A DNA stretch of 64,000 nt from Bacteroidota bacterium (GCA_007693555.1 REDJ01000063.1:9062-73061), one strand, 5' to 3'; positions 1 through 64,000 are shown, counted from the first letter of the stretch. Notes: a model not told the origin generated them from the sequence alone. Translations and numbers: made by a program.

Positions 1-536
1 CCGTCAACAAAGTGCCCGTTGGGGTTTGGACGATCCAGAATAAGCATTGGGATTCCCTGCCGGGCAGCTTCTTCCATCACATAGCTCATGGTAGAGATGT
101 AGGTGTAGAAGCGTGTTCCCACATCCTGAATATCAAAGATAATCAAATCAAGGTCTTTTATGTCTTCGGGCCTGGGCCGGCGATTTGCGCCATACAGACT
201 TATGATTTGCATTCCGGTTTTTGGGTCAATACCGCTTTGCACATGTTCTCCGTCTGCAGCTTCACCCCGGAAACCATGTTCAGGACCAAAAACCTTCTGC
301 AAATCAAAACCGGCTGATAACAGGGTATCCACAAGGTGAATATTACCCACCAGCGAACTGTGATTGGCAACCAGTGCAATGGCCTTACCTTCTAATAGGG
401 GAAAATATTTTTCTGTCTGCCATGCTCCGGGTATGATAGCCTTTTCAGGATTGCCATTTCCGGTATTCCTTTCGGTGCTGCCACAGGAATACTGAACAAA
501 AATCAAAATCAAAAAAATCAATGATGTACGAAACAT
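1..536 (-). CDS. DUF1343-family protein (NamZ-like exo-beta-N-acetylmuramidase), N-terminal part; the gene runs off the left edge
   Basis: Absent from the ORF track because it is truncated. Reverse-strand reading from ATG (536..534) gives MFRTSLIFLILIFVQYSCGS (lipoprotein-like signal), then LVANHSS, GPEHGFRGEA, FDIQDVGTRFYTYISTM and LDRPNPNG, which I recognise as conserved DUF1343 N-terminal motifs. Confidence 0.8.
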   Translation of the reverse strand, partial: MFRTSLIFLILIFVQYSCGSTERNTGNGNPEKAIIPGAWQTEKYFPLLEGKAIALVANHSSLVGNIHLVDTLLSAGFDLQKVFGPEHGFRGEAADGEHVQSGIDPKTGMQIISLYGANRRPRPEDIKDLDLIIFDIQDVGTRFYTYISTMSYVMEEAARQGIPMLILDRPNPNGHFVD

Positions 537-579
537 ATGGAGATGTATTTGAAAATATATTTATCTCAGTTAAAACTTT

Positions 580-1443
580 TTATTTCACATGCTTTTCTGC
601 CCTGTAGGAAGACCTTACCAGCGGGGCGCTTTCCACAAACCGAAATCCTTTCTTACGGGCTATTTCTCCATAACGGTCAAAATCTTCGGGAGTTACATAT
701 TTTTGCACCCTCAGATTACCTGCCGATGGCTGCAGATACTGCCCAATGGTCAGCACCTCGCATCCCACTGCAAGCAGGTCATCCATGGTTTCCAGGATTT
801 CTTCTTCAGTTTCACCCAGGCCCAGCATGATGCCGGATTTAATTCTGATACCTTTGGAGGCAACATATTTCAAAACCTCAAGACTATTTTCATATTTGGC
901 AAAGGTTCGCACCTGCGAAGTCAACCTTCTAACGGTTTCCAGGTTGTGGCTGATCACCTCCGGAGCAGCATCTATGACTTTTTGAATATCTTTCTCCCGT
1001 CCTTTAAAATCAGGGATAAGGGCTTCAATAGTTGTACCCGGGCATAATTGTTTTACTGCTCTTATGGTTTCGGCCCAGATTCCGGCTCCGCCATCGGGCA
1101 GGTCATCTCTGTCAACAGAGGTAATCACGCAATGCTTCACATTTGTCTTCCTGGCAGCCTCAGCCACTCTCATAGGCTCATGGGGATCAGGAGGCAGAGG
1201 CTTGCCGGTGGTAACATTGCAAAAGCCACAATTACGGGTGCAAATGTTTCCCAGGATCATAAATGTTGCTGTGCCCGCACTCCAGCATTCTCCCTTATTG
1301 GGGCATGCCCCGCTTTCGCAAATGGTATGCAGATGCTGTTCGTTTAAAACTCCTTTCATCTGGCTGTATTCGTCGGCAGACGGGAGTTTTATCCTGAGCC
1401 ATGAAGGTTTTTTTAAATAGGATGATGATTGATTTTTTTTCAA
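580..1443 (-). CDS. lipA: lipoyl synthase
   Basis: 287-aa ORF with the radical SAM motif CTRNCGFC, auxiliary-cluster cysteines CESGACPNKGEC and an N-terminal KPSWLRIKLP. The first codon is TTG and there is no plausible in-frame ATG nearby. Confidence 0.95.
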   Translation of the reverse strand: MKKNQSSSYLKKPSWLRIKLPSADEYSQMKGVLNEQHLHTICESGACPNKGECWSAGTATFMILGNICTRNCGFCNVTTGKPLPPDPHEPMRVAEAARKTNVKHCVITSVDRDDLPDGGAGIWAETIRAVKQLCPGTTIEALIPDFKGREKDIQKVIDAAPEVISHNLETVRRLTSQVRTFAKYENSLEVLKYVASKGIRIKSGIMLGLGETEEEILETMDDLLAVGCEVLTIGQYLQPSAGNLRVQKYVTPEDFDRYGEIARKKGFRFVESAPLVRSSYRAEKHVK

Positions 1444-1567
1444 AGTAAATCAGAGTAACAAATTCGTAAACTTACTGCATTTAAGACTGCAGTATGTTTA
1501 CAAAATTACAAAATTCAGAAAGCAATTTGACCTGAATAAGCAACAGAAAAGGTTAAAGTTTGCTATT

Positions 1568-3103
1568 CTAGAATCCAAATTGAATGCCCTGAGCCAGGGG
1601 CAGGTCAGTACTGTAGTTTATCGTATTGGTTTGCCTGCGCATGTAGCTTTTCCAGGAGTCGGAGCCCGATTCACGACCGCCTCCCGTATCTTTCTCACCA
1701 CCAAAGGCACCGCCAATTTCTGCACCGGAAGTACCGATGTTTGCATTGGCAATACCACAGTCTGAACCTGTTTCGGAAAGAAAGAGTTCGGCTTCGCGCA
1801 GATTTTCTGTAAATATACCCGATGATAAGCCCTGCGGTACACCATTGTTCAGGGCAATGGCTTCTTCAATGGTTTTGTATTTTATGATATAGAGAATGGG
1901 AGCAAAAGTTTCTTCCTGTACGATTTCATAATGGTTCTCAGCTTCCACTAGAGCCGGGACCACATAATGGCAGAATGAACGGTTTTCACAATCATAGGAT
2001 GTTCCGCCAAACAGCACTTTTCCACCTTCCTCTTTTACTTTTTTAATGGCCTTAAGAAAATCATCCACAGCCCCTTCGGAGATGAGAGGACCCACCAGGG
2101 TTTCCTTATCCAGCGGGTTGCCGATCTTCTTGGATACACTTTCGTAGGCAATCTTCAACTTCTCAACCACCTGTTCATAAATGCTTTCATGTACAATTAT
2201 ACGCCGGGTAGATGTACAACGCTGGCCTGCAGTTCCCACTGCACCAAACACTACCGATTTGACGGCCATCTCCAGGTTTGCGCTGGGTGCAATGATCACT
2301 GCGTTGTTGCCACCCAGTTCCAGAATAGAACGTCCCAGCCGGGCGCCGATAATACCTGCCAGTTTTTTACCTACAGCAGTAGAACCGGTTATGGAAAACA
2401 GGGGGATACGTTTGTCGGCGGCAAAATTATCGCCCAGCACAGAAGAGCCGGCTACAATGAGGTTAAAGACACCCTCAGGAACATTGTTTTCTTTCAGCAC
2501 ATCACCAATGATCTTTTGCGTGGCGATGGCCGTAAGCGGGGTTTTGGAGCTTGGCTTCCAAACAACCACATCGCCGCAAACTGCAGCCACCATAGCATTC
2601 CATGCCCATACGGCTACCGGAAAATTGAAGGAAGTAATCAGTCCCACAATTCCAATGGGATGATATTGGTCATACATACGGTGTTGTTTGCGCTCAGAGT
2701 GCATGGTAAATCCATTAAGCAGACGACTTTGCCCTACTGCAAAGTCACAGATATCAATCATTTCCTGAACTTCTCCCAAGCCTTCCTCGTAAATCTTTCC
2801 CATTTCAAGCGTGACCAGGTACCCAAGATCTTCCTTATGTTCGCGTAGTTTATTTCCTATCTGACGAACCACCTCTCCCCTTTTTGGTGCAGGAATTTCC
2901 CGCCAAACCTTAAAAGCCTCCTGTGCTTTTTCAATTACAGTCTCATAATCATCCAGTGATGCAGTTTTCACACTGGCAATGGGTTTGTTATTGATGGGAC
3001 TGATGGATGCATCTTCTTTTCCATTGGCAGACAGCCATTTACTGCCTGTGCTAATTCCTGAGTTTGTTTCTTCAATACCCAGTCGCTGCAGGATTTCTTT
3101 CAT
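1568..3103 (-). CDS. ALDH7/antiquitin-type aldehyde dehydrogenase (alpha-aminoadipic semialdehyde / piperideine-6-carboxylate dehydrogenase)
   Basis: 511 aa and collinear with the ALDH7 family: IPAPKRGE, FNFPVAVW, LELGGNNA, GTAGQRCT, ETFAPILY, GAEIGGAFGGEKDTGGGRESGSDSWKSYMRR, and a C-terminal LPLAQGIQF. Confidence 0.9.
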   Translation of the reverse strand: MKEILQRLGIEETNSGISTGSKWLSANGKEDASISPINNKPIASVKTASLDDYETVIEKAQEAFKVWREIPAPKRGEVVRQIGNKLREHKEDLGYLVTLEMGKIYEEGLGEVQEMIDICDFAVGQSRLLNGFTMHSERKQHRMYDQYHPIGIVGLITSFNFPVAVWAWNAMVAAVCGDVVVWKPSSKTPLTAIATQKIIGDVLKENNVPEGVFNLIVAGSSVLGDNFAADKRIPLFSITGSTAVGKKLAGIIGARLGRSILELGGNNAVIIAPSANLEMAVKSVVFGAVGTAGQRCTSTRRIIVHESIYEQVVEKLKIAYESVSKKIGNPLDKETLVGPLISEGAVDDFLKAIKKVKEEGGKVLFGGTSYDCENRSFCHYVVPALVEAENHYEIVQEETFAPILYIIKYKTIEEAIALNNGVPQGLSSGIFTENLREAELFLSETGSDCGIANANIGTSGAEIGGAFGGEKDTGGGRESGSDSWKSYMRRQTNTINYSTDLPLAQGIQFGF

Positions 3104-3248
3104 AAGAATTGAATTTGATTGAGATTTGTATTTTGTTTTGGATTTTGATTTCAGTTTCTGAATACAAATATTTTAACAAATGTAAAGTTAGTACACTGAG
3201 AATAACAGAGGGACTTCAGCCCCATTGCCCTGAAATATCTCAGGTGAT

Positions 3249-6029
3249 CTATTTATTCAAAAAATCCCTCAGCACATAGTGCAGAATACCACCATGCTCG
3301 TAGTATTTCACTTCGATATTGGAATCGATGCGGGTTACAACTTCAAATTCTGTCTTCTTTCCGCTATCACCCTCGGCAAAAACTTTGAGTGTTTTTAAAG
3401 GTTGCAACCCATCAGATATTCCTGTAATGGTAAATTTTTCATGTCCGGTAAGACCCAGGCTCTGCGCATTTTCACCTTCTTTGTACTGTAAAGGAAGTAC
3501 ACCCATACCAATGAGATTGCTACGGTGTATCCTCTCGTAACTTTCAGCAATAACAGCTTTAATGCCCAGCAGGTTGGTTCCTTTTGCAGCCCAATCGCGG
3601 CTGCTTCCACTGCCATATTCTTTTCCTGCCAGCACTACCAGTGGCGTATTTTCCTTTTTGTATAACTGAGCAGCATGAAATACGCTCATGTGTTCGCCTG
3701 AGGGGATATGGGTGGTAAAACCTCCTTCGCGCTTTGCAACCTTGTTTTTAATTCGCACATTGGCAAAGGTACCTCTGATCATAACTTCATCATTACCCCT
3801 TCGCGAACCATAGGAATTAAAATGTTTGACCTCGACACCTTTGCTTATGAGGTATTCACCGGCAGGAGTATGTGCTGCAAAAGCACCTGCAGGAGAAATA
3901 TGATCGGTTGTAATACTGTCACCCAGCACCAAAAGAGCACGTGAATTTTCAATATCAACCGGAATAACAGGATTTTCACTTATATCCCTGAAAAACGGAG
4001 CTTCTTTAATGTAAGTAGATTTATCATCCCATTGATAAACCTGCTCACCGGGGACTTTCATGTTTTGCCATATCTCGTTGCCGTCGAATATTTCATTATA
4101 GTTTTTTTCGAAATCACCTCGCGAAAGTACCTTTCCCATGGTGTCCTGAATCTCTTCATGGCTGGGCCAGATATCTTTCAGATAAACAGGGTTGAGATTG
4201 GGATCATATGCCAACGGTTCATTTATCAGATCCACATCCACTCTGCCGGCTATGGCATATGCTACAACAAGTATGGGTGACATAAGAAAATTCATGCGTA
4301 CCTGAGGATGTACACGAGCCTCGAAATTCCTGTTTCCCGACAATACTGAGGCCACAACCAGTTCATTATCATCCACGGCCTTTGCAATATGTGGAGGTAA
4401 TGGTCCCGAATTGCCGATACAGCTTGTACAGCCATATCCCACTGTATGAAACTTCAGGGCTTCAAGATCTTCAAGCAAGCCGGATTTGGTAAGATAATCC
4501 GTTACTACTTTTGAACCCGGTGCCAGGGAAGTTTTCACCCATGGTTTCACATCCAATCCCAGTGCACGGGCTTTGCGTGCAAGAATCCCTGCCCCTATCA
4601 TTACTGACGGATTGGAAGTATTTGTGCATGAAGTGATGGCAGCAATAACCACCGAGCCGTCGCTTAACCTGAATCTTTCATTTTTAACAGTGATTTCAAC
4701 GGTTCTCAGTCCTGCTCCATTGGAAGCAGTTTCAACTTCCACATCGGCCGGAGTTTGCTTACCCTCCTGCTTTTGCCCTGTACTTCCTCCTTCACCGGTC
4801 CAGCGCTCCACTTCACGCTTATCAGGATCAATATACTCCCGCTTAAAATCTGATGCGAGCTGTGATTTGAAGGTTTCCTTGGCATTGCGAAGCAATATTT
4901 TATCCTGTGGCCTTTTGGGGCCTGCCAATGTGGGCTCGACGGTGTTCAAATCCAGTTCAAGCAATTGCGAGTATGTAATTTTTTCATTACCGGTACGCCA
5001 AAGCATATTGGCTTTGCAGTAATCTTCCACCAGCCTGATCTGCTCCTCAGAACGATTGCTGCTATGCATATAATCAAGGGTACGCTCGTCAATGGGAAAA
5101 TATGTAATTGTACAGCCAAATTCGGGCGACATGTTGGAGATAGTTGCCCTGTCAGGCACGGTAAGCCCATCAAGGCCTTCACCAAAAACTTCTACAAACT
5201 TTCCAACAACCCCTTGTGAGCGTAAAAGCTGTGTTATTGTAAGTACAAGATCAGTAGCTGTGGTGCCCAGAGGCAGTTTACCTGTAAGTTTCAGCCCAAT
5301 AACCTCGGGCATAATAAAGTAAATGGGTTGTCCTAAAAGGGCTGCTTCTGCTTCAATACCTCCCACACCCCAGCCAACAACACCAATACCGTTTACCATG
5401 GGTGTATGGCTGTCGGTACCAACCAGAGTATCGGGCAAAGCAACTCCATCGCGAACGGTAACACCACTGGCAAGGTATTCAAGATTTACCTGGTGGCATA
5501 TTCCCATGCCGGGAGGTACAACGGAAAAATTATCAAATGCCTTCTGCGCCCATTTCAAAAACTGGTATCTTTCACCGTTACGTTCATACTCCTTTTCAAC
5601 ATTTTTTTCATAAGAATACTGAGTACCAAAATAATCTACCTGTACGGAGTGGTCAATTACCAGGTCAACCGGCACCAAAGGATTGATTTTGGAAGCATCT
5701 TTACCCTTCCTGGCCATTTCTGCCCTCAGCGATGCAATATCGACAACGGCCGGTACACCTGTAAAATCCTGCATCAGTACACGTGCAGGTTTAAAAGGTA
5801 TATCCTTGTCCGAAGCTTCAGGCTTCCAGTCAAGCAAAGTATTGATGTTTTCTTCCGTTATAGCGAAACCATCAAAATTCCTTAATGCATTTTCGAGTAA
5901 AATACGAATGGAAAATGGAAGATGAGATACCTTCATTCCCTGTTCTTCAAGTTTTTTCAAACTGTAAAAGGTGAATTCTCCCATTTGGGTTGATAAGCGA
6001 TCCTGGATGTTGAAAGGTAATTTAGTCAT
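3249..6029 (-). CDS. acnA: aconitate hydratase, AcnA/IRP type
   Basis: About 926 aa with LPFSIRILLEN near the N-terminus, cluster cysteines in ITSCTNTSNP and GYGCTSCIGNSG, and the swivel-domain motif GKEYGSGSSRDWAAKG. I prefer ATG at 6029 (MTKLPFN) over the track's TTG at 6044. Confidence 0.95.
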   Translation of the reverse strand: MTKLPFNIQDRLSTQMGEFTFYSLKKLEEQGMKVSHLPFSIRILLENALRNFDGFAITEENINTLLDWKPEASDKDIPFKPARVLMQDFTGVPAVVDIASLRAEMARKGKDASKINPLVPVDLVIDHSVQVDYFGTQYSYEKNVEKEYERNGERYQFLKWAQKAFDNFSVVPPGMGICHQVNLEYLASGVTVRDGVALPDTLVGTDSHTPMVNGIGVVGWGVGGIEAEAALLGQPIYFIMPEVIGLKLTGKLPLGTTATDLVLTITQLLRSQGVVGKFVEVFGEGLDGLTVPDRATISNMSPEFGCTITYFPIDERTLDYMHSSNRSEEQIRLVEDYCKANMLWRTGNEKITYSQLLELDLNTVEPTLAGPKRPQDKILLRNAKETFKSQLASDFKREYIDPDKREVERWTGEGGSTGQKQEGKQTPADVEVETASNGAGLRTVEITVKNERFRLSDGSVVIAAITSCTNTSNPSVMIGAGILARKARALGLDVKPWVKTSLAPGSKVVTDYLTKSGLLEDLEALKFHTVGYGCTSCIGNSGPLPPHIAKAVDDNELVVASVLSGNRNFEARVHPQVRMNFLMSPILVVAYAIAGRVDVDLINEPLAYDPNLNPVYLKDIWPSHEEIQDTMGKVLSRGDFEKNYNEIFDGNEIWQNMKVPGEQVYQWDDKSTYIKEAPFFRDISENPVIPVDIENSRALLVLGDSITTDHISPAGAFAAHTPAGEYLISKGVEVKHFNSYGSRRGNDEVMIRGTFANVRIKNKVAKREGGFTTHIPSGEHMSVFHAAQLYKKENTPLVVLAGKEYGSGSSRDWAAKGTNLLGIKAVIAESYERIHRSNLIGMGVLPLQYKEGENAQSLGLTGHEKFTITGISDGLQPLKTLKVFAEGDSGKKTEFEVVTRIDSNIEVKYYEHGGILHYVLRDFLNK

Positions 6030-6092
6030 AACAATGAAATTCAAGATTTAACAAAACAGTAATATTTTTTTGGATTTGCACCGGAATATTTT

Positions 6093-7415
6093 TTAAAGAT
6101 CAAGCTTGATCTTACCCTCTGCCACATCTTTATACCATTGCAAAGGATAAGATGTAGGCCTTTCAATAGGTAAAACGAATACCCTGTCGAAAAGCAGAGA
6201 TGCCATTACCCCCAGTGCTCTTGAAATACCAAACATAACCGTATAAAACTGGTGTTCCTTAATGCCATAATATCTCAATAATGTACCGCTGAATGCATCC
6301 ACATTGGGCCATGGGTTTTTCACCTTACCTGTGGCTTCAAGTAAAGGTGGAACAACTTTGTAAAGTTTATTTACAATATTTACCAGGTTGTCCTCTTTGA
6401 TGAATTTATCTGCAAATTCTTTCTGAGCATCATACCTTGGATCAGTTATTCGCAGCACGGCATGACCATAGCCGGGAATTACCCCGCCACCATCCAAAAA
6501 CTTCTTTACATATCTCTGGATTTTTTGTTCAGAGGGATTTTCATCATTAAGTTCACGCATCATATCAAAAATCCAGGTCAATACGTTTTGATTGGCAAAA
6601 CCATGCAACGGACCAGCCAGTCCAAGCATACCTGCAGCATAGGCATAATAAGGATTTGACAAAGTAGAACCCACCAAATGTGTAGCATGTGCAGATACAT
6701 TCCCACCTTCATGATCTGCATGAATACTTAAATAAAGCCGCATAAGTCTTTTGTGCGGAGGAGCACTAAACCCCATCATATGTGCAAAGTTACCGGCCCA
6801 GTCGAGCCGTGGATCAGGATCAATATGTTCACCTTTATGGAAAGAGCGCCTGTAAATATAGGCTGCAATACGGGGTAATCGTGCAATGAGATTCATTACA
6901 TCTTCGTATGTGGAATCCCAGTAAAATTTTTTATGAACTCCTGCCTGGTGAGCGTTCAGGAAATAAGAATCAGATGCCATACTGGTAATAGCCGCCACAA
7001 ATTGTGCCATGGGTCTGGCATTTTTGGGCATGGCTTCAATAACATCAAATACATGCTGGGGAACTACTGCTCTGCTGGCCCAGTCTTTACTGAGGTTGCT
7101 GATATCCTCGAGCTCAGGTACTTCACCAATGAGCATCAGGTAAAACAAGCCTTCCGGTAAGGGTTCTCCATGCTCGCACAAGCGGGGGATGGTTTTTCTC
7201 AGTTCCTTTAATGAGACCCCTCTGAAGCGAATACCTTCGTTGGGATCAAGCTTTGATGTTTCGGTGAGAAGGCTGGGAATGCCTTTCATTCCGGTCAATA
7301 CATGACCAATTGTAACTTTTCCAACAACTACGTCCGAATGCTCTTTTTTGAGTTTAAGAAATTCATCGTATTTTTTCAGGGCGGATTCGTAAAATCTGTT
7401 CTTTATGTATTCCAT
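6093..7415 (-). CDS. gltA: citrate synthase
   Basis: 440 aa with citrate synthase signatures HADHEGGNVSAH and GYGHAVLRITDPR. It is flanked by acnA and icd on the same strand. Confidence 0.93.
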   Translation of the reverse strand: MEYIKNRFYESALKKYDEFLKLKKEHSDVVVGKVTIGHVLTGMKGIPSLLTETSKLDPNEGIRFRGVSLKELRKTIPRLCEHGEPLPEGLFYLMLIGEVPELEDISNLSKDWASRAVVPQHVFDVIEAMPKNARPMAQFVAAITSMASDSYFLNAHQAGVHKKFYWDSTYEDVMNLIARLPRIAAYIYRRSFHKGEHIDPDPRLDWAGNFAHMMGFSAPPHKRLMRLYLSIHADHEGGNVSAHATHLVGSTLSNPYYAYAAGMLGLAGPLHGFANQNVLTWIFDMMRELNDENPSEQKIQRYVKKFLDGGGVIPGYGHAVLRITDPRYDAQKEFADKFIKEDNLVNIVNKLYKVVPPLLEATGKVKNPWPNVDAFSGTLLRYYGIKEHQFYTVMFGISRALGVMASLLFDRVFVLPIERPTSYPLQWYKDVAEGKIKLDL

Positions 7416-7447
7416 GTTTTGATGTTTAAATATTTTTCACTTGTTTG

Positions 7448-8683
7448 TCATCCTTCAACCAGCTTCTTCTTCAAATTGGCATCAATAACCTCCAGAAATT
7501 CACTTGTAGTAAGGTAATGCTCCGGTTTCATTGCACTACCATGAATAAGCAATGCGAGGTCTTTGGTCATATTTCCGTTTTCAACCGTTTCAATGCAAAC
7601 GCTCTCAAGTGTTTCTGCAAAACGTATCAATTCATAGTTATCATCAAGTTTTCCGCGAAAAGCGAGGCCTCTTGTCCAGGCAAAAATACTGGCAATAGGA
7701 TTTGTAGAAGTGGGTTTTCCCTGTTGATGCATACGGTAGTGCCGGGTTACAGTGCCATGTGCCGCTTCAGCCTCCATAGTTTTACCGTCGGGTGTTACCA
7801 ATGTAGAGGTCATTAATCCCAGTGAACCAAAACCCTGCGCTACAGTATCGCTTTGCACATCACCATCATAGTTTTTACAGGCCCATACAAAACCACCCTC
7901 CCACTTCAATGCTGCGGCAACCATATCGTCAATAAGACGATGCTCATAGGTAATGCCGGCAGCTTCAAATTTAGCTTTGAATTCCGCTTCAAAAATCTCC
8001 TGGAAAATATCCTTAAACCTTCCATCATATTTTTTCAAAATAGTATTTTTTGTGGAGAGGTAAAGCGGCCATTTCTTAAGCAAAGCCTGATTCATGCATG
8101 CACGGGCAAACCCGGAGATGGATTCGTCGGTATTATACATGCTAAGAGCTACACCGTCGCCTTCAAACTGATAAACTTCATGGGAAATTTCCTGTGAGCC
8201 ATCATCCGGTGTAAAAGTTATGGTTAATTTGCCCGGGCCCTTTGTAACAAAATCCGTTGCCCTGTATTGATCGCCAAAGGCATGACGGCCTATGCATATG
8301 GGTTTTGTCCACCCGGGAACCAATCGGGGTATATTTGAAATAAGAATAGGCTCACGAAACACAGTGCCTCCCAGAATATTTCTGATTGTTCCATTGGGTG
8401 AGCGCCACATGTTTTTCAGTCCGAATTCTTCTACCCTTGCTTCATCGGGAGTAATGGTAGCACATTTGATTCCTACACCATACTTTTTAATGGCATGAGC
8501 TGCATCAATGGTAACCTGGTCATCCGTTTTATCACGGTATTCAATACCCAAATCGTAATATTTTACTTCCAGTTCAAGATAAGGAAAAATCAGCTTTTCT
8601 TTGATAAACTTCCAGATGATGCGCGTCATTTCATCACCATCCAATTCAACTACAGGGTTTTGTACAACTATTTTTTTCATCAT
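7448..8683 (-). CDS. icd: NADP-dependent isocitrate dehydrogenase, eukaryote-like homodimeric type
   Basis: 411 aa, collinear with IDH1/2-type enzymes: [40 protein letters not shown]. Confidence 0.95.
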
Positions 8684-9132
8684 TTTCTTAAAATTCTATC
8701 AACTATATTTGGGTTAATAATTTACTAAATATCAATACCTTGCATTTGAAAGCCGGTATGAAAAAACTTCACTTTTTTAAAAAACAAAAAGGAAGTTAAC
8801 AAAAATAAAATGAAAGCAGGTTTTCCTTAATCAAGTAAAATTAATATTTTTAACAACAAAACCCATTGAAGGTTTGCACAAATTCGGCAAAAATATCAAT
8901 ATGTTTAGATAAGATGAATAAATTCAAAAAGTCCGGTCCATATTGAGGTATGTGAGAAATTTGCAGGCTTGCGGTGTAAATTGTAGTCATAATTTTTAAT
9001 GCATAAACGCATTGAAAATTTTCGATAAAAATACTTTAAGAAAAATAATAATTCTTACCTTGAGTTTTTTTTAGAGATTTCTTATTTGACATAGGAAATG
9101 AGGCTTAAATAACTTTATATTATTTTTAAAAT

Positions 9133-9309
9133 ATGAAAAGACTCAGAAAAACTCCAAACCGCATGATATTTGGCGTATGCGGTGCTTTGGGAGAATATTT
9201 TAATGTGGATCCCACCATTTTTCGTATTGCATTTGCAGTAGCCGCTATTGTTTATGGAACAGGTATTCTGGTTTATCTCATACTTGCCATTGCAATACCT
9301 TCCCAATAA
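9133..9309 (+). CDS. PspC-domain small membrane protein
   Basis: 58-aa ORF, below the track cutoff: MKRLRKTPNRMIFGVCGALGEYFNVDPTIFRIAFAVAAIVYGTGILVYLILAIAIPSQ. This matches the PspC-domain pattern (R..r.i.GVc.GlaeYf.vDpt..R..f) followed by one TM helix. Confidence 0.8.
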   Translation: MKRLRKTPNRMIFGVCGALGEYFNVDPTIFRIAFAVAAIVYGTGILVYLILAIAIPSQ

Positions 9310-9317
9310 AAACGAAT

Positions 9318-9815
9318 ATGGATTTGTTTCTGCTTATATTGGCTTTTATTCTTCTGCTGGCAGGTGTTATTGGAGCATTTATACCGATACTGCCGGGTCC
9401 TCCCCTGAGTTTTGCAGGGATGTTGCTGATCCACTTTACAAGCCTTACGGATTTCTCAGGTCGCATACTTCTCACATTCGGAATAATTACACTGCTCATT
9501 ACAATTGCCGACTATTTGTTACCCATCTGGGGCACGCGCCTGGGTAAAGGAACCAGGCATGGTATGTTTGGAGCTACAATTGGACTGATAATCGGCATTT
9601 TTTTCTTTCCACCCTTCGGTATTTTGATTGGCCCGATTGCGGGTGCATGGTTGGCTGAGCGTGTCAATGGAAAAAACAACGAAGATGCTCTCAGGTCGGC
9701 AATAGGTAGCTTTTTCGGGCTCTTATTGGGTGTGGTGCTGAAATTTACGGTTTCTGTTGCAATTATCTGGTATGTACTGTATGGATTGTTTGTGTCAGTA
9801 TCTGCTAGCAGTTGA
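9318..9815 (+). CDS. DUF456-like integral membrane protein
   Basis: 165 aa with four hydrophobic segments. The motif LPGPPLSF...DYLLPIWGTRLGKGTRHG...GPIAGAWLAE resembles the DUF456 family. It starts 9 nt after the PspC-domain gene. Confidence 0.6.
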   Translation: MDLFLLILAFILLLAGVIGAFIPILPGPPLSFAGMLLIHFTSLTDFSGRILLTFGIITLLITIADYLLPIWGTRLGKGTRHGMFGATIGLIIGIFFFPPFGILIGPIAGAWLAERVNGKNNEDALRSAIGSFFGLLLGVVLKFTVSVAIIWYVLYGLFVSVSASS

Positions 9816-9875
9816 TTTTATCAGAAAAAAAATTCTAACTTTGCAAATACATATACACATAGGTAAATAAATCTT

Positions 9876-10517
9876 ATGATATCTGAAAATTTTACCCTGG
9901 CAATATCTCAAAGATACGATGAACTCTCCGGTCAGGAGTGTTGTCTGTCCTGCGGGGGTGCCATAAACTATGCCGATATAAAACCTGGTTTTCGTTGTGC
10001 CGACCTGGGTTCGGGTAAAGGTTATGATGTAATGAAAATGGCCACCATGGCAGGTGAAGAGGGCTTTGCATGGGGAGTGGATGTATCTGAATCCATGATG
10101 GAAACTGCACGTGAAAATGCCCGAAAACTCAATCTTAAAAATACGGATTTCATAAAAAGTGAACTTGAAGATATTAAACTTGACAATAACACACTTGATG
10201 TGGTTCTTTCCAATTGTACCATCAATCACAGTCTGAACCAGGGAAAGGTGTGGAAGGAAATTTACAGAACTCTAAAGCCGGGTGGAGTTTTCGTTGTAAG
10301 TGATATTTTTGCAATGGAAAAGGTTCCCGCAGCATTCCGTAACAATCCGCACTATGTTGCAGAATGCTGGGCAGGTGCTGTAACCAGAAACGAATATTTT
10401 AAAAACCTGGAGAAAGCAGGTTTCAAAAAGGTTGAAATTTTGGAGGAATCGGCTCCCTACGAAAAAGGAAAAATTAAAGTTTGCAGTTTTACAATCAAAG
10501 GAAATAAACCCTTTTAA
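9876..10517 (+). CDS. class I SAM-dependent methyltransferase, ArsM-like (short form)
   Basis: 213 aa with the SAM-binding motif ADLGSGKGYDV, preceded by the cysteine cluster ECCLSCGG. It also has AECWAGAV, a pattern reminiscent of arsenite methyltransferases. Confidence 0.75.
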   Translation: MISENFTLAISQRYDELSGQECCLSCGGAINYADIKPGFRCADLGSGKGYDVMKMATMAGEEGFAWGVDVSESMMETARENARKLNLKNTDFIKSELEDIKLDNNTLDVVLSNCTINHSLNQGKVWKEIYRTLKPGGVFVVSDIFAMEKVPAAFRNNPHYVAECWAGAVTRNEYFKNLEKAGFKKVEILEESAPYEKGKIKVCSFTIKGNKPF

Positions 10518-10582
10518 TTTTTGTATATTGCAACAAAAAACAATAAAAGACGATTATTAAGTTAAACTTCGATTACAAATGT

Positions 10583-10639
10583 AACTTACATGAGCAACGT
10601 GCTTACAATAGAAAATGGATAAGTTCATTCATGTAAGTT
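10583..10639 (+). promoter_or_regulatory. 11-bp perfect inverted repeat (aacttacatga / tcatgtaagtt) with a 35-nt spacer, inside a cluster of AAGTT/AACTT pentamers upstream of the small Cys-peptide ORF
   Basis: Read directly. Arms are at 10583..10593 and 10629..10639. AAGTT or its complement AACTT occurs at 10559, 10565, 10583, 10621 and 10635. Confidence 0.4.
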
Positions 10640-10650
10640 CCATCAGTCCA

Positions 10651-10779
10651 ATGAACAAACTAAATTATTTTCTGATGAAAACTCTTGTAAAAAAAGCACA
10701 AAAGAAAGTTAAAACCGACAAAAAACAAGCACAATGCTGTGCCAAACTATCGCCAAATCAGGTAGGTTGCCACGATTAA
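10651..10779 (+). CDS. candidate RiPP precursor peptide (Lys-rich leader, Cys-containing C-terminus)
   Basis: Not in the track (<60 aa). Sequence is MNKLNYFLMKTLVKKAQKKVKTDKKQAQCCAKLSPNQVGCHD, with stop at 10777..10779. In-frame alternative starts are at 10615 (54 aa) and 10675 (34 aa). It ends 36 nt before the radical SAM/SPASM gene on the same strand. Confidence 0.5.
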   Translation: MNKLNYFLMKTLVKKAQKKVKTDKKQAQCCAKLSPNQVGCHD

Positions 10780-10815
10780 ACCATTTTCACATTTCCGGAT
10801 AATTCACCAACTGTA

Positions 10816-12123
10816 ATGCTTAAACCTTCCAGGCACAACATCATTGCACCTTTAAAAGAAGGTAAGGAATACATTATTGTTAATATTTTATCCGGAAATG
10901 CTGATATCCTTTCCGGAGAGGAGCTCGCATTTCTTAATCATCCCAATGAGGGGAATTACCCTAATGAATTTATTGAAAAAGGCTATGTTGCTGACCCGCA
11001 GAAAGAAGATCTCGATTATCGTCTGAAGTATATCGAGTTTCTTGAAGAACGGGAAAAGGAGGAAATGCAACTGTTTTTCGTACCCACCTATGCATGTAAT
11101 TTCACCTGCTCCTATTGCTATCAAAGTGGTTACCCTGATAAAAATCTTTCTTTTTCAAGAGAAGTTACGGATGCCTTCTTTGATTTTATCGGGCAACAAT
11201 TCGCCCACAGAAAAAAATATATCACCCTTTTTGGTGGTGAACCGCTTCTGAGCTCCCAATCCTACAAGGAAAGTCTGTCTTATTTCATTGAAAAGACCGT
11301 AGCTCGTAAACTGGATATTGCTATAGTTACCAATGGTTATTTCCTGGAAGAGTACCTTGATATCCTTGTTCCTGGCAGCACACGCGAAATACAAATCACC
11401 CTGGACGGTACACGCGATATGCACAACCGCCGCAGGAAACTAAAAAACAACAGTCCTACCTTCGACAAAATTGTTGAAAACATTGATGCCTGCCTGCAAA
11501 AACAAATTCCTGTAAATCTGCGCATGGTGGTGGACCGGGAAAATATGGATGATCTGCCGGCCCTTGCAGATTTTGCCATTGAAAAAGGCTGGGCAGACCA
11601 TCCCCTGTTCAAAACCCAGATAGGCAGAAATTACGAATTGCATTATTGTCAGAATGGAAAATCCCAGCTTTTTAACCGGCTCTCACTATATCAGGAGTTA
11701 CTGGGATTGATAAAAAAACATCCTCAGATTGTCCGTTTTCACAAGCCTGCATTTTCAGTAATGAAATTTTTGCAGGAAAATGGTGAGTTGCCCAAGCCCC
11801 TTTTTGATGCATGCCCGGCCTGCAAAAGTGAATGGGCCATGGATTATACAGGAAGTATTTACTCATGCACTGCCACAGTTGGCAAACCCGGCGAAAAACT
11901 GGGAACTTTCCACCCGAAAGTTGAGTTATTCGATGAGAAAATCAAAAACTGGCAGCAGCGCGATATCATGCACATTGAAGATTGCCGCAATTGTAACCTG
12001 CAACTGATCTGTGGCGGAGGCTGCGGCTCCATTGCTTTCAACCAGAACCAAAACATTCTGTCACCCGACTGCCGACCCATCGGAGAGCTTATCAGCCTGG
12101 GAGCAGAAGCTTATTTCAAGTAA
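10816..12123 (+). CDS. radical SAM/SPASM-domain enzyme (peptide-maturase-like)
   Basis: 435 aa with CX3CX2C at YACNFTCSYCYQ. It has the full SPASM pattern CX9GX4C (CKSEWAMDYTGSIYSC), then CX2CX5CX3C (CRNCNLQLICGGGC), then a distal Cys (SPDC). An N-terminal extension of about 85 aa (SRHNIIAPLKEGKEYIIVNILSGNADILSGEE) looks like those of sactisynthase/ranthipeptide-type maturases. Confidence 0.85.
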   Translation: MLKPSRHNIIAPLKEGKEYIIVNILSGNADILSGEELAFLNHPNEGNYPNEFIEKGYVADPQKEDLDYRLKYIEFLEEREKEEMQLFFVPTYACNFTCSYCYQSGYPDKNLSFSREVTDAFFDFIGQQFAHRKKYITLFGGEPLLSSQSYKESLSYFIEKTVARKLDIAIVTNGYFLEEYLDILVPGSTREIQITLDGTRDMHNRRRKLKNNSPTFDKIVENIDACLQKQIPVNLRMVVDRENMDDLPALADFAIEKGWADHPLFKTQIGRNYELHYCQNGKSQLFNRLSLYQELLGLIKKHPQIVRFHKPAFSVMKFLQENGELPKPLFDACPACKSEWAMDYTGSIYSCTATVGKPGEKLGTFHPKVELFDEKIKNWQQRDIMHIEDCRNCNLQLICGGGCGSIAFNQNQNILSPDCRPIGELISLGAEAYFK

Positions 12124-12148
12124 CCGCTGAGACGGAGAAACGCGGAGT

Positions 12149-12228
12149 TTTCTCCGGGTACGACTCCGGTTCGTGCCCGGAGTTATTTGGGATTTCTCCG
12201 GGTACGACTCCGGTTCGTGCCCGGAGTT
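12149..12228 (+). repeat. two identical 36-nt copies (44-bp period) of a hairpin-forming element directly after the rSAM stop
   Basis: tttctccgggtacgactccggttcgtgcccggagtt occurs at 12149..12184 and 12193..12228. Each copy folds as ctccgggtacga / tcgtgcccggag, a 12-bp stem with one G-U pair. Confidence 0.85.
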
Positions 12229-12480
12229 TAGAGTTTAAGGGATTGCATCCCTCCAATCAATCCTGATATCTGATACCTGGCTGCAACAAGCTGTTTTTTA
12301 TTAGGCAACCCAGCGGGGTTGTCAGGGATGCCATCCCAGTCCGTTGGGTTTTCAATTTCCGGTTTTGATATTAGCAGCACTGGCGGGACTCTTAGCTCGT
12401 TTGGCTTTTTTACATCTCCCTAACCCCGTTGACTTCGTCGAACCCTTCGGGTTTCAAAAGGGGGAGTTGGCCGACAATTA

Positions 12481-12522
12481 CTTCCGTCTTCGGACTTCGT
12501 ACTTCGGTCTTCAGTCTTCAGT
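12481..12522 (+). repeat. heptanucleotide tandem repeat (CTTCNGN) x6
   Basis: Read directly: cttccgt cttcgga cttcgta cttcggt cttcagt cttcagt. Confidence 0.85.
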
Positions 12523-12649
12523 ATTACCCTGTTTTAACCAGATGAACAAGAACGAAAATTTTTTCAATTGTTTATTCCCGTTAGTTGCTCTTATTGCAGG
12601 TAGATGTTTTTTTACTAATTTTGGCAGCCGGGAAAGAGGGGCATTGCCT

Positions 12650-12680
12650 GGTTGAACAATATCTCAACCGGTCTTTTTTT
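12650..12680 (+). terminator. candidate rho-independent terminator
   Basis: Stem ggttga / tcaacc (extendable with a bulge), 8-nt loop, followed by gtcttttttt. Confidence 0.5.
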
Positions 12681-12695
12681 ATCTCAGATACCGTG

Positions 12696-13247
12696 ATGAA
12701 TACCATGATGATAGCTTACAATTATATATCAGGACTCTTTTTGGGAAAAAGGTTATTACTCGTTATCCTGCTTCCGGTTTTACTCATTTCATGTCTGAAC
12801 GAGGAGTTATGTGAGGATGTGGAAACAGTGCCGGTAAGAATTGGTTTTTATGCTGTAATTGAAAACGAGGAAGAGCCCGTTAACCTGATTGTAGACAGTT
12901 TAAAAGTGCATGGGCTTGGGAAAGATTCACTTATTTACAATTACCAGCGAAATATCAGCAGGATAGAATTGCCGCTAAACTCCAGCGCAGATAGCTCCGC
13001 ATTTATACTCTATTTTCCGGCGCCCCCGGAATTTTCTCATCTGGCAAAAGATACAATCTGGTTTTACTATGAAGTTTTACCTACACTGATTTCAATGGAA
13101 TGCGGGTTCGTTAGTTTTTTTGAGCTGAAAGAGGTAAAACATAGCCGGATGTTTATTGATAGTATTTTCATAGAAGAAGTTTCTGTAACCAACATATTGG
13201 ATGAACACATCAAGATTTTTCCTTTTATTGACGATGGTGACAATTAG
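12696..13247 (+). CDS. hypothetical lipoprotein
   Basis: In-frame ATG at 12696 gives MNTMMIAYNYISGLFLGKRLLLVILLPVLLISC with a lipobox (LISC). The upstream part of the track ORF (from 12585) crosses the terminator-like hairpin. I cannot assign a family by eye. Confidence 0.6.
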   Translation: MNTMMIAYNYISGLFLGKRLLLVILLPVLLISCLNEELCEDVETVPVRIGFYAVIENEEEPVNLIVDSLKVHGLGKDSLIYNYQRNISRIELPLNSSADSSAFILYFPAPPEFSHLAKDTIWFYYEVLPTLISMECGFVSFFELKEVKHSRMFIDSIFIEEVSVTNILDEHIKIFPFIDDGDN

Positions 13248-13878
13248 TGTTACCCTGTCAGCACAAAATGAGCAAGAACCCGATACACTGGTAAAGGAAC
13301 CTGCAGTGGTACCTTTTATCAGACTGGGTTTTGATGTGTCTTCAGTGGCCAGGGCTTTTACAGAACCTGAAGTCAGGCAGTTTGAAATATCAGCTGACTC
13401 AGAGTTGCTCAGAAACTGGTTTTTTAACCTGGAAGGAGGAATTCTGATGGTAAATTCGGAACAGGAAAGTTTTACATATAATGCATCGGGCTTTTTTTTC
13501 AGAACAGGAGTTGATTTCAATTTACTCGGCCGACCTCATGCCGAACAAAACGATCTTGTTTTAATAGGATTCAGGTATGCATACAGTTCTCTCTGGCATG
13601 AAGCACCCTTTTATTTGCTGGATAATCCTTACTGGGGAAGTCATACCGGCAGTATTGACAGGAGCAGTTATTATGCCCATTGGGTGGAATTTGCAGGTGG
13701 TGTAAAAACGGAAGTTTTCAAGAATTTCTTCCTCGGATGGACCCTCAGAACGAGGATTCCGCTAGTAAAAACCAAAGACCCTGAAATTCAACCTTATTAT
13801 ATTGGAGGATTTGGCCAGGGAAAAAGAAGAGCCCCTGTAATGGTGCACTTTTCGGCTTTCTATAAACTGGGACTTTAA
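13201..13878 (+). CDS. hypothetical secreted protein, possibly a small outer-membrane beta-barrel
   Basis: 225 aa with signal peptide MNTSRFFLLLTMVTISVTLSAQ, alternating aromatic/hydrophilic pattern and a C-terminal FSAFYKLGL. It overlaps the preceding lipoprotein gene by 47 nt. Confidence 0.6.
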   Translation: MNTSRFFLLLTMVTISVTLSAQNEQEPDTLVKEPAVVPFIRLGFDVSSVARAFTEPEVRQFEISADSELLRNWFFNLEGGILMVNSEQESFTYNASGFFFRTGVDFNLLGRPHAEQNDLVLIGFRYAYSSLWHEAPFYLLDNPYWGSHTGSIDRSSYYAHWVEFAGGVKTEVFKNFFLGWTLRTRIPLVKTKDPEIQPYYIGGFGQGKRRAPVMVHFSAFYKLGL

Positions 13879-13885
13879 TCAGAGC

Positions 13886-15220
13886 CTATTTCCCGGTTGC
13901 CTTAATATATTCCAGCAAAATATTGTTGAGTTCTGAAAGTTTGAATTCGGATTCTTTGAGTTTCTCATTGATTTGACCCAATTCCATGTTTTTTTCTTCA
14001 ATGGTCTGGTAGGCTTTCTGAGCATCATCTCTTGCAGCCTCAAGTTCTTCTATCAATTCCTTTATCTGTGAAATATCCCTGAAGATGCAAAACCAGCCAT
14101 TCATATCGTCTTCTGAAGAATTTTGTTGCAAAGAGGCCGTCATTTGAAGCTGTTTCTTTTGCGAGGATTTTGTCCGGATGCTGATTTCCCTTGAAATTTT
14201 TTCACCAGGTTTGATTTTTCTAAAGCTTTCCATGAGGTTTTCCATCTCTCCGGTTCCGGTAACAAACTCAGAAAAGTTTTTGTCGGTCAGCTCATCTGTT
14301 TCAAAAATCTCTTTCATTGCCTCGTTGCAAAACACGATATCATAGGTCATATCAATTACTGCAATACCCTCACCCAGGTTTTCTATCAGGTTTCGCAGTT
14401 TATCCTCCTGGTCTGCCAGCCTGGCAGCCATTTTTTTGATTTCAGAAATATTCTCACCCACCAGGACATAGGAATTCACAGTACCATTTTCATCCAGAAC
14501 CGGGCTCAGACTTCCGTATAGCCAGATTTTTTCTTCATCTTTACTTTCAATGGAATATTCTCCCCGCCACAAAACAGGGCTGCCATTTTCAAGCACATCT
14601 TTAAAGCCCTGGTTTTGCCTTGTATTAAAAATGGAATCAAAGGATTTTGCAGAGCCGTTTCCTATAATTTCTTCGTATTGAAAACCGGTAATATCGGTAA
14701 AACGGGAATTCATGTAATTAATACGTAGGTCCCTGTCCGTAATTACCACAATGCTCTGACTTTGCTCTATTGCGCTATGAAGCCTGGAGATGGTTTGCCA
14801 CTGGCTCTTAAGCTTTCGCTCCATAAGAATATGACTGGCAACCTTGGTTAATGCCTGTAATAATTTCTCATTATTTACCGGCTTAAGCACATATTCATTT
14901 ATTCCGATATCAATAGCTTTTATTAAAAAATTTGTATCGGTATAAGAACTTGTGATGATAATTTTTACATCGGGATTTATCTGTTTTATTTGCCGGCTCA
15001 TTTCCATTCCATCCATACCGGGCATCCTGATATCGGTTAGGACAATGTCAGGTTTTTCATCCTGGTAAAACTTCATACCTTCCGAACCATCTCTTGCAAC
15101 AGTAATATTATTAAAATATACTGTAAGATAATCCAGTACACTATCCCTTATACCGGAATCATCTTCAACATACAAAACTTTTATATTATCAAATATTTCC
15201 TGAGATGACTGATTTTTCAT
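13886..15220 (-). CDS. response regulator with receiver domain, two PAS domains and a C-terminal coiled coil (no recognisable output domain)
   Basis: REC motifs VLYVEDD and DIVLTDIRMPGMDGME are followed by PAS-like segments (ITGFQYEEIIG..., EGIAVIDMTYDIVFCNEA). The tail is heptad-like (IEELEAARDDAQKAYQTIEEKNMELGQINEKLKESE). ATG at 15220 is preferred to the track's TTG at 15229. Confidence 0.85.
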   Translation of the reverse strand: MKNQSSQEIFDNIKVLYVEDDSGIRDSVLDYLTVYFNNITVARDGSEGMKFYQDEKPDIVLTDIRMPGMDGMEMSRQIKQINPDVKIIITSSYTDTNFLIKAIDIGINEYVLKPVNNEKLLQALTKVASHILMERKLKSQWQTISRLHSAIEQSQSIVVITDRDLRINYMNSRFTDITGFQYEEIIGNGSAKSFDSIFNTRQNQGFKDVLENGSPVLWRGEYSIESKDEEKIWLYGSLSPVLDENGTVNSYVLVGENISEIKKMAARLADQEDKLRNLIENLGEGIAVIDMTYDIVFCNEAMKEIFETDELTDKNFSEFVTGTGEMENLMESFRKIKPGEKISREISIRTKSSQKKQLQMTASLQQNSSEDDMNGWFCIFRDISQIKELIEELEAARDDAQKAYQTIEEKNMELGQINEKLKESEFKLSELNNILLEYIKATGK

Positions 15221-15636
15221 CCGAAACAAATTAGTAGATCTTCATAGGCAATCGTTTTTCCTTAAAAATATTCCTACCCCAATGCCATGACGATATAAAA
15301 ATACATTGAAAGCAATTATTGCCTCCTGCAATTACCAGAACTTTCACTTATAAACAATATTCGTAGAAACCCGTAAAATTGAATATATTATTTCCCCGAA
15401 ATAACACAGCATTTATCGATTTTATTACCGGCCTTATCTGAATAAGTAAGATAACATCATTAAACAGATTTCGAAAAAAGTTATTAACACCTCCACTGCA
15501 ACCCTCTACCTACTGATTTGCTGCACTTTACAAGTACAATATCGATGAAGTTAATTATTTTTTTGTTTTATAAACCCGTATTTTCATCTCCAAAAAGAAG
15601 TTTTTTTATTTTTGAATACCACAAACACCGAGAATC

Positions 15637-16824
15637 TTGAATAAAACAATAAAACGTATCACACTGTCATGCATTCTTGTGTTATGCAATTTGATGTATC
15701 CTGTTTCCGCATCAGAAGGGCATTCATATTTTACGTTTTCCCATGGGTATTTACAACCAAACCTCAATATGCCTCCGGTTTCATATTCCCAGGATATACA
15801 GGTTAAAAATTCCGATAATTTTTTCCTTCATTCGTCATTTTATACGTATGAATACTCCACATTAAGTAATCATGCTCAACTAAGTATAATTCCGGATATT
15901 GACCGTTACCTGATATTTTTGCAGATTTTGCCAAAAGATAATCCCGGAATACTGCCATGGATAGTGCTTATTTTGGTATTTACAATTATTAGTATTATAG
16001 CTTTCAGGATTTTAAATCAACAAACTTTCAAAAGAAAAAAATATCTGGAAGCGAAGATTAAAAAACGAACCCGGGAGATTGTCAGAAAACAAAAGGAGAT
16101 TGAATCCGAAAAAGAAAGATCAGATGCTTTACTAAGAAATATATTGCCTGCAAAAATTGCTTCAGAACTCAAGCTTAACGGAAAGGTAAAAGTACAATAT
16201 TATGATCTGGCCAGTGTTTTATTTATAGATTTCAAGGATTTTTCCAGGTTTTCTCAGTTTTTGAATCCGATGGTGCTTATCAATGAATTAAACAAAAATT
16301 TTTGCGAATTTGATGATATTACGGAGAAACATCGTTTGGAGAAAATAAAAACCATTGGTGACGCGTATATGTGTGCAGGAGGTATTCCGGAACCAAATCT
16401 GACCAACCCTTTTGATGCCATACTTGCTGCTTTTGAAATTTTGAATTATCTTAATAAAGCTGAAGATGATCAATGGCTGTGCAATGTAAGAATTGGTATT
16501 CATACAGGAGAAATACTGGCCGGAGTGATTGGCAAAAACAAATTTGCCTACGATATCTGGGGGGAGGCGGTCAACACAGCAAGCCGAATGGAAAGTTCAG
16601 GAGAAGCCGGTAAAATAAATATATCGGGAGAAACACAAGCTTTGGTTGCTGATTTCTTTGATTTTGAATACAGGGGAAAGCTGGAAGCAAAACACAGAAA
16701 TGAGTTTGATATGTATTTTGTTAACCGGATAAAAAAACCTTACAGTAAAGATGAAAACGGAACTATACCAAATGAACTTTTCTGGAAAAAGGTTAATTGT
16801 CATATAAATAAAGTTGCTATCTGA
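15637..16824 (+). CDS. membrane-anchored class III adenylate cyclase
   Basis: 395 aa with an N-terminal signal-like segment, a predicted extracytoplasmic region, one TM (ILPWIVLILVFTIISIIAF) and a coiled coil. The cyclase domain has metal-binding Asp residues (FIDFKDF, KTIGDAYM) and FAYDIWGEAVNTASRMES. Lys (KTIGD) and Asp (YDIWG) indicate ATP specificity. The start codon is TTG. Confidence 0.88.
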   Translation: MNKTIKRITLSCILVLCNLMYPVSASEGHSYFTFSHGYLQPNLNMPPVSYSQDIQVKNSDNFFLHSSFYTYEYSTLSNHAQLSIIPDIDRYLIFLQILPKDNPGILPWIVLILVFTIISIIAFRILNQQTFKRKKYLEAKIKKRTREIVRKQKEIESEKERSDALLRNILPAKIASELKLNGKVKVQYYDLASVLFIDFKDFSRFSQFLNPMVLINELNKNFCEFDDITEKHRLEKIKTIGDAYMCAGGIPEPNLTNPFDAILAAFEILNYLNKAEDDQWLCNVRIGIHTGEILAGVIGKNKFAYDIWGEAVNTASRMESSGEAGKINISGETQALVADFFDFEYRGKLEAKHRNEFDMYFVNRIKKPYSKDENGTIPNELFWKKVNCHINKVAI

Positions 16825-16960
16825 TTATCAGCTATGGCTTATTGACTGAAATCCGGTTATCAGAAAAAAATAAAAAAAATAGTCATAAATAGCTATATAG
16901 TAAGATTCATTATACTTAAATTTGACCCTTAATTAATAACCTGGTTTAATTACATCAATT

Positions 16961-17596
16961 ATGAATTTAAAATCAGTTAAATCAGTAGTTTTAGGCAAGC
17001 TTAAAAAAGAACTTAAGCCAAGTTTATATTATCATAACTACCAGCATACCCTCGATGTGTGTGAGTCGGTTGACCGTTTGGCAGAAATGGAGAATATTAA
17101 CGGGCAGGACTTGTTGTTATTGCAAACGGCTGCATTGTTTCATGATACAGGTTTTATCTGGAGATATGAAAACAATGAAGAACTTGCTTGTGAGTACAGC
17201 CGGGAAATACTGCCTGGATTTGAATATAAAGACAAACATATCGATCGCATATGCAGCATGATAATGGCTACACAGATTCCCCAAAAACCAGAGGATAAGA
17301 TGGGAATGATTCTATGTGATGCAGACCTTGACTATATCGGTAGAGGAGATTTTTTTATTACAGCTCTCAGACTTCACAGAGAATGGAGTGAAAACAGCAA
17401 TCAGAAAATCACTTTTAAAAACTGGTATTTGAAGCAACAAAGCTTTATTCTCCAGCACGATTACTTTACCGAATCAGCAAAAAATTTGCGCGACAACACC
17501 AAACAACACAATTTATCACAGGTAAAAGAATTGCTTAACCTGCTGGATTCAACCACAGCCGAAACGGTAGGTTCATTGTCAAGTGCACTGAAATAA
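16961..17596 (+). CDS. HD-domain metal-dependent phosphohydrolase
   Basis: 211 aa with YHNYQHTLDV, AALFHDTGF and CDADLDYIG, the H...HD...D pattern. Confidence 0.8.
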   Translation: MNLKSVKSVVLGKLKKELKPSLYYHNYQHTLDVCESVDRLAEMENINGQDLLLLQTAALFHDTGFIWRYENNEELACEYSREILPGFEYKDKHIDRICSMIMATQIPQKPEDKMGMILCDADLDYIGRGDFFITALRLHREWSENSNQKITFKNWYLKQQSFILQHDYFTESAKNLRDNTKQHNLSQVKELLNLLDSTTAETVGSLSSALK

Positions 17597-17700
17597 TAAG
17601 TAATACAAAAATGTTTTGTTTAACTTTTTTTCGTACATTGGCCTGTTTTTTTAACTTTAAATCCCAATAAACCTTGCAACACAACAAATAACCCCAGAAA

Positions 17701-18552
17701 ATGGAAAATGAAAACAACAATGTAATCCTTGTTGCATACGATTTTACAAGCATAGGAGACATTGCCATCGAGAATGCCATTCAAATGGCAAAGGTTCTGA
17801 GTTATAAAATAAATTTGCTTCATGTAATTAATAAAACCACCAAAAGTGATTTAAAAAAGAGCAATCAGCCCCTGGAATCTATTTCAGAAAAACTGAAGGT
17901 TTTAACTGAAAAAATAAAAAGCGAACACAATATAGATGCGGATTATACGGCACGCGATGGTAGCATTTTCACAACCATAGCTGATGAAAGTAAAAGGATA
18001 GGTGCAAACTTCCTGGTTTTTGGCACCCATGGTAAGAGAGGGATACAATTCCTGCTTGGAAGTTTTGCAGTAAAACTCATCAAGAGTTGTCCTGTACCTG
18101 TCTTTGTGGTGCAAAAACCTGCCAATCAATCTACTTTTAAAGACATTATTTTTCCCCTTGACCTTCAACCCGGCTCAAAGCAAAAAGTAAAATGGGCCAT
18201 TGCACTACATAAACAATTCAATTGCAGATTCCATATTTTCGCTGACTCATACCCTGACGAATATATTCAAAACCGGTTGAGAGCCGACCTGAAACAGATA
18301 AAAAAGATCCTGGAGAAACACAATATTGAATATACAGAGAACCACTCTGGTTCAAAAAATAAATTTGCAATGCAAATTATTTCATTCGCGCATAAAACCA
18401 ATGCCGATATGATCATGATCTCCACTGACCCTGATAAAATTACCTGGAGCCTTTGGGGCTCAATGGATGAGAGGATTATTTATAATAATAAGAAAATACC
18501 GGTATTGTGTATAAATGCGCAGGATTTAAGGGTAATTATCGGTGGATTATAA
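17701..18552 (+). CDS. tandem universal stress protein (UspA family)
   Basis: 283 aa with two Usp-like halves. The first has the ATP-binding-type motif VFGTHGKRGIQFLLGSFAVKLI. Confidence 0.8.
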   Translation: MENENNNVILVAYDFTSIGDIAIENAIQMAKVLSYKINLLHVINKTTKSDLKKSNQPLESISEKLKVLTEKIKSEHNIDADYTARDGSIFTTIADESKRIGANFLVFGTHGKRGIQFLLGSFAVKLIKSCPVPVFVVQKPANQSTFKDIIFPLDLQPGSKQKVKWAIALHKQFNCRFHIFADSYPDEYIQNRLRADLKQIKKILEKHNIEYTENHSGSKNKFAMQIISFAHKTNADMIMISTDPDKITWSLWGSMDERIIYNNKKIPVLCINAQDLRVIIGGL

Positions 18553-18584
18553 ATATTAAGGAATACAAAATAAACTATAAATAA

Positions 18585-20702
<2,118 letters not shown>

Positions 20703-20705
20703 AGT

Positions 20706-21374
20706 TTAATGGATTTTTTTTGAACCGACAATGAGTCCGTCTTTTATGGTAAGTTTACGGTCGGCCATATCAGCAAGTTCATTATTGTGGGTAACTATTA
20801 CGAAGGTTTGTTCCAGTTTCTCTCTCAGGTCAAAAAAAAGTTTATGCAATTCCTGCGATGTCTCCGAATCCAGATTGCCGCTGGGCTCATCAGCAAGAAC
20901 CACTGCAGGGTCATTTATTAATGAGCGGGCTACGGCCACCCGCTGCTGCTCTCCACCGGAAAGCTCACCGGGTTTATGTTCCAGGCGATCTGCCAAACCC
21001 AGAAGCTTAAGTAAATTGCGGGCTTTTTCATAAACCTCTTTTGGTGGTCTCTTACCTATATAGCCGGGGATGCATACATTCTCAAGAGCAGTAAACTCCG
21101 GCAACAAATGGTGAAACTGAAACACAAATCCGATATTGCGATTGCGAAAAGCGGATAACTGCTTATCGTTGAGTCCTTTCAATTCAGTATTATTTATAAC
21201 CAGGGAACCTGAATCCGGCTTATCAAGAGTACCCATAATATGAAGCAGAGTAGTCTTTCCTGCGCCAGAAGCACCCACAATGGATACAATCTCACCTTTA
21301 TTGATTTGCAGATCTATTCCTTTTAATACCTGCAATGAGCCATAGGATTTTTTTATTTCCTCTACTGTGATCAT
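20706..21374 (-). CDS. ABC transporter ATP-binding protein, LolD/MacB-ATPase-like
   Basis: 222 aa with Walker [10 protein letters not shown], signature LSGGEQQR and Walker B VVLADEP. No permease gene lies next to it. Confidence 0.9.
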
Positions 21375-21493
21375 TTTCTTTGTTTTATGCCCTTCTTAAA
21401 TATTGGTAATCAAAATAGTGTAAGATTTTTAGAGAAACCCTAATATACCAGGGAAATCCCATAAAAGGCCGAAGTTATCAAAATAATTGCTAA

Positions 21494-21772
21494 CTACCAT
21501 GAATTAGATTGGAGATTTGGTAACAGGAGAGTAACAGTATCTTTGTAATAAGGTTGAATTTCTTTTTGAAAAGGTTCAACAGGTTGTATCTGAAAAAACT
21601 CAGGATCAATCCAGCCGGGGATATCAGTAAGACTGTCAACAGGTTCAGCCACCTCTTCATAAACCATATCACTTTCCTTTACCAGAAATAGTTCTGTTAG
21701 CAGAAAAATACTTACAAAGCTGAAGGCAATACCAGCAAATGAAAAAAGTAAAAGATTCAGATTTCTTTTCAT
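21494..21772 (-). CDS. hypothetical small membrane-anchored protein
   Basis: 92 aa with an N-terminal hydrophobic segment NLLLFSFAGIAFSFVSIFLL. It starts 6 nt after the stop of the upstream OMP gene. No recognisable family. Confidence 0.45.
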   Translation of the reverse strand: MKRNLNLLLFSFAGIAFSFVSIFLLTELFLVKESDMVYEEVAEPVDSLTDIPGWIDPEFFQIQPVEPFQKEIQPYYKDTVTLLLPNLQSNSW

Positions 21773-21777
21773 ATAAA

Positions 21778-23148
21778 TCAGAAAAGGAAATTTAAACCAA
21801 TATATAAACCTCCTCCACCGTCCCTCCTATCGTAGGGTGTTCCATAATCAACTGCAACAATGAAGTTCTCATTCATTGCTATCCTGAAGCCTCCACCAAA
21901 GGTAACATGTAAAGTTTCCTTATCGGTTAGAAAGAAATCGTCAATTGAAACATCATCTAAAGGAAACTCTCCTATTGCATCAGGGCGATCAAATTCTATT
22001 TCTCTCAGTACCATGCCCATATCGCTGAAGGCATTTAATGCCAGGTAGATGTTCTGATTGAAAATCACTGTTCTCAGGAATTTCCATCGAAATTCAAAGT
22101 TTCCATAGGCCATTGCATCGCCTACTACCCTGTTTCTGCGCACACCCCTGATGGTTTTTGATCCACCCAGGCCATCCGTATTGGATGATGCAGAAAAGGA
22201 ATTGATCTGATAAGGTTGCATGAAAAATGGCACATTTCCTCCAATTGTTCCCTGGTAATTTAATCGGTATGCAAACGAGAGTATTTCATCTACCAGCGTG
22301 AAGTACTGACGGTGTGTGGCGGAAATTCTGCTGAAACCAAAATCACCATTTCCCAGAAAAGAAGGTGCTGCAAAAAATACCACCTCCGACCACATACCTT
22401 TCATGGGATTAGGCTCATTGTCTCGGGTATCGTAAACAATACCCAGTTTGATATTATTTGACCACCCACCATCACGTTCATTCTCGCCTATAAGTCCCCA
22501 TTCCACATATTTATCATAAAGACCGGGAACATCGGGCAGCTTATCATCTTCGTCCCTGCCATCGTTAAGAGCATCAATATCAACAGCGTCAACATTATTT
22601 CTCAAAATACCAAAGCCTGCAACCCATCGCAGTTGCCTTCCTGATAAAGTCCCCTGGAAGTCGGTTATAAACCTGAACATTTGCCTTTCATGACGATAAA
22701 ACATCCTTGATACATACAATTCATGCTCATCATTTTCCCAATCTGCATTAAATACTGCATTGTAGCCGTTAAAACCATAAAAATCAAGTGCTTTTTCGGT
22801 AAAATAACTCAGATCGGAAGTAACCCTGATATTGGGTATGAGGAATTCTGAATCATAAAACAACCTGTTTATTCCACTACCCTTTGTGTATCTGGAAATT
22901 TCGGCATAAATAGAATGCCTGTATTTGGGATAAGTAGTACCATCTCCAAAATAAAAGAAGTTTACCAATCCTCCGTATTGAAACCCCAGGTCAGTATTGT
23001 AGGAAACAGCAGGTAAAGCACCAAAAGTCCATCCGGTCTTTACGGGTTTTTCCTCCGTAGAATTGGTATCTGAAATTGCGTGTAAGCCTATAAAAAGCAA
23101 TACAAGCAGGCTGATTGAAGCTTTTGTATAAATATAGTTCTTTTCCAT
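21778..23148 (-). CDS. outer-membrane beta-barrel protein, Omp85/BamA-like without obvious POTRA repeats
   Basis: 456 aa with a signal-like N-terminus, amphipathic beta-strand pattern throughout and a C-terminal GLYIGLNFLF with terminal Phe. Confidence 0.6.
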   Translation of the reverse strand: MEKNYIYTKASISLLVLLFIGLHAISDTNSTEEKPVKTGWTFGALPAVSYNTDLGFQYGGLVNFFYFGDGTTYPKYRHSIYAEISRYTKGSGINRLFYDSEFLIPNIRVTSDLSYFTEKALDFYGFNGYNAVFNADWENDEHELYVSRMFYRHERQMFRFITDFQGTLSGRQLRWVAGFGILRNNVDAVDIDALNDGRDEDDKLPDVPGLYDKYVEWGLIGENERDGGWSNNIKLGIVYDTRDNEPNPMKGMWSEVVFFAAPSFLGNGDFGFSRISATHRQYFTLVDEILSFAYRLNYQGTIGGNVPFFMQPYQINSFSASSNTDGLGGSKTIRGVRRNRVVGDAMAYGNFEFRWKFLRTVIFNQNIYLALNAFSDMGMVLREIEFDRPDAIGEFPLDDVSIDDFFLTDKETLHVTFGGGFRIAMNENFIVAVDYGTPYDRRDGGGGLYIGLNFLF

Positions 23149-23388
23149 AATAAGTGTTTTTGAGGAAATAAAATTAAACCTTTTACATTAGATTTTATGT
23201 TTTTTTCACTGTTGTGCTGTAAAAAAATATTCACAAAACATCGTTCGAATACCCTAAGCTCCCCGGTAATGATCGTTTTAATATAATTTATCAGTACTGT
23301 CTGGTAAATCTTTCGAGATTTCTATAAAATTTTGAATATATCGTGAATAAATAATATATTGCTGAAAATTTAATGATATCAAATAGTA

Positions 23389-23892
23389 ATGAAAGAAGAA
23401 GGAAAATCAGGATTATTATTCAAGCTCATTCAAGCGTCTGCGGGAACTTACAGGCAATTTCAGGTTGCTTTCTGGGCACAAATCATTCTTGGATTTCTTT
23501 ATTCATTTGGCTATTTCGATGTAAAGATTGCAGGTTTTGTACTTGGATTTGTAATGCCTGTGCTTTGGATAACACTTACCTATCGTTATGTTCTGATAAA
23601 GGCCCGTGAAAATGTACGTTTACCTTTTCCAAAATGGATGCAAAAGAATCCCGGCAATACCCTGGTTATCGTAATTGACATTCTTTTCCTTGCTCTTATT
23701 TGGACCATTGTGCTTTCAGGTCTTTACGAAGCAATATGGGTTAAAGTAATTTTCACAATGGTCTTTCCGGTTCTTACCCTTTCCATGTTGCGAAATCTTG
23801 TCATCTATCCCTTTCCTGGCAAGGAAGAATCAGATGTAGAAAATACAGATGACATTTCAGAAAAAGAAAAAGAAAACCAGGATAAAGAATAA
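23389..23892 (+). CDS. hypothetical 4-TM membrane protein with acidic C-terminal tail
   Basis: 167 aa with four hydrophobic helices and the tail EESDVENTDDISEKEKENQDKE. No family recognised. Confidence 0.5.
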   Translation: MKEEGKSGLLFKLIQASAGTYRQFQVAFWAQIILGFLYSFGYFDVKIAGFVLGFVMPVLWITLTYRYVLIKARENVRLPFPKWMQKNPGNTLVIVIDILFLALIWTIVLSGLYEAIWVKVIFTMVFPVLTLSMLRNLVIYPFPGKEESDVENTDDISEKEKENQDKE

Positions 23893-24049
23893 TTTACTGC
23901 ACCGGATTCAAACGGGTCCTTTTATCCTTAGTAATTTAGATTGATTCCATATGCTTTTTTCATGATATTTCCATATTTTTTTCCGACTTTTGATGAATCA
24001 TTTAAACCAATTATCCCCAAAAAGATTTCAAACACAAAATCATTATATC

Positions 24050-24871
24050 ATGGAAATAGAAAAAATTTTTGAACGTTTCTGGGTACCTTATTCTACACAA
24101 AATCCTTCTGCAAAAAAAATTTATGATCTCTTTACAGAACAAGGTGAGAAAATAATTCACGACCACATCGCCTTGCGTACATTCAACGACCCCCGGATGA
24201 ATATTGATGTAATATCAAAAGTATTCACTGATAATGGTTATGAAGCAAAGGGTGAATATGAGTTCAAAGCAAAAAAAGTATTTGGAAGGCATTTTGAGCA
24301 CAAAACCGATGCCAATGCCCCTAAAGCTTTTATAAGCGAACTCCTGATTGATGAATTCAGCGATTACCTGCAATCCACTATTTATCAATACATCAACGAT
24401 GTGGGTGAAGAAGTATACCTGGATCCCGAGCTTGTTTATAAAGGTAGTATCTGGGGCAGAATCCCATTTGAGACTTACAACAAACTACGGGAAGAATCAG
24501 AGTATGCCGCATGGCTGCTTGTTTACGGCTTCAGGGCCAACCACTTCGCAATAAAAGTAAATGAGCTGAAAAATTTTAAATCACTTCAGGAGGTTAATGC
24601 ATTTGTAAAAAGCCATGGATATGTCATGAACACAGCCGCCGGTGAAATTTACGGAACACCTGAAGAGCTCCTTGAGCAGTCAGCAACCCGTGCCGGGATT
24701 ATGCCTTTTCAATTTACCGACGGTGTATTTGAAATTCCTGCCTGCTTTTATGAGTTTACACGCCGTTACAATGATGAAACCGGCAAACAGTATTCGGGTT
24801 TTATAGCTGCCAATGCCGATAAGATTTTTGAAAGCACCAATTTTTATAAGAAACAGGCAGATATGATGTAA
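24050..24871 (+). CDS. DUF1338-family protein (HglS/YdcJ-like 2-oxoadipate dioxygenase/decarboxylase)
   Basis: The N-terminal region MEIEKIFERFW...HDHIALRTFN is characteristic of DUF1338. ATG at 24050 is preferred to the track's TTG at 23990. Confidence 0.75.
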   Translation: MEIEKIFERFWVPYSTQNPSAKKIYDLFTEQGEKIIHDHIALRTFNDPRMNIDVISKVFTDNGYEAKGEYEFKAKKVFGRHFEHKTDANAPKAFISELLIDEFSDYLQSTIYQYINDVGEEVYLDPELVYKGSIWGRIPFETYNKLREESEYAAWLLVYGFRANHFAIKVNELKNFKSLQEVNAFVKSHGYVMNTAAGEIYGTPEELLEQSATRAGIMPFQFTDGVFEIPACFYEFTRRYNDETGKQYSGFIAANADKIFESTNFYKKQADMM

Positions 24872-24918
24872 AAAAGCGAACAATTGACCTTTTGAAGCAA
24901 TATGTTTTAACATAAATA

Positions 24919-27861
24919 ATGGATCCGCAATACTCTACTCCTGCACTTCAGGCACTGCAATCACATTTTGATGGTGATATTTTTACTGATATAAAAACCC
25001 GGCTGCTCTATGCTACCGATGCATCTGTTTACCGCGAAATTCCCATAGCAGTTTCCAGGCCCAAATCAGAAAAGGATATCAAAACCCTGATAAAATTTGC
25101 CCGGGAAAGCTCAATACCACTCATACCCAGAACTGCAGGAACATCTCTGGCCGGCCAGGTAGTTGGTCATGGGATGGTAGTAGATTTTTCCAAATATATG
25201 AATCGCATTCTTGAACTGAATGTCGATGAAAAATGGGTAAAAGTACAGCCCGGAGTTATACTTGATGAGTTGAATATATTTCTGAAACCCCATGGCTTAT
25301 TCTTTGGGCCGGAAACATCAACTTCCAACCGTTGTATGATAGGTGGAATGGTTGCAAATAACTCCTGCGGTGCACATTCACTGGTATATGGAAGCACCCG
25401 GGATCATACACTGGAACTTAAAGCCATACTCAGTGATGGCAGTGAAGCGGTTTTTGGTAATATATCAGGTGAGAATTTCCGCAAAAAATGTATTGGGAAT
25501 TCGCTGGAAAGTAAAGTGTATCAAAGCATTTTTCAGATACTCTCTGACAAAAGCAATCAAAGGGAAATCCTTGAACAATACCCCGAACCTCACATTCACC
25601 GGCGTAACACCGGTTACGCATTGGATCTGCTTCTTCAGAGCAGCATTTTTTCAGATACTGATGAAGAGTTTAATTTTTGCAAGCTACTGGCAGGAAGTGA
25701 AGGTAGTCTTGCCATATTTACTGAGATCAGACTGAATCTGGTAAGCCTGCCCCCACCGAATACAACATTGGTTTGTGTGCATACTCATTCCATTGAAGAA
25801 GCACTTCAGGCTAATCTGCTGGCCCTTGAGCACAAACCAGTGGCCGTAGAACTCATTGATAAAATCGTACTGGATTGCACAAAAACTAATATTACGCAAG
25901 CCAAAAACCGGTTTTTCCTCAAAGGAGAGCCTGAAGCAATACTTGTTGTTGAATTTGCTGAGCATACAGCTGAAGAAGTCGATAGAAAAACTTCTGCTAT
26001 GATCAAACAAATGCAGGCAAAAAGAATGGGTTATCATTACCCTGTGCTTACTGGTGGCGATATCGGCAAGGTCTGGGCACTGCGAAAAGCTGGACTGGGG
26101 TTGCTGAGCAATCTTCCCGGAGATGCCAAACCGGTTGCCGTTATTGAAGACACTGCAATACATGTAGAGGAATTACCTGGTTTTGTTGCAGACCTGCAAA
26201 TCATATTGGATAACATGAACCTGAAATGTGTGTATTATGCACACGTTGGCACAGGAGAAATCCATATCAGACCAATATTGAATCTTAAAAGCAAGGCAGA
26301 TGTGGAACGTTTTTACCAGATTGCACTGGAAACAGCCCACCTGGTTAAAAAATATAAGGGCTCACTAAGCGGAGAGCATGGAGATGGAAGACTCAGGGGA
26401 GAATTTATACCCCTGATGCTGGGTGAAAAAATCTATGCACTTTTAAAGGAAATCAAACAAACATGGGATCCTGAGAATATTTTGAACCCGGGCAAAATTG
26501 TGGATACTCCTTCTATGAAGCAATCGCTGCGGTATGAACCGGGAGTAAGCCCTCCCATACTGAACACTTATTTCAGGTATCCGGAAGCTGATGGCTTTTT
26601 GCGTGCCGTTGAAAAATGTAATGGCTCGGGCGATTGCCGCAAACCCCACACGATAAACGGTGTTATGTGCCCCTCTTACCATGCTACCACAAATGAACAT
26701 GATACTACAAGGGCACGAGCTAATATTCTCAGGGAATTCATTACCCATTCGGAAAAGAAAAACGCATTTGATCATCAGGAAATAAAAGATGTTCTTGATC
26801 TTTGTCTTTCCTGCAAGGCATGTAAATCAGAGTGCCCCTCTAATGTGGATATGGCCAAATATAAAGCTGAGTTTTTACAGCAATATTATGATGCTAATGG
26901 CATACCATTTCGTGCAAAGCTGATAGGTAGTTACAGCAACATGAACAAACTGGCAAGTGTATTTCCTGCTTTTTACAATTTTCTTACCTCCCGCAAATTT
27001 TTTTCATCGGTAATAAAATCTTTTTCAGGTTTTGCAAAAAAAAGAAGTTTGCCCCCTTTACAAAGACAAACCTGGAGAGCATGGGCCTCTAAAAACCTTA
27101 ATAAACTCAATGAGAAAGCAGATCCGGTGAAAAAGGTAGTAATGTTTTGTGATGAATTTACCAACTATAATGATTCGCAAACAGGTATAAATGCCTGTAT
27201 GCTGCTCAATCGATTGGGATATTACATTGAAATGCCTGCATTGAAAGAAAGCGCACGCGCAGCCATATCAAAAGGTCTGCTAAAAAAAGCAGCCAAAATA
27301 ACCAATTATAACATTGAAATTTTAATTCCTGTGGCAGAACAAAACATACCGGTTGTAGGTATTGAACCTTCTGCAATTCTTACACTCAGAGATGAATACA
27401 AAGACCTTTGCCAGGAGGAGTATGTTGATAAGGCCATTTTAATTTCAAAATTTGTGTATTGCTTTGATGAGTTTATATGCCGTGAAATGGATGCGGGAAG
27501 AGTACATTCTGATTATTTTACAGATTTTCCCGGAAAGATATACCTGCATGGCCATTGCCATCAGAAAGCCTTGTCATCTGTAAATTATACACTAAAAATG
27601 TTTTCACTTTTGCCAAACAAAGAAGTAAAGGAACTGGAGTGTGGCTGTTGCGGTATGGCAGGGTCTTTCGGTTATGAAAAGGAACACTATGATTTAAGTA
27701 TGGCTATTGGAGAACTGAAGCTATTCCCCGCTGTGCGCTCCGCAGAAAAAGAGGCAATTATTGCAGCACCGGGCACCAGTTGCCGGCATCAAATACTGGA
27801 TGGAACAGGGAGGCAAAGCCTGCATCCTGTTGATGTATTATGGATGGCAATAAAAACCTGA
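24919..27861 (+). CDS. FAD-binding oxidase fused to 4Fe-4S and CCG (Cys-rich) domains, YdiJ-like (putative D-2-hydroxyglutarate dehydrogenase)
   Basis: 980 aa with an FAD_binding_4-type N-terminus (PRTAGTSLAGQ). Ferredoxin-type motifs are CNGSGDCRK...CPS and CLSCKACKSECPS. C-terminal Cys-rich repeats include ECGCCGMAGSFGY. Confidence 0.8.
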   Translation: MDPQYSTPALQALQSHFDGDIFTDIKTRLLYATDASVYREIPIAVSRPKSEKDIKTLIKFARESSIPLIPRTAGTSLAGQVVGHGMVVDFSKYMNRILELNVDEKWVKVQPGVILDELNIFLKPHGLFFGPETSTSNRCMIGGMVANNSCGAHSLVYGSTRDHTLELKAILSDGSEAVFGNISGENFRKKCIGNSLESKVYQSIFQILSDKSNQREILEQYPEPHIHRRNTGYALDLLLQSSIFSDTDEEFNFCKLLAGSEGSLAIFTEIRLNLVSLPPPNTTLVCVHTHSIEEALQANLLALEHKPVAVELIDKIVLDCTKTNITQAKNRFFLKGEPEAILVVEFAEHTAEEVDRKTSAMIKQMQAKRMGYHYPVLTGGDIGKVWALRKAGLGLLSNLPGDAKPVAVIEDTAIHVEELPGFVADLQIILDNMNLKCVYYAHVGTGEIHIRPILNLKSKADVERFYQIALETAHLVKKYKGSLSGEHGDGRLRGEFIPLMLGEKIYALLKEIKQTWDPENILNPGKIVDTPSMKQSLRYEPGVSPPILNTYFRYPEADGFLRAVEKCNGSGDCRKPHTINGVMCPSYHATTNEHDTTRARANILREFITHSEKKNAFDHQEIKDVLDLCLSCKACKSECPSNVDMAKYKAEFLQQYYDANGIPFRAKLIGSYSNMNKLASVFPAFYNFLTSRKFFSSVIKSFSGFAKKRSLPPLQRQTWRAWASKNLNKLNEKADPVKKVVMFCDEFTNYNDSQTGINACMLLNRLGYYIEMPALKESARAAISKGLLKKAAKITNYNIEILIPVAEQNIPVVGIEPSAILTLRDEYKDLCQEEYVDKAILISKFVYCFDEFICREMDAGRVHSDYFTDFPGKIYLHGHCHQKALSSVNYTLKMFSLLPNKEVKELECGCCGMAGSFGYEKEHYDLSMAIGELKLFPAVRSAEKEAIIAAPGTSCRHQILDGTGRQSLHPVDVLWMAIKT

Positions 27862-27892
27862 GGAAACTATAGTCTTTAACACCCCAACCGCA

Positions 27893-29131
27893 TCAGCATT
27901 TTTTATAGACCAAAGAAACCAGGGTTTTGTCATCTCCCCCCATATTTACGCTCAATCCATAAGGTCTGTCACGTGGTATCTTGATCTGGGCAGCACCTGC
28001 TTTTTGGGTAAGTTGCTCCCATATGGTAACAGCCTGGTGCACTCCTGTAGCACCTGTGGGGTGTCCCCATCCTATAAGGCCTCCGGTGGTATTAAAAGGC
28101 ACTTTGCCATCGCGGGCTGTATTGCCCTGTAAAATGAAATCGGGGCCCCTGCCGGTAGTTGCAAACCCTATTGCTTCTACCGCCATGACAGCAGCAATAG
28201 TAAAGCAATCATGGCATTCTACTGTGGCAAGTTGCTGAATGTTTATTCCGGCCATTTTCAAGGCTTTTTTTACCACCTGTTCCGTTGTAGAAAGCCAAAC
28301 GGGATTTTCAGGAGCTTTGGTAAGGTCATACTCTGCCTGGCCAACTCCAATCAATTCTACAGCATCCTGCTTACTGATGCCACAGCGCTGCAATCCTTCT
28401 TCGGATACCACAGCAATGGCGGAGGCTCCGTCTGAAACTTTTGAACAATCATAGACATTAAGATGATCAACAAAAACATTGGGATTGGGGGGAGTAAAGG
28501 CAAGGCTTTCCAGATCTTCAACTTTATTTTCAAATTCCTGGGCAGTAGGACAAAGCCGTGCATTTTCTATGGCATTACGGTACCACATGGCCATTGCCTG
28601 CCGCGCTTTTTCTTTTCCATAACTGGCAAAATATGCTCCGGCCCTGTCGCTGAATTTTCCGGGGAAGAAATGTGCATGACCTTTTTTACGCTCTTTATAC
28701 CATCCCGCAGCCGAAAGAATATCTGCTCCATAAACAGCTTTTACCGAATTCTGAACCTCAACACCTAAAACCAAAACCACCTGAGCAGTTTCTGCCAGAA
28801 TGGATTTAATGCCTGTGACTAGTCCAAGGCCGCCTGTGGCACAGGCACCCTCTACTCTCACTGCAGGTTTATATGTAAGACCAGGGTCAATATATGGAAA
28901 GAACGCGGCCAGGTTGGCCTGTTTGTTATAACGGGAGGAAATAAAATTTGCTATTACGCATTCATCCACATTGTCAGCACCTCCAATCTGACTTAATACA
29001 TTTTCGCCGGCTTCTTTGATATAATCTTCCAGGCCGGGACGGGGCTTCCTGGGATGAAACTCTTTGCGGCCGGTTCCCATAGATATGGTATTATAACCTG
29101 CTACAAGGAAAACTTTTTTTCGCATTTGCAT
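27893..29131 (-). CDS. thiolase-family protein (SCP-x / nonspecific lipid-transfer-type thiolase-like)
   Basis: Thiolase fold with an active-site-type Cys in VEGACATGGLGL and C-terminal motifs ECHDCFT and GHPTGATG. ATG at 29131 (MQMRKKVFLVAG) is preferred to the longer track start at 29203. Confidence 0.8.
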   Translation of the reverse strand: MQMRKKVFLVAGYNTISMGTGRKEFHPRKPRPGLEDYIKEAGENVLSQIGGADNVDECVIANFISSRYNKQANLAAFFPYIDPGLTYKPAVRVEGACATGGLGLVTGIKSILAETAQVVLVLGVEVQNSVKAVYGADILSAAGWYKERKKGHAHFFPGKFSDRAGAYFASYGKEKARQAMAMWYRNAIENARLCPTAQEFENKVEDLESLAFTPPNPNVFVDHLNVYDCSKVSDGASAIAVVSEEGLQRCGISKQDAVELIGVGQAEYDLTKAPENPVWLSTTEQVVKKALKMAGINIQQLATVECHDCFTIAAVMAVEAIGFATTGRGPDFILQGNTARDGKVPFNTTGGLIGWGHPTGATGVHQAVTIWEQLTQKAGAAQIKIPRDRPYGLSVNMGGDDKTLVSLVYKKC

Positions 29132-29189
29132 ATCGGAGTTATTTTCAGGGGTTTTCGAAAAAGATATAGTCAATTGATTCATTTTAATT

Positions 29190-30530
29190 TCAGAAATAAT
29201 CATTTACAGGACCATATGCATGATGAAAACCATGAATAAGCACTGCATTTACATCATCAAACCTAAGGGCTACCTTTTCTTTCACCAGGTTGCTACCGAT
29301 TTCCTTGAATTTTTGAACATACTGCCATGCAATCCTGGCACCGGGATTTTTTAATTCCTTTAGCTGGTTAAAGTACATCCTAAGCAAATCATTTTTTTCC
29401 GGATGCCTGATCATTTTTTTCCAGGGCAGCCACTTGGAGGGCAAATTACCCAGATGTTCATCACAGGTTTCAGAAAATTCAGAAATGTCAAGATAACGTT
29501 TCTTGCCTGGGTCAAATACAGCCTTTAAATTACCTTCTTCATATTTAAAAAAGCCGTCCCTCTGCTTACCAGTTGCAAACTGACCTCCCTTTATTCCATT
29601 ATTCAAATGACTATCAATGAGTTGAGAATGGATATTTTCCTTCGTAATATGTGGATTCATTACCGACATTATGAACTGCACAACATCAATACCCACATAA
29701 TCAACCAGCTGAAAAATTCCCATAGGTCTTATAAGAAAATCCTGACTGATTTTATTTATCATATATAAAGACTCTGCATAAGAAAATTCTTCCTGTTCCT
29801 GTAAATTTTTTACCAGTTGTTCGGCAAATAGAATATCGCGCATAAAGTATCCATTCCCGATAAACCCAGCCACATCATATGCCCAAACATACGTCTTACC
29901 AACATTTTTAATAAAATCATTCACAAAATAAGAAAGTTCCGGTCGGGTATTCTCTGTTTTTACTACTTCTATAAGCTTTTGAACTGCCGGCGGATTATAA
30001 AAATGTACGCCCATAATCCTGCCATCCAGATTGGCTTGTTCATCAAGAGTAGAAATGGGGATGGCGGAAGTATTTGTGAAAAACCAGGGCAGGTTTTTGT
30101 TGTTTTTGTTAATTGTTGACATCAATTGTATCTTGAGATCGGGATTTTCGCTGACTGCCTCAAAAATAACATGCGACTCAAAAGCAGATTCAATTCGCGT
30201 AACAGGTCTGATGAAGCTTAAAACATCATGTGCATATTGTCTGATGATGTCTTCATTATCTATCAGGTCAGTTCTGTCACTGTAAACTTTTCGCAGGCTG
30301 ACTATATTTTTTTCAGCAAATCTCCAGGCCTGTGTGCGTATATAGGATAACAATCCGGACAATGCTTCATGTGATGTATCCAAAGCATAAAGCACAAAAT
30401 GCCTGTTTTTATTTGCCGGCAAAAATTTCTGCCTTGCCATTTCTGTTGCTGTAAGATACAGGATACCGCTTCCCATCTTTCCGGCAGCACCCATTACAGT
30501 TACATTGGTAAGCTTATCTTCATACTTCAT
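29190..30530 (-). CDS. 3-hydroxyacyl-CoA dehydrogenase family protein
   Basis: Rossmann motif VTVMGAAGKMGSGI and the 3HCDH-like core HFYNPP. ATG at 30530 (MKYEDKL) is preferred to the track's TTG at 30590. Confidence 0.75.
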   Translation of the reverse strand: MKYEDKLTNVTVMGAAGKMGSGILYLTATEMARQKFLPANKNRHFVLYALDTSHEALSGLLSYIRTQAWRFAEKNIVSLRKVYSDRTDLIDNEDIIRQYAHDVLSFIRPVTRIESAFESHVIFEAVSENPDLKIQLMSTINKNNKNLPWFFTNTSAIPISTLDEQANLDGRIMGVHFYNPPAVQKLIEVVKTENTRPELSYFVNDFIKNVGKTYVWAYDVAGFIGNGYFMRDILFAEQLVKNLQEQEEFSYAESLYMINKISQDFLIRPMGIFQLVDYVGIDVVQFIMSVMNPHITKENIHSQLIDSHLNNGIKGGQFATGKQRDGFFKYEEGNLKAVFDPGKKRYLDISEFSETCDEHLGNLPSKWLPWKKMIRHPEKNDLLRMYFNQLKELKNPGARIAWQYVQKFKEIGSNLVKEKVALRFDDVNAVLIHGFHHAYGPVNDYF

Positions 30531-30727
30531 GTCATTGTTTAATTGATTGGTTTTTATTGTTTTCAACTCATAAAGATAAAGTAATTGCAATTATTTTCAA
30601 ATATTGCTTTCGAATTTGTATTTTCAATTGGGATGTGAAATTTACCACCTGAGCTGCTCTTTATTGATAACAGATTGCTTACCTTTGCCCGCAAGGGAAA
30701 AAACAAACCAGTAATTGATAATTTCAG

Positions 30728-32599
30728 ATGTCAGACAATTCTCTGTTTGGTATTGCACGATTTCCCAGCCGGGAAGTAACCATTGGCGATCGTCCTTTGG
30801 GAGGTAATAATCCCATAAGGCTCCAGTCAATGACCAATACCAATACCCTTGATGTAAAAGCCACACTTGAACAATGCATAAGAATATTGCTTGCCGGTGC
30901 CGATTATGTGAGAATTTCTGCTCCAAATATGGAGACAGCCCACGCACTGAAAGAGATAAAAAGCAAACTGAAGGATGCCGGTTTTTATCATCCTGTAATT
31001 GCAGATATTCATTTTAAACCCGAGGTGGCTTTAATGGCTGCCAGGTATGTTGAAAAAATCCGGATTAATCCGGGAAATTATGTTAAAGTCACCCCAAATC
31101 ACCAAACTGATTTTACAACTTCAGACAGGGAAAAAGAAATTGAGCAAATACGGCAGAAAATATCTCCCCTGGTAAATGTTTGCAAAGATTTCGGAACAGC
31201 TATACGCATTGGAACGAATATGGGCTCTCTGTCACAGCGCATCATCTCACAGTATGGAAATACCCCTGAAGGAATGGTTGCAGCTACAATGGAATTTATT
31301 GAAGTTTTTCGTGAGCTTGACTTTCACAATCTTGTCATTTCTTTGAAAGCCAGTAAACCACTTATTATGGTACAAGCCTATGAGTTGATGGTGGAAAAAA
31401 TGCTTGAAGAAAATATGCATTACCCCCTTCATACCGGAATTACAGAAGCCGGTGAAGGAGAAAACGGCAGAATCAAATCTGCCCTGGGAATTTGTACACT
31501 TTTGAACAAAGGAATTGGTGACACAGTAAGAGTAAGCCTTACAGAGGAACCTGAAAAAGAGATACCTTTTGCCACAAAAATAACTTCCGTATTCCAGCTG
31601 CCATTTACACGCGATAGCAATAATTCTTTTAAACCTGGTAAAACCTTATGGTCAGAAAAAGATATCTTTTTCCCGGAAACAAAATTAAAGGCCATCGTGA
31701 TTGAAAGCCTTAGAAAAGACTACGGTAAAATCACCAACAAAGTTGTAACACATCAGGAAAAACCTGACTTAAATGATAAAAACAGCTCAATAGCACCGGT
31801 GGCCGATTTTCTTTTTACAGAAAACCTTGATATAACAACTGCAAATCCGGAAAGAAAATTCATAATCCCTTCTGAAAAATTTGCAAAAGAGAAATATTCC
31901 AACGCAAAACCCTTATTTGAGTTAAATGAAAAAAATACGCTACCTGGCAAAACAGGTTTCAAAAACTATTTTATACAAATACCATGTTCCGCCGTAACGA
32001 AAAGCTTTACCCTGCCTTTTGAGTATAAACCCTTTGCTGTAATTGCAGAACCGGATAACACAAATGAACCTCACGGGCTTGATGAAATTATTACTGTTTG
32101 CCAGACTGAGGATATTCCTGTAATCGTAAGAAAAAAGTTCTCAACGAAAGAAGCTGATGAAATAATCGGGCATATCGCCATATTATTTGGCAGATATTTA
32201 CTCGGGAAGAAAATACAGGGACTTTGGTTTGAAGCCCCTAATCTGGATGAAGATATTGTGAAAATCTGTTTTGGGTTTTTACAATCTGCCGGATTAAGGA
32301 TAACACGTACAGAATTTATATCCTGCCCAACATGTGCCCGCACATCCTTTGATATGCAAAACGTATTGCATCAAATTCAAAAACATACCGATGGTTTTCC
32401 CGGCCTCAAAATTGCCGTAATGGGCTGTGTTGTGAACGGACCGGGCGAAATGGCAGATGCTGATTTTGGTTATGTTGGTGCTGCAAACGGAAAGCTGCAT
32501 TTATACAAAGGCCGGGAGGTGATAGCAAAAAATATTGAACCCATAAATGCAGTCCGGAAACTCGAAGAGATACTTAGGCAATACGGGTATCTTGATTAG
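30728..32599 (+). CDS. ispG: 4-hydroxy-3-methylbut-2-enyl diphosphate synthase, long form with inserted domain
   Basis: 623 aa with a TIM-barrel N-domain (VRISAPN, IADIHF, RINPGN), an insert of about 250 aa, and a C-terminal cluster domain SCPTCARTS...GCVVNGPGE. Confidence 0.93.
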   Translation: MSDNSLFGIARFPSREVTIGDRPLGGNNPIRLQSMTNTNTLDVKATLEQCIRILLAGADYVRISAPNMETAHALKEIKSKLKDAGFYHPVIADIHFKPEVALMAARYVEKIRINPGNYVKVTPNHQTDFTTSDREKEIEQIRQKISPLVNVCKDFGTAIRIGTNMGSLSQRIISQYGNTPEGMVAATMEFIEVFRELDFHNLVISLKASKPLIMVQAYELMVEKMLEENMHYPLHTGITEAGEGENGRIKSALGICTLLNKGIGDTVRVSLTEEPEKEIPFATKITSVFQLPFTRDSNNSFKPGKTLWSEKDIFFPETKLKAIVIESLRKDYGKITNKVVTHQEKPDLNDKNSSIAPVADFLFTENLDITTANPERKFIIPSEKFAKEKYSNAKPLFELNEKNTLPGKTGFKNYFIQIPCSAVTKSFTLPFEYKPFAVIAEPDNTNEPHGLDEIITVCQTEDIPVIVRKKFSTKEADEIIGHIAILFGRYLLGKKIQGLWFEAPNLDEDIVKICFGFLQSAGLRITRTEFISCPTCARTSFDMQNVLHQIQKHTDGFPGLKIAVMGCVVNGPGEMADADFGYVGAANGKLHLYKGREVIAKNIEPINAVRKLEEILRQYGYLD

Positions 32600-32638
32600 C
32601 TTTCCAGACGATAATCTCTGATTAACAGAAAAACTGAA

Positions 32639-33535
32639 ATGAAGAAATTTATTCGTATAATAACAGACTTGTTCAATTATTTCATTTTCATCATTTTTGT
32701 CATAATAATCGGACTGCTTCCTTTTCGGTTTTTATATTTATTTTCCAATATCCTTGCAATTGTTTTGAGAAAAGTTTTCAGGTATCGCTATGCTGTCATT
32801 ACTGAAAACCTTGAAAAATCAAATATTGAAATAGATAAGTACGGGCGAAAAAAGCTAATAAAGCAAATTTATCTTAACCTTTCTGATGTCCTTGTGGAAG
32901 GAATCAAAAGTTTAACGATGCAAAAGAAAACCGTCATCAAAAGACACAAGGTCCTGAACCCCGAAATTGTAATTCCCTATTACGATAAAAAAAAGAGTGT
33001 TATCCTTGTTACAGGCCATATTGGCAATTGGGAGTGGGGAAGCCTGTCAGCAGGGCTATACACTCCTTATCATATCCTGGCTTTTTACAAAAAACTGAGA
33101 AATCCTTACATTGACAGGTTCCTTAGGTGGAGCCGGTCAAGATTTGGTACTACACTGGCGACTATTAAAGAAACCACCCTTAGCTTTGATAAGCAGAAAA
33201 ACACATCGACAATGTTTCTCATGGCTGCAGATCAGCATCCCACCAAAACATCTCTTGCTTACACAGCCCAATTTCTGGGTCGCGAAACTGCATTTTTACA
33301 TGGGCCGGAAAAACATGCCCGAAACAATAATTATCCCTTGCTATTTGCTGATATAAGGAGGAAAAAACGCGGATATTATGAGATAAAGTTGTCGGTACTT
33401 ATAGAAAAACCTGACACTTTTAATGTGGGAGAAATTACAAGGCTTTACGCTGCAAAACTTGAGTCTGCCATTAAAGAAAACCCATCTGATTGGTTATGGT
33501 CGCATAAGCGTTGGAAGCAAAAGAAAATCAAATAA
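32639..33535 (+). CDS. lipid A biosynthesis (LpxL/HtrB-family) lysophospholipid acyltransferase
   Basis: 298 aa with an N-terminal TM and the catalytic HX4E-type motif GHIGNWEWG. Size and layout are typical of late acyltransferases. Confidence 0.8.
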   Translation: MKKFIRIITDLFNYFIFIIFVIIIGLLPFRFLYLFSNILAIVLRKVFRYRYAVITENLEKSNIEIDKYGRKKLIKQIYLNLSDVLVEGIKSLTMQKKTVIKRHKVLNPEIVIPYYDKKKSVILVTGHIGNWEWGSLSAGLYTPYHILAFYKKLRNPYIDRFLRWSRSRFGTTLATIKETTLSFDKQKNTSTMFLMAADQHPTKTSLAYTAQFLGRETAFLHGPEKHARNNNYPLLFADIRRKKRGYYEIKLSVLIEKPDTFNVGEITRLYAAKLESAIKENPSDWLWSHKRWKQKKIK

Positions 33536-33542
33536 CAAAAAG

Positions 33543-35321
33543 CTAGACATACATGTTGTCGATAATTTGCTTATAAGTTTTTTCAATTGCTCTTCTGCGC
33601 AGTTTCAATGTATTGGTCATTGTGCCGGCTTCTATGGTAAATGGCTCGGGAAGTAAAGTGAATTTCACTACTCTTTCATGCGGTGTGAGATCTTTCTGCA
33701 GCCTGGCAAAACGATTTTCAATGAGCACTTTGATTTTCTCTGATTTAAGCAATTCCTCATCATCCCTGAATGTAATTCCGGTATTTGAAGCAATGGATTT
33801 AAGTTTTTCCACTGAAGGAACAACCAGGGCTGTTACAAACTGTCGGTTATCTCCCACAACAACAATCTGTTCAACCAATTCATCCTGCCCGAGAAGGAGT
33901 TCAAGTTTTTGAGGTGAAACAAATTTACCCACTGAGGTTTTCATCAGGTCTTTGATGCGATCGAGCATCACAAGATTATTCTTATTATCAATATATCCTT
34001 CATCACCTGTATGAAACCAGCCATCTTTTATTACTTCATTTGTGGATTCTTCTTTTTTATAATAACCAGGAAATACACTTCTTCCTTTTACAAGTATTTC
34101 ACCTTGCTCGCCTATTTTTACTTTTACACCTGGCATAATTGTGCCACAGGTACCAAAAAAATATTCTTCAGATTTAAAACACGAAACTGTTGCAGTAGTT
34201 TCAGTTAATCCATAGCCATAATTTACAAAAATACCCATGGCGTGAAAAAACTTCAGCACATCGGTGTTAATTGCAGCACCAGAACAAGGCATGGCTTTAA
34301 TATTCCCTCCGAAAATACTTCTCAATTTTCGCAAAACCAGAATATTGGCAAATGAATGTTTTATTTTCAGCGAAAAGGGCAGCTCTCTGGAGCGACAGCG
34401 ATACTCAATTGCCTGATGACCAACTGAAATTGACCAGCGAAAAATCTTTTGTTTAAAAGATGGCCATTTACTTAATTCCGTATGTATTCCATGATAAGTT
34501 TTATCAAAAAACCGTGGAACCGTGCACATCAGAGTAGGTTTTACCACAGGCAATACTTCAATCACCTCCCTGGGGTTTTCCAGAAATACATTTACCGCAC
34601 CGCAATGCAAAAGGTAATGACTCCACAAACGTTCAAATACGTGACTCAAAGGGAGAAAGCACAAAGAAACATCCTTATCGGTAACATTTAGTCTTTGTTC
34701 ATGGATATCAAAACAATACATGAAATTATCATGCTTCAGCATTACTCCTTTAGGTTCACCGGTTGTGCCGGAAGTATAAATAATTGTTGCCAGATCATCC
34801 GGATTATAATCCGGTTCCACATCTTCTATCTTAATACGAGTATTTTCTTCAGAGCTCTGTTTCAGGAACGTTTGAAAATCAATCACTCTGTCATCATCAC
34901 CGGAATAGTTGTCAAAAATGATTAGTTTTTTCAAAGTTGATCCTTCATCCATGAGGGATAAAGCAACCTCGAGCTGTTCTCTGCTGCCAACGAACATAGC
35001 TTTCATACCGGTCTCTTCAACAATGTATTTTACTTGTTCGCGGGAGGCTGTAGAATAAAACGGAACAACTACTCCCTGATTGGCCATTATACCTAAATCA
35101 GTCACCATCCACTCCAGTCTGTTGGAACTGTAAATACCAACATTTTCATATTTAACCGAACCTATATAGCGCAGTGAATTCAGAACATTTTCAGCTTTTC
35201 GCTTTAATTCATCCCAGTTTAAGGAAAGATAAGATTTCTTGTTGTTTCTGTACCGGAAAACCTCCCTTGTGCCATACTTTTCAGCACGATTCAAAAACAT
35301 CCTGATAATATGGTTTTCCAT
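33543..35321 (-). CDS. long-chain fatty acid-CoA ligase (AMP-dependent synthetase)
   Basis: 592 aa with AMP-binding motifs IIYTSGTTGEPKGVM, YGLTET and GWFHTGDEG. Confidence 0.9.
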   Translation of the reverse strand: MENHIIRMFLNRAEKYGTREVFRYRNNKKSYLSLNWDELKRKAENVLNSLRYIGSVKYENVGIYSSNRLEWMVTDLGIMANQGVVVPFYSTASREQVKYIVEETGMKAMFVGSREQLEVALSLMDEGSTLKKLIIFDNYSGDDDRVIDFQTFLKQSSEENTRIKIEDVEPDYNPDDLATIIYTSGTTGEPKGVMLKHDNFMYCFDIHEQRLNVTDKDVSLCFLPLSHVFERLWSHYLLHCGAVNVFLENPREVIEVLPVVKPTLMCTVPRFFDKTYHGIHTELSKWPSFKQKIFRWSISVGHQAIEYRCRSRELPFSLKIKHSFANILVLRKLRSIFGGNIKAMPCSGAAINTDVLKFFHAMGIFVNYGYGLTETTATVSCFKSEEYFFGTCGTIMPGVKVKIGEQGEILVKGRSVFPGYYKKEESTNEVIKDGWFHTGDEGYIDNKNNLVMLDRIKDLMKTSVGKFVSPQKLELLLGQDELVEQIVVVGDNRQFVTALVVPSVEKLKSIASNTGITFRDDEELLKSEKIKVLIENRFARLQKDLTPHERVVKFTLLPEPFTIEAGTMTNTLKLRRRAIEKTYKQIIDNMYV

Positions 35322-35477
35322 GAGAAAAGATTGATGAATTGTTTTTTTAGAAACTATTAATCAAATGTATAATTTTTTTCCTGATGATTAACATTTTGAT
35401 TAAAAAATTGATTATAAAGTTGATAGGATTTGAAAGTTACATGTCAAATTCCAGATAAATCAAGAGGTTGGAGTTTT

Positions 35478-35888
35478 TCAGGAATAAACTGTGACAGTAA
35501 GTTTCCTTTGGCCACCATGGTTTCTGAACTCGCAAAGGAAAATACCCTGCCAGGTACCCAGTTTTAAACGGCCATTACTAATGGGGATTGTAAGAGATAC
35601 TCCCGTAATTGCAGATTTCACATGAGCAGGCATATCATCAGGTCCTTCCATGGTGTGAACCAGAAATGGCAGATTTTCCGGTACAAGATGATTGAACATG
35701 CTTTCCATATCTGTCATTACCGAAGGGTCGGCATTTTCATTGATCATCAAACCTGCAGAGGTATGATGAATGAAAATGTTTAGCAAGCCTGCCCGCGGTA
35801 ATTCAGGTATGGCTTTCAATACATGATTTGTTATTTGATGATATCCTCTTGGAAAAGCAGGTAACCGAACTTCATATTGCTGTATCAT
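35478..35888 (-). CDS. YjbQ/UPF0047 family protein (secondary thiamine-phosphate synthase-like)
   Basis: 136 aa with HHTSAGL.INENADPSV..D and GPDDMPAHVK, characteristic of UPF0047. Confidence 0.85.
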   Translation of the reverse strand: MIQQYEVRLPAFPRGYHQITNHVLKAIPELPRAGLLNIFIHHTSAGLMINENADPSVMTDMESMFNHLVPENLPFLVHTMEGPDDMPAHVKSAITGVSLTIPISNGRLKLGTWQGIFLCEFRNHGGQRKLTVTVYS

Positions 35889-35984
35889 GAGTATAGTTTT
35901 AATTCTTATCGAAATATTTTGAATCTTTAAAGAATACTTATTATCTTCACAAACACAAATTTACAAACCTAAACTTAAAAACCC

Positions 35985-36683
35985 ATGAAGAAAAGTTTAA
36001 TTATTGTGTTGATTTCTCTGATATCAACAGCAGTTTTTGCACAAATGTGCGATTTATATTTTCCTTTAGTTGAAAGCAATGGTGTCCAGTTTCAGAGTTT
36101 TGACAGGCGCGACAGACTTCAGGGAACACAGGATTTGATGGTGAAGGAGGTTATTAACCATGCTGATCGAATAGAAGCGGTAATCAATACAAAATACTAT
36201 GACAATCGTGAAAATTTTCAGCATGAAAGCGATTTTACTGTTATATGCAAAGGCAATGAAATAATATTAGATATACAATCGGTAATAGACCAAAGCATGT
36301 TACAGGGATTTCAGGATATGGAAGTCGAAATGTCAGGTATAGATATTGTTTTCCCCGATAATCCCAGCGTAGGTCAGGAGCTTGAAGATGCAAGTATGAC
36401 CATTTCAGTTAGTTCAGGTGGTATGAAATTGACTGAAATGACTTTCACAATCCGCGACCGTAAAATTGAAGGCATGGAAACTATAACAACACCTGCAGGT
36501 ACTTTCGAAGCTTTCAAAATAACTTCAGAAATGCACACCGAATCCCGAACTATGGGCATATCACACAGAATTACAATGACAAGTATTGATTACTGGGCCG
36601 AAGGCGTTGGTACAGTTAGAAGCGAATCATATAACAGCAGAGGCAGATTGGAAAGTTATACCTTACTGAGTAAAATTTATTGA
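35985..36683 (+). CDS. hypothetical secreted protein
   Basis: 232 aa with signal peptide MKKSLIIVLISLISTAVFAQ. No family recognised. Confidence 0.55.
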   Translation: MKKSLIIVLISLISTAVFAQMCDLYFPLVESNGVQFQSFDRRDRLQGTQDLMVKEVINHADRIEAVINTKYYDNRENFQHESDFTVICKGNEIILDIQSVIDQSMLQGFQDMEVEMSGIDIVFPDNPSVGQELEDASMTISVSSGGMKLTEMTFTIRDRKIEGMETITTPAGTFEAFKITSEMHTESRTMGISHRITMTSIDYWAEGVGTVRSESYNSRGRLESYTLLSKIY

Positions 36684-36770
36684 TATTTTACAGTATCATT
36701 TTAAGCCTAGTCATCAGATAAACAGATGCCTGGGCTTTTTTTATGAATTTTTTTCCAAAAAAATTTGTAT

Positions 36771-36812
36771 TACGAAATTCTTCGTATTATATTTGCTACG
36801 AAAATTATCGTA
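36771..36812 (+). promoter_or_regulatory. two 16-nt palindromes (TACGA-N6-TCGTA) immediately upstream of the BlaI-family repressor gene; candidate autoregulatory operators
   Basis: tacgaaattcttcgta lies at 36771..36786 and tacgaaaattatcgta at 36797..36812, with 26 nt between starts. The second ends 5 nt before ATG 36818. Confidence 0.6.
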
Positions 36813-36817
36813 CATCT

Positions 36818-37204
36818 ATGACCACCAAAAAATATAATCCTACGGAAAGCGAACTGGAAATCCTTCAAATATTATGGCATAAAGGCAATGCCACAGTTCG
36901 TGAAGTTCATGAGGTGCTTGAAAAAGTAAAAGATACCGGTTATACAACCACTCTGAAGATCATGCAAATTATGACAGAGAAGGGTTTATTGGAAAGGAAC
37001 ACATCAAACAGAACTCACATTTACAAGCCCATTTTAAGTCGTGAGAAAACCCAGGAAAACTTTCTAAATAAAATGCTTAATGGTCTTTTTAAAGGGGATG
37101 AAAGCCGGCTTGTGATGGGCGCTCTCGATAAAAAAGAATTATCTCAGAATGAAATTGATGAAATAAAGGAATTCCTCAAACAATTTGAAGATAAGAAATC
37201 ATGA
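36818..37204 (+). CDS. BlaI/MecI/CopY-family transcriptional repressor
   Basis: Winged-helix N-terminus SELEILQILWHKGNATVREVHEVL...GYTTTLKIMQIMTEKGLL. The stop overlaps the start of the M56 sensor gene (ATGA). ATG at 36818 is preferred because the track's longer ORF would read through the palindromes. Confidence 0.88.
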   Translation: MTTKKYNPTESELEILQILWHKGNATVREVHEVLEKVKDTGYTTTLKIMQIMTEKGLLERNTSNRTHIYKPILSREKTQENFLNKMLNGLFKGDESRLVMGALDKKELSQNEIDEIKEFLKQFEDKKS

Positions 37205-38877
37205 GTGTAATCCAATACATACCCGAACCGTTTATCAATGCGCTTGCATGGAGTGTGCTGCATTCCTTCTGGCAGATTCTTATAATTGCCGCATTATGGA
37301 AAATTTCCATGTTTTTTGCTCGCAAGGCTCCGGCATTGGTCCGTCAAAACCTGAGTATTTTTACCATGCTTACTATCCCGGTTGTTTTTCTTATTACTTT
37401 TTTCAAACAATATGAAATTTATAAAAATGTTGAACGTATCGCTTTTCTGGAGTTTGAAGGAATGGAGCTTCAAAGCATTGAGACATTAAGCTCGTTGTAT
37501 CTGTTGCCAAGAGAAAGTAATCATTTGTCACAATTCTTTGAATCTTATACCCCATATATTTTCTGGATTTACTGGGCAGGAATAGTTTTTTTATCCATTT
37601 ATTTCATTCTGTCCTATAGTAAGTTGTTCCAGCTGAAAAGAAAACAGCTTAAAAGTCCTCCTCAGGACTGGCTGCAGAGCATACAAAAGATTTCTGATAA
37701 AACATTAGGAAGCCAAAAAGTGAAGGTATACCTCTCTCCTAATGTTACCATACCTATAGTTGCCGGATTTTTCAAACCTGTAATCTTATTTCCTTTAGCC
37801 GTTTCTGCCTCACTCACCATCAGGGAAGTAGAAGAGATACTTTTGCATGAGCTTTATCATATTCGCTGTAAAGACCACTATATTAATGCTTTGCAATACA
37901 TATTTGAAATTCTGTTTTTTTATCATCCCTGTACATGGTGGATTTCCCGGAATTTGCGTATTCAAAGGGAAGCCAAGGTTGACGAGTGGGTGGTAAAACA
38001 AACCAACAGCCCTCTGAATTATGCACAAACGCTTATAAACCTTGAAGAAAACCGTAAGAAAGTCCTGCAACCGGCCCTTGCGGCAAGTTCTTCGCAAAAT
38101 TCATTATTTATTCGAATTAAAAATATTATGCACATGAAAACAAGAAATTTTAAACCCGGACAAAAAATCGCAGCCATCGTTGTGATTGCAGCAGCAAGTA
38201 TTTCTCTTGCATGGTTTAACCCGCCTTCATTTTTAACTCTGGCTGATGCAAATGATTTCCCGGCAGCTCAAAACCTGCAAGCTGATAATGCTATCGTATT
38301 AAATGCCGGCCAAACTACTGAGCAGGTAACGCCTCCCGATGAACCCAAACGAATTGTACTTGAAAATGGAACAACAGTGCAATGGCAAGAACTCTCGGAT
38401 GAAGATAAAGAAGAGATCCGCAAAGCCATGGAAGAGGCCCGTATTGCCATTCGTGATGCAATTGGGGAAGTAAGGGCTGAACTGAACTCCGAAGAAATAA
38501 AAAAAGAATTGCACCAGGCTCGTGAAGAAATCCGCCAGGCTCTGGCCGAAGTAAAAGCTGAGATGAACAATGAAGAGTTCAGAGCAGAAATGCAACAGGC
38601 CAGGGAAGAAATACGCAAAGCTCTTCAGTATATGAATCAAAAAATTGGTGATGAGCAGTTTAAGTCAGAAATTGAAGAAGTTTCAAAAGAGTTACAGAAA
38701 GTTTTTGAAGAATTGAATAACTTTGACTGGTCAGAGCTGGGAAACAACCTGGGTATTATTATGGAAGAAGTGGGAAAATCGCTTGAAATAATCGGCCCAA
38801 CGCTGAAGGAAGTTTTTGAAAACCTGAACCTGGAAGAACTCTTTAAAGAATTGGAGAATGAGCTTCAGGAAAATTAA
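37201..38877 (+). CDS. BlaR1/M56-family membrane metalloprotease-sensor with repeat-rich coiled-coil C-terminal domain
   Basis: 558 aa with N-terminal TM helices and the HEXXH motif HELYH (37846..37860). After a further TM there is an acidic helical tail built from 27-aa repeats. Confidence 0.85.
   Translation: MSVIQYIPEPFINALAWSVLHSFWQILIIAALWKISMFFARKAPALVRQNLSIFTMLTIPVVFLITFFKQYEIYKNVERIAFLEFEGMELQSIETLSSLYLLPRESNHLSQFFESYTPYIFWIYWAGIVFLSIYFILSYSKLFQLKRKQLKSPPQDWLQSIQKISDKTLGSQKVKVYLSPNVTIPIVAGFFKPVILFPLAVSASLTIREVEEILLHELYHIRCKDHYINALQYIFEILFFYHPCTWWISRNLRIQREAKVDEWVVKQTNSPLNYAQTLINLEENRKKVLQPALAASSSQNSLFIRIKNIMHMKTRNFKPGQKIAAIVVIAAASISLAWFNPPSFLTLADANDFPAAQNLQADNAIVLNAGQTTEQVTPPDEPKRIVLENGTTVQWQELSDEDKEEIRKAMEEARIAIRDAIGEVRAELNSEEIKKELHQAREEIRQALAEVKAEMNNEEFRAEMQQAREEIRKALQYMNQKIGDEQFKSEIEEVSKELQKVFEELNNFDWSELGNNLGIIMEEVGKSLEIIGPTLKEVFENLNLEELFKELENELQEN
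38410..38721 (+). repeat. in-frame 81-nt (27-aa) degenerate tandem repeats x about 4 within the BlaR1-like gene
   Basis: The units are EEIRKAMEEARIAIRDAIGEVRAELNS, EEIKKELHQAREEIRQALAEVKAEMNN, EEFRAEMQQAREEIRKALQYMNQKIGD and EQFKSEIEEVSKELQKVFEELNN. Confidence 0.75.
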
Positions 38878-38906
38878 CTGATATATTAATAACTAAAACC
38901 ATCAAA

Positions 38907-39482
38907 ATGAAAACCTACTCTGGAAGGATTGTCAACTGTTTTATAATTGCATCAGTTGCAATAATTTTATTTACCGGTATATCTCCTGTCATCGGCCAAA
39001 ATCAAAACCAGCGTTTCCAGGAGATTCTCCAGGATCGGGAAAGGGAAACGATCACAATTACAGCACAGCTTTTTGGCGACATCAAATTTGATGCAGATGA
39101 AACATCAAATGTATTTTTTATAATGCACGATGGTAAGGTTATTCCCATGGGAAAAGAATCAGGTAACCTATCGGCAGATGAAATAGCTTCGGTTTATATC
39201 TACAGGCCCGGCAGAAGTAAAGACCTTTTCATTGAAATTACCGATCCTTCAGAAAAAAGTAAAACTGAAACATCCACCCAGGATTTTCCTGCCGGAAGAA
39301 TTCTTTACATTGTTGATGGGATGGAACTTATGGAAAAACATGTTCACAAAATTCCACCAAAGGACATTTTAAATATTACAGTATTAAAAGATGCATCAGC
39401 TGCTGAGAAATATGGAAAAACCCCTGATGAAATTGAAGGTGTAATCATTATTGAAACCCGCAGAGCAAAATTTAATGAATAA
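38907..39482 (+). CDS. hypothetical secreted/anchored protein with a TonB-dependent-receptor plug-like C-terminal motif
   Basis: 191 aa with an N-terminal hydrophobic segment. The C-terminus ILYIVDGMEL...ILNITVLKDASAAEKYGK...EGVIIIETR resembles the conserved start of TBDR plug domains. It lies 29 nt after the blaR1-like gene. Confidence 0.5.
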   Translation: MKTYSGRIVNCFIIASVAIILFTGISPVIGQNQNQRFQEILQDRERETITITAQLFGDIKFDADETSNVFFIMHDGKVIPMGKESGNLSADEIASVYIYRPGRSKDLFIEITDPSEKSKTETSTQDFPAGRILYIVDGMELMEKHVHKIPPKDILNITVLKDASAAEKYGKTPDEIEGVIIIETRRAKFNE

Positions 39483-39554
39483 CACTTTGATTAAAAAAGC
39501 TCCTGAATGAATAACATGAATACCACCTTCACATACTCATTTTTACAAAATAGA

Positions 39555-39589
39555 AACCTGCAAAATGAAACTTTTGCAGGTTTTTTTTT
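39555..39589 (+). terminator. rho-independent terminator
   Basis: Perfect 11-bp stem aacctgcaaaa / ttttgcaggtt, 6-nt loop, then a T-run. Confidence 0.85.
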
Positions 39590-39704
39590 GATTTCATTGA
39601 GGCAATTTTTTAAATTTTACTTTACTTTGCAACCTTTTGCCAGGTCAAATAAAAATAATACTAACCGGGAGTATATCTAAAAAGCTCCGCAAATCCTTTA
39701 AAAA

Positions 39705-41204
39705 ATGATATTTCTGTGGGTTGTTATTGGCTATCTTGTTATTTTAATGTCTATCTCCATCTGGAAAAGCTTCATGGTAAAAAGCCAGGAAGATTTTATG
39801 GTAGCCGGTCGAAAGGTATCGACTGCAAAATTGGTAGGCACGTTGTTATGTACCTGGATGGGATCGGGAAGTTTGCTCGCCGGTGCCGGATTGGCTGCTA
39901 ATGTAGGGCTTTCATCATTATGGATGGCAGCAGGAGGCTGGTTAGGAATCATTCTTGTGTTCTTTCTTGCAGGAAAAGTAAGGCGCATAGCAGAGTTTAC
40001 CGTTCCGGATATTTTGGAATTGCGTTACAATAAGTGGGCGCGCATACTGGGTAGTATTGTTATTGTTATTGCCTACACAACCATTGTTGGTTATCAGTTC
40101 AGGGGTGGTGGCTTTATACTAAACCTCGTGGCCGGAATTCCCGAATGGCAAGGAGTTTTGTTGACGGCAGGCTTTATTGTTCTTTTTACCGCATTTGCCG
40201 GAATGCTGTCAATAGTTTCAGTAGATGTAATTAACGGAGCAATAATTACCATTGCAGTTATTATTGCCGTACCTGTAATTTACCTAAACATAGGTGGTTC
40301 AGAGCATCTTACAGCTACCGTGCCTGCAAGTCACTTTACATTTTTAGGTGAAGAAAACTTCTTTTGGGCAATGGGGATATTCTTGCCAACCCTTTTTCTA
40401 TTGTTAGGCGAATCAAACATGTATCAAAAATTCTTTTCTGCCAAAAGTGAAAAAGCAGCCAAGTCTGCAGTAGTCTGGTGGGTAATAGGAACCATTATTG
40501 TTAGCACGGCTTTAGCCAGCGTTGCAATTCTTGCTTTTAGCCATTTCAATGCTTTGCCTGTTGATTCAGATCTTTTCCTGGCAGCTGCAGAAGCCGAAAG
40601 GGTCATATTACATACAGCACGCTACAGCACTGAAGTAGGACTACCTGTTTGGGCGGGCTTATTACTGTTGTGCGCATCGATAGCTATTATTACCTCAACC
40701 GGTAACAGCTTTTTGCTTACGCCATCAACCAATCTGACACGCGATATTTACCAACGCTTTATCAACCCGGAAGCTTCCAGCAAGAAAATTATCCTGGTAC
40801 AGCGTATAATGGTTATTTTGCTCGGAGTTGTTGCTTACTTGCTGCTAACCCAATTCGTAACCATACTTGCCATGGCATTGACTGCCTATACAATGGTGGG
40901 AGCAGGCCTCACCCCTGCCCTGCTGGCAGCATTCCTATGGAAACGAGTTACGGTTTATGGTGGAGTTGCCTCTATAGCTACAGGTATGGGAGTGACGCTC
41001 ATCATCACAATTACCAATTCTATTATGGTAGCTACCCTTGGATATCAGCTTCTGAATGAACAATATATTATCCTGCCGGCTGCATCCGCTTCAATTATTG
41101 TATTGATAGTGGTCTCGCTGCTAACTTCCCGCGATCCTGAAAGCAAGTGGGGAAGGTTTTACACCAAAGATGCATCGCTGGAAAAAGCCATTGAATCTAC
41201 CTGA
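39705..41204 (+). CDS. sodium:solute symporter family transporter
   Basis: 499 aa with about 13 TM segments. The N-terminal SSF pattern is FMVAGRKVS...LLCTWMGSGSLLAGAG. Confidence 0.85.
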   Translation: MIFLWVVIGYLVILMSISIWKSFMVKSQEDFMVAGRKVSTAKLVGTLLCTWMGSGSLLAGAGLAANVGLSSLWMAAGGWLGIILVFFLAGKVRRIAEFTVPDILELRYNKWARILGSIVIVIAYTTIVGYQFRGGGFILNLVAGIPEWQGVLLTAGFIVLFTAFAGMLSIVSVDVINGAIITIAVIIAVPVIYLNIGGSEHLTATVPASHFTFLGEENFFWAMGIFLPTLFLLLGESNMYQKFFSAKSEKAAKSAVVWWVIGTIIVSTALASVAILAFSHFNALPVDSDLFLAAAEAERVILHTARYSTEVGLPVWAGLLLLCASIAIITSTGNSFLLTPSTNLTRDIYQRFINPEASSKKIILVQRIMVILLGVVAYLLLTQFVTILAMALTAYTMVGAGLTPALLAAFLWKRVTVYGGVASIATGMGVTLIITITNSIMVATLGYQLLNEQYIILPAASASIIVLIVVSLLTSRDPESKWGRFYTKDASLEKAIEST

Positions 41205-41220
41205 TATTCTAAGTTTATCA

Positions 41221-41264
41221 AAAAAAAAGATTGGCCTGAAATGTATCGGGCCAATCTTTTTTTT
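41221..41264. terminator. bidirectional rho-independent terminator between convergent genes
   Basis: An A8 run, the stem gattggcc / ggccaatc, then a T8 run. It can serve both the symporter gene (+) and the OTC gene (-). Confidence 0.8.
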
Positions 41265-41283
41265 GAGATTTGATTTTATGGTT

Positions 41284-42285
41284 TTAAGCACCTAAAGTGG
41301 CAACCATTACAGCTTTAATGGTGTGCAGGCGGTTTTCTGCCTGATCAAATACCACAGAGTGTTCTGACTCAAAAACACCTTCAACCACTTCCATACCATC
41401 AAGACCAAACTTCTGATAAATTTCTTCACCAATTGTAGTTTCACGGTTGTGGAATGCCGGCAGACAGTGCAGGAATTTCACCTTGGGGTTTCCGGTTTTT
41501 TTAACCACATCCATATTCACCTGGTAGGGCTTCAGCAATTTGATACGCTCTTCCCACACATGATCGGGCTCGCCCATTGAAACCCAAACATCAGTATAAA
41601 GGAAATCGCAATCTTTAACTGCTTCAGCCACATCTTCGGTAATTGTTATTTTGGCACCGGATTCTTTGGCAATCTCACGGCATTGTGACACCAGTTCTTC
41701 GCTGGGTTGCACCGATTTGGGTGCTGCTGCGCGAAAGTCCATTCCCATTTTTGCGGCACCTACCAGCAAAGAGTTACCCATATTATTTCGTGCATCGCCC
41801 AGGTAACAGAATTTAACCTGATGCAAAGGCTTGTCGCAATGCTCCATCATGGTGAGAAAATCTGCCAGAATCTGGGTAGGATGAAATTCATTTGTTAAAC
41901 CGTTCCATACGGGAACATTTGAATACTCAGCCAATTCCTCAACAATGGTTTGTGCAAATCCTCGGTATTCAATACCATCATACATGCGGCCCAATACACG
42001 GGCAGTATCTTTCATAGATTCCTTTTTTCCTATCTGACTACCGGTGGGGCCCAGATAAGTTACTCTTGCACCCTGGTCAAAAGCTGCTACCTCAAAAGCG
42101 CAACGGGTTCGCGTACTATCCTTTTCAAAAATCAGCGCAATGTTTTTACCATTTAGCCGTGGTTGCTCATAACCGCCATATTTGGCCTTTTTCAGATCCA
42201 GTGAAAGATTCAGTAAAAATTTAATCTCCTGGGGAGTAAAATCCAGTAATTTCAAAAAACTTCTGTTTCTAAGATTGAATGCCAT
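41284..42285 (-). CDS. arcB: ornithine carbamoyltransferase
   Basis: 333 aa with [29 protein letters not shown] and HCLPAFH. I suggest a catabolic role only because a carbamate kinase gene lies upstream on the same strand. Confidence 0.9.
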
Positions 42286-42637
42286 AGTTTAGTATATTTT
42301 AAGGTTTGAAAATTGAATTAAAATGTTCTTAATGATTGATTTAATTGGTTATTGGGTTATTGAGTTATTGAAGCGGAGATCCCGAGAACCGAAGGCAATT
42401 CGGGACTAGGTTCTTAAGTTAAATGTGCAAAGTTGAACTCCCAATGGTACAAGACGATTCTGGATTGATAAGTTGATATTCATAAATATAATTTCGTTTA
42501 GTTAAAGTCTGTTATAATGGAACGCGGATAACGCAGATGCAAAGCAACGCAGATTTTTTATGATTAAAATTTCACACTGGTGTTTCTAAGTTTTTTTCAA
42601 TAATGATTCAATTGCTTAACTATAGGACATTAACTCA

Positions 42638-42700
42638 GAAATCTGAAATCCTAAATCATAAATCCTAAATCCTAAATCCTAAATCATAAATCCTAAATCA
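42638..42700. repeat. heptanucleotide microsatellite (TAAATCC/TAAATCA) x9 in the arcC-OTC spacer
   Basis: Read directly: gaaatct gaaatcc taaatca taaatcc taaatcc taaatcc taaatca taaatcc taaatca. Confidence 0.9.
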
Positions 42701-42711
42701 CTTAACAGAGT

Positions 42712-43653
42712 TTACCCATAAATCACCGTTCCCGCATTGTCATTTTCCAGTTCAGCTGCTTCGGTAATGATCGCCTCCTTGCCGCCACCTTCTACAAACT
42801 CGATACAAGCCCTTACCTTTGGTGCCATGCTACCTTCGGTAAACTGTCCATCCGAAAGATGCTTTTTGATATCAGGCACAGAGACTCTTTCCAGCTTTTG
42901 TTCTCCGGGTTTATGGAAATTGATAAAAACATTGGGTACATCCGTTAGGATAAAAAACTCATCTGCCTTGATCCTGTTGGCCAGCAGCGATGAAGCAAGA
43001 TCTTTATCAATAACAGCATCAATACCAACCATTTTTCCTTTTTCATCAATATAGGCAGGTATTCCTCCGCCACCCACAGTAATTACAATACTTCCTTCAC
43101 GGGCTAGTTTTTCAACTGCTTTCCAGTTAGGAATTTCAACTGGTCTGGGAGATGCCACCACTCTTCTCCAGCCTCTTTTACGAGGATCTTCATGGAAGAC
43201 CCAGCCCTTATCTTTTTTTAGCTGTTCAGCTTCTTCCAGTGTATAAAAAGGTCCGACAGGTTTTGTGGGATTCTCAAATGCAGGATCATTTTTATCTACA
43301 ACAACCTGGGTTACCAGTGTAACAATGTTGCGTTCTATTCCATGTTCGGCAAGCACATTGCGCATTTGTTGTTCTATCATAAAACCAATGGAACCCTGGG
43401 TTTCAGCTACACAAAAATCAATGGGCTGCTTGGGTAAATCGTAAATTTTATTTCCGGCTTCATGTTGCAGCATTACAGTACCAACCTGGGGCCCGTTACC
43501 ATGTCCGATTACAATATCGTATCCTTTTTTAATCAATCCAACCAGGTGCTGACAGGTGTCAAATACATTTTGCTCCTGTTCGTCAATAGTTCCTGCCTGG
43601 TCGCCTCTTAACAATGCATTGCCACCGAATGCAATAACTGATAATTTTTTCAT
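42712..43653 (-). CDS. arcC: carbamate kinase
   Basis: 313 aa with AFGGNAL, HGNGPQVG and VTVGGGGIP, characteristic of carbamate kinase. Confidence 0.93.
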   Translation of the reverse strand: MKKLSVIAFGGNALLRGDQAGTIDEQEQNVFDTCQHLVGLIKKGYDIVIGHGNGPQVGTVMLQHEAGNKIYDLPKQPIDFCVAETQGSIGFMIEQQMRNVLAEHGIERNIVTLVTQVVVDKNDPAFENPTKPVGPFYTLEEAEQLKKDKGWVFHEDPRKRGWRRVVASPRPVEIPNWKAVEKLAREGSIVITVGGGGIPAYIDEKGKMVGIDAVIDKDLASSLLANRIKADEFFILTDVPNVFINFHKPGEQKLERVSVPDIKKHLSDGQFTEGSMAPKVRACIEFVEGGGKEAIITEAAELENDNAGTVIYG

Positions 43654-44009
43654 TTCGATCTAATTTTATGTTTTAAATATTCTTAAATAATAAATTCTGC
43701 AAAAGCAAAAATTCTATTATGCGAATGTTTTTTGTATGAGAATAGAAGATGGGGAAACGGGGAGAATCCCCGGTGTTAAGCAGTACATAAATCTTTGTCA
43801 GGGATGTCTGACGGAAAAAGGATAAAACATACCGGAAAGCCTCTGGTAAGTTCCATAAAAGGTTTATTCATGACAGCTTGTGTTTTGACTGATGCAAAAC
43901 TATAAATATTTATTGAATTGGGGAGTGATTTTAGCGCCTTAATAAAATTTTTTAGAAATGTTCACAAAGTTAATTACTGTAGTCTTGACATGATTATAAG
44001 CAGCTTCAG

Positions 44010-44597
44010 TTATTGCACTTCATCCATTGAAATAATTTCATTGAGAATGGCATACACGGTAAGACCGGCTACGGATTTAATGTTTAATTTCTGTGTAATA
44101 TTTTTCCGGTGCGAAATAACCGTATGGATGGAAATGAACAGTTTATCTGAGATTTCTTTGTTGCTCATTCCCTTTACCAGTAACTTAAGGACATCGAGCT
44201 CTCTTACAGAAAGGGTTTCTTCCGGTTTTTGATTTTTTTTAGCAGGTGTTTTGTCAAGTAATGCGTTAATCTTTTTCTGTATCTTCTGACGGGTATCACT
44301 CACCATAATCACATCATCAAAAAGACCCATAAGTTCATCATCAAATAAAGCATAAACAATAGCAGCAATTTTTATTTCCCCGTTTTGTTTCTCTTTAAGT
44401 ACCTCCAGAGTATTACCACTAACCATTGAGGGATTTAAAATCAAAACATCCGGTTGGAAACGCTCTATATTTTCGTCCAAAGCAGAAGCACATGCTACCT
44501 CCCTGATGGTTCTGAACAACCCCAGGGCCTCAACCAGATAAACCAATCCCTTTCTTATAATTTCCGATTGTTCTGCTACTATTATACTTTTTGACAT
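44010..44597 (-). CDS. LuxR-family DNA-binding regulator with a degenerate (pseudo-)receiver domain
   Basis: The C-terminal HTH is LSVRELDVLKLLVKGMSNKEISDKLFISIHTVISHRKNI. The N-terminal REC-like fold has EQ in place of the acidic DD pair and DVLILNPSM in place of DxxxxD, so Asn replaces the phospho-acceptor Asp. Confidence 0.8.
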   Translation of the reverse strand: MSKSIIVAEQSEIIRKGLVYLVEALGLFRTIREVACASALDENIERFQPDVLILNPSMVSGNTLEVLKEKQNGEIKIAAIVYALFDDELMGLFDDVIMVSDTRQKIQKKINALLDKTPAKKNQKPEETLSVRELDVLKLLVKGMSNKEISDKLFISIHTVISHRKNITQKLNIKSVAGLTVYAILNEIISMDEVQ

Positions 44598-44606
44598 TCC
44601 AGATCT

Positions 44607-45317
44607 TTAATTAACTTTTTGCTCCAAATGTTCTACAATGGGAATCAGTACCTTGTCTTCAATACGGGCATGATTGATAAGATCTTCCTCAAAATCCATA
44701 AGTTCATTTAGAATCCTGATGCGGATATACCTGTCGTTTGATGGTGGAAAGTACTTTATTAACAAACTTTTAAGGTCAGATAGTTTTTCTTCAATATTAT
44801 CATGCCTTTCTTCAAATACACCAATATGATAATCTACAGCTGATATATCAGGATTATTTTTCTTAATTTGCTCTGACAGGGCAGCAACATACGGAAAGGC
44901 AGTGTGGTCCTCGTAGGCGAGATGGTCCTTTACCTCTATGATATATTGTTTGAAAAATTTATCAAGCTGCTCGGTGGCAGGATGATCAACAGTTTTTTTA
45001 AATTCTTCAATTAAACTCTCAAGATAAGGGATCTTTTCCTCAAGGTAATATTTATGTGAATTCTCAAGATAAAGCAGTAGCATATCCACATCCACACTTT
45101 TCAACTTGCGGTCAGGAAAATAATTTGCGTTAAGAAAAACATTGACCATAAGCAGGAAAAAATCAGTATCGATTTCTTTCTGATTGCAAATATCTTTAAC
45201 AGATTTATCACCAACTCCCATCTCAATACCAAAACGAGGAAGTAAAACCAGCGCACGTTTGTCATGGCTGATGATATCTGCCATTTTCATCCTTCCGGAA
45301 ATAATTATATCTTTCAT
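44607..45317 (-). CDS. hemerythrin-like metal-binding domain protein
   Basis: 236 aa with repeated H-x3-E type motifs (HLAYEDHTAFPYV, ERHDNIEEKL, NHARIEDKVLIP) and an N-terminal region loosely like ScdA/RIC N-domains. It ends 10 nt before the LuxR-type gene. Confidence 0.6.
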   Translation of the reverse strand: MKDIIISGRMKMADIISHDKRALVLLPRFGIEMGVGDKSVKDICNQKEIDTDFFLLMVNVFLNANYFPDRKLKSVDVDMLLLYLENSHKYYLEEKIPYLESLIEEFKKTVDHPATEQLDKFFKQYIIEVKDHLAYEDHTAFPYVAALSEQIKKNNPDISAVDYHIGVFEERHDNIEEKLSDLKSLLIKYFPPSNDRYIRIRILNELMDFEEDLINHARIEDKVLIPIVEHLEQKVN

Positions 45318-45357
45318 CGTTTACTTAAATTTACGCAAAATTATGCATACTATCGCT

Positions 45358-45384
45358 ATAAAAAAATCCCCTGTAATGGGGATT
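45358..45384 (-). terminator. rho-independent terminator after the DoxX gene
   Basis: On the minus strand the stem aatcccc / ggggatt has a 6-nt loop and is followed by T7. Confidence 0.75.
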
Positions 45385-45420
45385 CTTTTACAATAACAGG
45401 CAGTAGCATTTATCTATCAG

Positions 45421-45840
45421 TTACTTCCCGAAGAATTTATTATCCAGTGAGTTTTTATCAGAACCGTTTACCAACACAAACAATGCAGTAAGCAGCATGG
45501 ATATGTCAAGCCTTGCTGAGTGGGCAAAGCCCCAGAAGCCATCAGATAACTGAGGAAACTTGGTGGTTATAATTGCAACCAGCATTGTAATGACAAGTGG
45601 TATTGCAGCCAGGCGCGATGCCAGCCCAAACAGTATCAGCAAGCCCCCGATTGTTTCAAAAAATCCTACAAAATATGCTGTAAAGGTCGGCCATGGAAAT
45701 CCCATGTCCAGAAATCTTCCCGGACCCATTGCATCAGGAAAAATGAATTTTTGCAAACCCGCAACCAGAAATACGTATCCCAGTATTAAACGGATAAAGA
45801 TGTAGCCTTTAATTTCATTGGTTTTGAAAAGATTTTTCAT
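45421..45840 (-). CDS. DoxX-family membrane protein
   Basis: 139 aa with four TM helices. The pattern IRLILGYVFLVAGLQKF...ETIGGLLILFG is typical of DoxX. Confidence 0.8.
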   Translation of the reverse strand: MKNLFKTNEIKGYIFIRLILGYVFLVAGLQKFIFPDAMGPGRFLDMGFPWPTFTAYFVGFFETIGGLLILFGLASRLAAIPLVITMLVAIITTKFPQLSDGFWGFAHSARLDISMLLTALFVLVNGSDKNSLDNKFFGK

Positions 45841-45921
45841 AGCGATCTTATTTTTAATGATTTTCTTTTGAAAAAATTGACAAAAATTAAAGTTACATAT
45901 TTAAGAACATTTCTCCTAATT

Positions 45922-47853
45922 CTATCTCCTTACTAAAGTAAGGCTTTGGCCATCTGCTCTTGCCACGTTTTGGTAAAATCTGAAAAAGTCCTGGTACTTT
46001 TCGGGAGGGAAATTCCCTTTATTGGTTTGCAGACGTCTGATATACCATATTTCATTATCCTTAACTATAAATTCAGTTTGAAATGTACCAAACTCCGTCT
46101 CAAATGCATGTTCAGAGAGTTGAGACTCCAGCTCAAACCTATCGGGAATTATAAAAACAATGGTATCTGAAATACACCTGTCAAAATTAAGCACAAAAGG
46201 ATTTTGCCTGTTCCTGATTCTGGGTGGTGTTGAACGGTGCGCAGTTATCAGATTCAAAGGAACAAACATACGCTGCCCGGTTACGGAAGCATATGATCTG
46301 AGTTGAACATCCATTTGTATCGTTGCTATGGGATTATCATCTACTGATTGCGTAATTTGATGACTGTCAATGGTATAATTAGGCAATTGGATGTTTCTGT
46401 AAAGCCACCTCTGCTGATCTTCTTCAGAAATTCGCAATGTACGCATGTAATCCACAAAATAGATACCGCCAAAATCCATCCGTATAGCGCCGGACCCATT
46501 TCCCCGGTTATCAAGAATTACAGTTGTAAAAGAATTATTTATATTTTCATCCCGGTTGTAGGCAGGTGTTCTGATAAGTTTTCCTCCATCTTCACGAATT
46601 AACAGAACAGGTCTGTTATCTGTAAAATCGCCCAGGTGGTTAAATGGAAGATTTTGATCAGTACATTCAAGCCAGATGGTATCATTTTTAAGGGGTACAG
46701 ATAAAATTACATGGTTGAACTGATTAGAGGAAAACTCTTCAACAAATCCGTATGATCCCACTCCTGCTCTTACCAGGGTATAATAGGATTCAATACCTAC
46801 AGCCCGTAACATTGCCATCATGTAGTTTGTCAGTGCTTTACAATCGCCATAGCCCGTCCGATCTACTGTTTGCGCATCAAAAGGTTGCATCCCACCTATT
46901 CCCAAAGCAATATTCACATAACGGGTTCTTGACTGGAGAAATTCATAAATTGCCTTTACCTTTTCCTTGTCGCTTTCCATGCCACTTACCATGTCATTGA
47001 GTTGTTCAACTCTTTCCCGGGGCAAGTTATCCCGGCCTTCATTGAGTGACCATACCCATTTGCCAAACTCCTCCCAGGAAGTATTACTGCCGGCATACCC
47101 GTCAAAAACAAACCGATCAGGAGCGAACATAATACCAGGCGAAATATACCTCAATGCCGGCGACAAATGCTCCCTTCTTATTGCGTGAAGATTGTTAAAA
47201 TCCCAGGTAACCTTTAGCCTGCCTCTGTTATTGTCCTTATTACTATTAACGCCGTCAAGATTAAACTCCATGTAGTTTAATTCCATATTTTGAGGATACT
47301 CAATACTCAGAGATGCTTTCTGGGTGCTCCTGTTATATGCCATTTGCGGCAAAAAAGTCATTGCATAATACATCCCGCGATTATATCTTACTTCATATTC
47401 ATATCTTACAGTGTAGGGATATGAAGAAATATGCGGAATATATCCCATAATTCTGTTGTCTTCATATAAAGAAAACCCTGAAACATTACTTTGATCAATC
47501 AGATCTCTTCTGCGTATACGTGTAATGCTTCTGCCTTGTGCATCAAAAATTTCACCGCTGATAAATCGTGGAGATGAATTTCCATCATATTGAATAGCCA
47601 GAATATCGGGTCCCTTCCCGTTTTCATTTAATATGGTAATGACCACATTCCTTCGCATAGTAAAACTTTCAGGTCCGTCAAAAACAATTGCCATTTCATT
47701 GACCCTGTAAACACTGTTCGCATCTTCAAGCAAAGGTCGGGGGATGAGCGATGCTGCAAAATCTGCTTTCAGGGAAAAAGACAGAAAACATAAAACTGCC
47801 GTTAGAATATATGGTAATCCCCTTTTCATGAGGAGATTGAATTTTTTAATCAT
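45922..47853 (-). CDS. DUF3857-like N-domain plus transglutaminase-like cysteine protease core protein
   Basis: 643 aa with a signal peptide and the transglutaminase-core motif GYGDCKALTNYMMAMLRAVGI containing the nucleophile Cys. Confidence 0.75.
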   Translation of the reverse strand: MIKKFNLLMKRGLPYILTAVLCFLSFSLKADFAASLIPRPLLEDANSVYRVNEMAIVFDGPESFTMRRNVVITILNENGKGPDILAIQYDGNSSPRFISGEIFDAQGRSITRIRRRDLIDQSNVSGFSLYEDNRIMGYIPHISSYPYTVRYEYEVRYNRGMYYAMTFLPQMAYNRSTQKASLSIEYPQNMELNYMEFNLDGVNSNKDNNRGRLKVTWDFNNLHAIRREHLSPALRYISPGIMFAPDRFVFDGYAGSNTSWEEFGKWVWSLNEGRDNLPRERVEQLNDMVSGMESDKEKVKAIYEFLQSRTRYVNIALGIGGMQPFDAQTVDRTGYGDCKALTNYMMAMLRAVGIESYYTLVRAGVGSYGFVEEFSSNQFNHVILSVPLKNDTIWLECTDQNLPFNHLGDFTDNRPVLLIREDGGKLIRTPAYNRDENINNSFTTVILDNRGNGSGAIRMDFGGIYFVDYMRTLRISEEDQQRWLYRNIQLPNYTIDSHQITQSVDDNPIATIQMDVQLRSYASVTGQRMFVPLNLITAHRSTPPRIRNRQNPFVLNFDRCISDTIVFIIPDRFELESQLSEHAFETEFGTFQTEFIVKDNEIWYIRRLQTNKGNFPPEKYQDFFRFYQNVARADGQSLTLVRR

Positions 47854-47863
47854 AGCAAATTTT

Positions 47864-49900
47864 TTAGGACACTTTTTTCAGAACAATTGGTCTGGCTTGT
47901 TCCTCTACAATTCTTGCAAAGAAATTACGTAGCCTCTGATACTCATCTGCAACAAACAAGGCTTTCAGTAATTCCATTTCCACACTTACCTTGACCGTAT
48001 TATCATCGTTCAAAGTAAATCTGCTCACATATCTTCCGCCTCTGCCCGGTATATTGAAAGTGGAGTTGCGGGGAAGTTCTTCAACTTCATAACCCTCAGG
48101 TATATGCACTGTAATTTCAAATGACCTTTTTATGGGGAATATAAAATCAACCGGGAAAAGACGTTCCTCCGTATTGAATGGATTATTCAATGTCTGGTCT
48201 ACTAACAAAGGATTGATGTATAATACATCTCTTGGAGTGTTATCCATTTCCGGAATTTCGAATTCATAATGTGCAATCAACGGAACTGACCAATCATCCT
48301 TGTTTGCCAACTCAAAATTGAGTATTTCCATTCCCGGATGATCTGCTTCAAATCTATCCAGAAAATCTTCCTCACGGTTTACATCTCTTAAGTCCTGCTC
48401 AAGTTGAAGTCGGGTGTAGTTTTGCTTATGTCTTATCAGGTTAGTTTGAACTGAACCACATGGTTTTACATTTACGTTTGAAATTGTATGAATAAAATTA
48501 TCAGCATGTGCTTCCAAATCTATCCAACGGCCATGGGTTTCGGAGACCAGCCTGCCCTGTCCATTGATACACCTTGTGGGTAAAAGATAATAAGGTACAT
48601 GTTTTTCAGTTGCATCCATAACATATTCATTGTCACCAATCTTTGCCCAGGCAACCACATAATTAAAGCTTTGCAGCATGATTTGAGCAGGATTTACCAT
48701 ACCATGAGATCTTGTGCTTAGTATTACAGGTTCTGCATCAATATCCATTTCCTTCAACAACAAAACAAGCATCAGATTGATATCTGCACTGTTGCCATGT
48801 TTATCATCCCATATTCTGCGAAGATTTCTGCTGGTATAAATGGCATTTCGTTCGTTCCATGTCATTTCAGACTGTATAAGTTGAAATGCTGCTACCATTC
48901 TTTCTTTGGGATCAGAATAATTTTCCATTATCCGGCTTACTTCTTCCCTGAGAAAGCCTGATCTGTTAAGCTGTCTGCCAAAATTTTCAGAATCCATCAA
49001 CTGCTTGCTCAACTGAGGCCATGTACTGCTGAAATCTCTCATTCGACCATAAGGCCATCGGAAGTTTACAAGTTCATGTTCTAATTTTGACAGATAATTG
49101 ATGGAAGCATTCATGTAAGGCTCACGATTAAACGCAGGTGCATTGTTTACTCTTAGTATGGTAATGTTTTCCATGTATTCCACATTGGCCGAATGCTTTG
49201 TTACTCTTCCCATTACATGCGTCTCTTCCCATTCTACCGTAAATCTCCTTTGTCTTGAATCATTCTGACGTTCATCCAATGATAAATAGCCTCCCATCAT
49301 CGGACGATAAAAGAAATATTCCGGAATATACATACGGTATTCACTGAATACTGTGGGATAATCATTTTGAAAAAACCACATGGGAAGTATGTCAAGGAAA
49401 GGAGACACAATTGTATACTCTACATCAAATACACTGCCTTCTCTGACATCAGGCAAGGTAAAATTGACGGTTTTCAGGTTTTCATGTACCTCCTCTTCAT
49501 AGCTGTCCCTTCTGTTAAATCTGGTGCGGTTTACCCTGTTATTCTCGGGAGTAAAAATGACACCTTTCAGACTAACCAGTCTCTCCCTGCTAGAGCCCGA
49601 TGAATAGAGCGGAATTCTGAAATTTGCCATATCAAGAGCATCACGATCAAATATTTTAACCCTCATGTGCCTGGTATAATGCCTTTGAAAGCCCTCATTT
49701 CTGTCATATAAAATTTCAACTACACCATAATCTCCTAAAATTAAGGCTTTAGCAGTTGTATCCGCATCATACTGCGTCATTTTAAAGTATTTGTCATCTA
49801 TCCGGCCATAACGCATAGGATCACGTTGTGCCCCGGCCTGGTAAAACAGGATAACAAGAAAAATGAATACTCCTGTAATTCTTAATACATTGGTTTTCAT
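47864..49900 (-). CDS. paralogous DUF3857/transglutaminase-like protein with Ser in the nucleophile position
   Basis: 678 aa with a signal peptide and the same overall architecture. The equivalent core motif reads HGNSADINLMLVLLLKEMDI (Ser instead of Cys). Confidence 0.7.
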   Translation of the reverse strand: MKTNVLRITGVFIFLVILFYQAGAQRDPMRYGRIDDKYFKMTQYDADTTAKALILGDYGVVEILYDRNEGFQRHYTRHMRVKIFDRDALDMANFRIPLYSSGSSRERLVSLKGVIFTPENNRVNRTRFNRRDSYEEEVHENLKTVNFTLPDVREGSVFDVEYTIVSPFLDILPMWFFQNDYPTVFSEYRMYIPEYFFYRPMMGGYLSLDERQNDSRQRRFTVEWEETHVMGRVTKHSANVEYMENITILRVNNAPAFNREPYMNASINYLSKLEHELVNFRWPYGRMRDFSSTWPQLSKQLMDSENFGRQLNRSGFLREEVSRIMENYSDPKERMVAAFQLIQSEMTWNERNAIYTSRNLRRIWDDKHGNSADINLMLVLLLKEMDIDAEPVILSTRSHGMVNPAQIMLQSFNYVVAWAKIGDNEYVMDATEKHVPYYLLPTRCINGQGRLVSETHGRWIDLEAHADNFIHTISNVNVKPCGSVQTNLIRHKQNYTRLQLEQDLRDVNREEDFLDRFEADHPGMEILNFELANKDDWSVPLIAHYEFEIPEMDNTPRDVLYINPLLVDQTLNNPFNTEERLFPVDFIFPIKRSFEITVHIPEGYEVEELPRNSTFNIPGRGGRYVSRFTLNDDNTVKVSVEMELLKALFVADEYQRLRNFFARIVEEQARPIVLKKVS

Positions 49901-50176
49901 AGTGAATTGGTTTTATTGGTAAAATATATAATTGATTTTCTGTATGGAAAGTTTGTGTAAAAAAGCACTTTGACTGACATATGTTGGCAGACGAAAATAA
50001 ACATTTTTTAACATTTTGGGATGGTTCAAACCCTGTTTAACATTTACAAAGGCTAATTTAAAAAGGGTCTAAATAACAAGAAAGAAAAGAGAAATGTTGC
50101 TTTAGAGGGCAAAATCGGAATCAGTAAAATCCCCCAAAAAAACTAGCGTACTGATTTTTATAACTTTATTTTTGAT

Positions 50177-51055
50177 TTACTTCTCCCGTCCAAAGAGGAA
50201 AAGCAAAGGAATATGCACCCGTTCTTTCCAGGCTTTTTCTGAGTGATCGGCTCCTTCGAACTTTCGTGTAATCCATTCCTCATTTGATTGATATCCTTTT
50301 GCTTTCATGATGGAATCTACCTTAACCTGGTAGTTTTCATATCCGGCATCAAGTGTTTTGGTGCCAAAGTCAAAATAAATAAGATGATTGCCCGGATCAG
50401 GTAAATTTTTTTTAACATATTGAAGAAAAACACCGTCAAGTGCAGGCCAGTGAGTGGAGAGACATGCCGCACCCGCAAATGTCTCAGGGTACTCACAAAG
50501 TGCATAGAGTGAAATTAAGCCACCCATACTGGAACCCATAATAAAAGTATGTGCCTGCCCGGAATTCGTGTTATAAGCACTGTCAATAAACGGCTTTAAT
50601 TCATCTACTATAAATCTGAGATAATTGTCAGACAGGATTTCACCCTCCCAACCTTTACGGACAGCTTTTTTATTTACGAGTTCCTGTGGTTTTGCCGGCA
50701 TGTATTCCTGCATACGCATGGGGGTATTCCATATTGCCACAACAATTACAGGCCGGATTTCTTGCTCTTTTAGCAGAGAAACCATAACACTATCCAACTC
50801 CCATGCAACTCCACCGTAAGAAGTTTCAGGATTAAAAACATTTTGTCCGTCATGTATGTACAATACATCATAGGATTTGTTTTTTTCAGGGTAACCCGGA
50901 GGTAACATTACTTCTATGTTGCGTTTTTCAACAAAAGAAGATGGGAAATCGGGATTATGGTCAATCTGAACCGACTTATGTTTTTCTTTATTCATGCAGG
51001 AAATAAAAAAAAGGGTAAATGCAGATAAAAGAATGATTTTGATGCGGGGTTTCAT
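50177..51055 (-). CDS. secreted alpha/beta-hydrolase esterase (putative-esterase / esterase D-like family)
   Basis: 292 aa with a lipoprotein-type signal (LFFISC) and the nucleophile elbow GSSMGG. The C-terminus carries Asp/His candidates (EGADH). Confidence 0.8.
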   Translation of the reverse strand: MKPRIKIILLSAFTLFFISCMNKEKHKSVQIDHNPDFPSSFVEKRNIEVMLPPGYPEKNKSYDVLYIHDGQNVFNPETSYGGVAWELDSVMVSLLKEQEIRPVIVVAIWNTPMRMQEYMPAKPQELVNKKAVRKGWEGEILSDNYLRFIVDELKPFIDSAYNTNSGQAHTFIMGSSMGGLISLYALCEYPETFAGAACLSTHWPALDGVFLQYVKKNLPDPGNHLIYFDFGTKTLDAGYENYQVKVDSIMKAKGYQSNEEWITRKFEGADHSEKAWKERVHIPLLFLFGREK

Positions 51056-51134
51056 TCGAATAAAATCTTAAGCAATTAAAATATTCTAAAGAAAATCAAA
51101 TATATCAAATAAATGAATTCAAACCCCTTGTCAT

Positions 51135-51836
51135 TTATACTTTTAATGAACTCATTCCTCCATCCACACCTATTATCTGACCTGTTATCCAGCCGGCTTC
51201 ATCGCTTAAAAGAAATGCTGCCATTGAAGCAATATCTGATGGGTTTCCGACCCTTTTCAGGGGATGACGTTGTGCAGAAGACTGTTTCCGGTCATCGCTG
51301 CTCAATAGTCTGCCTGCCAAAGGAGTATCAGTTAGTGAAGGGGCAATTGCATTAACTCTAATACCGGGAGCAAGTTCGGCAGCCAGTGACCGGGTTAAGC
51401 CTTCAATTGCACCTTTGGCCATGCTTATGGAAGCATGGTAGGGCATTCCCTGCTGAACTGCCACAGTACTAAAAAAAACAACAGATGCAGAAGATGCCGC
51501 TTTTAATTTTTTCAGAACCGACTGAAACACTTTAAAGGCTCCCAATGCATTGAGCTCAAATTCTTCAATTACATCTGAAGACTTCAACCCTCTTATTGGT
51601 TTCAGATTTATACTACCCGGGCAGTAAACCATTCCATCCAGTTTTTCAGGAAGAAAATCCATATCGGGATCATCTTTCGTCACGTCAAATGACTTCCAGT
51701 GTATATTGTCATTTTCGGGTAAATCACCACGGCTGCGACTTAGTGCAAAAATCTGATAATTATTTGTTTTGCTTAATCTTTGTGCCAAATCAAGACCTAT
51801 TCCTGAACTGGCACCAACAATCATAATATTTTTCAT
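51135..51836 (-). CDS. short-chain dehydrogenase/reductase (SDR)
   Basis: 233 aa with the cofactor motif VGASSGIG, and the catalytic Tyr/Lys in YHASISMAKGA. Confidence 0.88.
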   Translation of the reverse strand: MKNIMIVGASSGIGLDLAQRLSKTNNYQIFALSRSRGDLPENDNIHWKSFDVTKDDPDMDFLPEKLDGMVYCPGSINLKPIRGLKSSDVIEEFELNALGAFKVFQSVLKKLKAASSASVVFFSTVAVQQGMPYHASISMAKGAIEGLTRSLAAELAPGIRVNAIAPSLTDTPLAGRLLSSDDRKQSSAQRHPLKRVGNPSDIASMAAFLLSDEAGWITGQIIGVDGGMSSLKV

Positions 51837-52158
51837 TATACTTTATATGGTTTTTATTCGAAATCTGATAACCTTGTTTTAATGTATAACAAACCGATAT
51901 CCTGGTATGAAAGTTCAAAAATAAAATCAAGTTAATTGGAGTTTTGTAAAAACATAAATATCCTGAAAAGTATATCCCTCCTCTAACCTATGTAATCATA
52001 AGACATAATAATTTTTAATTTTTTTCTGTTTTTAAAAACAAAACCTTAATTTTGGCCTTCTATCAGGCAAGCTATGTAGTATATCTTTGAATTTGTAATG
52101 ATTTGATTAAAAAGCGGTTTTACAGAAGGACTCAATTCTATTCTAAAAGAAAAAATTA

Positions 52159-52908
52159 GTGGCAGACAGTTTAATCATCATCCCTACTTACAAGGAAAAG
52201 GAGAATATTGAAAATATTATCCGGAGAATTTTTTCTCTTGAAAAGCCATTTCATATCCTTGTTATTGATGACAACTCACCTGATGGTACCGCCGAAATCG
52301 TACAAAAACTGTTACCCGAGTTTTCAAAAAGGCTTTTCCTGGAAACACGCAAAGGCAAACTTGGACTGGGTACTGCCTATATCTTTGGGTTTAAATGGGC
52401 ATTGAAAAAAGGATATGAATACATTTTTGAGATGGATGCCGATTTTTCACATAACCCCGATGACCTGATAAAGTTATATAATGCCTGCGCCGTTGAAGGC
52501 TATGACCTTGCCATCGGCTCACGTTATATTAATGGTGTTAATGTGGTAAACTGGCCCATGGGAAGAGTGCTCATGTCGTATTATGCTTCGACCTATGTGC
52601 GCATGATTACCAGGATGAAAGTAAGGGACACCACCGCCGGATTTAAATGCTATAATCGCAGAGTACTTGAAGCAATCAATCTTGATAAGATCAACTTTAC
52701 CGGTTATGCATTTCAGATTGAAATGAAATATATCACCTGGAAGCTGGGCTTCAAAATAAAGGAAATATCTATTATTTTCACCGACCGTACCAGTGGTGTA
52801 TCCAAAATGAGTAAAGGTATTTTCAAAGAAGCCGTTCTGGGAGTTATTACTTTACGCATGCGCGGTATTCTTGGAAGATACAAGAAATTTGAGGGTAGCA
52901 ATGTTTAA
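52159..52908 (+). CDS. GT2 polyprenol-phosphate mannosyltransferase (Dpm1-like)
   Basis: 249 aa with IIIPTYKEKENI, VIDDNSPDGT and EMDADFSH (DXD). The start codon is GTG. Confidence 0.88.
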   Translation: MADSLIIIPTYKEKENIENIIRRIFSLEKPFHILVIDDNSPDGTAEIVQKLLPEFSKRLFLETRKGKLGLGTAYIFGFKWALKKGYEYIFEMDADFSHNPDDLIKLYNACAVEGYDLAIGSRYINGVNVVNWPMGRVLMSYYASTYVRMITRMKVRDTTAGFKCYNRRVLEAINLDKINFTGYAFQIEMKYITWKLGFKIKEISIIFTDRTSGVSKMSKGIFKEAVLGVITLRMRGILGRYKKFEGSNV

Positions 52909-52940
52909 CCCATCTTCTCCATTTTTAAAGTAATTTTCTT

Positions 52941-54290
52941 ATGCCATCAAAAACTCTCATTACGAATGCACAAATCGTAAATGAAGGACGTATTTTTAAA
53001 GGAAGTGTCCTCATTGCAGATGACCTGATTGACCGGGTATTTGAGACCGCCCCGGATATTTCTTCACTGGGAAACATAAATCTTATTGATGCTAATGGTT
53101 CGTGGCTCATACCCGGCATCATTGATGACCAGGTACATTTTCGTGAACCCGGCCTCACACATAAAGCTGAGATTTTAACGGAATCAAGAGCTGCTGTTGC
53201 AGGTGGGATAACTTCCTTTATGGAAATGCCCAATACCCTCCCTCAGGCCACCAACCTGGAAAATCTGGAACAAAAATTCAGTATCGCTGTAAAAAACAGC
53301 TTTGCCAATTATTCCTTTTACATGGGTGCAACCAATGATAATTTAGCTGAACTGGAAAAAATTGATCCTGCCAGGGTATGTGGTATAAAAGTATTTATGG
53401 GTTCATCTACCGGCAATATGCTTGTGGACGATCAGAAAGCCCTGGAAGATATATTCATACATGCAAAAACACTTGTAGCAACCCATTGCGAAGATGAATC
53501 AACAATTAAAGAAAATCTGAAGATATTCAAAGATAAATACGGAGACAACATCCGGCCATGGCATCACCCACAAATACGAAATCATCAGGCATGTTTTTTA
53601 TCATCAAAAAGGGCAGTGGACCTGGCATTAAAGCACAAAACCCGTTTGCATGTACTTCATCTTTCTACAGCAGATGAGATTTCACTATTCAGCAATGAAA
53701 CCCCATTATCCAAAAAGCATATTACCGGCGAAGTTTGCATTCACCATTTATGGTTCACTGAAGAGGATTATCATACAAAAGGCAATTTCATAAAATGGAA
53801 TCCTGCAGTTAAACAAAAATCTGACAGGGAAGCTCTCTGGATGGCATTGAGGGACAATATTCTTGATGTTGTTGCAACAGACCATGCTCCACACCTGCAG
53901 GAAGAGAAACAAAACCCATATTTATCTGCACCCTCCGGTGGCCCCCTTGTACAACACTCTTTGCAGGCCATGGCCGATGCATGCCTGGAAAGAAATATTC
54001 CTATGCATCAATTGGTAAGCTGGATGTGTCATAACCCTGCAATGGCATTTAAAGTTTCTCAAAGAGGCTTTATCCGCGAAGGTTACTTTGCCGACCTGGT
54101 TTTGTTGTCTCCTTCAAAAAAATATACAGTTTCCAAAAGCAATTTACTATACAAATGCGGATGGTCTCCTTTTGAAAACCATACCTTTGGCACAACTCCC
54201 ACGCATACATTTATAAACGGAGAACTGGTTTTTGATCATGGCAGTTTTTCGGAAAATTTCAGAGGAAGGCCATTATTCTTTGACCGTTGA
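52941..54290 (+). CDS. pyrC: dihydroorotase (class I, allantoinase-like)
   Basis: 449 aa with the metal-binding DDQVHFREPG, and with HCED and ATDHAPH. Confidence 0.85.
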   Translation: MPSKTLITNAQIVNEGRIFKGSVLIADDLIDRVFETAPDISSLGNINLIDANGSWLIPGIIDDQVHFREPGLTHKAEILTESRAAVAGGITSFMEMPNTLPQATNLENLEQKFSIAVKNSFANYSFYMGATNDNLAELEKIDPARVCGIKVFMGSSTGNMLVDDQKALEDIFIHAKTLVATHCEDESTIKENLKIFKDKYGDNIRPWHHPQIRNHQACFLSSKRAVDLALKHKTRLHVLHLSTADEISLFSNETPLSKKHITGEVCIHHLWFTEEDYHTKGNFIKWNPAVKQKSDREALWMALRDNILDVVATDHAPHLQEEKQNPYLSAPSGGPLVQHSLQAMADACLERNIPMHQLVSWMCHNPAMAFKVSQRGFIREGYFADLVLLSPSKKYTVSKSNLLYKCGWSPFENHTFGTTPTHTFINGELVFDHGSFSENFRGRPLFFDR

Positions 54291-55469
54291 TAATTTTCGG
54301 TTCCTTAATTCGTAAAACAAGAAGAAAATTCCCGTAAAAAAAATTACAAGCCCGATAATGAAAAAGGTTTGATGTATATTACTGGCCTTAACCAGTGGCT
54401 GCAAAGCAATGGGAGAAGCAAACATGCCCAAAAACAGAAACATATTCAGGTAACCCACCAGTCTGCCGCGCATATCAGGCGGAGCAAGAGAAATAAGCCA
54501 TAAGTTCAGATTGGGCAGCATAAGCCCAAATCCCAATCCGCAAAAAATTATACCCAATATCATTACATAATAATTTGCTGACTGGCTTATGACCATATAA
54601 CCCACAAATACCAGCATGTAAACCATAAACAGGATGGCTGGAAAGCTGAATTTCCGTCGCACTCTGCCATAATTTACAGATGTTGTAACCGAAGCAACGT
54701 TCATAAATGCTATTGCAAAACCTATCCGTGCATTGGTAACACCTTCAATGTCGCTAAGCATAAAAGGCATCTGCACGGGTATCATGTAAAAAACAATGGC
54801 CGAAAAGAATGTTATAATGTACACAAAGATTATAATACCAGGAATTTTTGTTCCATTGTTGACAGAAGAACCTGCTCCTGATTTTGGGGTGGATTCAATT
54901 TTTTTCTGAGGTTCACTAACCGATACATATGACATTACCCATAAAACGAGCGATACAATATATAGCACAAAAGGCATTCTCCAGTTGATATCAGCAAGCA
55001 CTCCACCGAGAGAAATAAAAATGAGTCCGCCAAGACCGGCAAATGCAGCTTGCAAACCCATAAATCTGCTACGCTCTTCTCCTTCAAAATAATCGCCAAT
55101 CAGAGTAATTACTGCAGTAATGAGTCCTCCCACCGCAATACCCAGCAAAGCACGTCCTGCAAGTATCCAGTAAAGATTGTGCAGATATAAACCAGTTGTG
55201 CCGGCAACCGCATAAAGAATAAGAGAAAAAAGTAAAACTTTCCTGCGCCCGACCCTATCGGTAAAATAACCCGCAATAGGTGCCAGTATTCCCATGAAAA
55301 GAGCAGGCAAGGTAAGAACAAGCCGGCTTAACAATTCAATTCCGGCTACATCTGCAAATTCACGGCTTATCAAAGGCAAGGCAGGAGCAACAATTGCACC
55401 AGCCATTACTGTTAAAGTGCTGCCAACTAAAAGACTTGCCTTGCGTAAGCCTGAATATTTATCTGACAT
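54273..55469 (-). CDS. MFS transporter
   Basis: 398 aa with 12 TM segments and the MFS loop motif GYFTDRVGRRKV. Its 3' end overlaps pyrC by 18 nt in convergent orientation. Confidence 0.88.
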   Translation of the reverse strand: MSDKYSGLRKASLLVGSTLTVMAGAIVAPALPLISREFADVAGIELLSRLVLTLPALFMGILAPIAGYFTDRVGRRKVLLFSLILYAVAGTTGLYLHNLYWILAGRALLGIAVGGLITAVITLIGDYFEGEERSRFMGLQAAFAGLGGLIFISLGGVLADINWRMPFVLYIVSLVLWVMSYVSVSEPQKKIESTPKSGAGSSVNNGTKIPGIIIFVYIITFFSAIVFYMIPVQMPFMLSDIEGVTNARIGFAIAFMNVASVTTSVNYGRVRRKFSFPAILFMVYMLVFVGYMVISQSANYYVMILGIIFCGLGFGLMLPNLNLWLISLAPPDMRGRLVGYLNMFLFLGMFASPIALQPLVKASNIHQTFFIIGLVIFFTGIFFLFYELRNRKLSTVKE

Positions 55470-55486
55470 CAGATTTCATAAATGTA

Positions 55487-56074
55487 TCATGAAGAAACAG
55501 GCAGTTTTTCAAAAATTGTTTCTGCCTCCTCAAAGTATTTATCAATTTCAGCCTCTGAAATTCCATGAATGGAAGTGAAATAAAACTGCCTGATTATTTC
55601 TATTCCGCAAAAACCAAATATTCCCTGGGTATTAATAACATCCATTGACTGAAACATTCCGTTTTCATAATCTGACTTTGACTGACCCAATGAATTCATA
55701 ATGACCGCTTTCTTATCATTAAGCAATGGATAAGGGCCCTTACCATTAGAACCATATGCAAAACCCCATGAGAAAACCTTATCAATATACCCTTTCATTA
55801 TTGCTGGCATTCCACCCCACCAAACCGGGTATATAAATAACAAAACGTCGGCCCACTTTATAAAGTCCTGTTCCTTTTTTATATCTTCAGGTGGGTTGCC
55901 CGATGATATCATCTCAAAATCACGGGTTCGCAATACCGGATCAAAATTCATCTGGTACAAATCACGCACTACCAGCTCATTTCCGGTTTGAAGGGCCTTT
56001 TGCTTCAATCTTTCAAGTAAACGGTGATTAAAATTTTGGGTATGATGATTACTGTAGATAATTAAAATTTTCAT
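55487..56074 (-). CDS. NAD(P)H dehydrogenase (quinone)-like flavodoxin-fold protein
   Basis: 195 aa with MKILIIYSNHH...WADVLLFIYPVWWGGMPAIMKGYIDKVF, the Flavodoxin_2 pattern. Confidence 0.85.
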   Translation of the reverse strand: MKILIIYSNHHTQNFNHRLLERLKQKALQTGNELVVRDLYQMNFDPVLRTRDFEMISSGNPPEDIKKEQDFIKWADVLLFIYPVWWGGMPAIMKGYIDKVFSWGFAYGSNGKGPYPLLNDKKAVIMNSLGQSKSDYENGMFQSMDVINTQGIFGFCGIEIIRQFYFTSIHGISEAEIDKYFEEAETIFEKLPVSS

Positions 56075-56471
56075 AAGTGATCTTGTGTTTTCTTTTTAAT
56101 AATAACCAAAAGCATTTAAAACGGCATATTGTTCAAAATAAGTCAAAATAAACCCGAAACATATTATCGTAAAAATAACTGTCTCTTAATGAAAAATTAT
56201 TTCCTTTTTCAAATACTTTAAGTCATTAAAATTACACATTAAACAAATTTGATACAGAAAACGTTTGCTGATATATTTTGTTTAACTTTTATACTAATTT
56301 AATTAAACAATTTTATTAAAGAATTTTTTCATTTTTTTCACTTTTATATCTCTGAAACTTTATTTATATTTGGTCTAAATAAAAATAAGGCATTACAATT
56401 TAACCATATAACTGATTAACAATTTAATATAAAATAATAAACATTATAAAATTCAATAAAATTATATAGAT

Positions 56472-56756
56472 ATGAGAAAAAATATATTAACAACCGCAAT
56501 GATTTTGGGAAGTATCGGAGCCCAGGCAGGCTCATTTAATTTCACTACTAAAAAATTTCCTTTGGAACTAACCGGAGGAGAGCAAATTGAAATCAATTTA
56601 CAAATTGAACAACCTCAGCAGGAGTACACTGAAAATATATTAAATGTATCTGAAGGCCTGGGAAAGCAAACTCTTGATCATGAGAATATGATAGAATTAC
56701 TTAACAGAATAAGAATAGTGGAACAAGAGGTTGAGGAAGATTTACCGGTAATATAA
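56472..56756 (+). CDS. hypothetical small secreted protein
   Basis: 94 aa with signal peptide MRKNILTTAMILGSIGAQAG and an acidic mature part. A terminator follows. No family recognised. Confidence 0.5.
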   Translation: MRKNILTTAMILGSIGAQAGSFNFTTKKFPLELTGGEQIEINLQIEQPQQEYTENILNVSEGLGKQTLDHENMIELLNRIRIVEQEVEEDLPVI

Positions 56757-56787
56757 CCAGAATAAAGAGTTTAATTTAATTTTAATA

Positions 56788-56819
56788 AAATGCCGGGCTA
56801 ATATTTACCGGCATTTTTT
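56788..56819 (+). terminator. rho-independent terminator
   Basis: aaatgccgg / ccggcattt stem with an 11-nt loop, then a T-run. Confidence 0.75.
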
Positions 56820-56935
56820 ATATTAAACAAATCCGAAATACAGTTGCTATGTGTTTTGAAACAAAAACATAACATAAATCGTTTAATGGTAGATATAAAA
56901 TATTTTTTTAATCCAAATGATTAAAATTTATAATC

Positions 56936-57583
56936 ATGGAAGAGAGCAAAAGCTTAACCCGGTTAAATAACACGGTAAAAACGATCGAAAGATATATTAT
57001 AAAGACACTCATAGGCTTAATGACCCTTTTGCTTGTGATAGCCACTGTTCAATTGGGTTATATGGTATTTAAGAGTATAATAGAATCTGAAGTCTTTATT
57101 ATGGATTTGAATGTACTGATGGATCTGTTCGGTGTTTTTCTGCTGGTTCTTATTGGCATTGAGTTGCTTGATACCATCAAGGTATATTTTAAGAAGCATG
57201 ATATTCATGTTGAGGTAGTAATGCTGGTGGCTTTAATAGCAGTTGCCAGAAAAATAATACTTATGGATATTGACAAATATACCGGATTTGAAATTTTGGG
57301 AGTAGCAGGAATTGTAATAGCATTGGCCCTTGGTTATTATTTTATAAAGAAAGCAGGTGGCTGTGGTTTCTGGCCGAGGGAAAAAGAAACTGTAAAAGAT
57401 GTTGTTGTTGAAGAAACGGAATTTGATAAAGATGGAAAAACCAAACTTGCAGAACGGAAAAAAACCCTTACGGAAAAAAATATTGAAGAGCAGGTTGAAC
57501 CTGATTTGAAAAGTGGTTATACGGGTCCTAAGGATAAAATCATTGAAAGAGACATAGAGCAGGAAAAAGATAAGCGTAAGTAG
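56936..57583 (+). CDS. PsiE-like (phosphate-starvation-inducible E family) membrane protein with charged C-terminal extension
   Basis: 215 aa with four TM helices. The pattern LFGVFLLVLIGIELLDTIKVYFKKH.IHVEVVMLVALIAVARKII is PsiE-like. Confidence 0.6.
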   Translation: MEESKSLTRLNNTVKTIERYIIKTLIGLMTLLLVIATVQLGYMVFKSIIESEVFIMDLNVLMDLFGVFLLVLIGIELLDTIKVYFKKHDIHVEVVMLVALIAVARKIILMDIDKYTGFEILGVAGIVIALALGYYFIKKAGGCGFWPREKETVKDVVVEETEFDKDGKTKLAERKKTLTEKNIEEQVEPDLKSGYTGPKDKIIERDIEQEKDKRK

Positions 57584-57611
57584 CATTATCATAAATTTTA
57601 TTTTTTATCAG

Positions 57612-57770
57612 TAGTGTCCGGTAAGAATAAATTGATGGAATAATTTGAATTGAGATTGGCTTCGCCGAGATTACGGTTCCTCGCTCCCTTCAGAATGAAA
57701 GATACTGATGTGTTTAAGGGCGGGGGTTGGTGGAAGCGAAGCTAAATCTCGGAAGTTTTACAGGACACTA
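57612..57770 (+). other. structured GC-rich intergenic element bounded by an 8-bp inverted repeat
   Basis: The outer pair is tagtgtcc (57612..57619) and ggacacta (57763..57770). Inner complementary pairs are gcttcgc (57659..57665) with gcgaagc (57736..57742), and cgagatt (57666..57672) with aatctcg (57745..57751). Confidence 0.4.
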
Positions 57771-57786
57771 TAGATTTTTTATTATA

Positions 57787-57810
57787 AAAGGGTGTAAAGC
57801 CCTTTTTTTT
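57787..57810 (+). terminator. rho-independent terminator
   Basis: aaaggg-tgtaaag-cccttt stem-loop followed by a T-run. Confidence 0.7.
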
Positions 57811-57960
57811 ATAATCAGTCCCGGCAGATTTACATCACATGAACAATTGACTGAATAAAGAGTAATAAACCACAAAATAAAAGCTTTAATTTGCTGCCTT
57901 TTTGATAATCTTTTCTTACTTTCGCATGCGGAAAAAAGTCTTATCAAAAAGAAGCCTTAA

Positions 57961-59592
<1,632 letters not shown>

Positions 59593-59700
59593 TTGATTAA
59601 CATTTTGTACTTTTGGAGGATTATTTTTGTAGGCCTCCAGGCCAAAAATCTGTCATATTTCAGATAATATATTCTAAACTTATCATAACTATCATAAATA

Positions 59701-61638
59701 ATGAACAGAGATAACATTATTGGTCTGATTTTAATCTTTGTAATTTTAATCGGGTTCAGTATACTCAATACCCCTTCAGAAGAAGAAAGGGAACTTGCAC
59801 AAAGACAGAGAGACAGTATTGCTGCCCTCAGGGAAGAGCAACAGAGGCTACGAGAGGCTGAAGCAGCCAGAATTCCAGATACAGTCGATATTGAATCCAC
59901 CGAAGAAGTTGCCATAATCGAAAATGACACTATCAGGGAAGCTGCTCTCAGAGACAGATTGGGTTATTTTGCAGGTGCTGCAAGAGGTGAAGAAGAGTTT
60001 TTTACAATTGAAAATGAAGTCCTTAAGCTCATATTCAACAGCAAAGGAGGATTTCTGGAATCTATTGAACTTAAAGAATTCAATACCTGGGATCAAAGGC
60101 CTTTAAAACTGATATATGGCGATGATAATGTCTTTAACCTGCAGTTTTATTCAGTAAACAGACTGATCTCTACCAACGAACTTTATTTCACAGCCAATGC
60201 CGGCGATATTGACCTTACAACCCGGGACCAGCTAATTGTTAATCCTGGCAGTGAGCTGACATTTTCCATGAGGCTTTATCCTGATAACCACACACCTGAA
60301 ATGCCCAGATATCTGGAATTTGCATACGTAATTCGTGGTGATGGTTATAAGATTGATTTTAATATCAACACTGTGGGCCTTACAGATGTAATTGCTGCCA
60401 ATTCCACGTTTTTGAATCTTGACTGGCAAATGGACCTTCACCGCATGGAAAAAAGCCGGAGAAACGAGCTTAACGTAACTACGATATACTACAAATATTT
60501 TAACGATGATGTGGAGCGCCTTCGCGAAACACGTGACGTAACGGAGTCACTCAGAACTCCTGTGAGATGGATTTCCTTTAAGCAACAGTTCTTTTCAAGT
60601 ATTTTGATAGCAGGAAATAATTTCAGCAGTGCAGTTATCAGCACACGGTCATACGATGAGGTCCAGGATACCTTGCTCCGGAGAATGTCGGCCACAATTG
60701 AAATCCCATATAACAGCAGGGAAAACAATTTCATTCCCATGCATTTTTACTTCGGGCCCAATCATTTTAACACACTGAAAGCATATGACCTGAAACTGGA
60801 AGAACAGATTCCGCTGGGCTGGGCCCTTTTTGGTTGGATCAACCGCTTTATTGTTATCCCGGTATTTAATTATCTTGACGCCCGCAATCTTAGTTATGGT
60901 ATCATTATTTTGATACTGACGGTTATGCTGAAGCTGGTGTTGTTTCCAATTGCATTTAAGACCTATGTTTCCCAGGCCCGGATGCGAGTTCTGAAACCCG
61001 ATATTGAAGAACTCAATAAGAAATTTCCAAAAAAGGAAGATGCCATGAAAAAGCAACAGGCTACCATGGCATTGTATAAAAAAGCAGGTGTTAATCCTAT
61101 GGCAGGATGTGTACCCATGCTGTTGCAGTTTCCTTTTCTCATTGCCATGTTCCGGTTTTTCCCGGCTTCATTTGAGCTCAGACAGGAAGGATTCCTTTGG
61201 GCAGATGATCTCTCATCATATGATTCTATCCTTGACCTGCCATTTACCATTCCATGGTACGGTGATCACGTAAGTTTATTCACATTATTGATGGCCGGTT
61301 CTACAATAATTTACACACGCATGAACAGTCAGATGATGAACACCGGTGCACAGCAAATGCCCGGTATGAAAACCATGCTATATATCATGCCTGTGATGCT
61401 GCTGTTCATTTTTAACAGTTTTGCTTCAGGATTGAGTTATTACTATTTTCTGGCCAACGTAATCACTTTTGGACAGATGTATGCATTCCGGTTTATGATA
61501 GATGAAGAAAAAATTCATAAAAGGATAGAAGAAAACAAGAAAAAACCGGTTAAAAAATCCAGTTTCCAGAAAAGACTGGAGGAGATGACCAAAAAACAGC
61601 AGCAAATGCAGCAGCAACAAAGGAAGAAGAAAAAATAA
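59701..61638 (+). CDS. yidC: membrane protein insertase YidC (long Bacteroidota form)
   Basis: 645 aa with an N-terminal TM, a large periplasmic domain, a conserved core (YGIIILILTVMLKLVLFP, MALYKKAGVNPMAGCVPMLLQFP) and a Lys-rich tail. Confidence 0.95.
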   Translation: MNRDNIIGLILIFVILIGFSILNTPSEEERELAQRQRDSIAALREEQQRLREAEAARIPDTVDIESTEEVAIIENDTIREAALRDRLGYFAGAARGEEEFFTIENEVLKLIFNSKGGFLESIELKEFNTWDQRPLKLIYGDDNVFNLQFYSVNRLISTNELYFTANAGDIDLTTRDQLIVNPGSELTFSMRLYPDNHTPEMPRYLEFAYVIRGDGYKIDFNINTVGLTDVIAANSTFLNLDWQMDLHRMEKSRRNELNVTTIYYKYFNDDVERLRETRDVTESLRTPVRWISFKQQFFSSILIAGNNFSSAVISTRSYDEVQDTLLRRMSATIEIPYNSRENNFIPMHFYFGPNHFNTLKAYDLKLEEQIPLGWALFGWINRFIVIPVFNYLDARNLSYGIIILILTVMLKLVLFPIAFKTYVSQARMRVLKPDIEELNKKFPKKEDAMKKQQATMALYKKAGVNPMAGCVPMLLQFPFLIAMFRFFPASFELRQEGFLWADDLSSYDSILDLPFTIPWYGDHVSLFTLLMAGSTIIYTRMNSQMMNTGAQQMPGMKTMLYIMPVMLLFIFNSFASGLSYYYFLANVITFGQMYAFRFMIDEEKIHKRIEENKKKPVKKSSFQKRLEEMTKKQQQMQQQQRKKKK

Positions 61639-61730
61639 AATACTGTTTCCTTATATCTTTTGTTTTTACTTTCTCCATAAATATACGTTTTGCAATGTCC
61701 AGATACCGTTGATTGTTCTTAACATATACC

Positions 61731-63092
61731 ATGATGCATAACCCTGCGATCAATAATATTTCACCAATCGACGGCAGATACCAGCATGCCACGCAACCCT
61801 TGCAGAAGTATTTCAGTGAGGCTGCACTCATTAAATACCGTGTTTTTGTTGAAATCAAATACTTCATTGCATTATATAAACACGGCTTGCCTGAACTTGC
61901 AGGCTTATCCGATGGTGACATTGAAAGTATTGATAATATTTATCATAACTTCTCTGATAATGATGCCCAAAGGATAAAGGAAATTGAAAGAACCACCAAC
62001 CATGATATAAAAGCGGTTGAATACTTTTTAAAGGAGAAATTTGATGATTTGGCCCTGGGAAAGTTCAGGGAGTTCATACACTTTGGGCTTACCTCACAGG
62101 ATATAAATAACACCGCTATCCCTCTTTCCCTAAAAGAAGGAATTCTGGAGGTCATGGTTCCGGCATTGGATAAATTGCTGGCTCAGCTCAGGGAATTATC
62201 GAAACTCTGGCTTGAAATCCCCATGCTTGCCCATACACATGGTCAACCAGCTTCTCCTACCACCGTTGGAAAAGAAATTTATGTATTTCATTATCGGCTT
62301 GAAAGACAAATCAATCAGCTATTGGCGCTGCCTTTCCCTGCAAAGTTTGGAGGAGCAACAGGGAATTTCAACGCCCATAAGGTAGCTTATCCTGATATCA
62401 ACTGGAATGAGTTTGCTGATTTTTTCGTAAACAAAACCCTTAAACTACAGCGCTCCGAAGTAACTACCCAGATTGAACATTATGATTTCCTGGCTTCCAT
62501 ATTTGATGGTCTGAAAAGGATCTGCACAATCATAATTGATTTAAACCGCGATGCCTGGTCCTATATTTCCATGAACTATTTCAAGCAAAAAATAAAGGAA
62601 GGTGAAGTGGGTTCTTCAGCCATGCCCCATAAAGTAAATCCTATTGACTTTGAAAATTCGGAAGGTAATGCGGGCATTGCTATAGCATTATTTGAGCATC
62701 TTGCATCAAAACTACCCATTTCACGGCTTCAGCGCGACCTCACCGATTCAACAGTTCTGCGCAATATCGGTTTGCCCCTTGCCCATATGCTCATTACCAT
62801 AAACTCAACCCTGCGCGGGCTTGACAAGCTTATTATCAATCAGGATGCAATAAATCGTGACCTGGAAAATAACTGGATAGTAATTGCCGAAGCTATACAA
62901 ACTGCACTTCGTAAGGTAAACTATCCACAGCCCTATGAAAAACTTAAAGAATTGACACGTACACACGATCAGATTGGTAAAGAAACCATCCATCAATTCA
63001 TAAGATCACTTGATATTGATCATGAGCTCAAAGAGCAGTTGCTCCGGATATCTCCCTTTAATTACATCGGTATTTTACCTGAAATTGATTAA
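61731..63092 (+). CDS. purB: adenylosuccinate lyase
   Basis: SPIDGRYQ at the N-terminus, the fumarate-lyase signature GSSAMPHKVNP, and TSQDINN. ATG at 61731 is preferred to the track's TTG at 61713. Confidence 0.95.
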   Translation: MMHNPAINNISPIDGRYQHATQPLQKYFSEAALIKYRVFVEIKYFIALYKHGLPELAGLSDGDIESIDNIYHNFSDNDAQRIKEIERTTNHDIKAVEYFLKEKFDDLALGKFREFIHFGLTSQDINNTAIPLSLKEGILEVMVPALDKLLAQLRELSKLWLEIPMLAHTHGQPASPTTVGKEIYVFHYRLERQINQLLALPFPAKFGGATGNFNAHKVAYPDINWNEFADFFVNKTLKLQRSEVTTQIEHYDFLASIFDGLKRICTIIIDLNRDAWSYISMNYFKQKIKEGEVGSSAMPHKVNPIDFENSEGNAGIAIALFEHLASKLPISRLQRDLTDSTVLRNIGLPLAHMLITINSTLRGLDKLIINQDAINRDLENNWIVIAEAIQTALRKVNYPQPYEKLKELTRTHDQIGKETIHQFIRSLDIDHELKEQLLRISPFNYIGILPEID

Positions 63093-63137
63093 AAAAACGA
63101 ATAACAGGGCAGCAAACCCTTTCTCCGTTGATAACAT

Positions 63138-64000
63138 ATGGACAAATACAGGAAAATTTTAAATTACATTTTACCCTATAAAACAAGGGTTCTCTTGAAC
63201 GTATTTTTTAATTTTCTGAGTGTGGTATTCAATGTTTTTTCTGTTACAATGATCATCCCGGTGCTGGGAATTCTTTTTGAAACTCAACCCATTGTAGTCG
63301 AGCGGATACCTTTTGAATTTACCACAGAAGCAATACAGAACAATTTCTATTATTTCATCAGCACACTGATGATTCGGTTTGGAAATATCAATACCCTGAT
63401 ATTTCTGGGACTATTCGCAATTACTACAAGTTTTTTCAAAAATGGGTTTAAATACCTGGCCATGTTTCATCTGGCATGGTTAAGAAATGTGGTTGTAAAA
63501 GATATCCGTAACGATCTTTACCAAAAATCTATCAATCTTCCACTATCCTACCATTCCAGTGAAAAGAAGGGCGATCTGATCAGCAGGATGACGAGCGATG
63601 TTCAGCAGATTGAGCATAGTATTATCAGCTCACTTGAGATGATCTTCCGGGAGCCCATCACCATCCTGGTTTACCTGATTACCTTATTACTTATCAGTCC
63701 TCAGCTTACGCTTGTAGTTTTTATTCTACTTCCCTTGAGTGGGTTTCTCATAGGAAGGATTGGAAAAACTCTGCGATCCACAGCATTGAAGGGGCAAAAT
63801 AAACTAGGAGTTATCCTATCAGTGCTTGAGGAAACTCTTTCGGGCATGCGTGTGATTAAAGCTTTTAATGCTGAAAGCAAAATGAAAGAAAGATTCTTCA
63901 GCCTGAACAGTTTTTATACCCGCATAATGACCAAAATGTACCGGAAACAATACCTCGCCTCACCCGTCAGCGAATTCATGGGCACTGCGGTGGTTGTTAT
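63138..64000 (+). CDS. ABC transporter permease/ATPase, MsbA-like exporter (N-terminal TMD only; runs off the right edge)
   Basis: Absent from the track because it is truncated. Sequence begins MDKYRKILNYILPYKTRVLLNVFFNFLSVVF and continues ...SYHSSEKKGDLISRMTSDVQQIE..., typical of a type I ABC exporter TMD. Confidence 0.8.
   Translation, partial: MDKYRKILNYILPYKTRVLLNVFFNFLSVVFNVFSVTMIIPVLGILFETQPIVVERIPFEFTTEAIQNNFYYFISTLMIRFGNINTLIFLGLFAITTSFFKNGFKYLAMFHLAWLRNVVVKDIRNDLYQKSINLPLSYHSSEKKGDLISRMTSDVQQIEHSIISSLEMIFREPITILVYLITLLLISPQLTLVVFILLPLSGFLIGRIGKTLRSTALKGQNKLGVILSVLEETLSGMRVIKAFNAESKMKERFFSLNSFYTRIMTKMYRKQYLASPVSEFMGTAVVV

Follow-up and report, generated by a model that had tools for sequence, protein, structure and literature searches.

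A short three-cysteine peptide gene recurs between an ArsM-type methyltransferase and a putative radical SAM/SPASM maturase in anaerobic Bacteroidota

We find that a small unannotated gene encoding a 34-residue peptide with three cysteines lies between a gene for an arsenic-methylase-like enzyme and a gene for a radical SAM/SPASM enzyme of the peptide-maturase type, and that this trio recurs with an invariant peptide core in about 200 loci from anaerobic Bacteroidota and a few other lineages. The locus was examined within a 64,000-nt stretch of DNA from a Bacteroidota bacterium (GCA_007693555.1 REDJ01000063.1:9062-73061), hereafter called the window. A preliminary description of this region had proposed that a small cysteine-containing ORF and the radical SAM gene that follows it form a candidate RiPP precursor-maturase pair. 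Our analysis confirms the sequence features on which that proposal was based and supports its interpretation, although modification of the peptide by the enzyme, and the chemistry involved, remain inferences.

A conserved peptide gene upstream of the radical SAM gene

The small ORF occupies positions 10615..10779 (+), with in-frame ATG codons at 10615, 10651 and 10675 and a TAA stop codon at 10777-10779, and is separated by 36 nt from the ATG of the 435-aa ORF at 10816..12123 (+). The preliminary description left all three start codons open. However, only the ATG at 10675 is conserved, and the peptide gene is therefore assigned to 10675..10779 (+), encoding MKTLVKKAQKKVKTDKKQAQCCAKLSPNQVGCHD. 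The upstream portion, 10615..10674 (+), falls in an insertion of roughly 70 nt that is absent from the two closest relatives and that also carries a 15-nt inverted repeat (10579-10593 / 10629-10643), and it is probably untranslated leader RNA.

To examine whether the ORF is conserved, we inspected 81 loci that had been selected only through the radical SAM protein. In 81 of 81 of these loci, an ORF of 30-37 aa lies just upstream. The encoded peptides share an N-terminal MK(S/T)L(I/V)KK motif, a Lys-rich spacer of variable length, and a C-terminal core, AQCCAK-x6-GCHD, in which ten residues are invariant. At these ten codons, the mean pairwise difference is 0.49 at third positions and 0.0 at first and second positions, such that variation is purely synonymous. 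The core corresponds to 10729..10776 (+) in the window, where it reads AQCCAKLSPNQVGCHD, and a stop codon follows directly in 200 core occurrences (189 distinct sequences) that matched a pattern requiring it. The preceding leader-like part (10675..10728, +) is conserved at positions 1-7. Across all loci, 173 distinct peptides of 30-48 residues were collected, whose leaders are 31% Lys with a median net charge of +5.

The association also holds when searched from the peptide side. A degenerate DNA pattern for QCCAK-x6-GCHD occurs once in the window and in 0 of 100 shuffled versions, and a DNA search for the core alone recovered 120 metagenome loci. The radical SAM gene lies directly downstream in 84 of 104 testable cases, and the methyltransferase gene lies upstream in 92 of 103. 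Interestingly, a high-GC subfamily keeps the peptide, both enzymes and a thioredoxin/thioredoxin-reductase (Trx-TrxR) fusion in a different order, with the radical SAM gene on the opposite strand. A few loci carry the methyltransferase and peptide genes with no radical SAM gene within several kilobases.

The peptide is largely invisible to existing annotation. Gene callers often miss it, and scans of three peptide variants against Pfam and NCBIfam at E<=10 gave no hit, in agreement with the earlier statement that the core motif was not recognized as any named family. Only eight unnamed entries of 33-34 residues were found in a database of 5.8 billion proteins. None of the papers found by full-text literature searches describes this gene arrangement, and a survey of Bacteroidales RiPPs (PMC10352776) concerns other clusters. 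An Rfam scan of positions 9000-13000 gave only a chance-level hit, so no RNA family explains the region.

A radical SAM/SPASM enzyme resembling peptide maturases

The protein encoded at 10816..12123 (+) matches the Pfam Radical_SAM domain (PF04055) with 77.5 bits against a cut-off of 29.5, and carries a CX3CX2C motif (C94, C98 and C101; 11095..11118, +) that is invariant in 120 homologues and corresponds to the site binding the radical SAM [4Fe-4S] cluster. SPASM-type auxiliary-cluster cysteines are encoded at 11647..12072 (+), comprising C336-x9-G346-x4-C351, C390-x2-C393-x5-C399-x3-C403, and C419, together with the additional cysteines C278 and C333. Eight of these nine cysteines are invariant, and C336 is at least 90% conserved. 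The Pfam SPASM model itself gave no hit at E<=0.01, and this assignment rests on the motif, on alignment with the SPASM domain of CteB and on a predicted fold.

In a confident structural model of the enzyme (pLDDT 92.3), residues 1-85 (10816..11070, +) form a separate domain with strands at 9-14, 18-23 and 28-33 followed by helices at 34-41, 50-55 and 61-81. This predicted topology is RRE-like, and the CefB, TIGR04463 and FlmE/OhkG HMMs align from residues 2-8 onward. No sequence match to PqqD/RRE or any other Pfam domain was detected in residues 1-90, however, and the RRE-like assignment relies on the predicted fold and on alignment to CteB.

The best-scoring NCBIfam models are RiPP maturases aligned over the full length of the protein, although none is matched above its cut-off, and thus the chemistry cannot be transferred from a characterized relative. 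The highest scores are those of CefB (NF038107; 180.2 bits against 600) and TIGR04463 (152 against 525), both bioinformatically defined maturases of Cys-rich peptides that are apparently uncharacterized themselves. The CC-x9-C spacing of the peptide differs from the Cys at every fifth residue of the CefA/CefB system. Clo7bot scores 128 bits, below its cut-off. PapB (NF047865; 127.6 bits against 340) and QhpD (62 against 453) probably link a Cys sulfur to a side-chain carbon of an acidic residue, and the core studied here ends in C-H-D with invariant Cys and Asp. Nevertheless, PapB substrates carry repeated CX3D motifs, whereas the present peptide has a single C-x-D at its extreme C-terminus, and QhpD acts on an enzyme subunit.

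The closest solved structure is CteB (PDB 5wgg, 5why), the maturase of the SCIFF/ranthipeptide system, both by sequence (8e-15, or 2.9e-20 with a profile) and by fold, where Foldseek ranks it first at 7.5e-18. The two share a three-part architecture of an RRE-type N-domain (predicted here), a radical SAM core and a SPASM domain, and CteB likewise has a small Cys-containing peptide encoded next to it. Identity is only 17-18%, though, and the SCIFF maturase model (TIGR03974) scores 89.4 bits against a cut-off of 425. The peptide has three Cys in a 16-residue core rather than six in about 45 residues, and matches no SCIFF model (TIGR03973). SCIFF loci also appear to lack the methyltransferase and Trx-TrxR partners described below.

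We considered whether the enzyme might instead be a non-peptide enzyme such as an anaerobic sulfatase maturase, with the small ORF a chance reading frame. The sulfatase maturase anSME is a significant fold and sequence relative, and the C-C-A-K of the core loosely resembles the C-x-A/P-x-R motif of sulfatases. However, the arginine of that motif is absent, no sulfatase gene is nearby, and the anSME model (TIGR03942) scores 78.6 bits against a cut-off of 349.45, with an alignment starting at residue 92 (about residue 91 across anSME models) and omitting the N-domain. Alignment to CteB spans 459-485 columns, against about 375 for sulfatase maturase, which has no such domain. This alternative is very unlikely and is already contradicted by the presence of the ORF, under clear purifying selection, in 81 of 81 loci.

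Linked methyltransferase and Trx-TrxR genes

The preliminary description treated the peptide and the radical SAM enzyme as a pair, and missed two partners. The first is an ArsM-type SAM-dependent methyltransferase of 213 residues (9876..10517, +), which is as tightly linked to the peptide as the radical SAM enzyme is. Its gene lies upstream of the peptide gene on the same strand in 76 of 81 enzyme-selected loci and in 172 of 202 loci overall, as compared with 169 of 202 for the radical SAM gene. The second is a Trx-TrxR fusion, supported by Pfam, that is encoded downstream in 136 of 202 loci. This fusion is absent from the present window, as are the DUF302 and DUF1847 partners. In one locus, the order is MarR, methyltransferase, peptide, radical SAM enzyme and Trx-TrxR, with overlapping stops and starts.

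The methyltransferase resembles ArsM by HMM, sequence and predicted fold. Its best PDB sequence hits are CrArsM (5evj; 2e-24) and CmArsM (ArsM/AS3MT structures include 5evj, 4fs8 and 8xt7), and the top 11 fold matches to its model (pLDDT 92.5) are all ArsM structures. Six cysteines (C22, C23, C26, C41, C114 and C164) are invariant. Among these, C26 (LSCGG), C114 (SNCTIN) and C164 (ECWAG) align with the As(III)-binding and catalytic Cys72, Cys174 and Cys224 of CmArsM, and are invariant in 72 and in 65 homologues in two separate comparisons. Nonetheless, the protein is a short form that covers only positions 60-233 of the 272-position arsenite methyltransferase model (NF008823 / PRK11873) and scores 176 bits against its cut-off of 263. 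A reading as a carboxyl methylase resembling LahSB (PDB 6uak), which methylates the C-terminal carboxylate of a lanthipeptide (PMC11285071), is not excluded. The sequence similarity is significant (8e-15) and the peptide has an invariant C-terminal Asp. LahSB ranks well behind ArsM in sequence, however, is absent from the top 50 fold matches, and aligns only after the CCLSC motif.

Many members of this methyltransferase group are annotated by JGI as arsenite methyltransferase. Surveys of arsM in sediments, paddy soils and digesters may therefore count genes whose real job is tied to this peptide, which bears on the known puzzle that anaerobes carrying functional ArsM often do not methylate arsenic (bioRxiv 10.1101/2022.01.25.477449).

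Inferred function and genomic setting

We consider it probable that these genes constitute an undescribed, widely conserved RiPP-type cassette of three or four genes. In this view, the three genes are co-transcribed, the MK(S/T)L(I/V)KK motif docks on the RRE-like domain, and the flexible Lys-rich spacer allows the core to reach the active site. The 5′-deoxyadenosyl radical would then abstract a hydrogen from a core residue, and a cysteine sulfur, possibly held on auxiliary cluster I, would close a thioether ring, as in enzymes of the CteB, PapB and QhpD type. This is the most likely chemistry, although it is unproven. The methyltransferase would subsequently act on or together with the thiol-bearing core, while the Trx-TrxR fusion would keep the cysteines of the peptide or the methyltransferase reduced. 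Some observations fit this scheme less well. Of 173 leaders, 28 carry extra Cys, 22 of them as CC pairs, and one peptide duplicates AQCCA, which fits a thiol-ligand role for CC better than a pure leader that is discarded. Likewise, a simple peptide O- or S-methylase would not need the As(III)-ligand cysteines of ArsM.

These features raise the possibility that the peptide is a tri-thiol carrier or scaffold for As(III), or for Sb, Se or Te, on which the ArsM-type enzyme methylates the bound metalloid and Trx-TrxR recycles the catalytic disulfide, as thioredoxin does for ArsM/AS3MT. The radical SAM enzyme would either pre-organize the peptide by a crosslink or form a carbon-metalloid bond. As(III) is typically bound by three thiolates, as with Cys12, Cys13 and Cys18 of ArsD, ArsM seems to prefer thiol-bound As and to need thioredoxin, and the peptide offers a CC pair plus a third Cys. 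Moreover, the methyltransferase has an invariant CC pair, and many of its homologues end in Cys-rich tails such as CCCC. Radical SAM and ArsM pairs are known for arsinothricin (ArsL/ArsM) and probably for arsenosugars (ArsS/ArsM), and models NF040538 and NF038099 give weak hits, but ArsL and ArsS are probably not SPASM/RRE enzymes and no peptide appears to be involved in those pathways, whereas the peptide is the most conserved element here. We regard the metalloid reading as less likely. No arsR, acr3/arsB or arsC family emerged from the neighbor clustering of 202 loci, which was not aimed at these genes, the invariance of the non-Cys core residues (A, Q, A, K, G, H and D) exceeds what a simple ligand needs, and no known SPASM/RRE enzyme handles a metalloid.

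The genomic setting argues for a role inside the cell. As the preliminary description noted for the window, no protease or exporter gene is adjacent, and none is conserved among the neighbors of 202 loci. The cassette is embedded among TCA-cycle and other housekeeping genes. Together with invariance of the core across phyla, these observations suggest that the product most likely works in intracellular thiol, redox or metalloid chemistry. A classical secreted ranthipeptide or sactipeptide antibiotic or signal, with protease and exporter encoded elsewhere, is thus unlikely, even though the closest enzymes make thioether RiPPs and the peptide has a leader-and-core layout with a cationic N-terminal part. 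No immunity gene is conserved, there is no conserved cleavage motif between leader and core, and antagonistic peptides usually diversify.

Core invariance across phyla, housekeeping surroundings and the absence of export genes are typical of cofactor precursors, and place the system with the rare radical SAM peptides that serve the cell itself, such as those of PQQ, mycofactocin and perhaps SCIFF. By analogy with PQQ (PqqA/PqqE/PqqD) and mycofactocin (MftA/MftC/MftB), which appear to employ a radical SAM/SPASM enzyme with an RRE on a short peptide with invariant critical residues, the enzyme might modify the C-terminal GCHD, for example by a Cys-His or Cys-Asp link. A small redox-active product would then be released, methylated, and kept reduced by the dedicated Trx-TrxR. 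This alternative appears doubtful, as no conserved peptidase and no consumer enzyme family, such as a cofactor-using dehydrogenase, was found among the neighbors. In addition, MftC and PqqE are not among the 25 best NCBIfam hits, although the PqqE structure 6c8v is a distant fold match (3.5e-7).

More speculatively, the peptide may be not just a crosslinked RiPP but the working thiol scaffold of a new kind of pathway. It might be a ribosomally made metalloid carrier, which would represent a third radical SAM and ArsM pairing and the first to involve a peptide, or the precursor of a thiol or redox cofactor with its own reductase, in anaerobes that probably lack glutathione. In either case, part of what metagenomic surveys of anoxic habitats count as arsM would belong to this system. 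The radical SAM protein has more than 4,000 database clusters at E<=1e-10, although this count includes other radical SAM/SPASM families.

With regard to expression of the unit, two identical 31-nt GC-rich hairpin units, present in exactly two copies in the window, follow the stop codon of the radical SAM gene at 12152..12226 (+). The first unit scores as terminator-like, and no terminator-like site on the + strand lies between the methyltransferase gene and the end of the radical SAM gene, so the hairpins likely mark the end of the transcription unit. No common promoter motif was found upstream of the peptide gene across 177 loci, with the Bacteroidetes-type TAnnTTTG occurring in only 15. In the window, the peptide and radical SAM genes share a reading frame, separated by one TAA and 12 sense codons, but the spacing in relatives is not a multiple of three, and this arrangement was treated as chance.

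The small ORF and the adjacent radical SAM/SPASM enzyme

The + strand carries three consecutive genes: a 213-aa ORF at 9876-10517, a small ORF ending at 10779, and a 435-aa ORF at 10816-12123. The small ORF has in-frame ATGs at 10615, 10651, and 10675, and from the last of these it encodes MKTLVKKAQKKVKTDKKQAQCCAKLSPNQVGCHD, with its stop lying 36 nt before the next ATG. The 435-aa protein contains C94-x3-C98-x2-C101 together with the SPASM pattern C336-x9-G346-x4-C351, followed by C390-x2-C393-x5-C399-x3-C403 and then C419. Every sequence statement made in the preliminary description, which had noted a Cys-containing small ORF 36 nt upstream of a complete radical SAM/SPASM enzyme, is correct.

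To classify the enzyme, we compared it with curated domain and protein family models. Pfam identifies Radical_SAM and Fer4_12, whereas NCBIfam returns 75 hits, the best of which are all peptide maturases: CefB at 180 bits (aligned over residues 3-434), TIGR04463 at 152, Clo7bot at 128, PapB at 128, and FlmE/OhkG at 106. All of these scores are far below the respective cut-offs, and anaerobic sulfatase maturase scores only 79 bits against a cut-off of 349. The closest solved structure by sequence is that of the SCIFF maturase CteB (8e-15, or 2.9e-20 with a 120-sequence profile). An AlphaFold model built on 120 homologues is confident (pLDDT 92.3, pTM 0.90), and Foldseek ranks CteB first (7.5e-18) in an alignment spanning 459-485 columns, which thus includes the N-domain, whereas the sulfatase maturase aligns over about 375 columns. 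In the model, residues 1-85 fold as three strands followed by three helices, the topology of RiPP recognition elements (RRE), although sequence alone does not detect such a domain. Eight auxiliary-cluster cysteines are invariant and one is nearly invariant among the 120 homologues. The RRE and SPASM assignments rest on predicted structure, motifs, and alignment to CteB rather than on domain-model hits. Taken together, the protein is a radical SAM/SPASM enzyme of the peptide-maturase type that belongs to no curated family.

The enzyme family is large, with more than 4,000 database clusters at E<=1e-10, although that count includes other radical SAM/SPASM families; the 120 best hits are 55-90% identical to the window protein. 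In all 80 loci selected only through the enzyme, and in the window, a 30-37 aa ORF lies just upstream on the same strand and ends in AQCCAK-x6-GCHD-stop. Across these 81 loci there are 76 distinct nucleotide versions of the core. At the ten invariant residues, the mean pairwise difference is 0.49 at third codon positions and 0.0 at first and second positions, and all four Ala codons and both Ser codon families are used, revealing purifying selection on a protein. The N-terminus is also conserved as MK(S/T)L(I/V)KK and is followed by a spacer of variable length with 31% Lys. Of the three possible starts that had been proposed, only the ATG at 10675 is conserved, as the two upstream ATGs lie in a roughly 70-nt stretch that is absent from the closest relatives. 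No Rfam family covers the region.

Searching from the peptide core

We next performed the reverse test, in which metagenome contigs were searched with a degenerate DNA pattern for QCCAK-x6-GCHD that matches once in the window and never in shuffled sequences. A stop codon follows the core in every locus recovered, the enzyme lies directly downstream in 84 of the 104 loci with room for it, and the homologue of the 213-aa protein lies upstream in 92 of 103. Because these loci were chosen by the motif, invariance within them is partly circular, and the conservation statistics that matter are those from the 81 enzyme-selected loci.

Most of the apparent exceptions represent a high-GC subfamily (including metagenome loci L156, L169, L177, L193, and L108) with peptides such as one that begins with MKLLTK, carries a second CC pair (KACCAPEK), and ends in GCHD. 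In this subfamily the order is methyltransferase, peptide, thioredoxin/thioredoxin-reductase fusion (Trx-TrxR), and a possibly NYN-like gene, with the radical SAM enzyme (about 40% identical) located a few kb away on the opposite strand. The module has therefore been rearranged but kept together outside Bacteroidota. A few loci, among them metagenome loci L102 (8501-10076) and L152 (8659-14624), have methyltransferase plus peptide and no enzyme in the DNA available. Judged by eye, without a family scan, their neighbors resemble a TrmO-like protein, DUF1847, and a second methyltransferase in L102, and HdrA-like and SQR-like flavoproteins in L152, which hint at sulfur or disulfide metabolism. 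Additionally, one metagenome-assembled genome carries at least three copies of the peptide gene on two contigs (L068 and L069), including L068 3-98 and 3495-3596; two are near-identical cassette copies with a thioredoxin gene upstream instead of the methyltransferase. The taxon labels of some metagenome bins (Spirochaetota, Hyphomicrobiales, Syntrophomonadaceae) may reflect binning errors.

Linked genes and inferred chemistry

The protein encoded upstream of the peptide is an ArsM-type methyltransferase. It scores 176 bits against NF008823, below the cut-off of 263, and its best PDB hits are CrArsM (2e-24) and CmArsM. Its predicted structure (pLDDT 92.5) has ArsM structures as its first 11 fold matches and human AS3MT at rank 13. 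Residues C26, C114, and C164 align with CmArsM Cys72, Cys174, and Cys224, and together with C22, C23, and C41 they are invariant in homologues. Many homologues, including most of those outside the window's clade, end in Cys-rich tails (CCCC, CGCG, SCC, CGCHN), whereas the window's protein ends in KGNKPF without such a tail. Members of this peptide-linked family are annotated by JGI as 'arsenite methyltransferase' or 'UbiE' and by NCBI as 'methyltransferase domain-containing protein', and thus metagenomic arsM counts from anoxic habitats may include them.

Clustering of all ORFs around the peptide in 202 loci revealed the methyltransferase in 172, the radical SAM enzyme in 169, and a thioredoxin domain fused to a thioredoxin-reductase-like flavoprotein (about 420 aa) in 136. 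Less frequent neighbors are a divergent IS1595-like zinc-ribbon protein (37 loci), DUF302 (32), DUF1847 (15), rhodanese (13), a Crp/Fnr regulator (11), an SQR/NDH-like flavoprotein (10), and a MarR regulator (7). No protease, ABC exporter, or ars resistance family appears among the clusters, although the clustering was not aimed at ars genes. In a 4.9-Mb chromosome (locus L201), the order is MarR, methyltransferase, uncalled peptide, enzyme, and Trx-TrxR, with overlapping stops and starts.

These data establish a real peptide gene that is tightly linked to a maturase-type radical SAM/SPASM enzyme, equally tightly linked to an ArsM-type methyltransferase, and frequently linked to a dedicated disulfide reductase. 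On computational grounds, we infer that the N-terminal motif docks on the RRE-like domain and that the core is modified by radical chemistry. A Cys-derived thioether is the most likely, though unproven, product, given the closest relatives (CteB, PapB, QhpD) and the invariant cysteines. What the methyltransferase does is open. It could methylate the peptide, for which the C-terminal carboxyl methylase LahSB and the Cys S-methylase PtyS represent RiPP precedents (PMC11285071). However, its retention of the ArsM arsenic-ligand cysteines suggests thiol-bound metalloid chemistry with the peptide as carrier, as do the CC...C arrangement of the peptide, the linked Trx-TrxR, and the extra CC pairs in some leaders. 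Specifically, 28 of 173 distinct leaders carry extra Cys, 22 of them as CC pairs and 6 with a CxC motif, and one peptide (MKTLIKKKSAAQCCATAQCCAKISSIVAGCHD, from locus L173) duplicates the AQCCA motif, observations that a purely disposable leader does not explain. All ten non-variable core residues are invariant, not only the cysteines, which argues that several enzymes read the core, whereas the lack of export genes and the cross-phylum invariance argue for an intracellular role.

A radical SAM/SPASM enzyme with an adjacent precursor is a well-known kind of system. In contrast, we found no Pfam or NCBIfam model, no name in the protein database, and no paper in the literature searched that covers the peptide or this gene combination, and the family, its core motif, and its fixed partnership with an ArsM-type methyltransferase and a Trx-TrxR appear to be new. 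It is possible, albeit unlikely, that the system represents something more unusual, namely a peptide-based metalloid pathway or a peptide-derived thiol cofactor.

Genomic surroundings and intergenic features of the window

The window's own clade lacks the Trx-TrxR gene nearby and instead has DUF6452 and DUF6048 lipoprotein-like genes downstream. The wider flanks are core metabolism and signaling genes. Upstream (580-8683, - strand) are lipoyl synthase, aldehyde dehydrogenase, aconitase, citrate synthase, and isocitrate dehydrogenase, and downstream (13886-20702) are a response regulator with PAS domains, an adenylate/guanylate cyclase, an HD protein, a universal stress protein, and NAD-dependent DNA ligase. 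This is not a mobile island or a typical biosynthetic cluster.

On the + strand, no terminator-like site lies between the methyltransferase gene and the end of the enzyme gene. Just after the enzyme's stop, two identical 31-nt GC-rich hairpin units (CTCCGGGTACGACTCCGGTTCGTGCCCGGAG) lie in tandem, 13 nt apart, at 12152-12182 and 12196-12226. These are the only two copies in the window, and the first scores as terminator-like; the pair could be a duplicated terminator or a small repeat element. In the spacer between the methyltransferase and the peptide, a 15-nt inverted repeat (10579-10593 / 10629-10643), 93% complementary with 35 nt between the arms, sits inside the roughly 70-nt stretch that the closest relatives (loci L001 and L002) lack and that creates the two non-conserved upstream ATGs. 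This repeat may be an operator, an RNA hairpin, or a remnant of a small insertion. The sequence TTTTTGTATATTGCAA, directly after the methyltransferase stop (10516-10533), is conserved in the window, L001, and L002, and approximately in loci L003 and L006, and it may be a promoter or operator for the peptide gene, although no motif common to all 177 loci examined was found. Finally, the peptide and enzyme ORFs (10675-12123) are in the same reading frame, separated by one TAA and 12 sense codons; the spacing in relatives is not a multiple of three, and thus this arrangement looks accidental rather than a read-through design.
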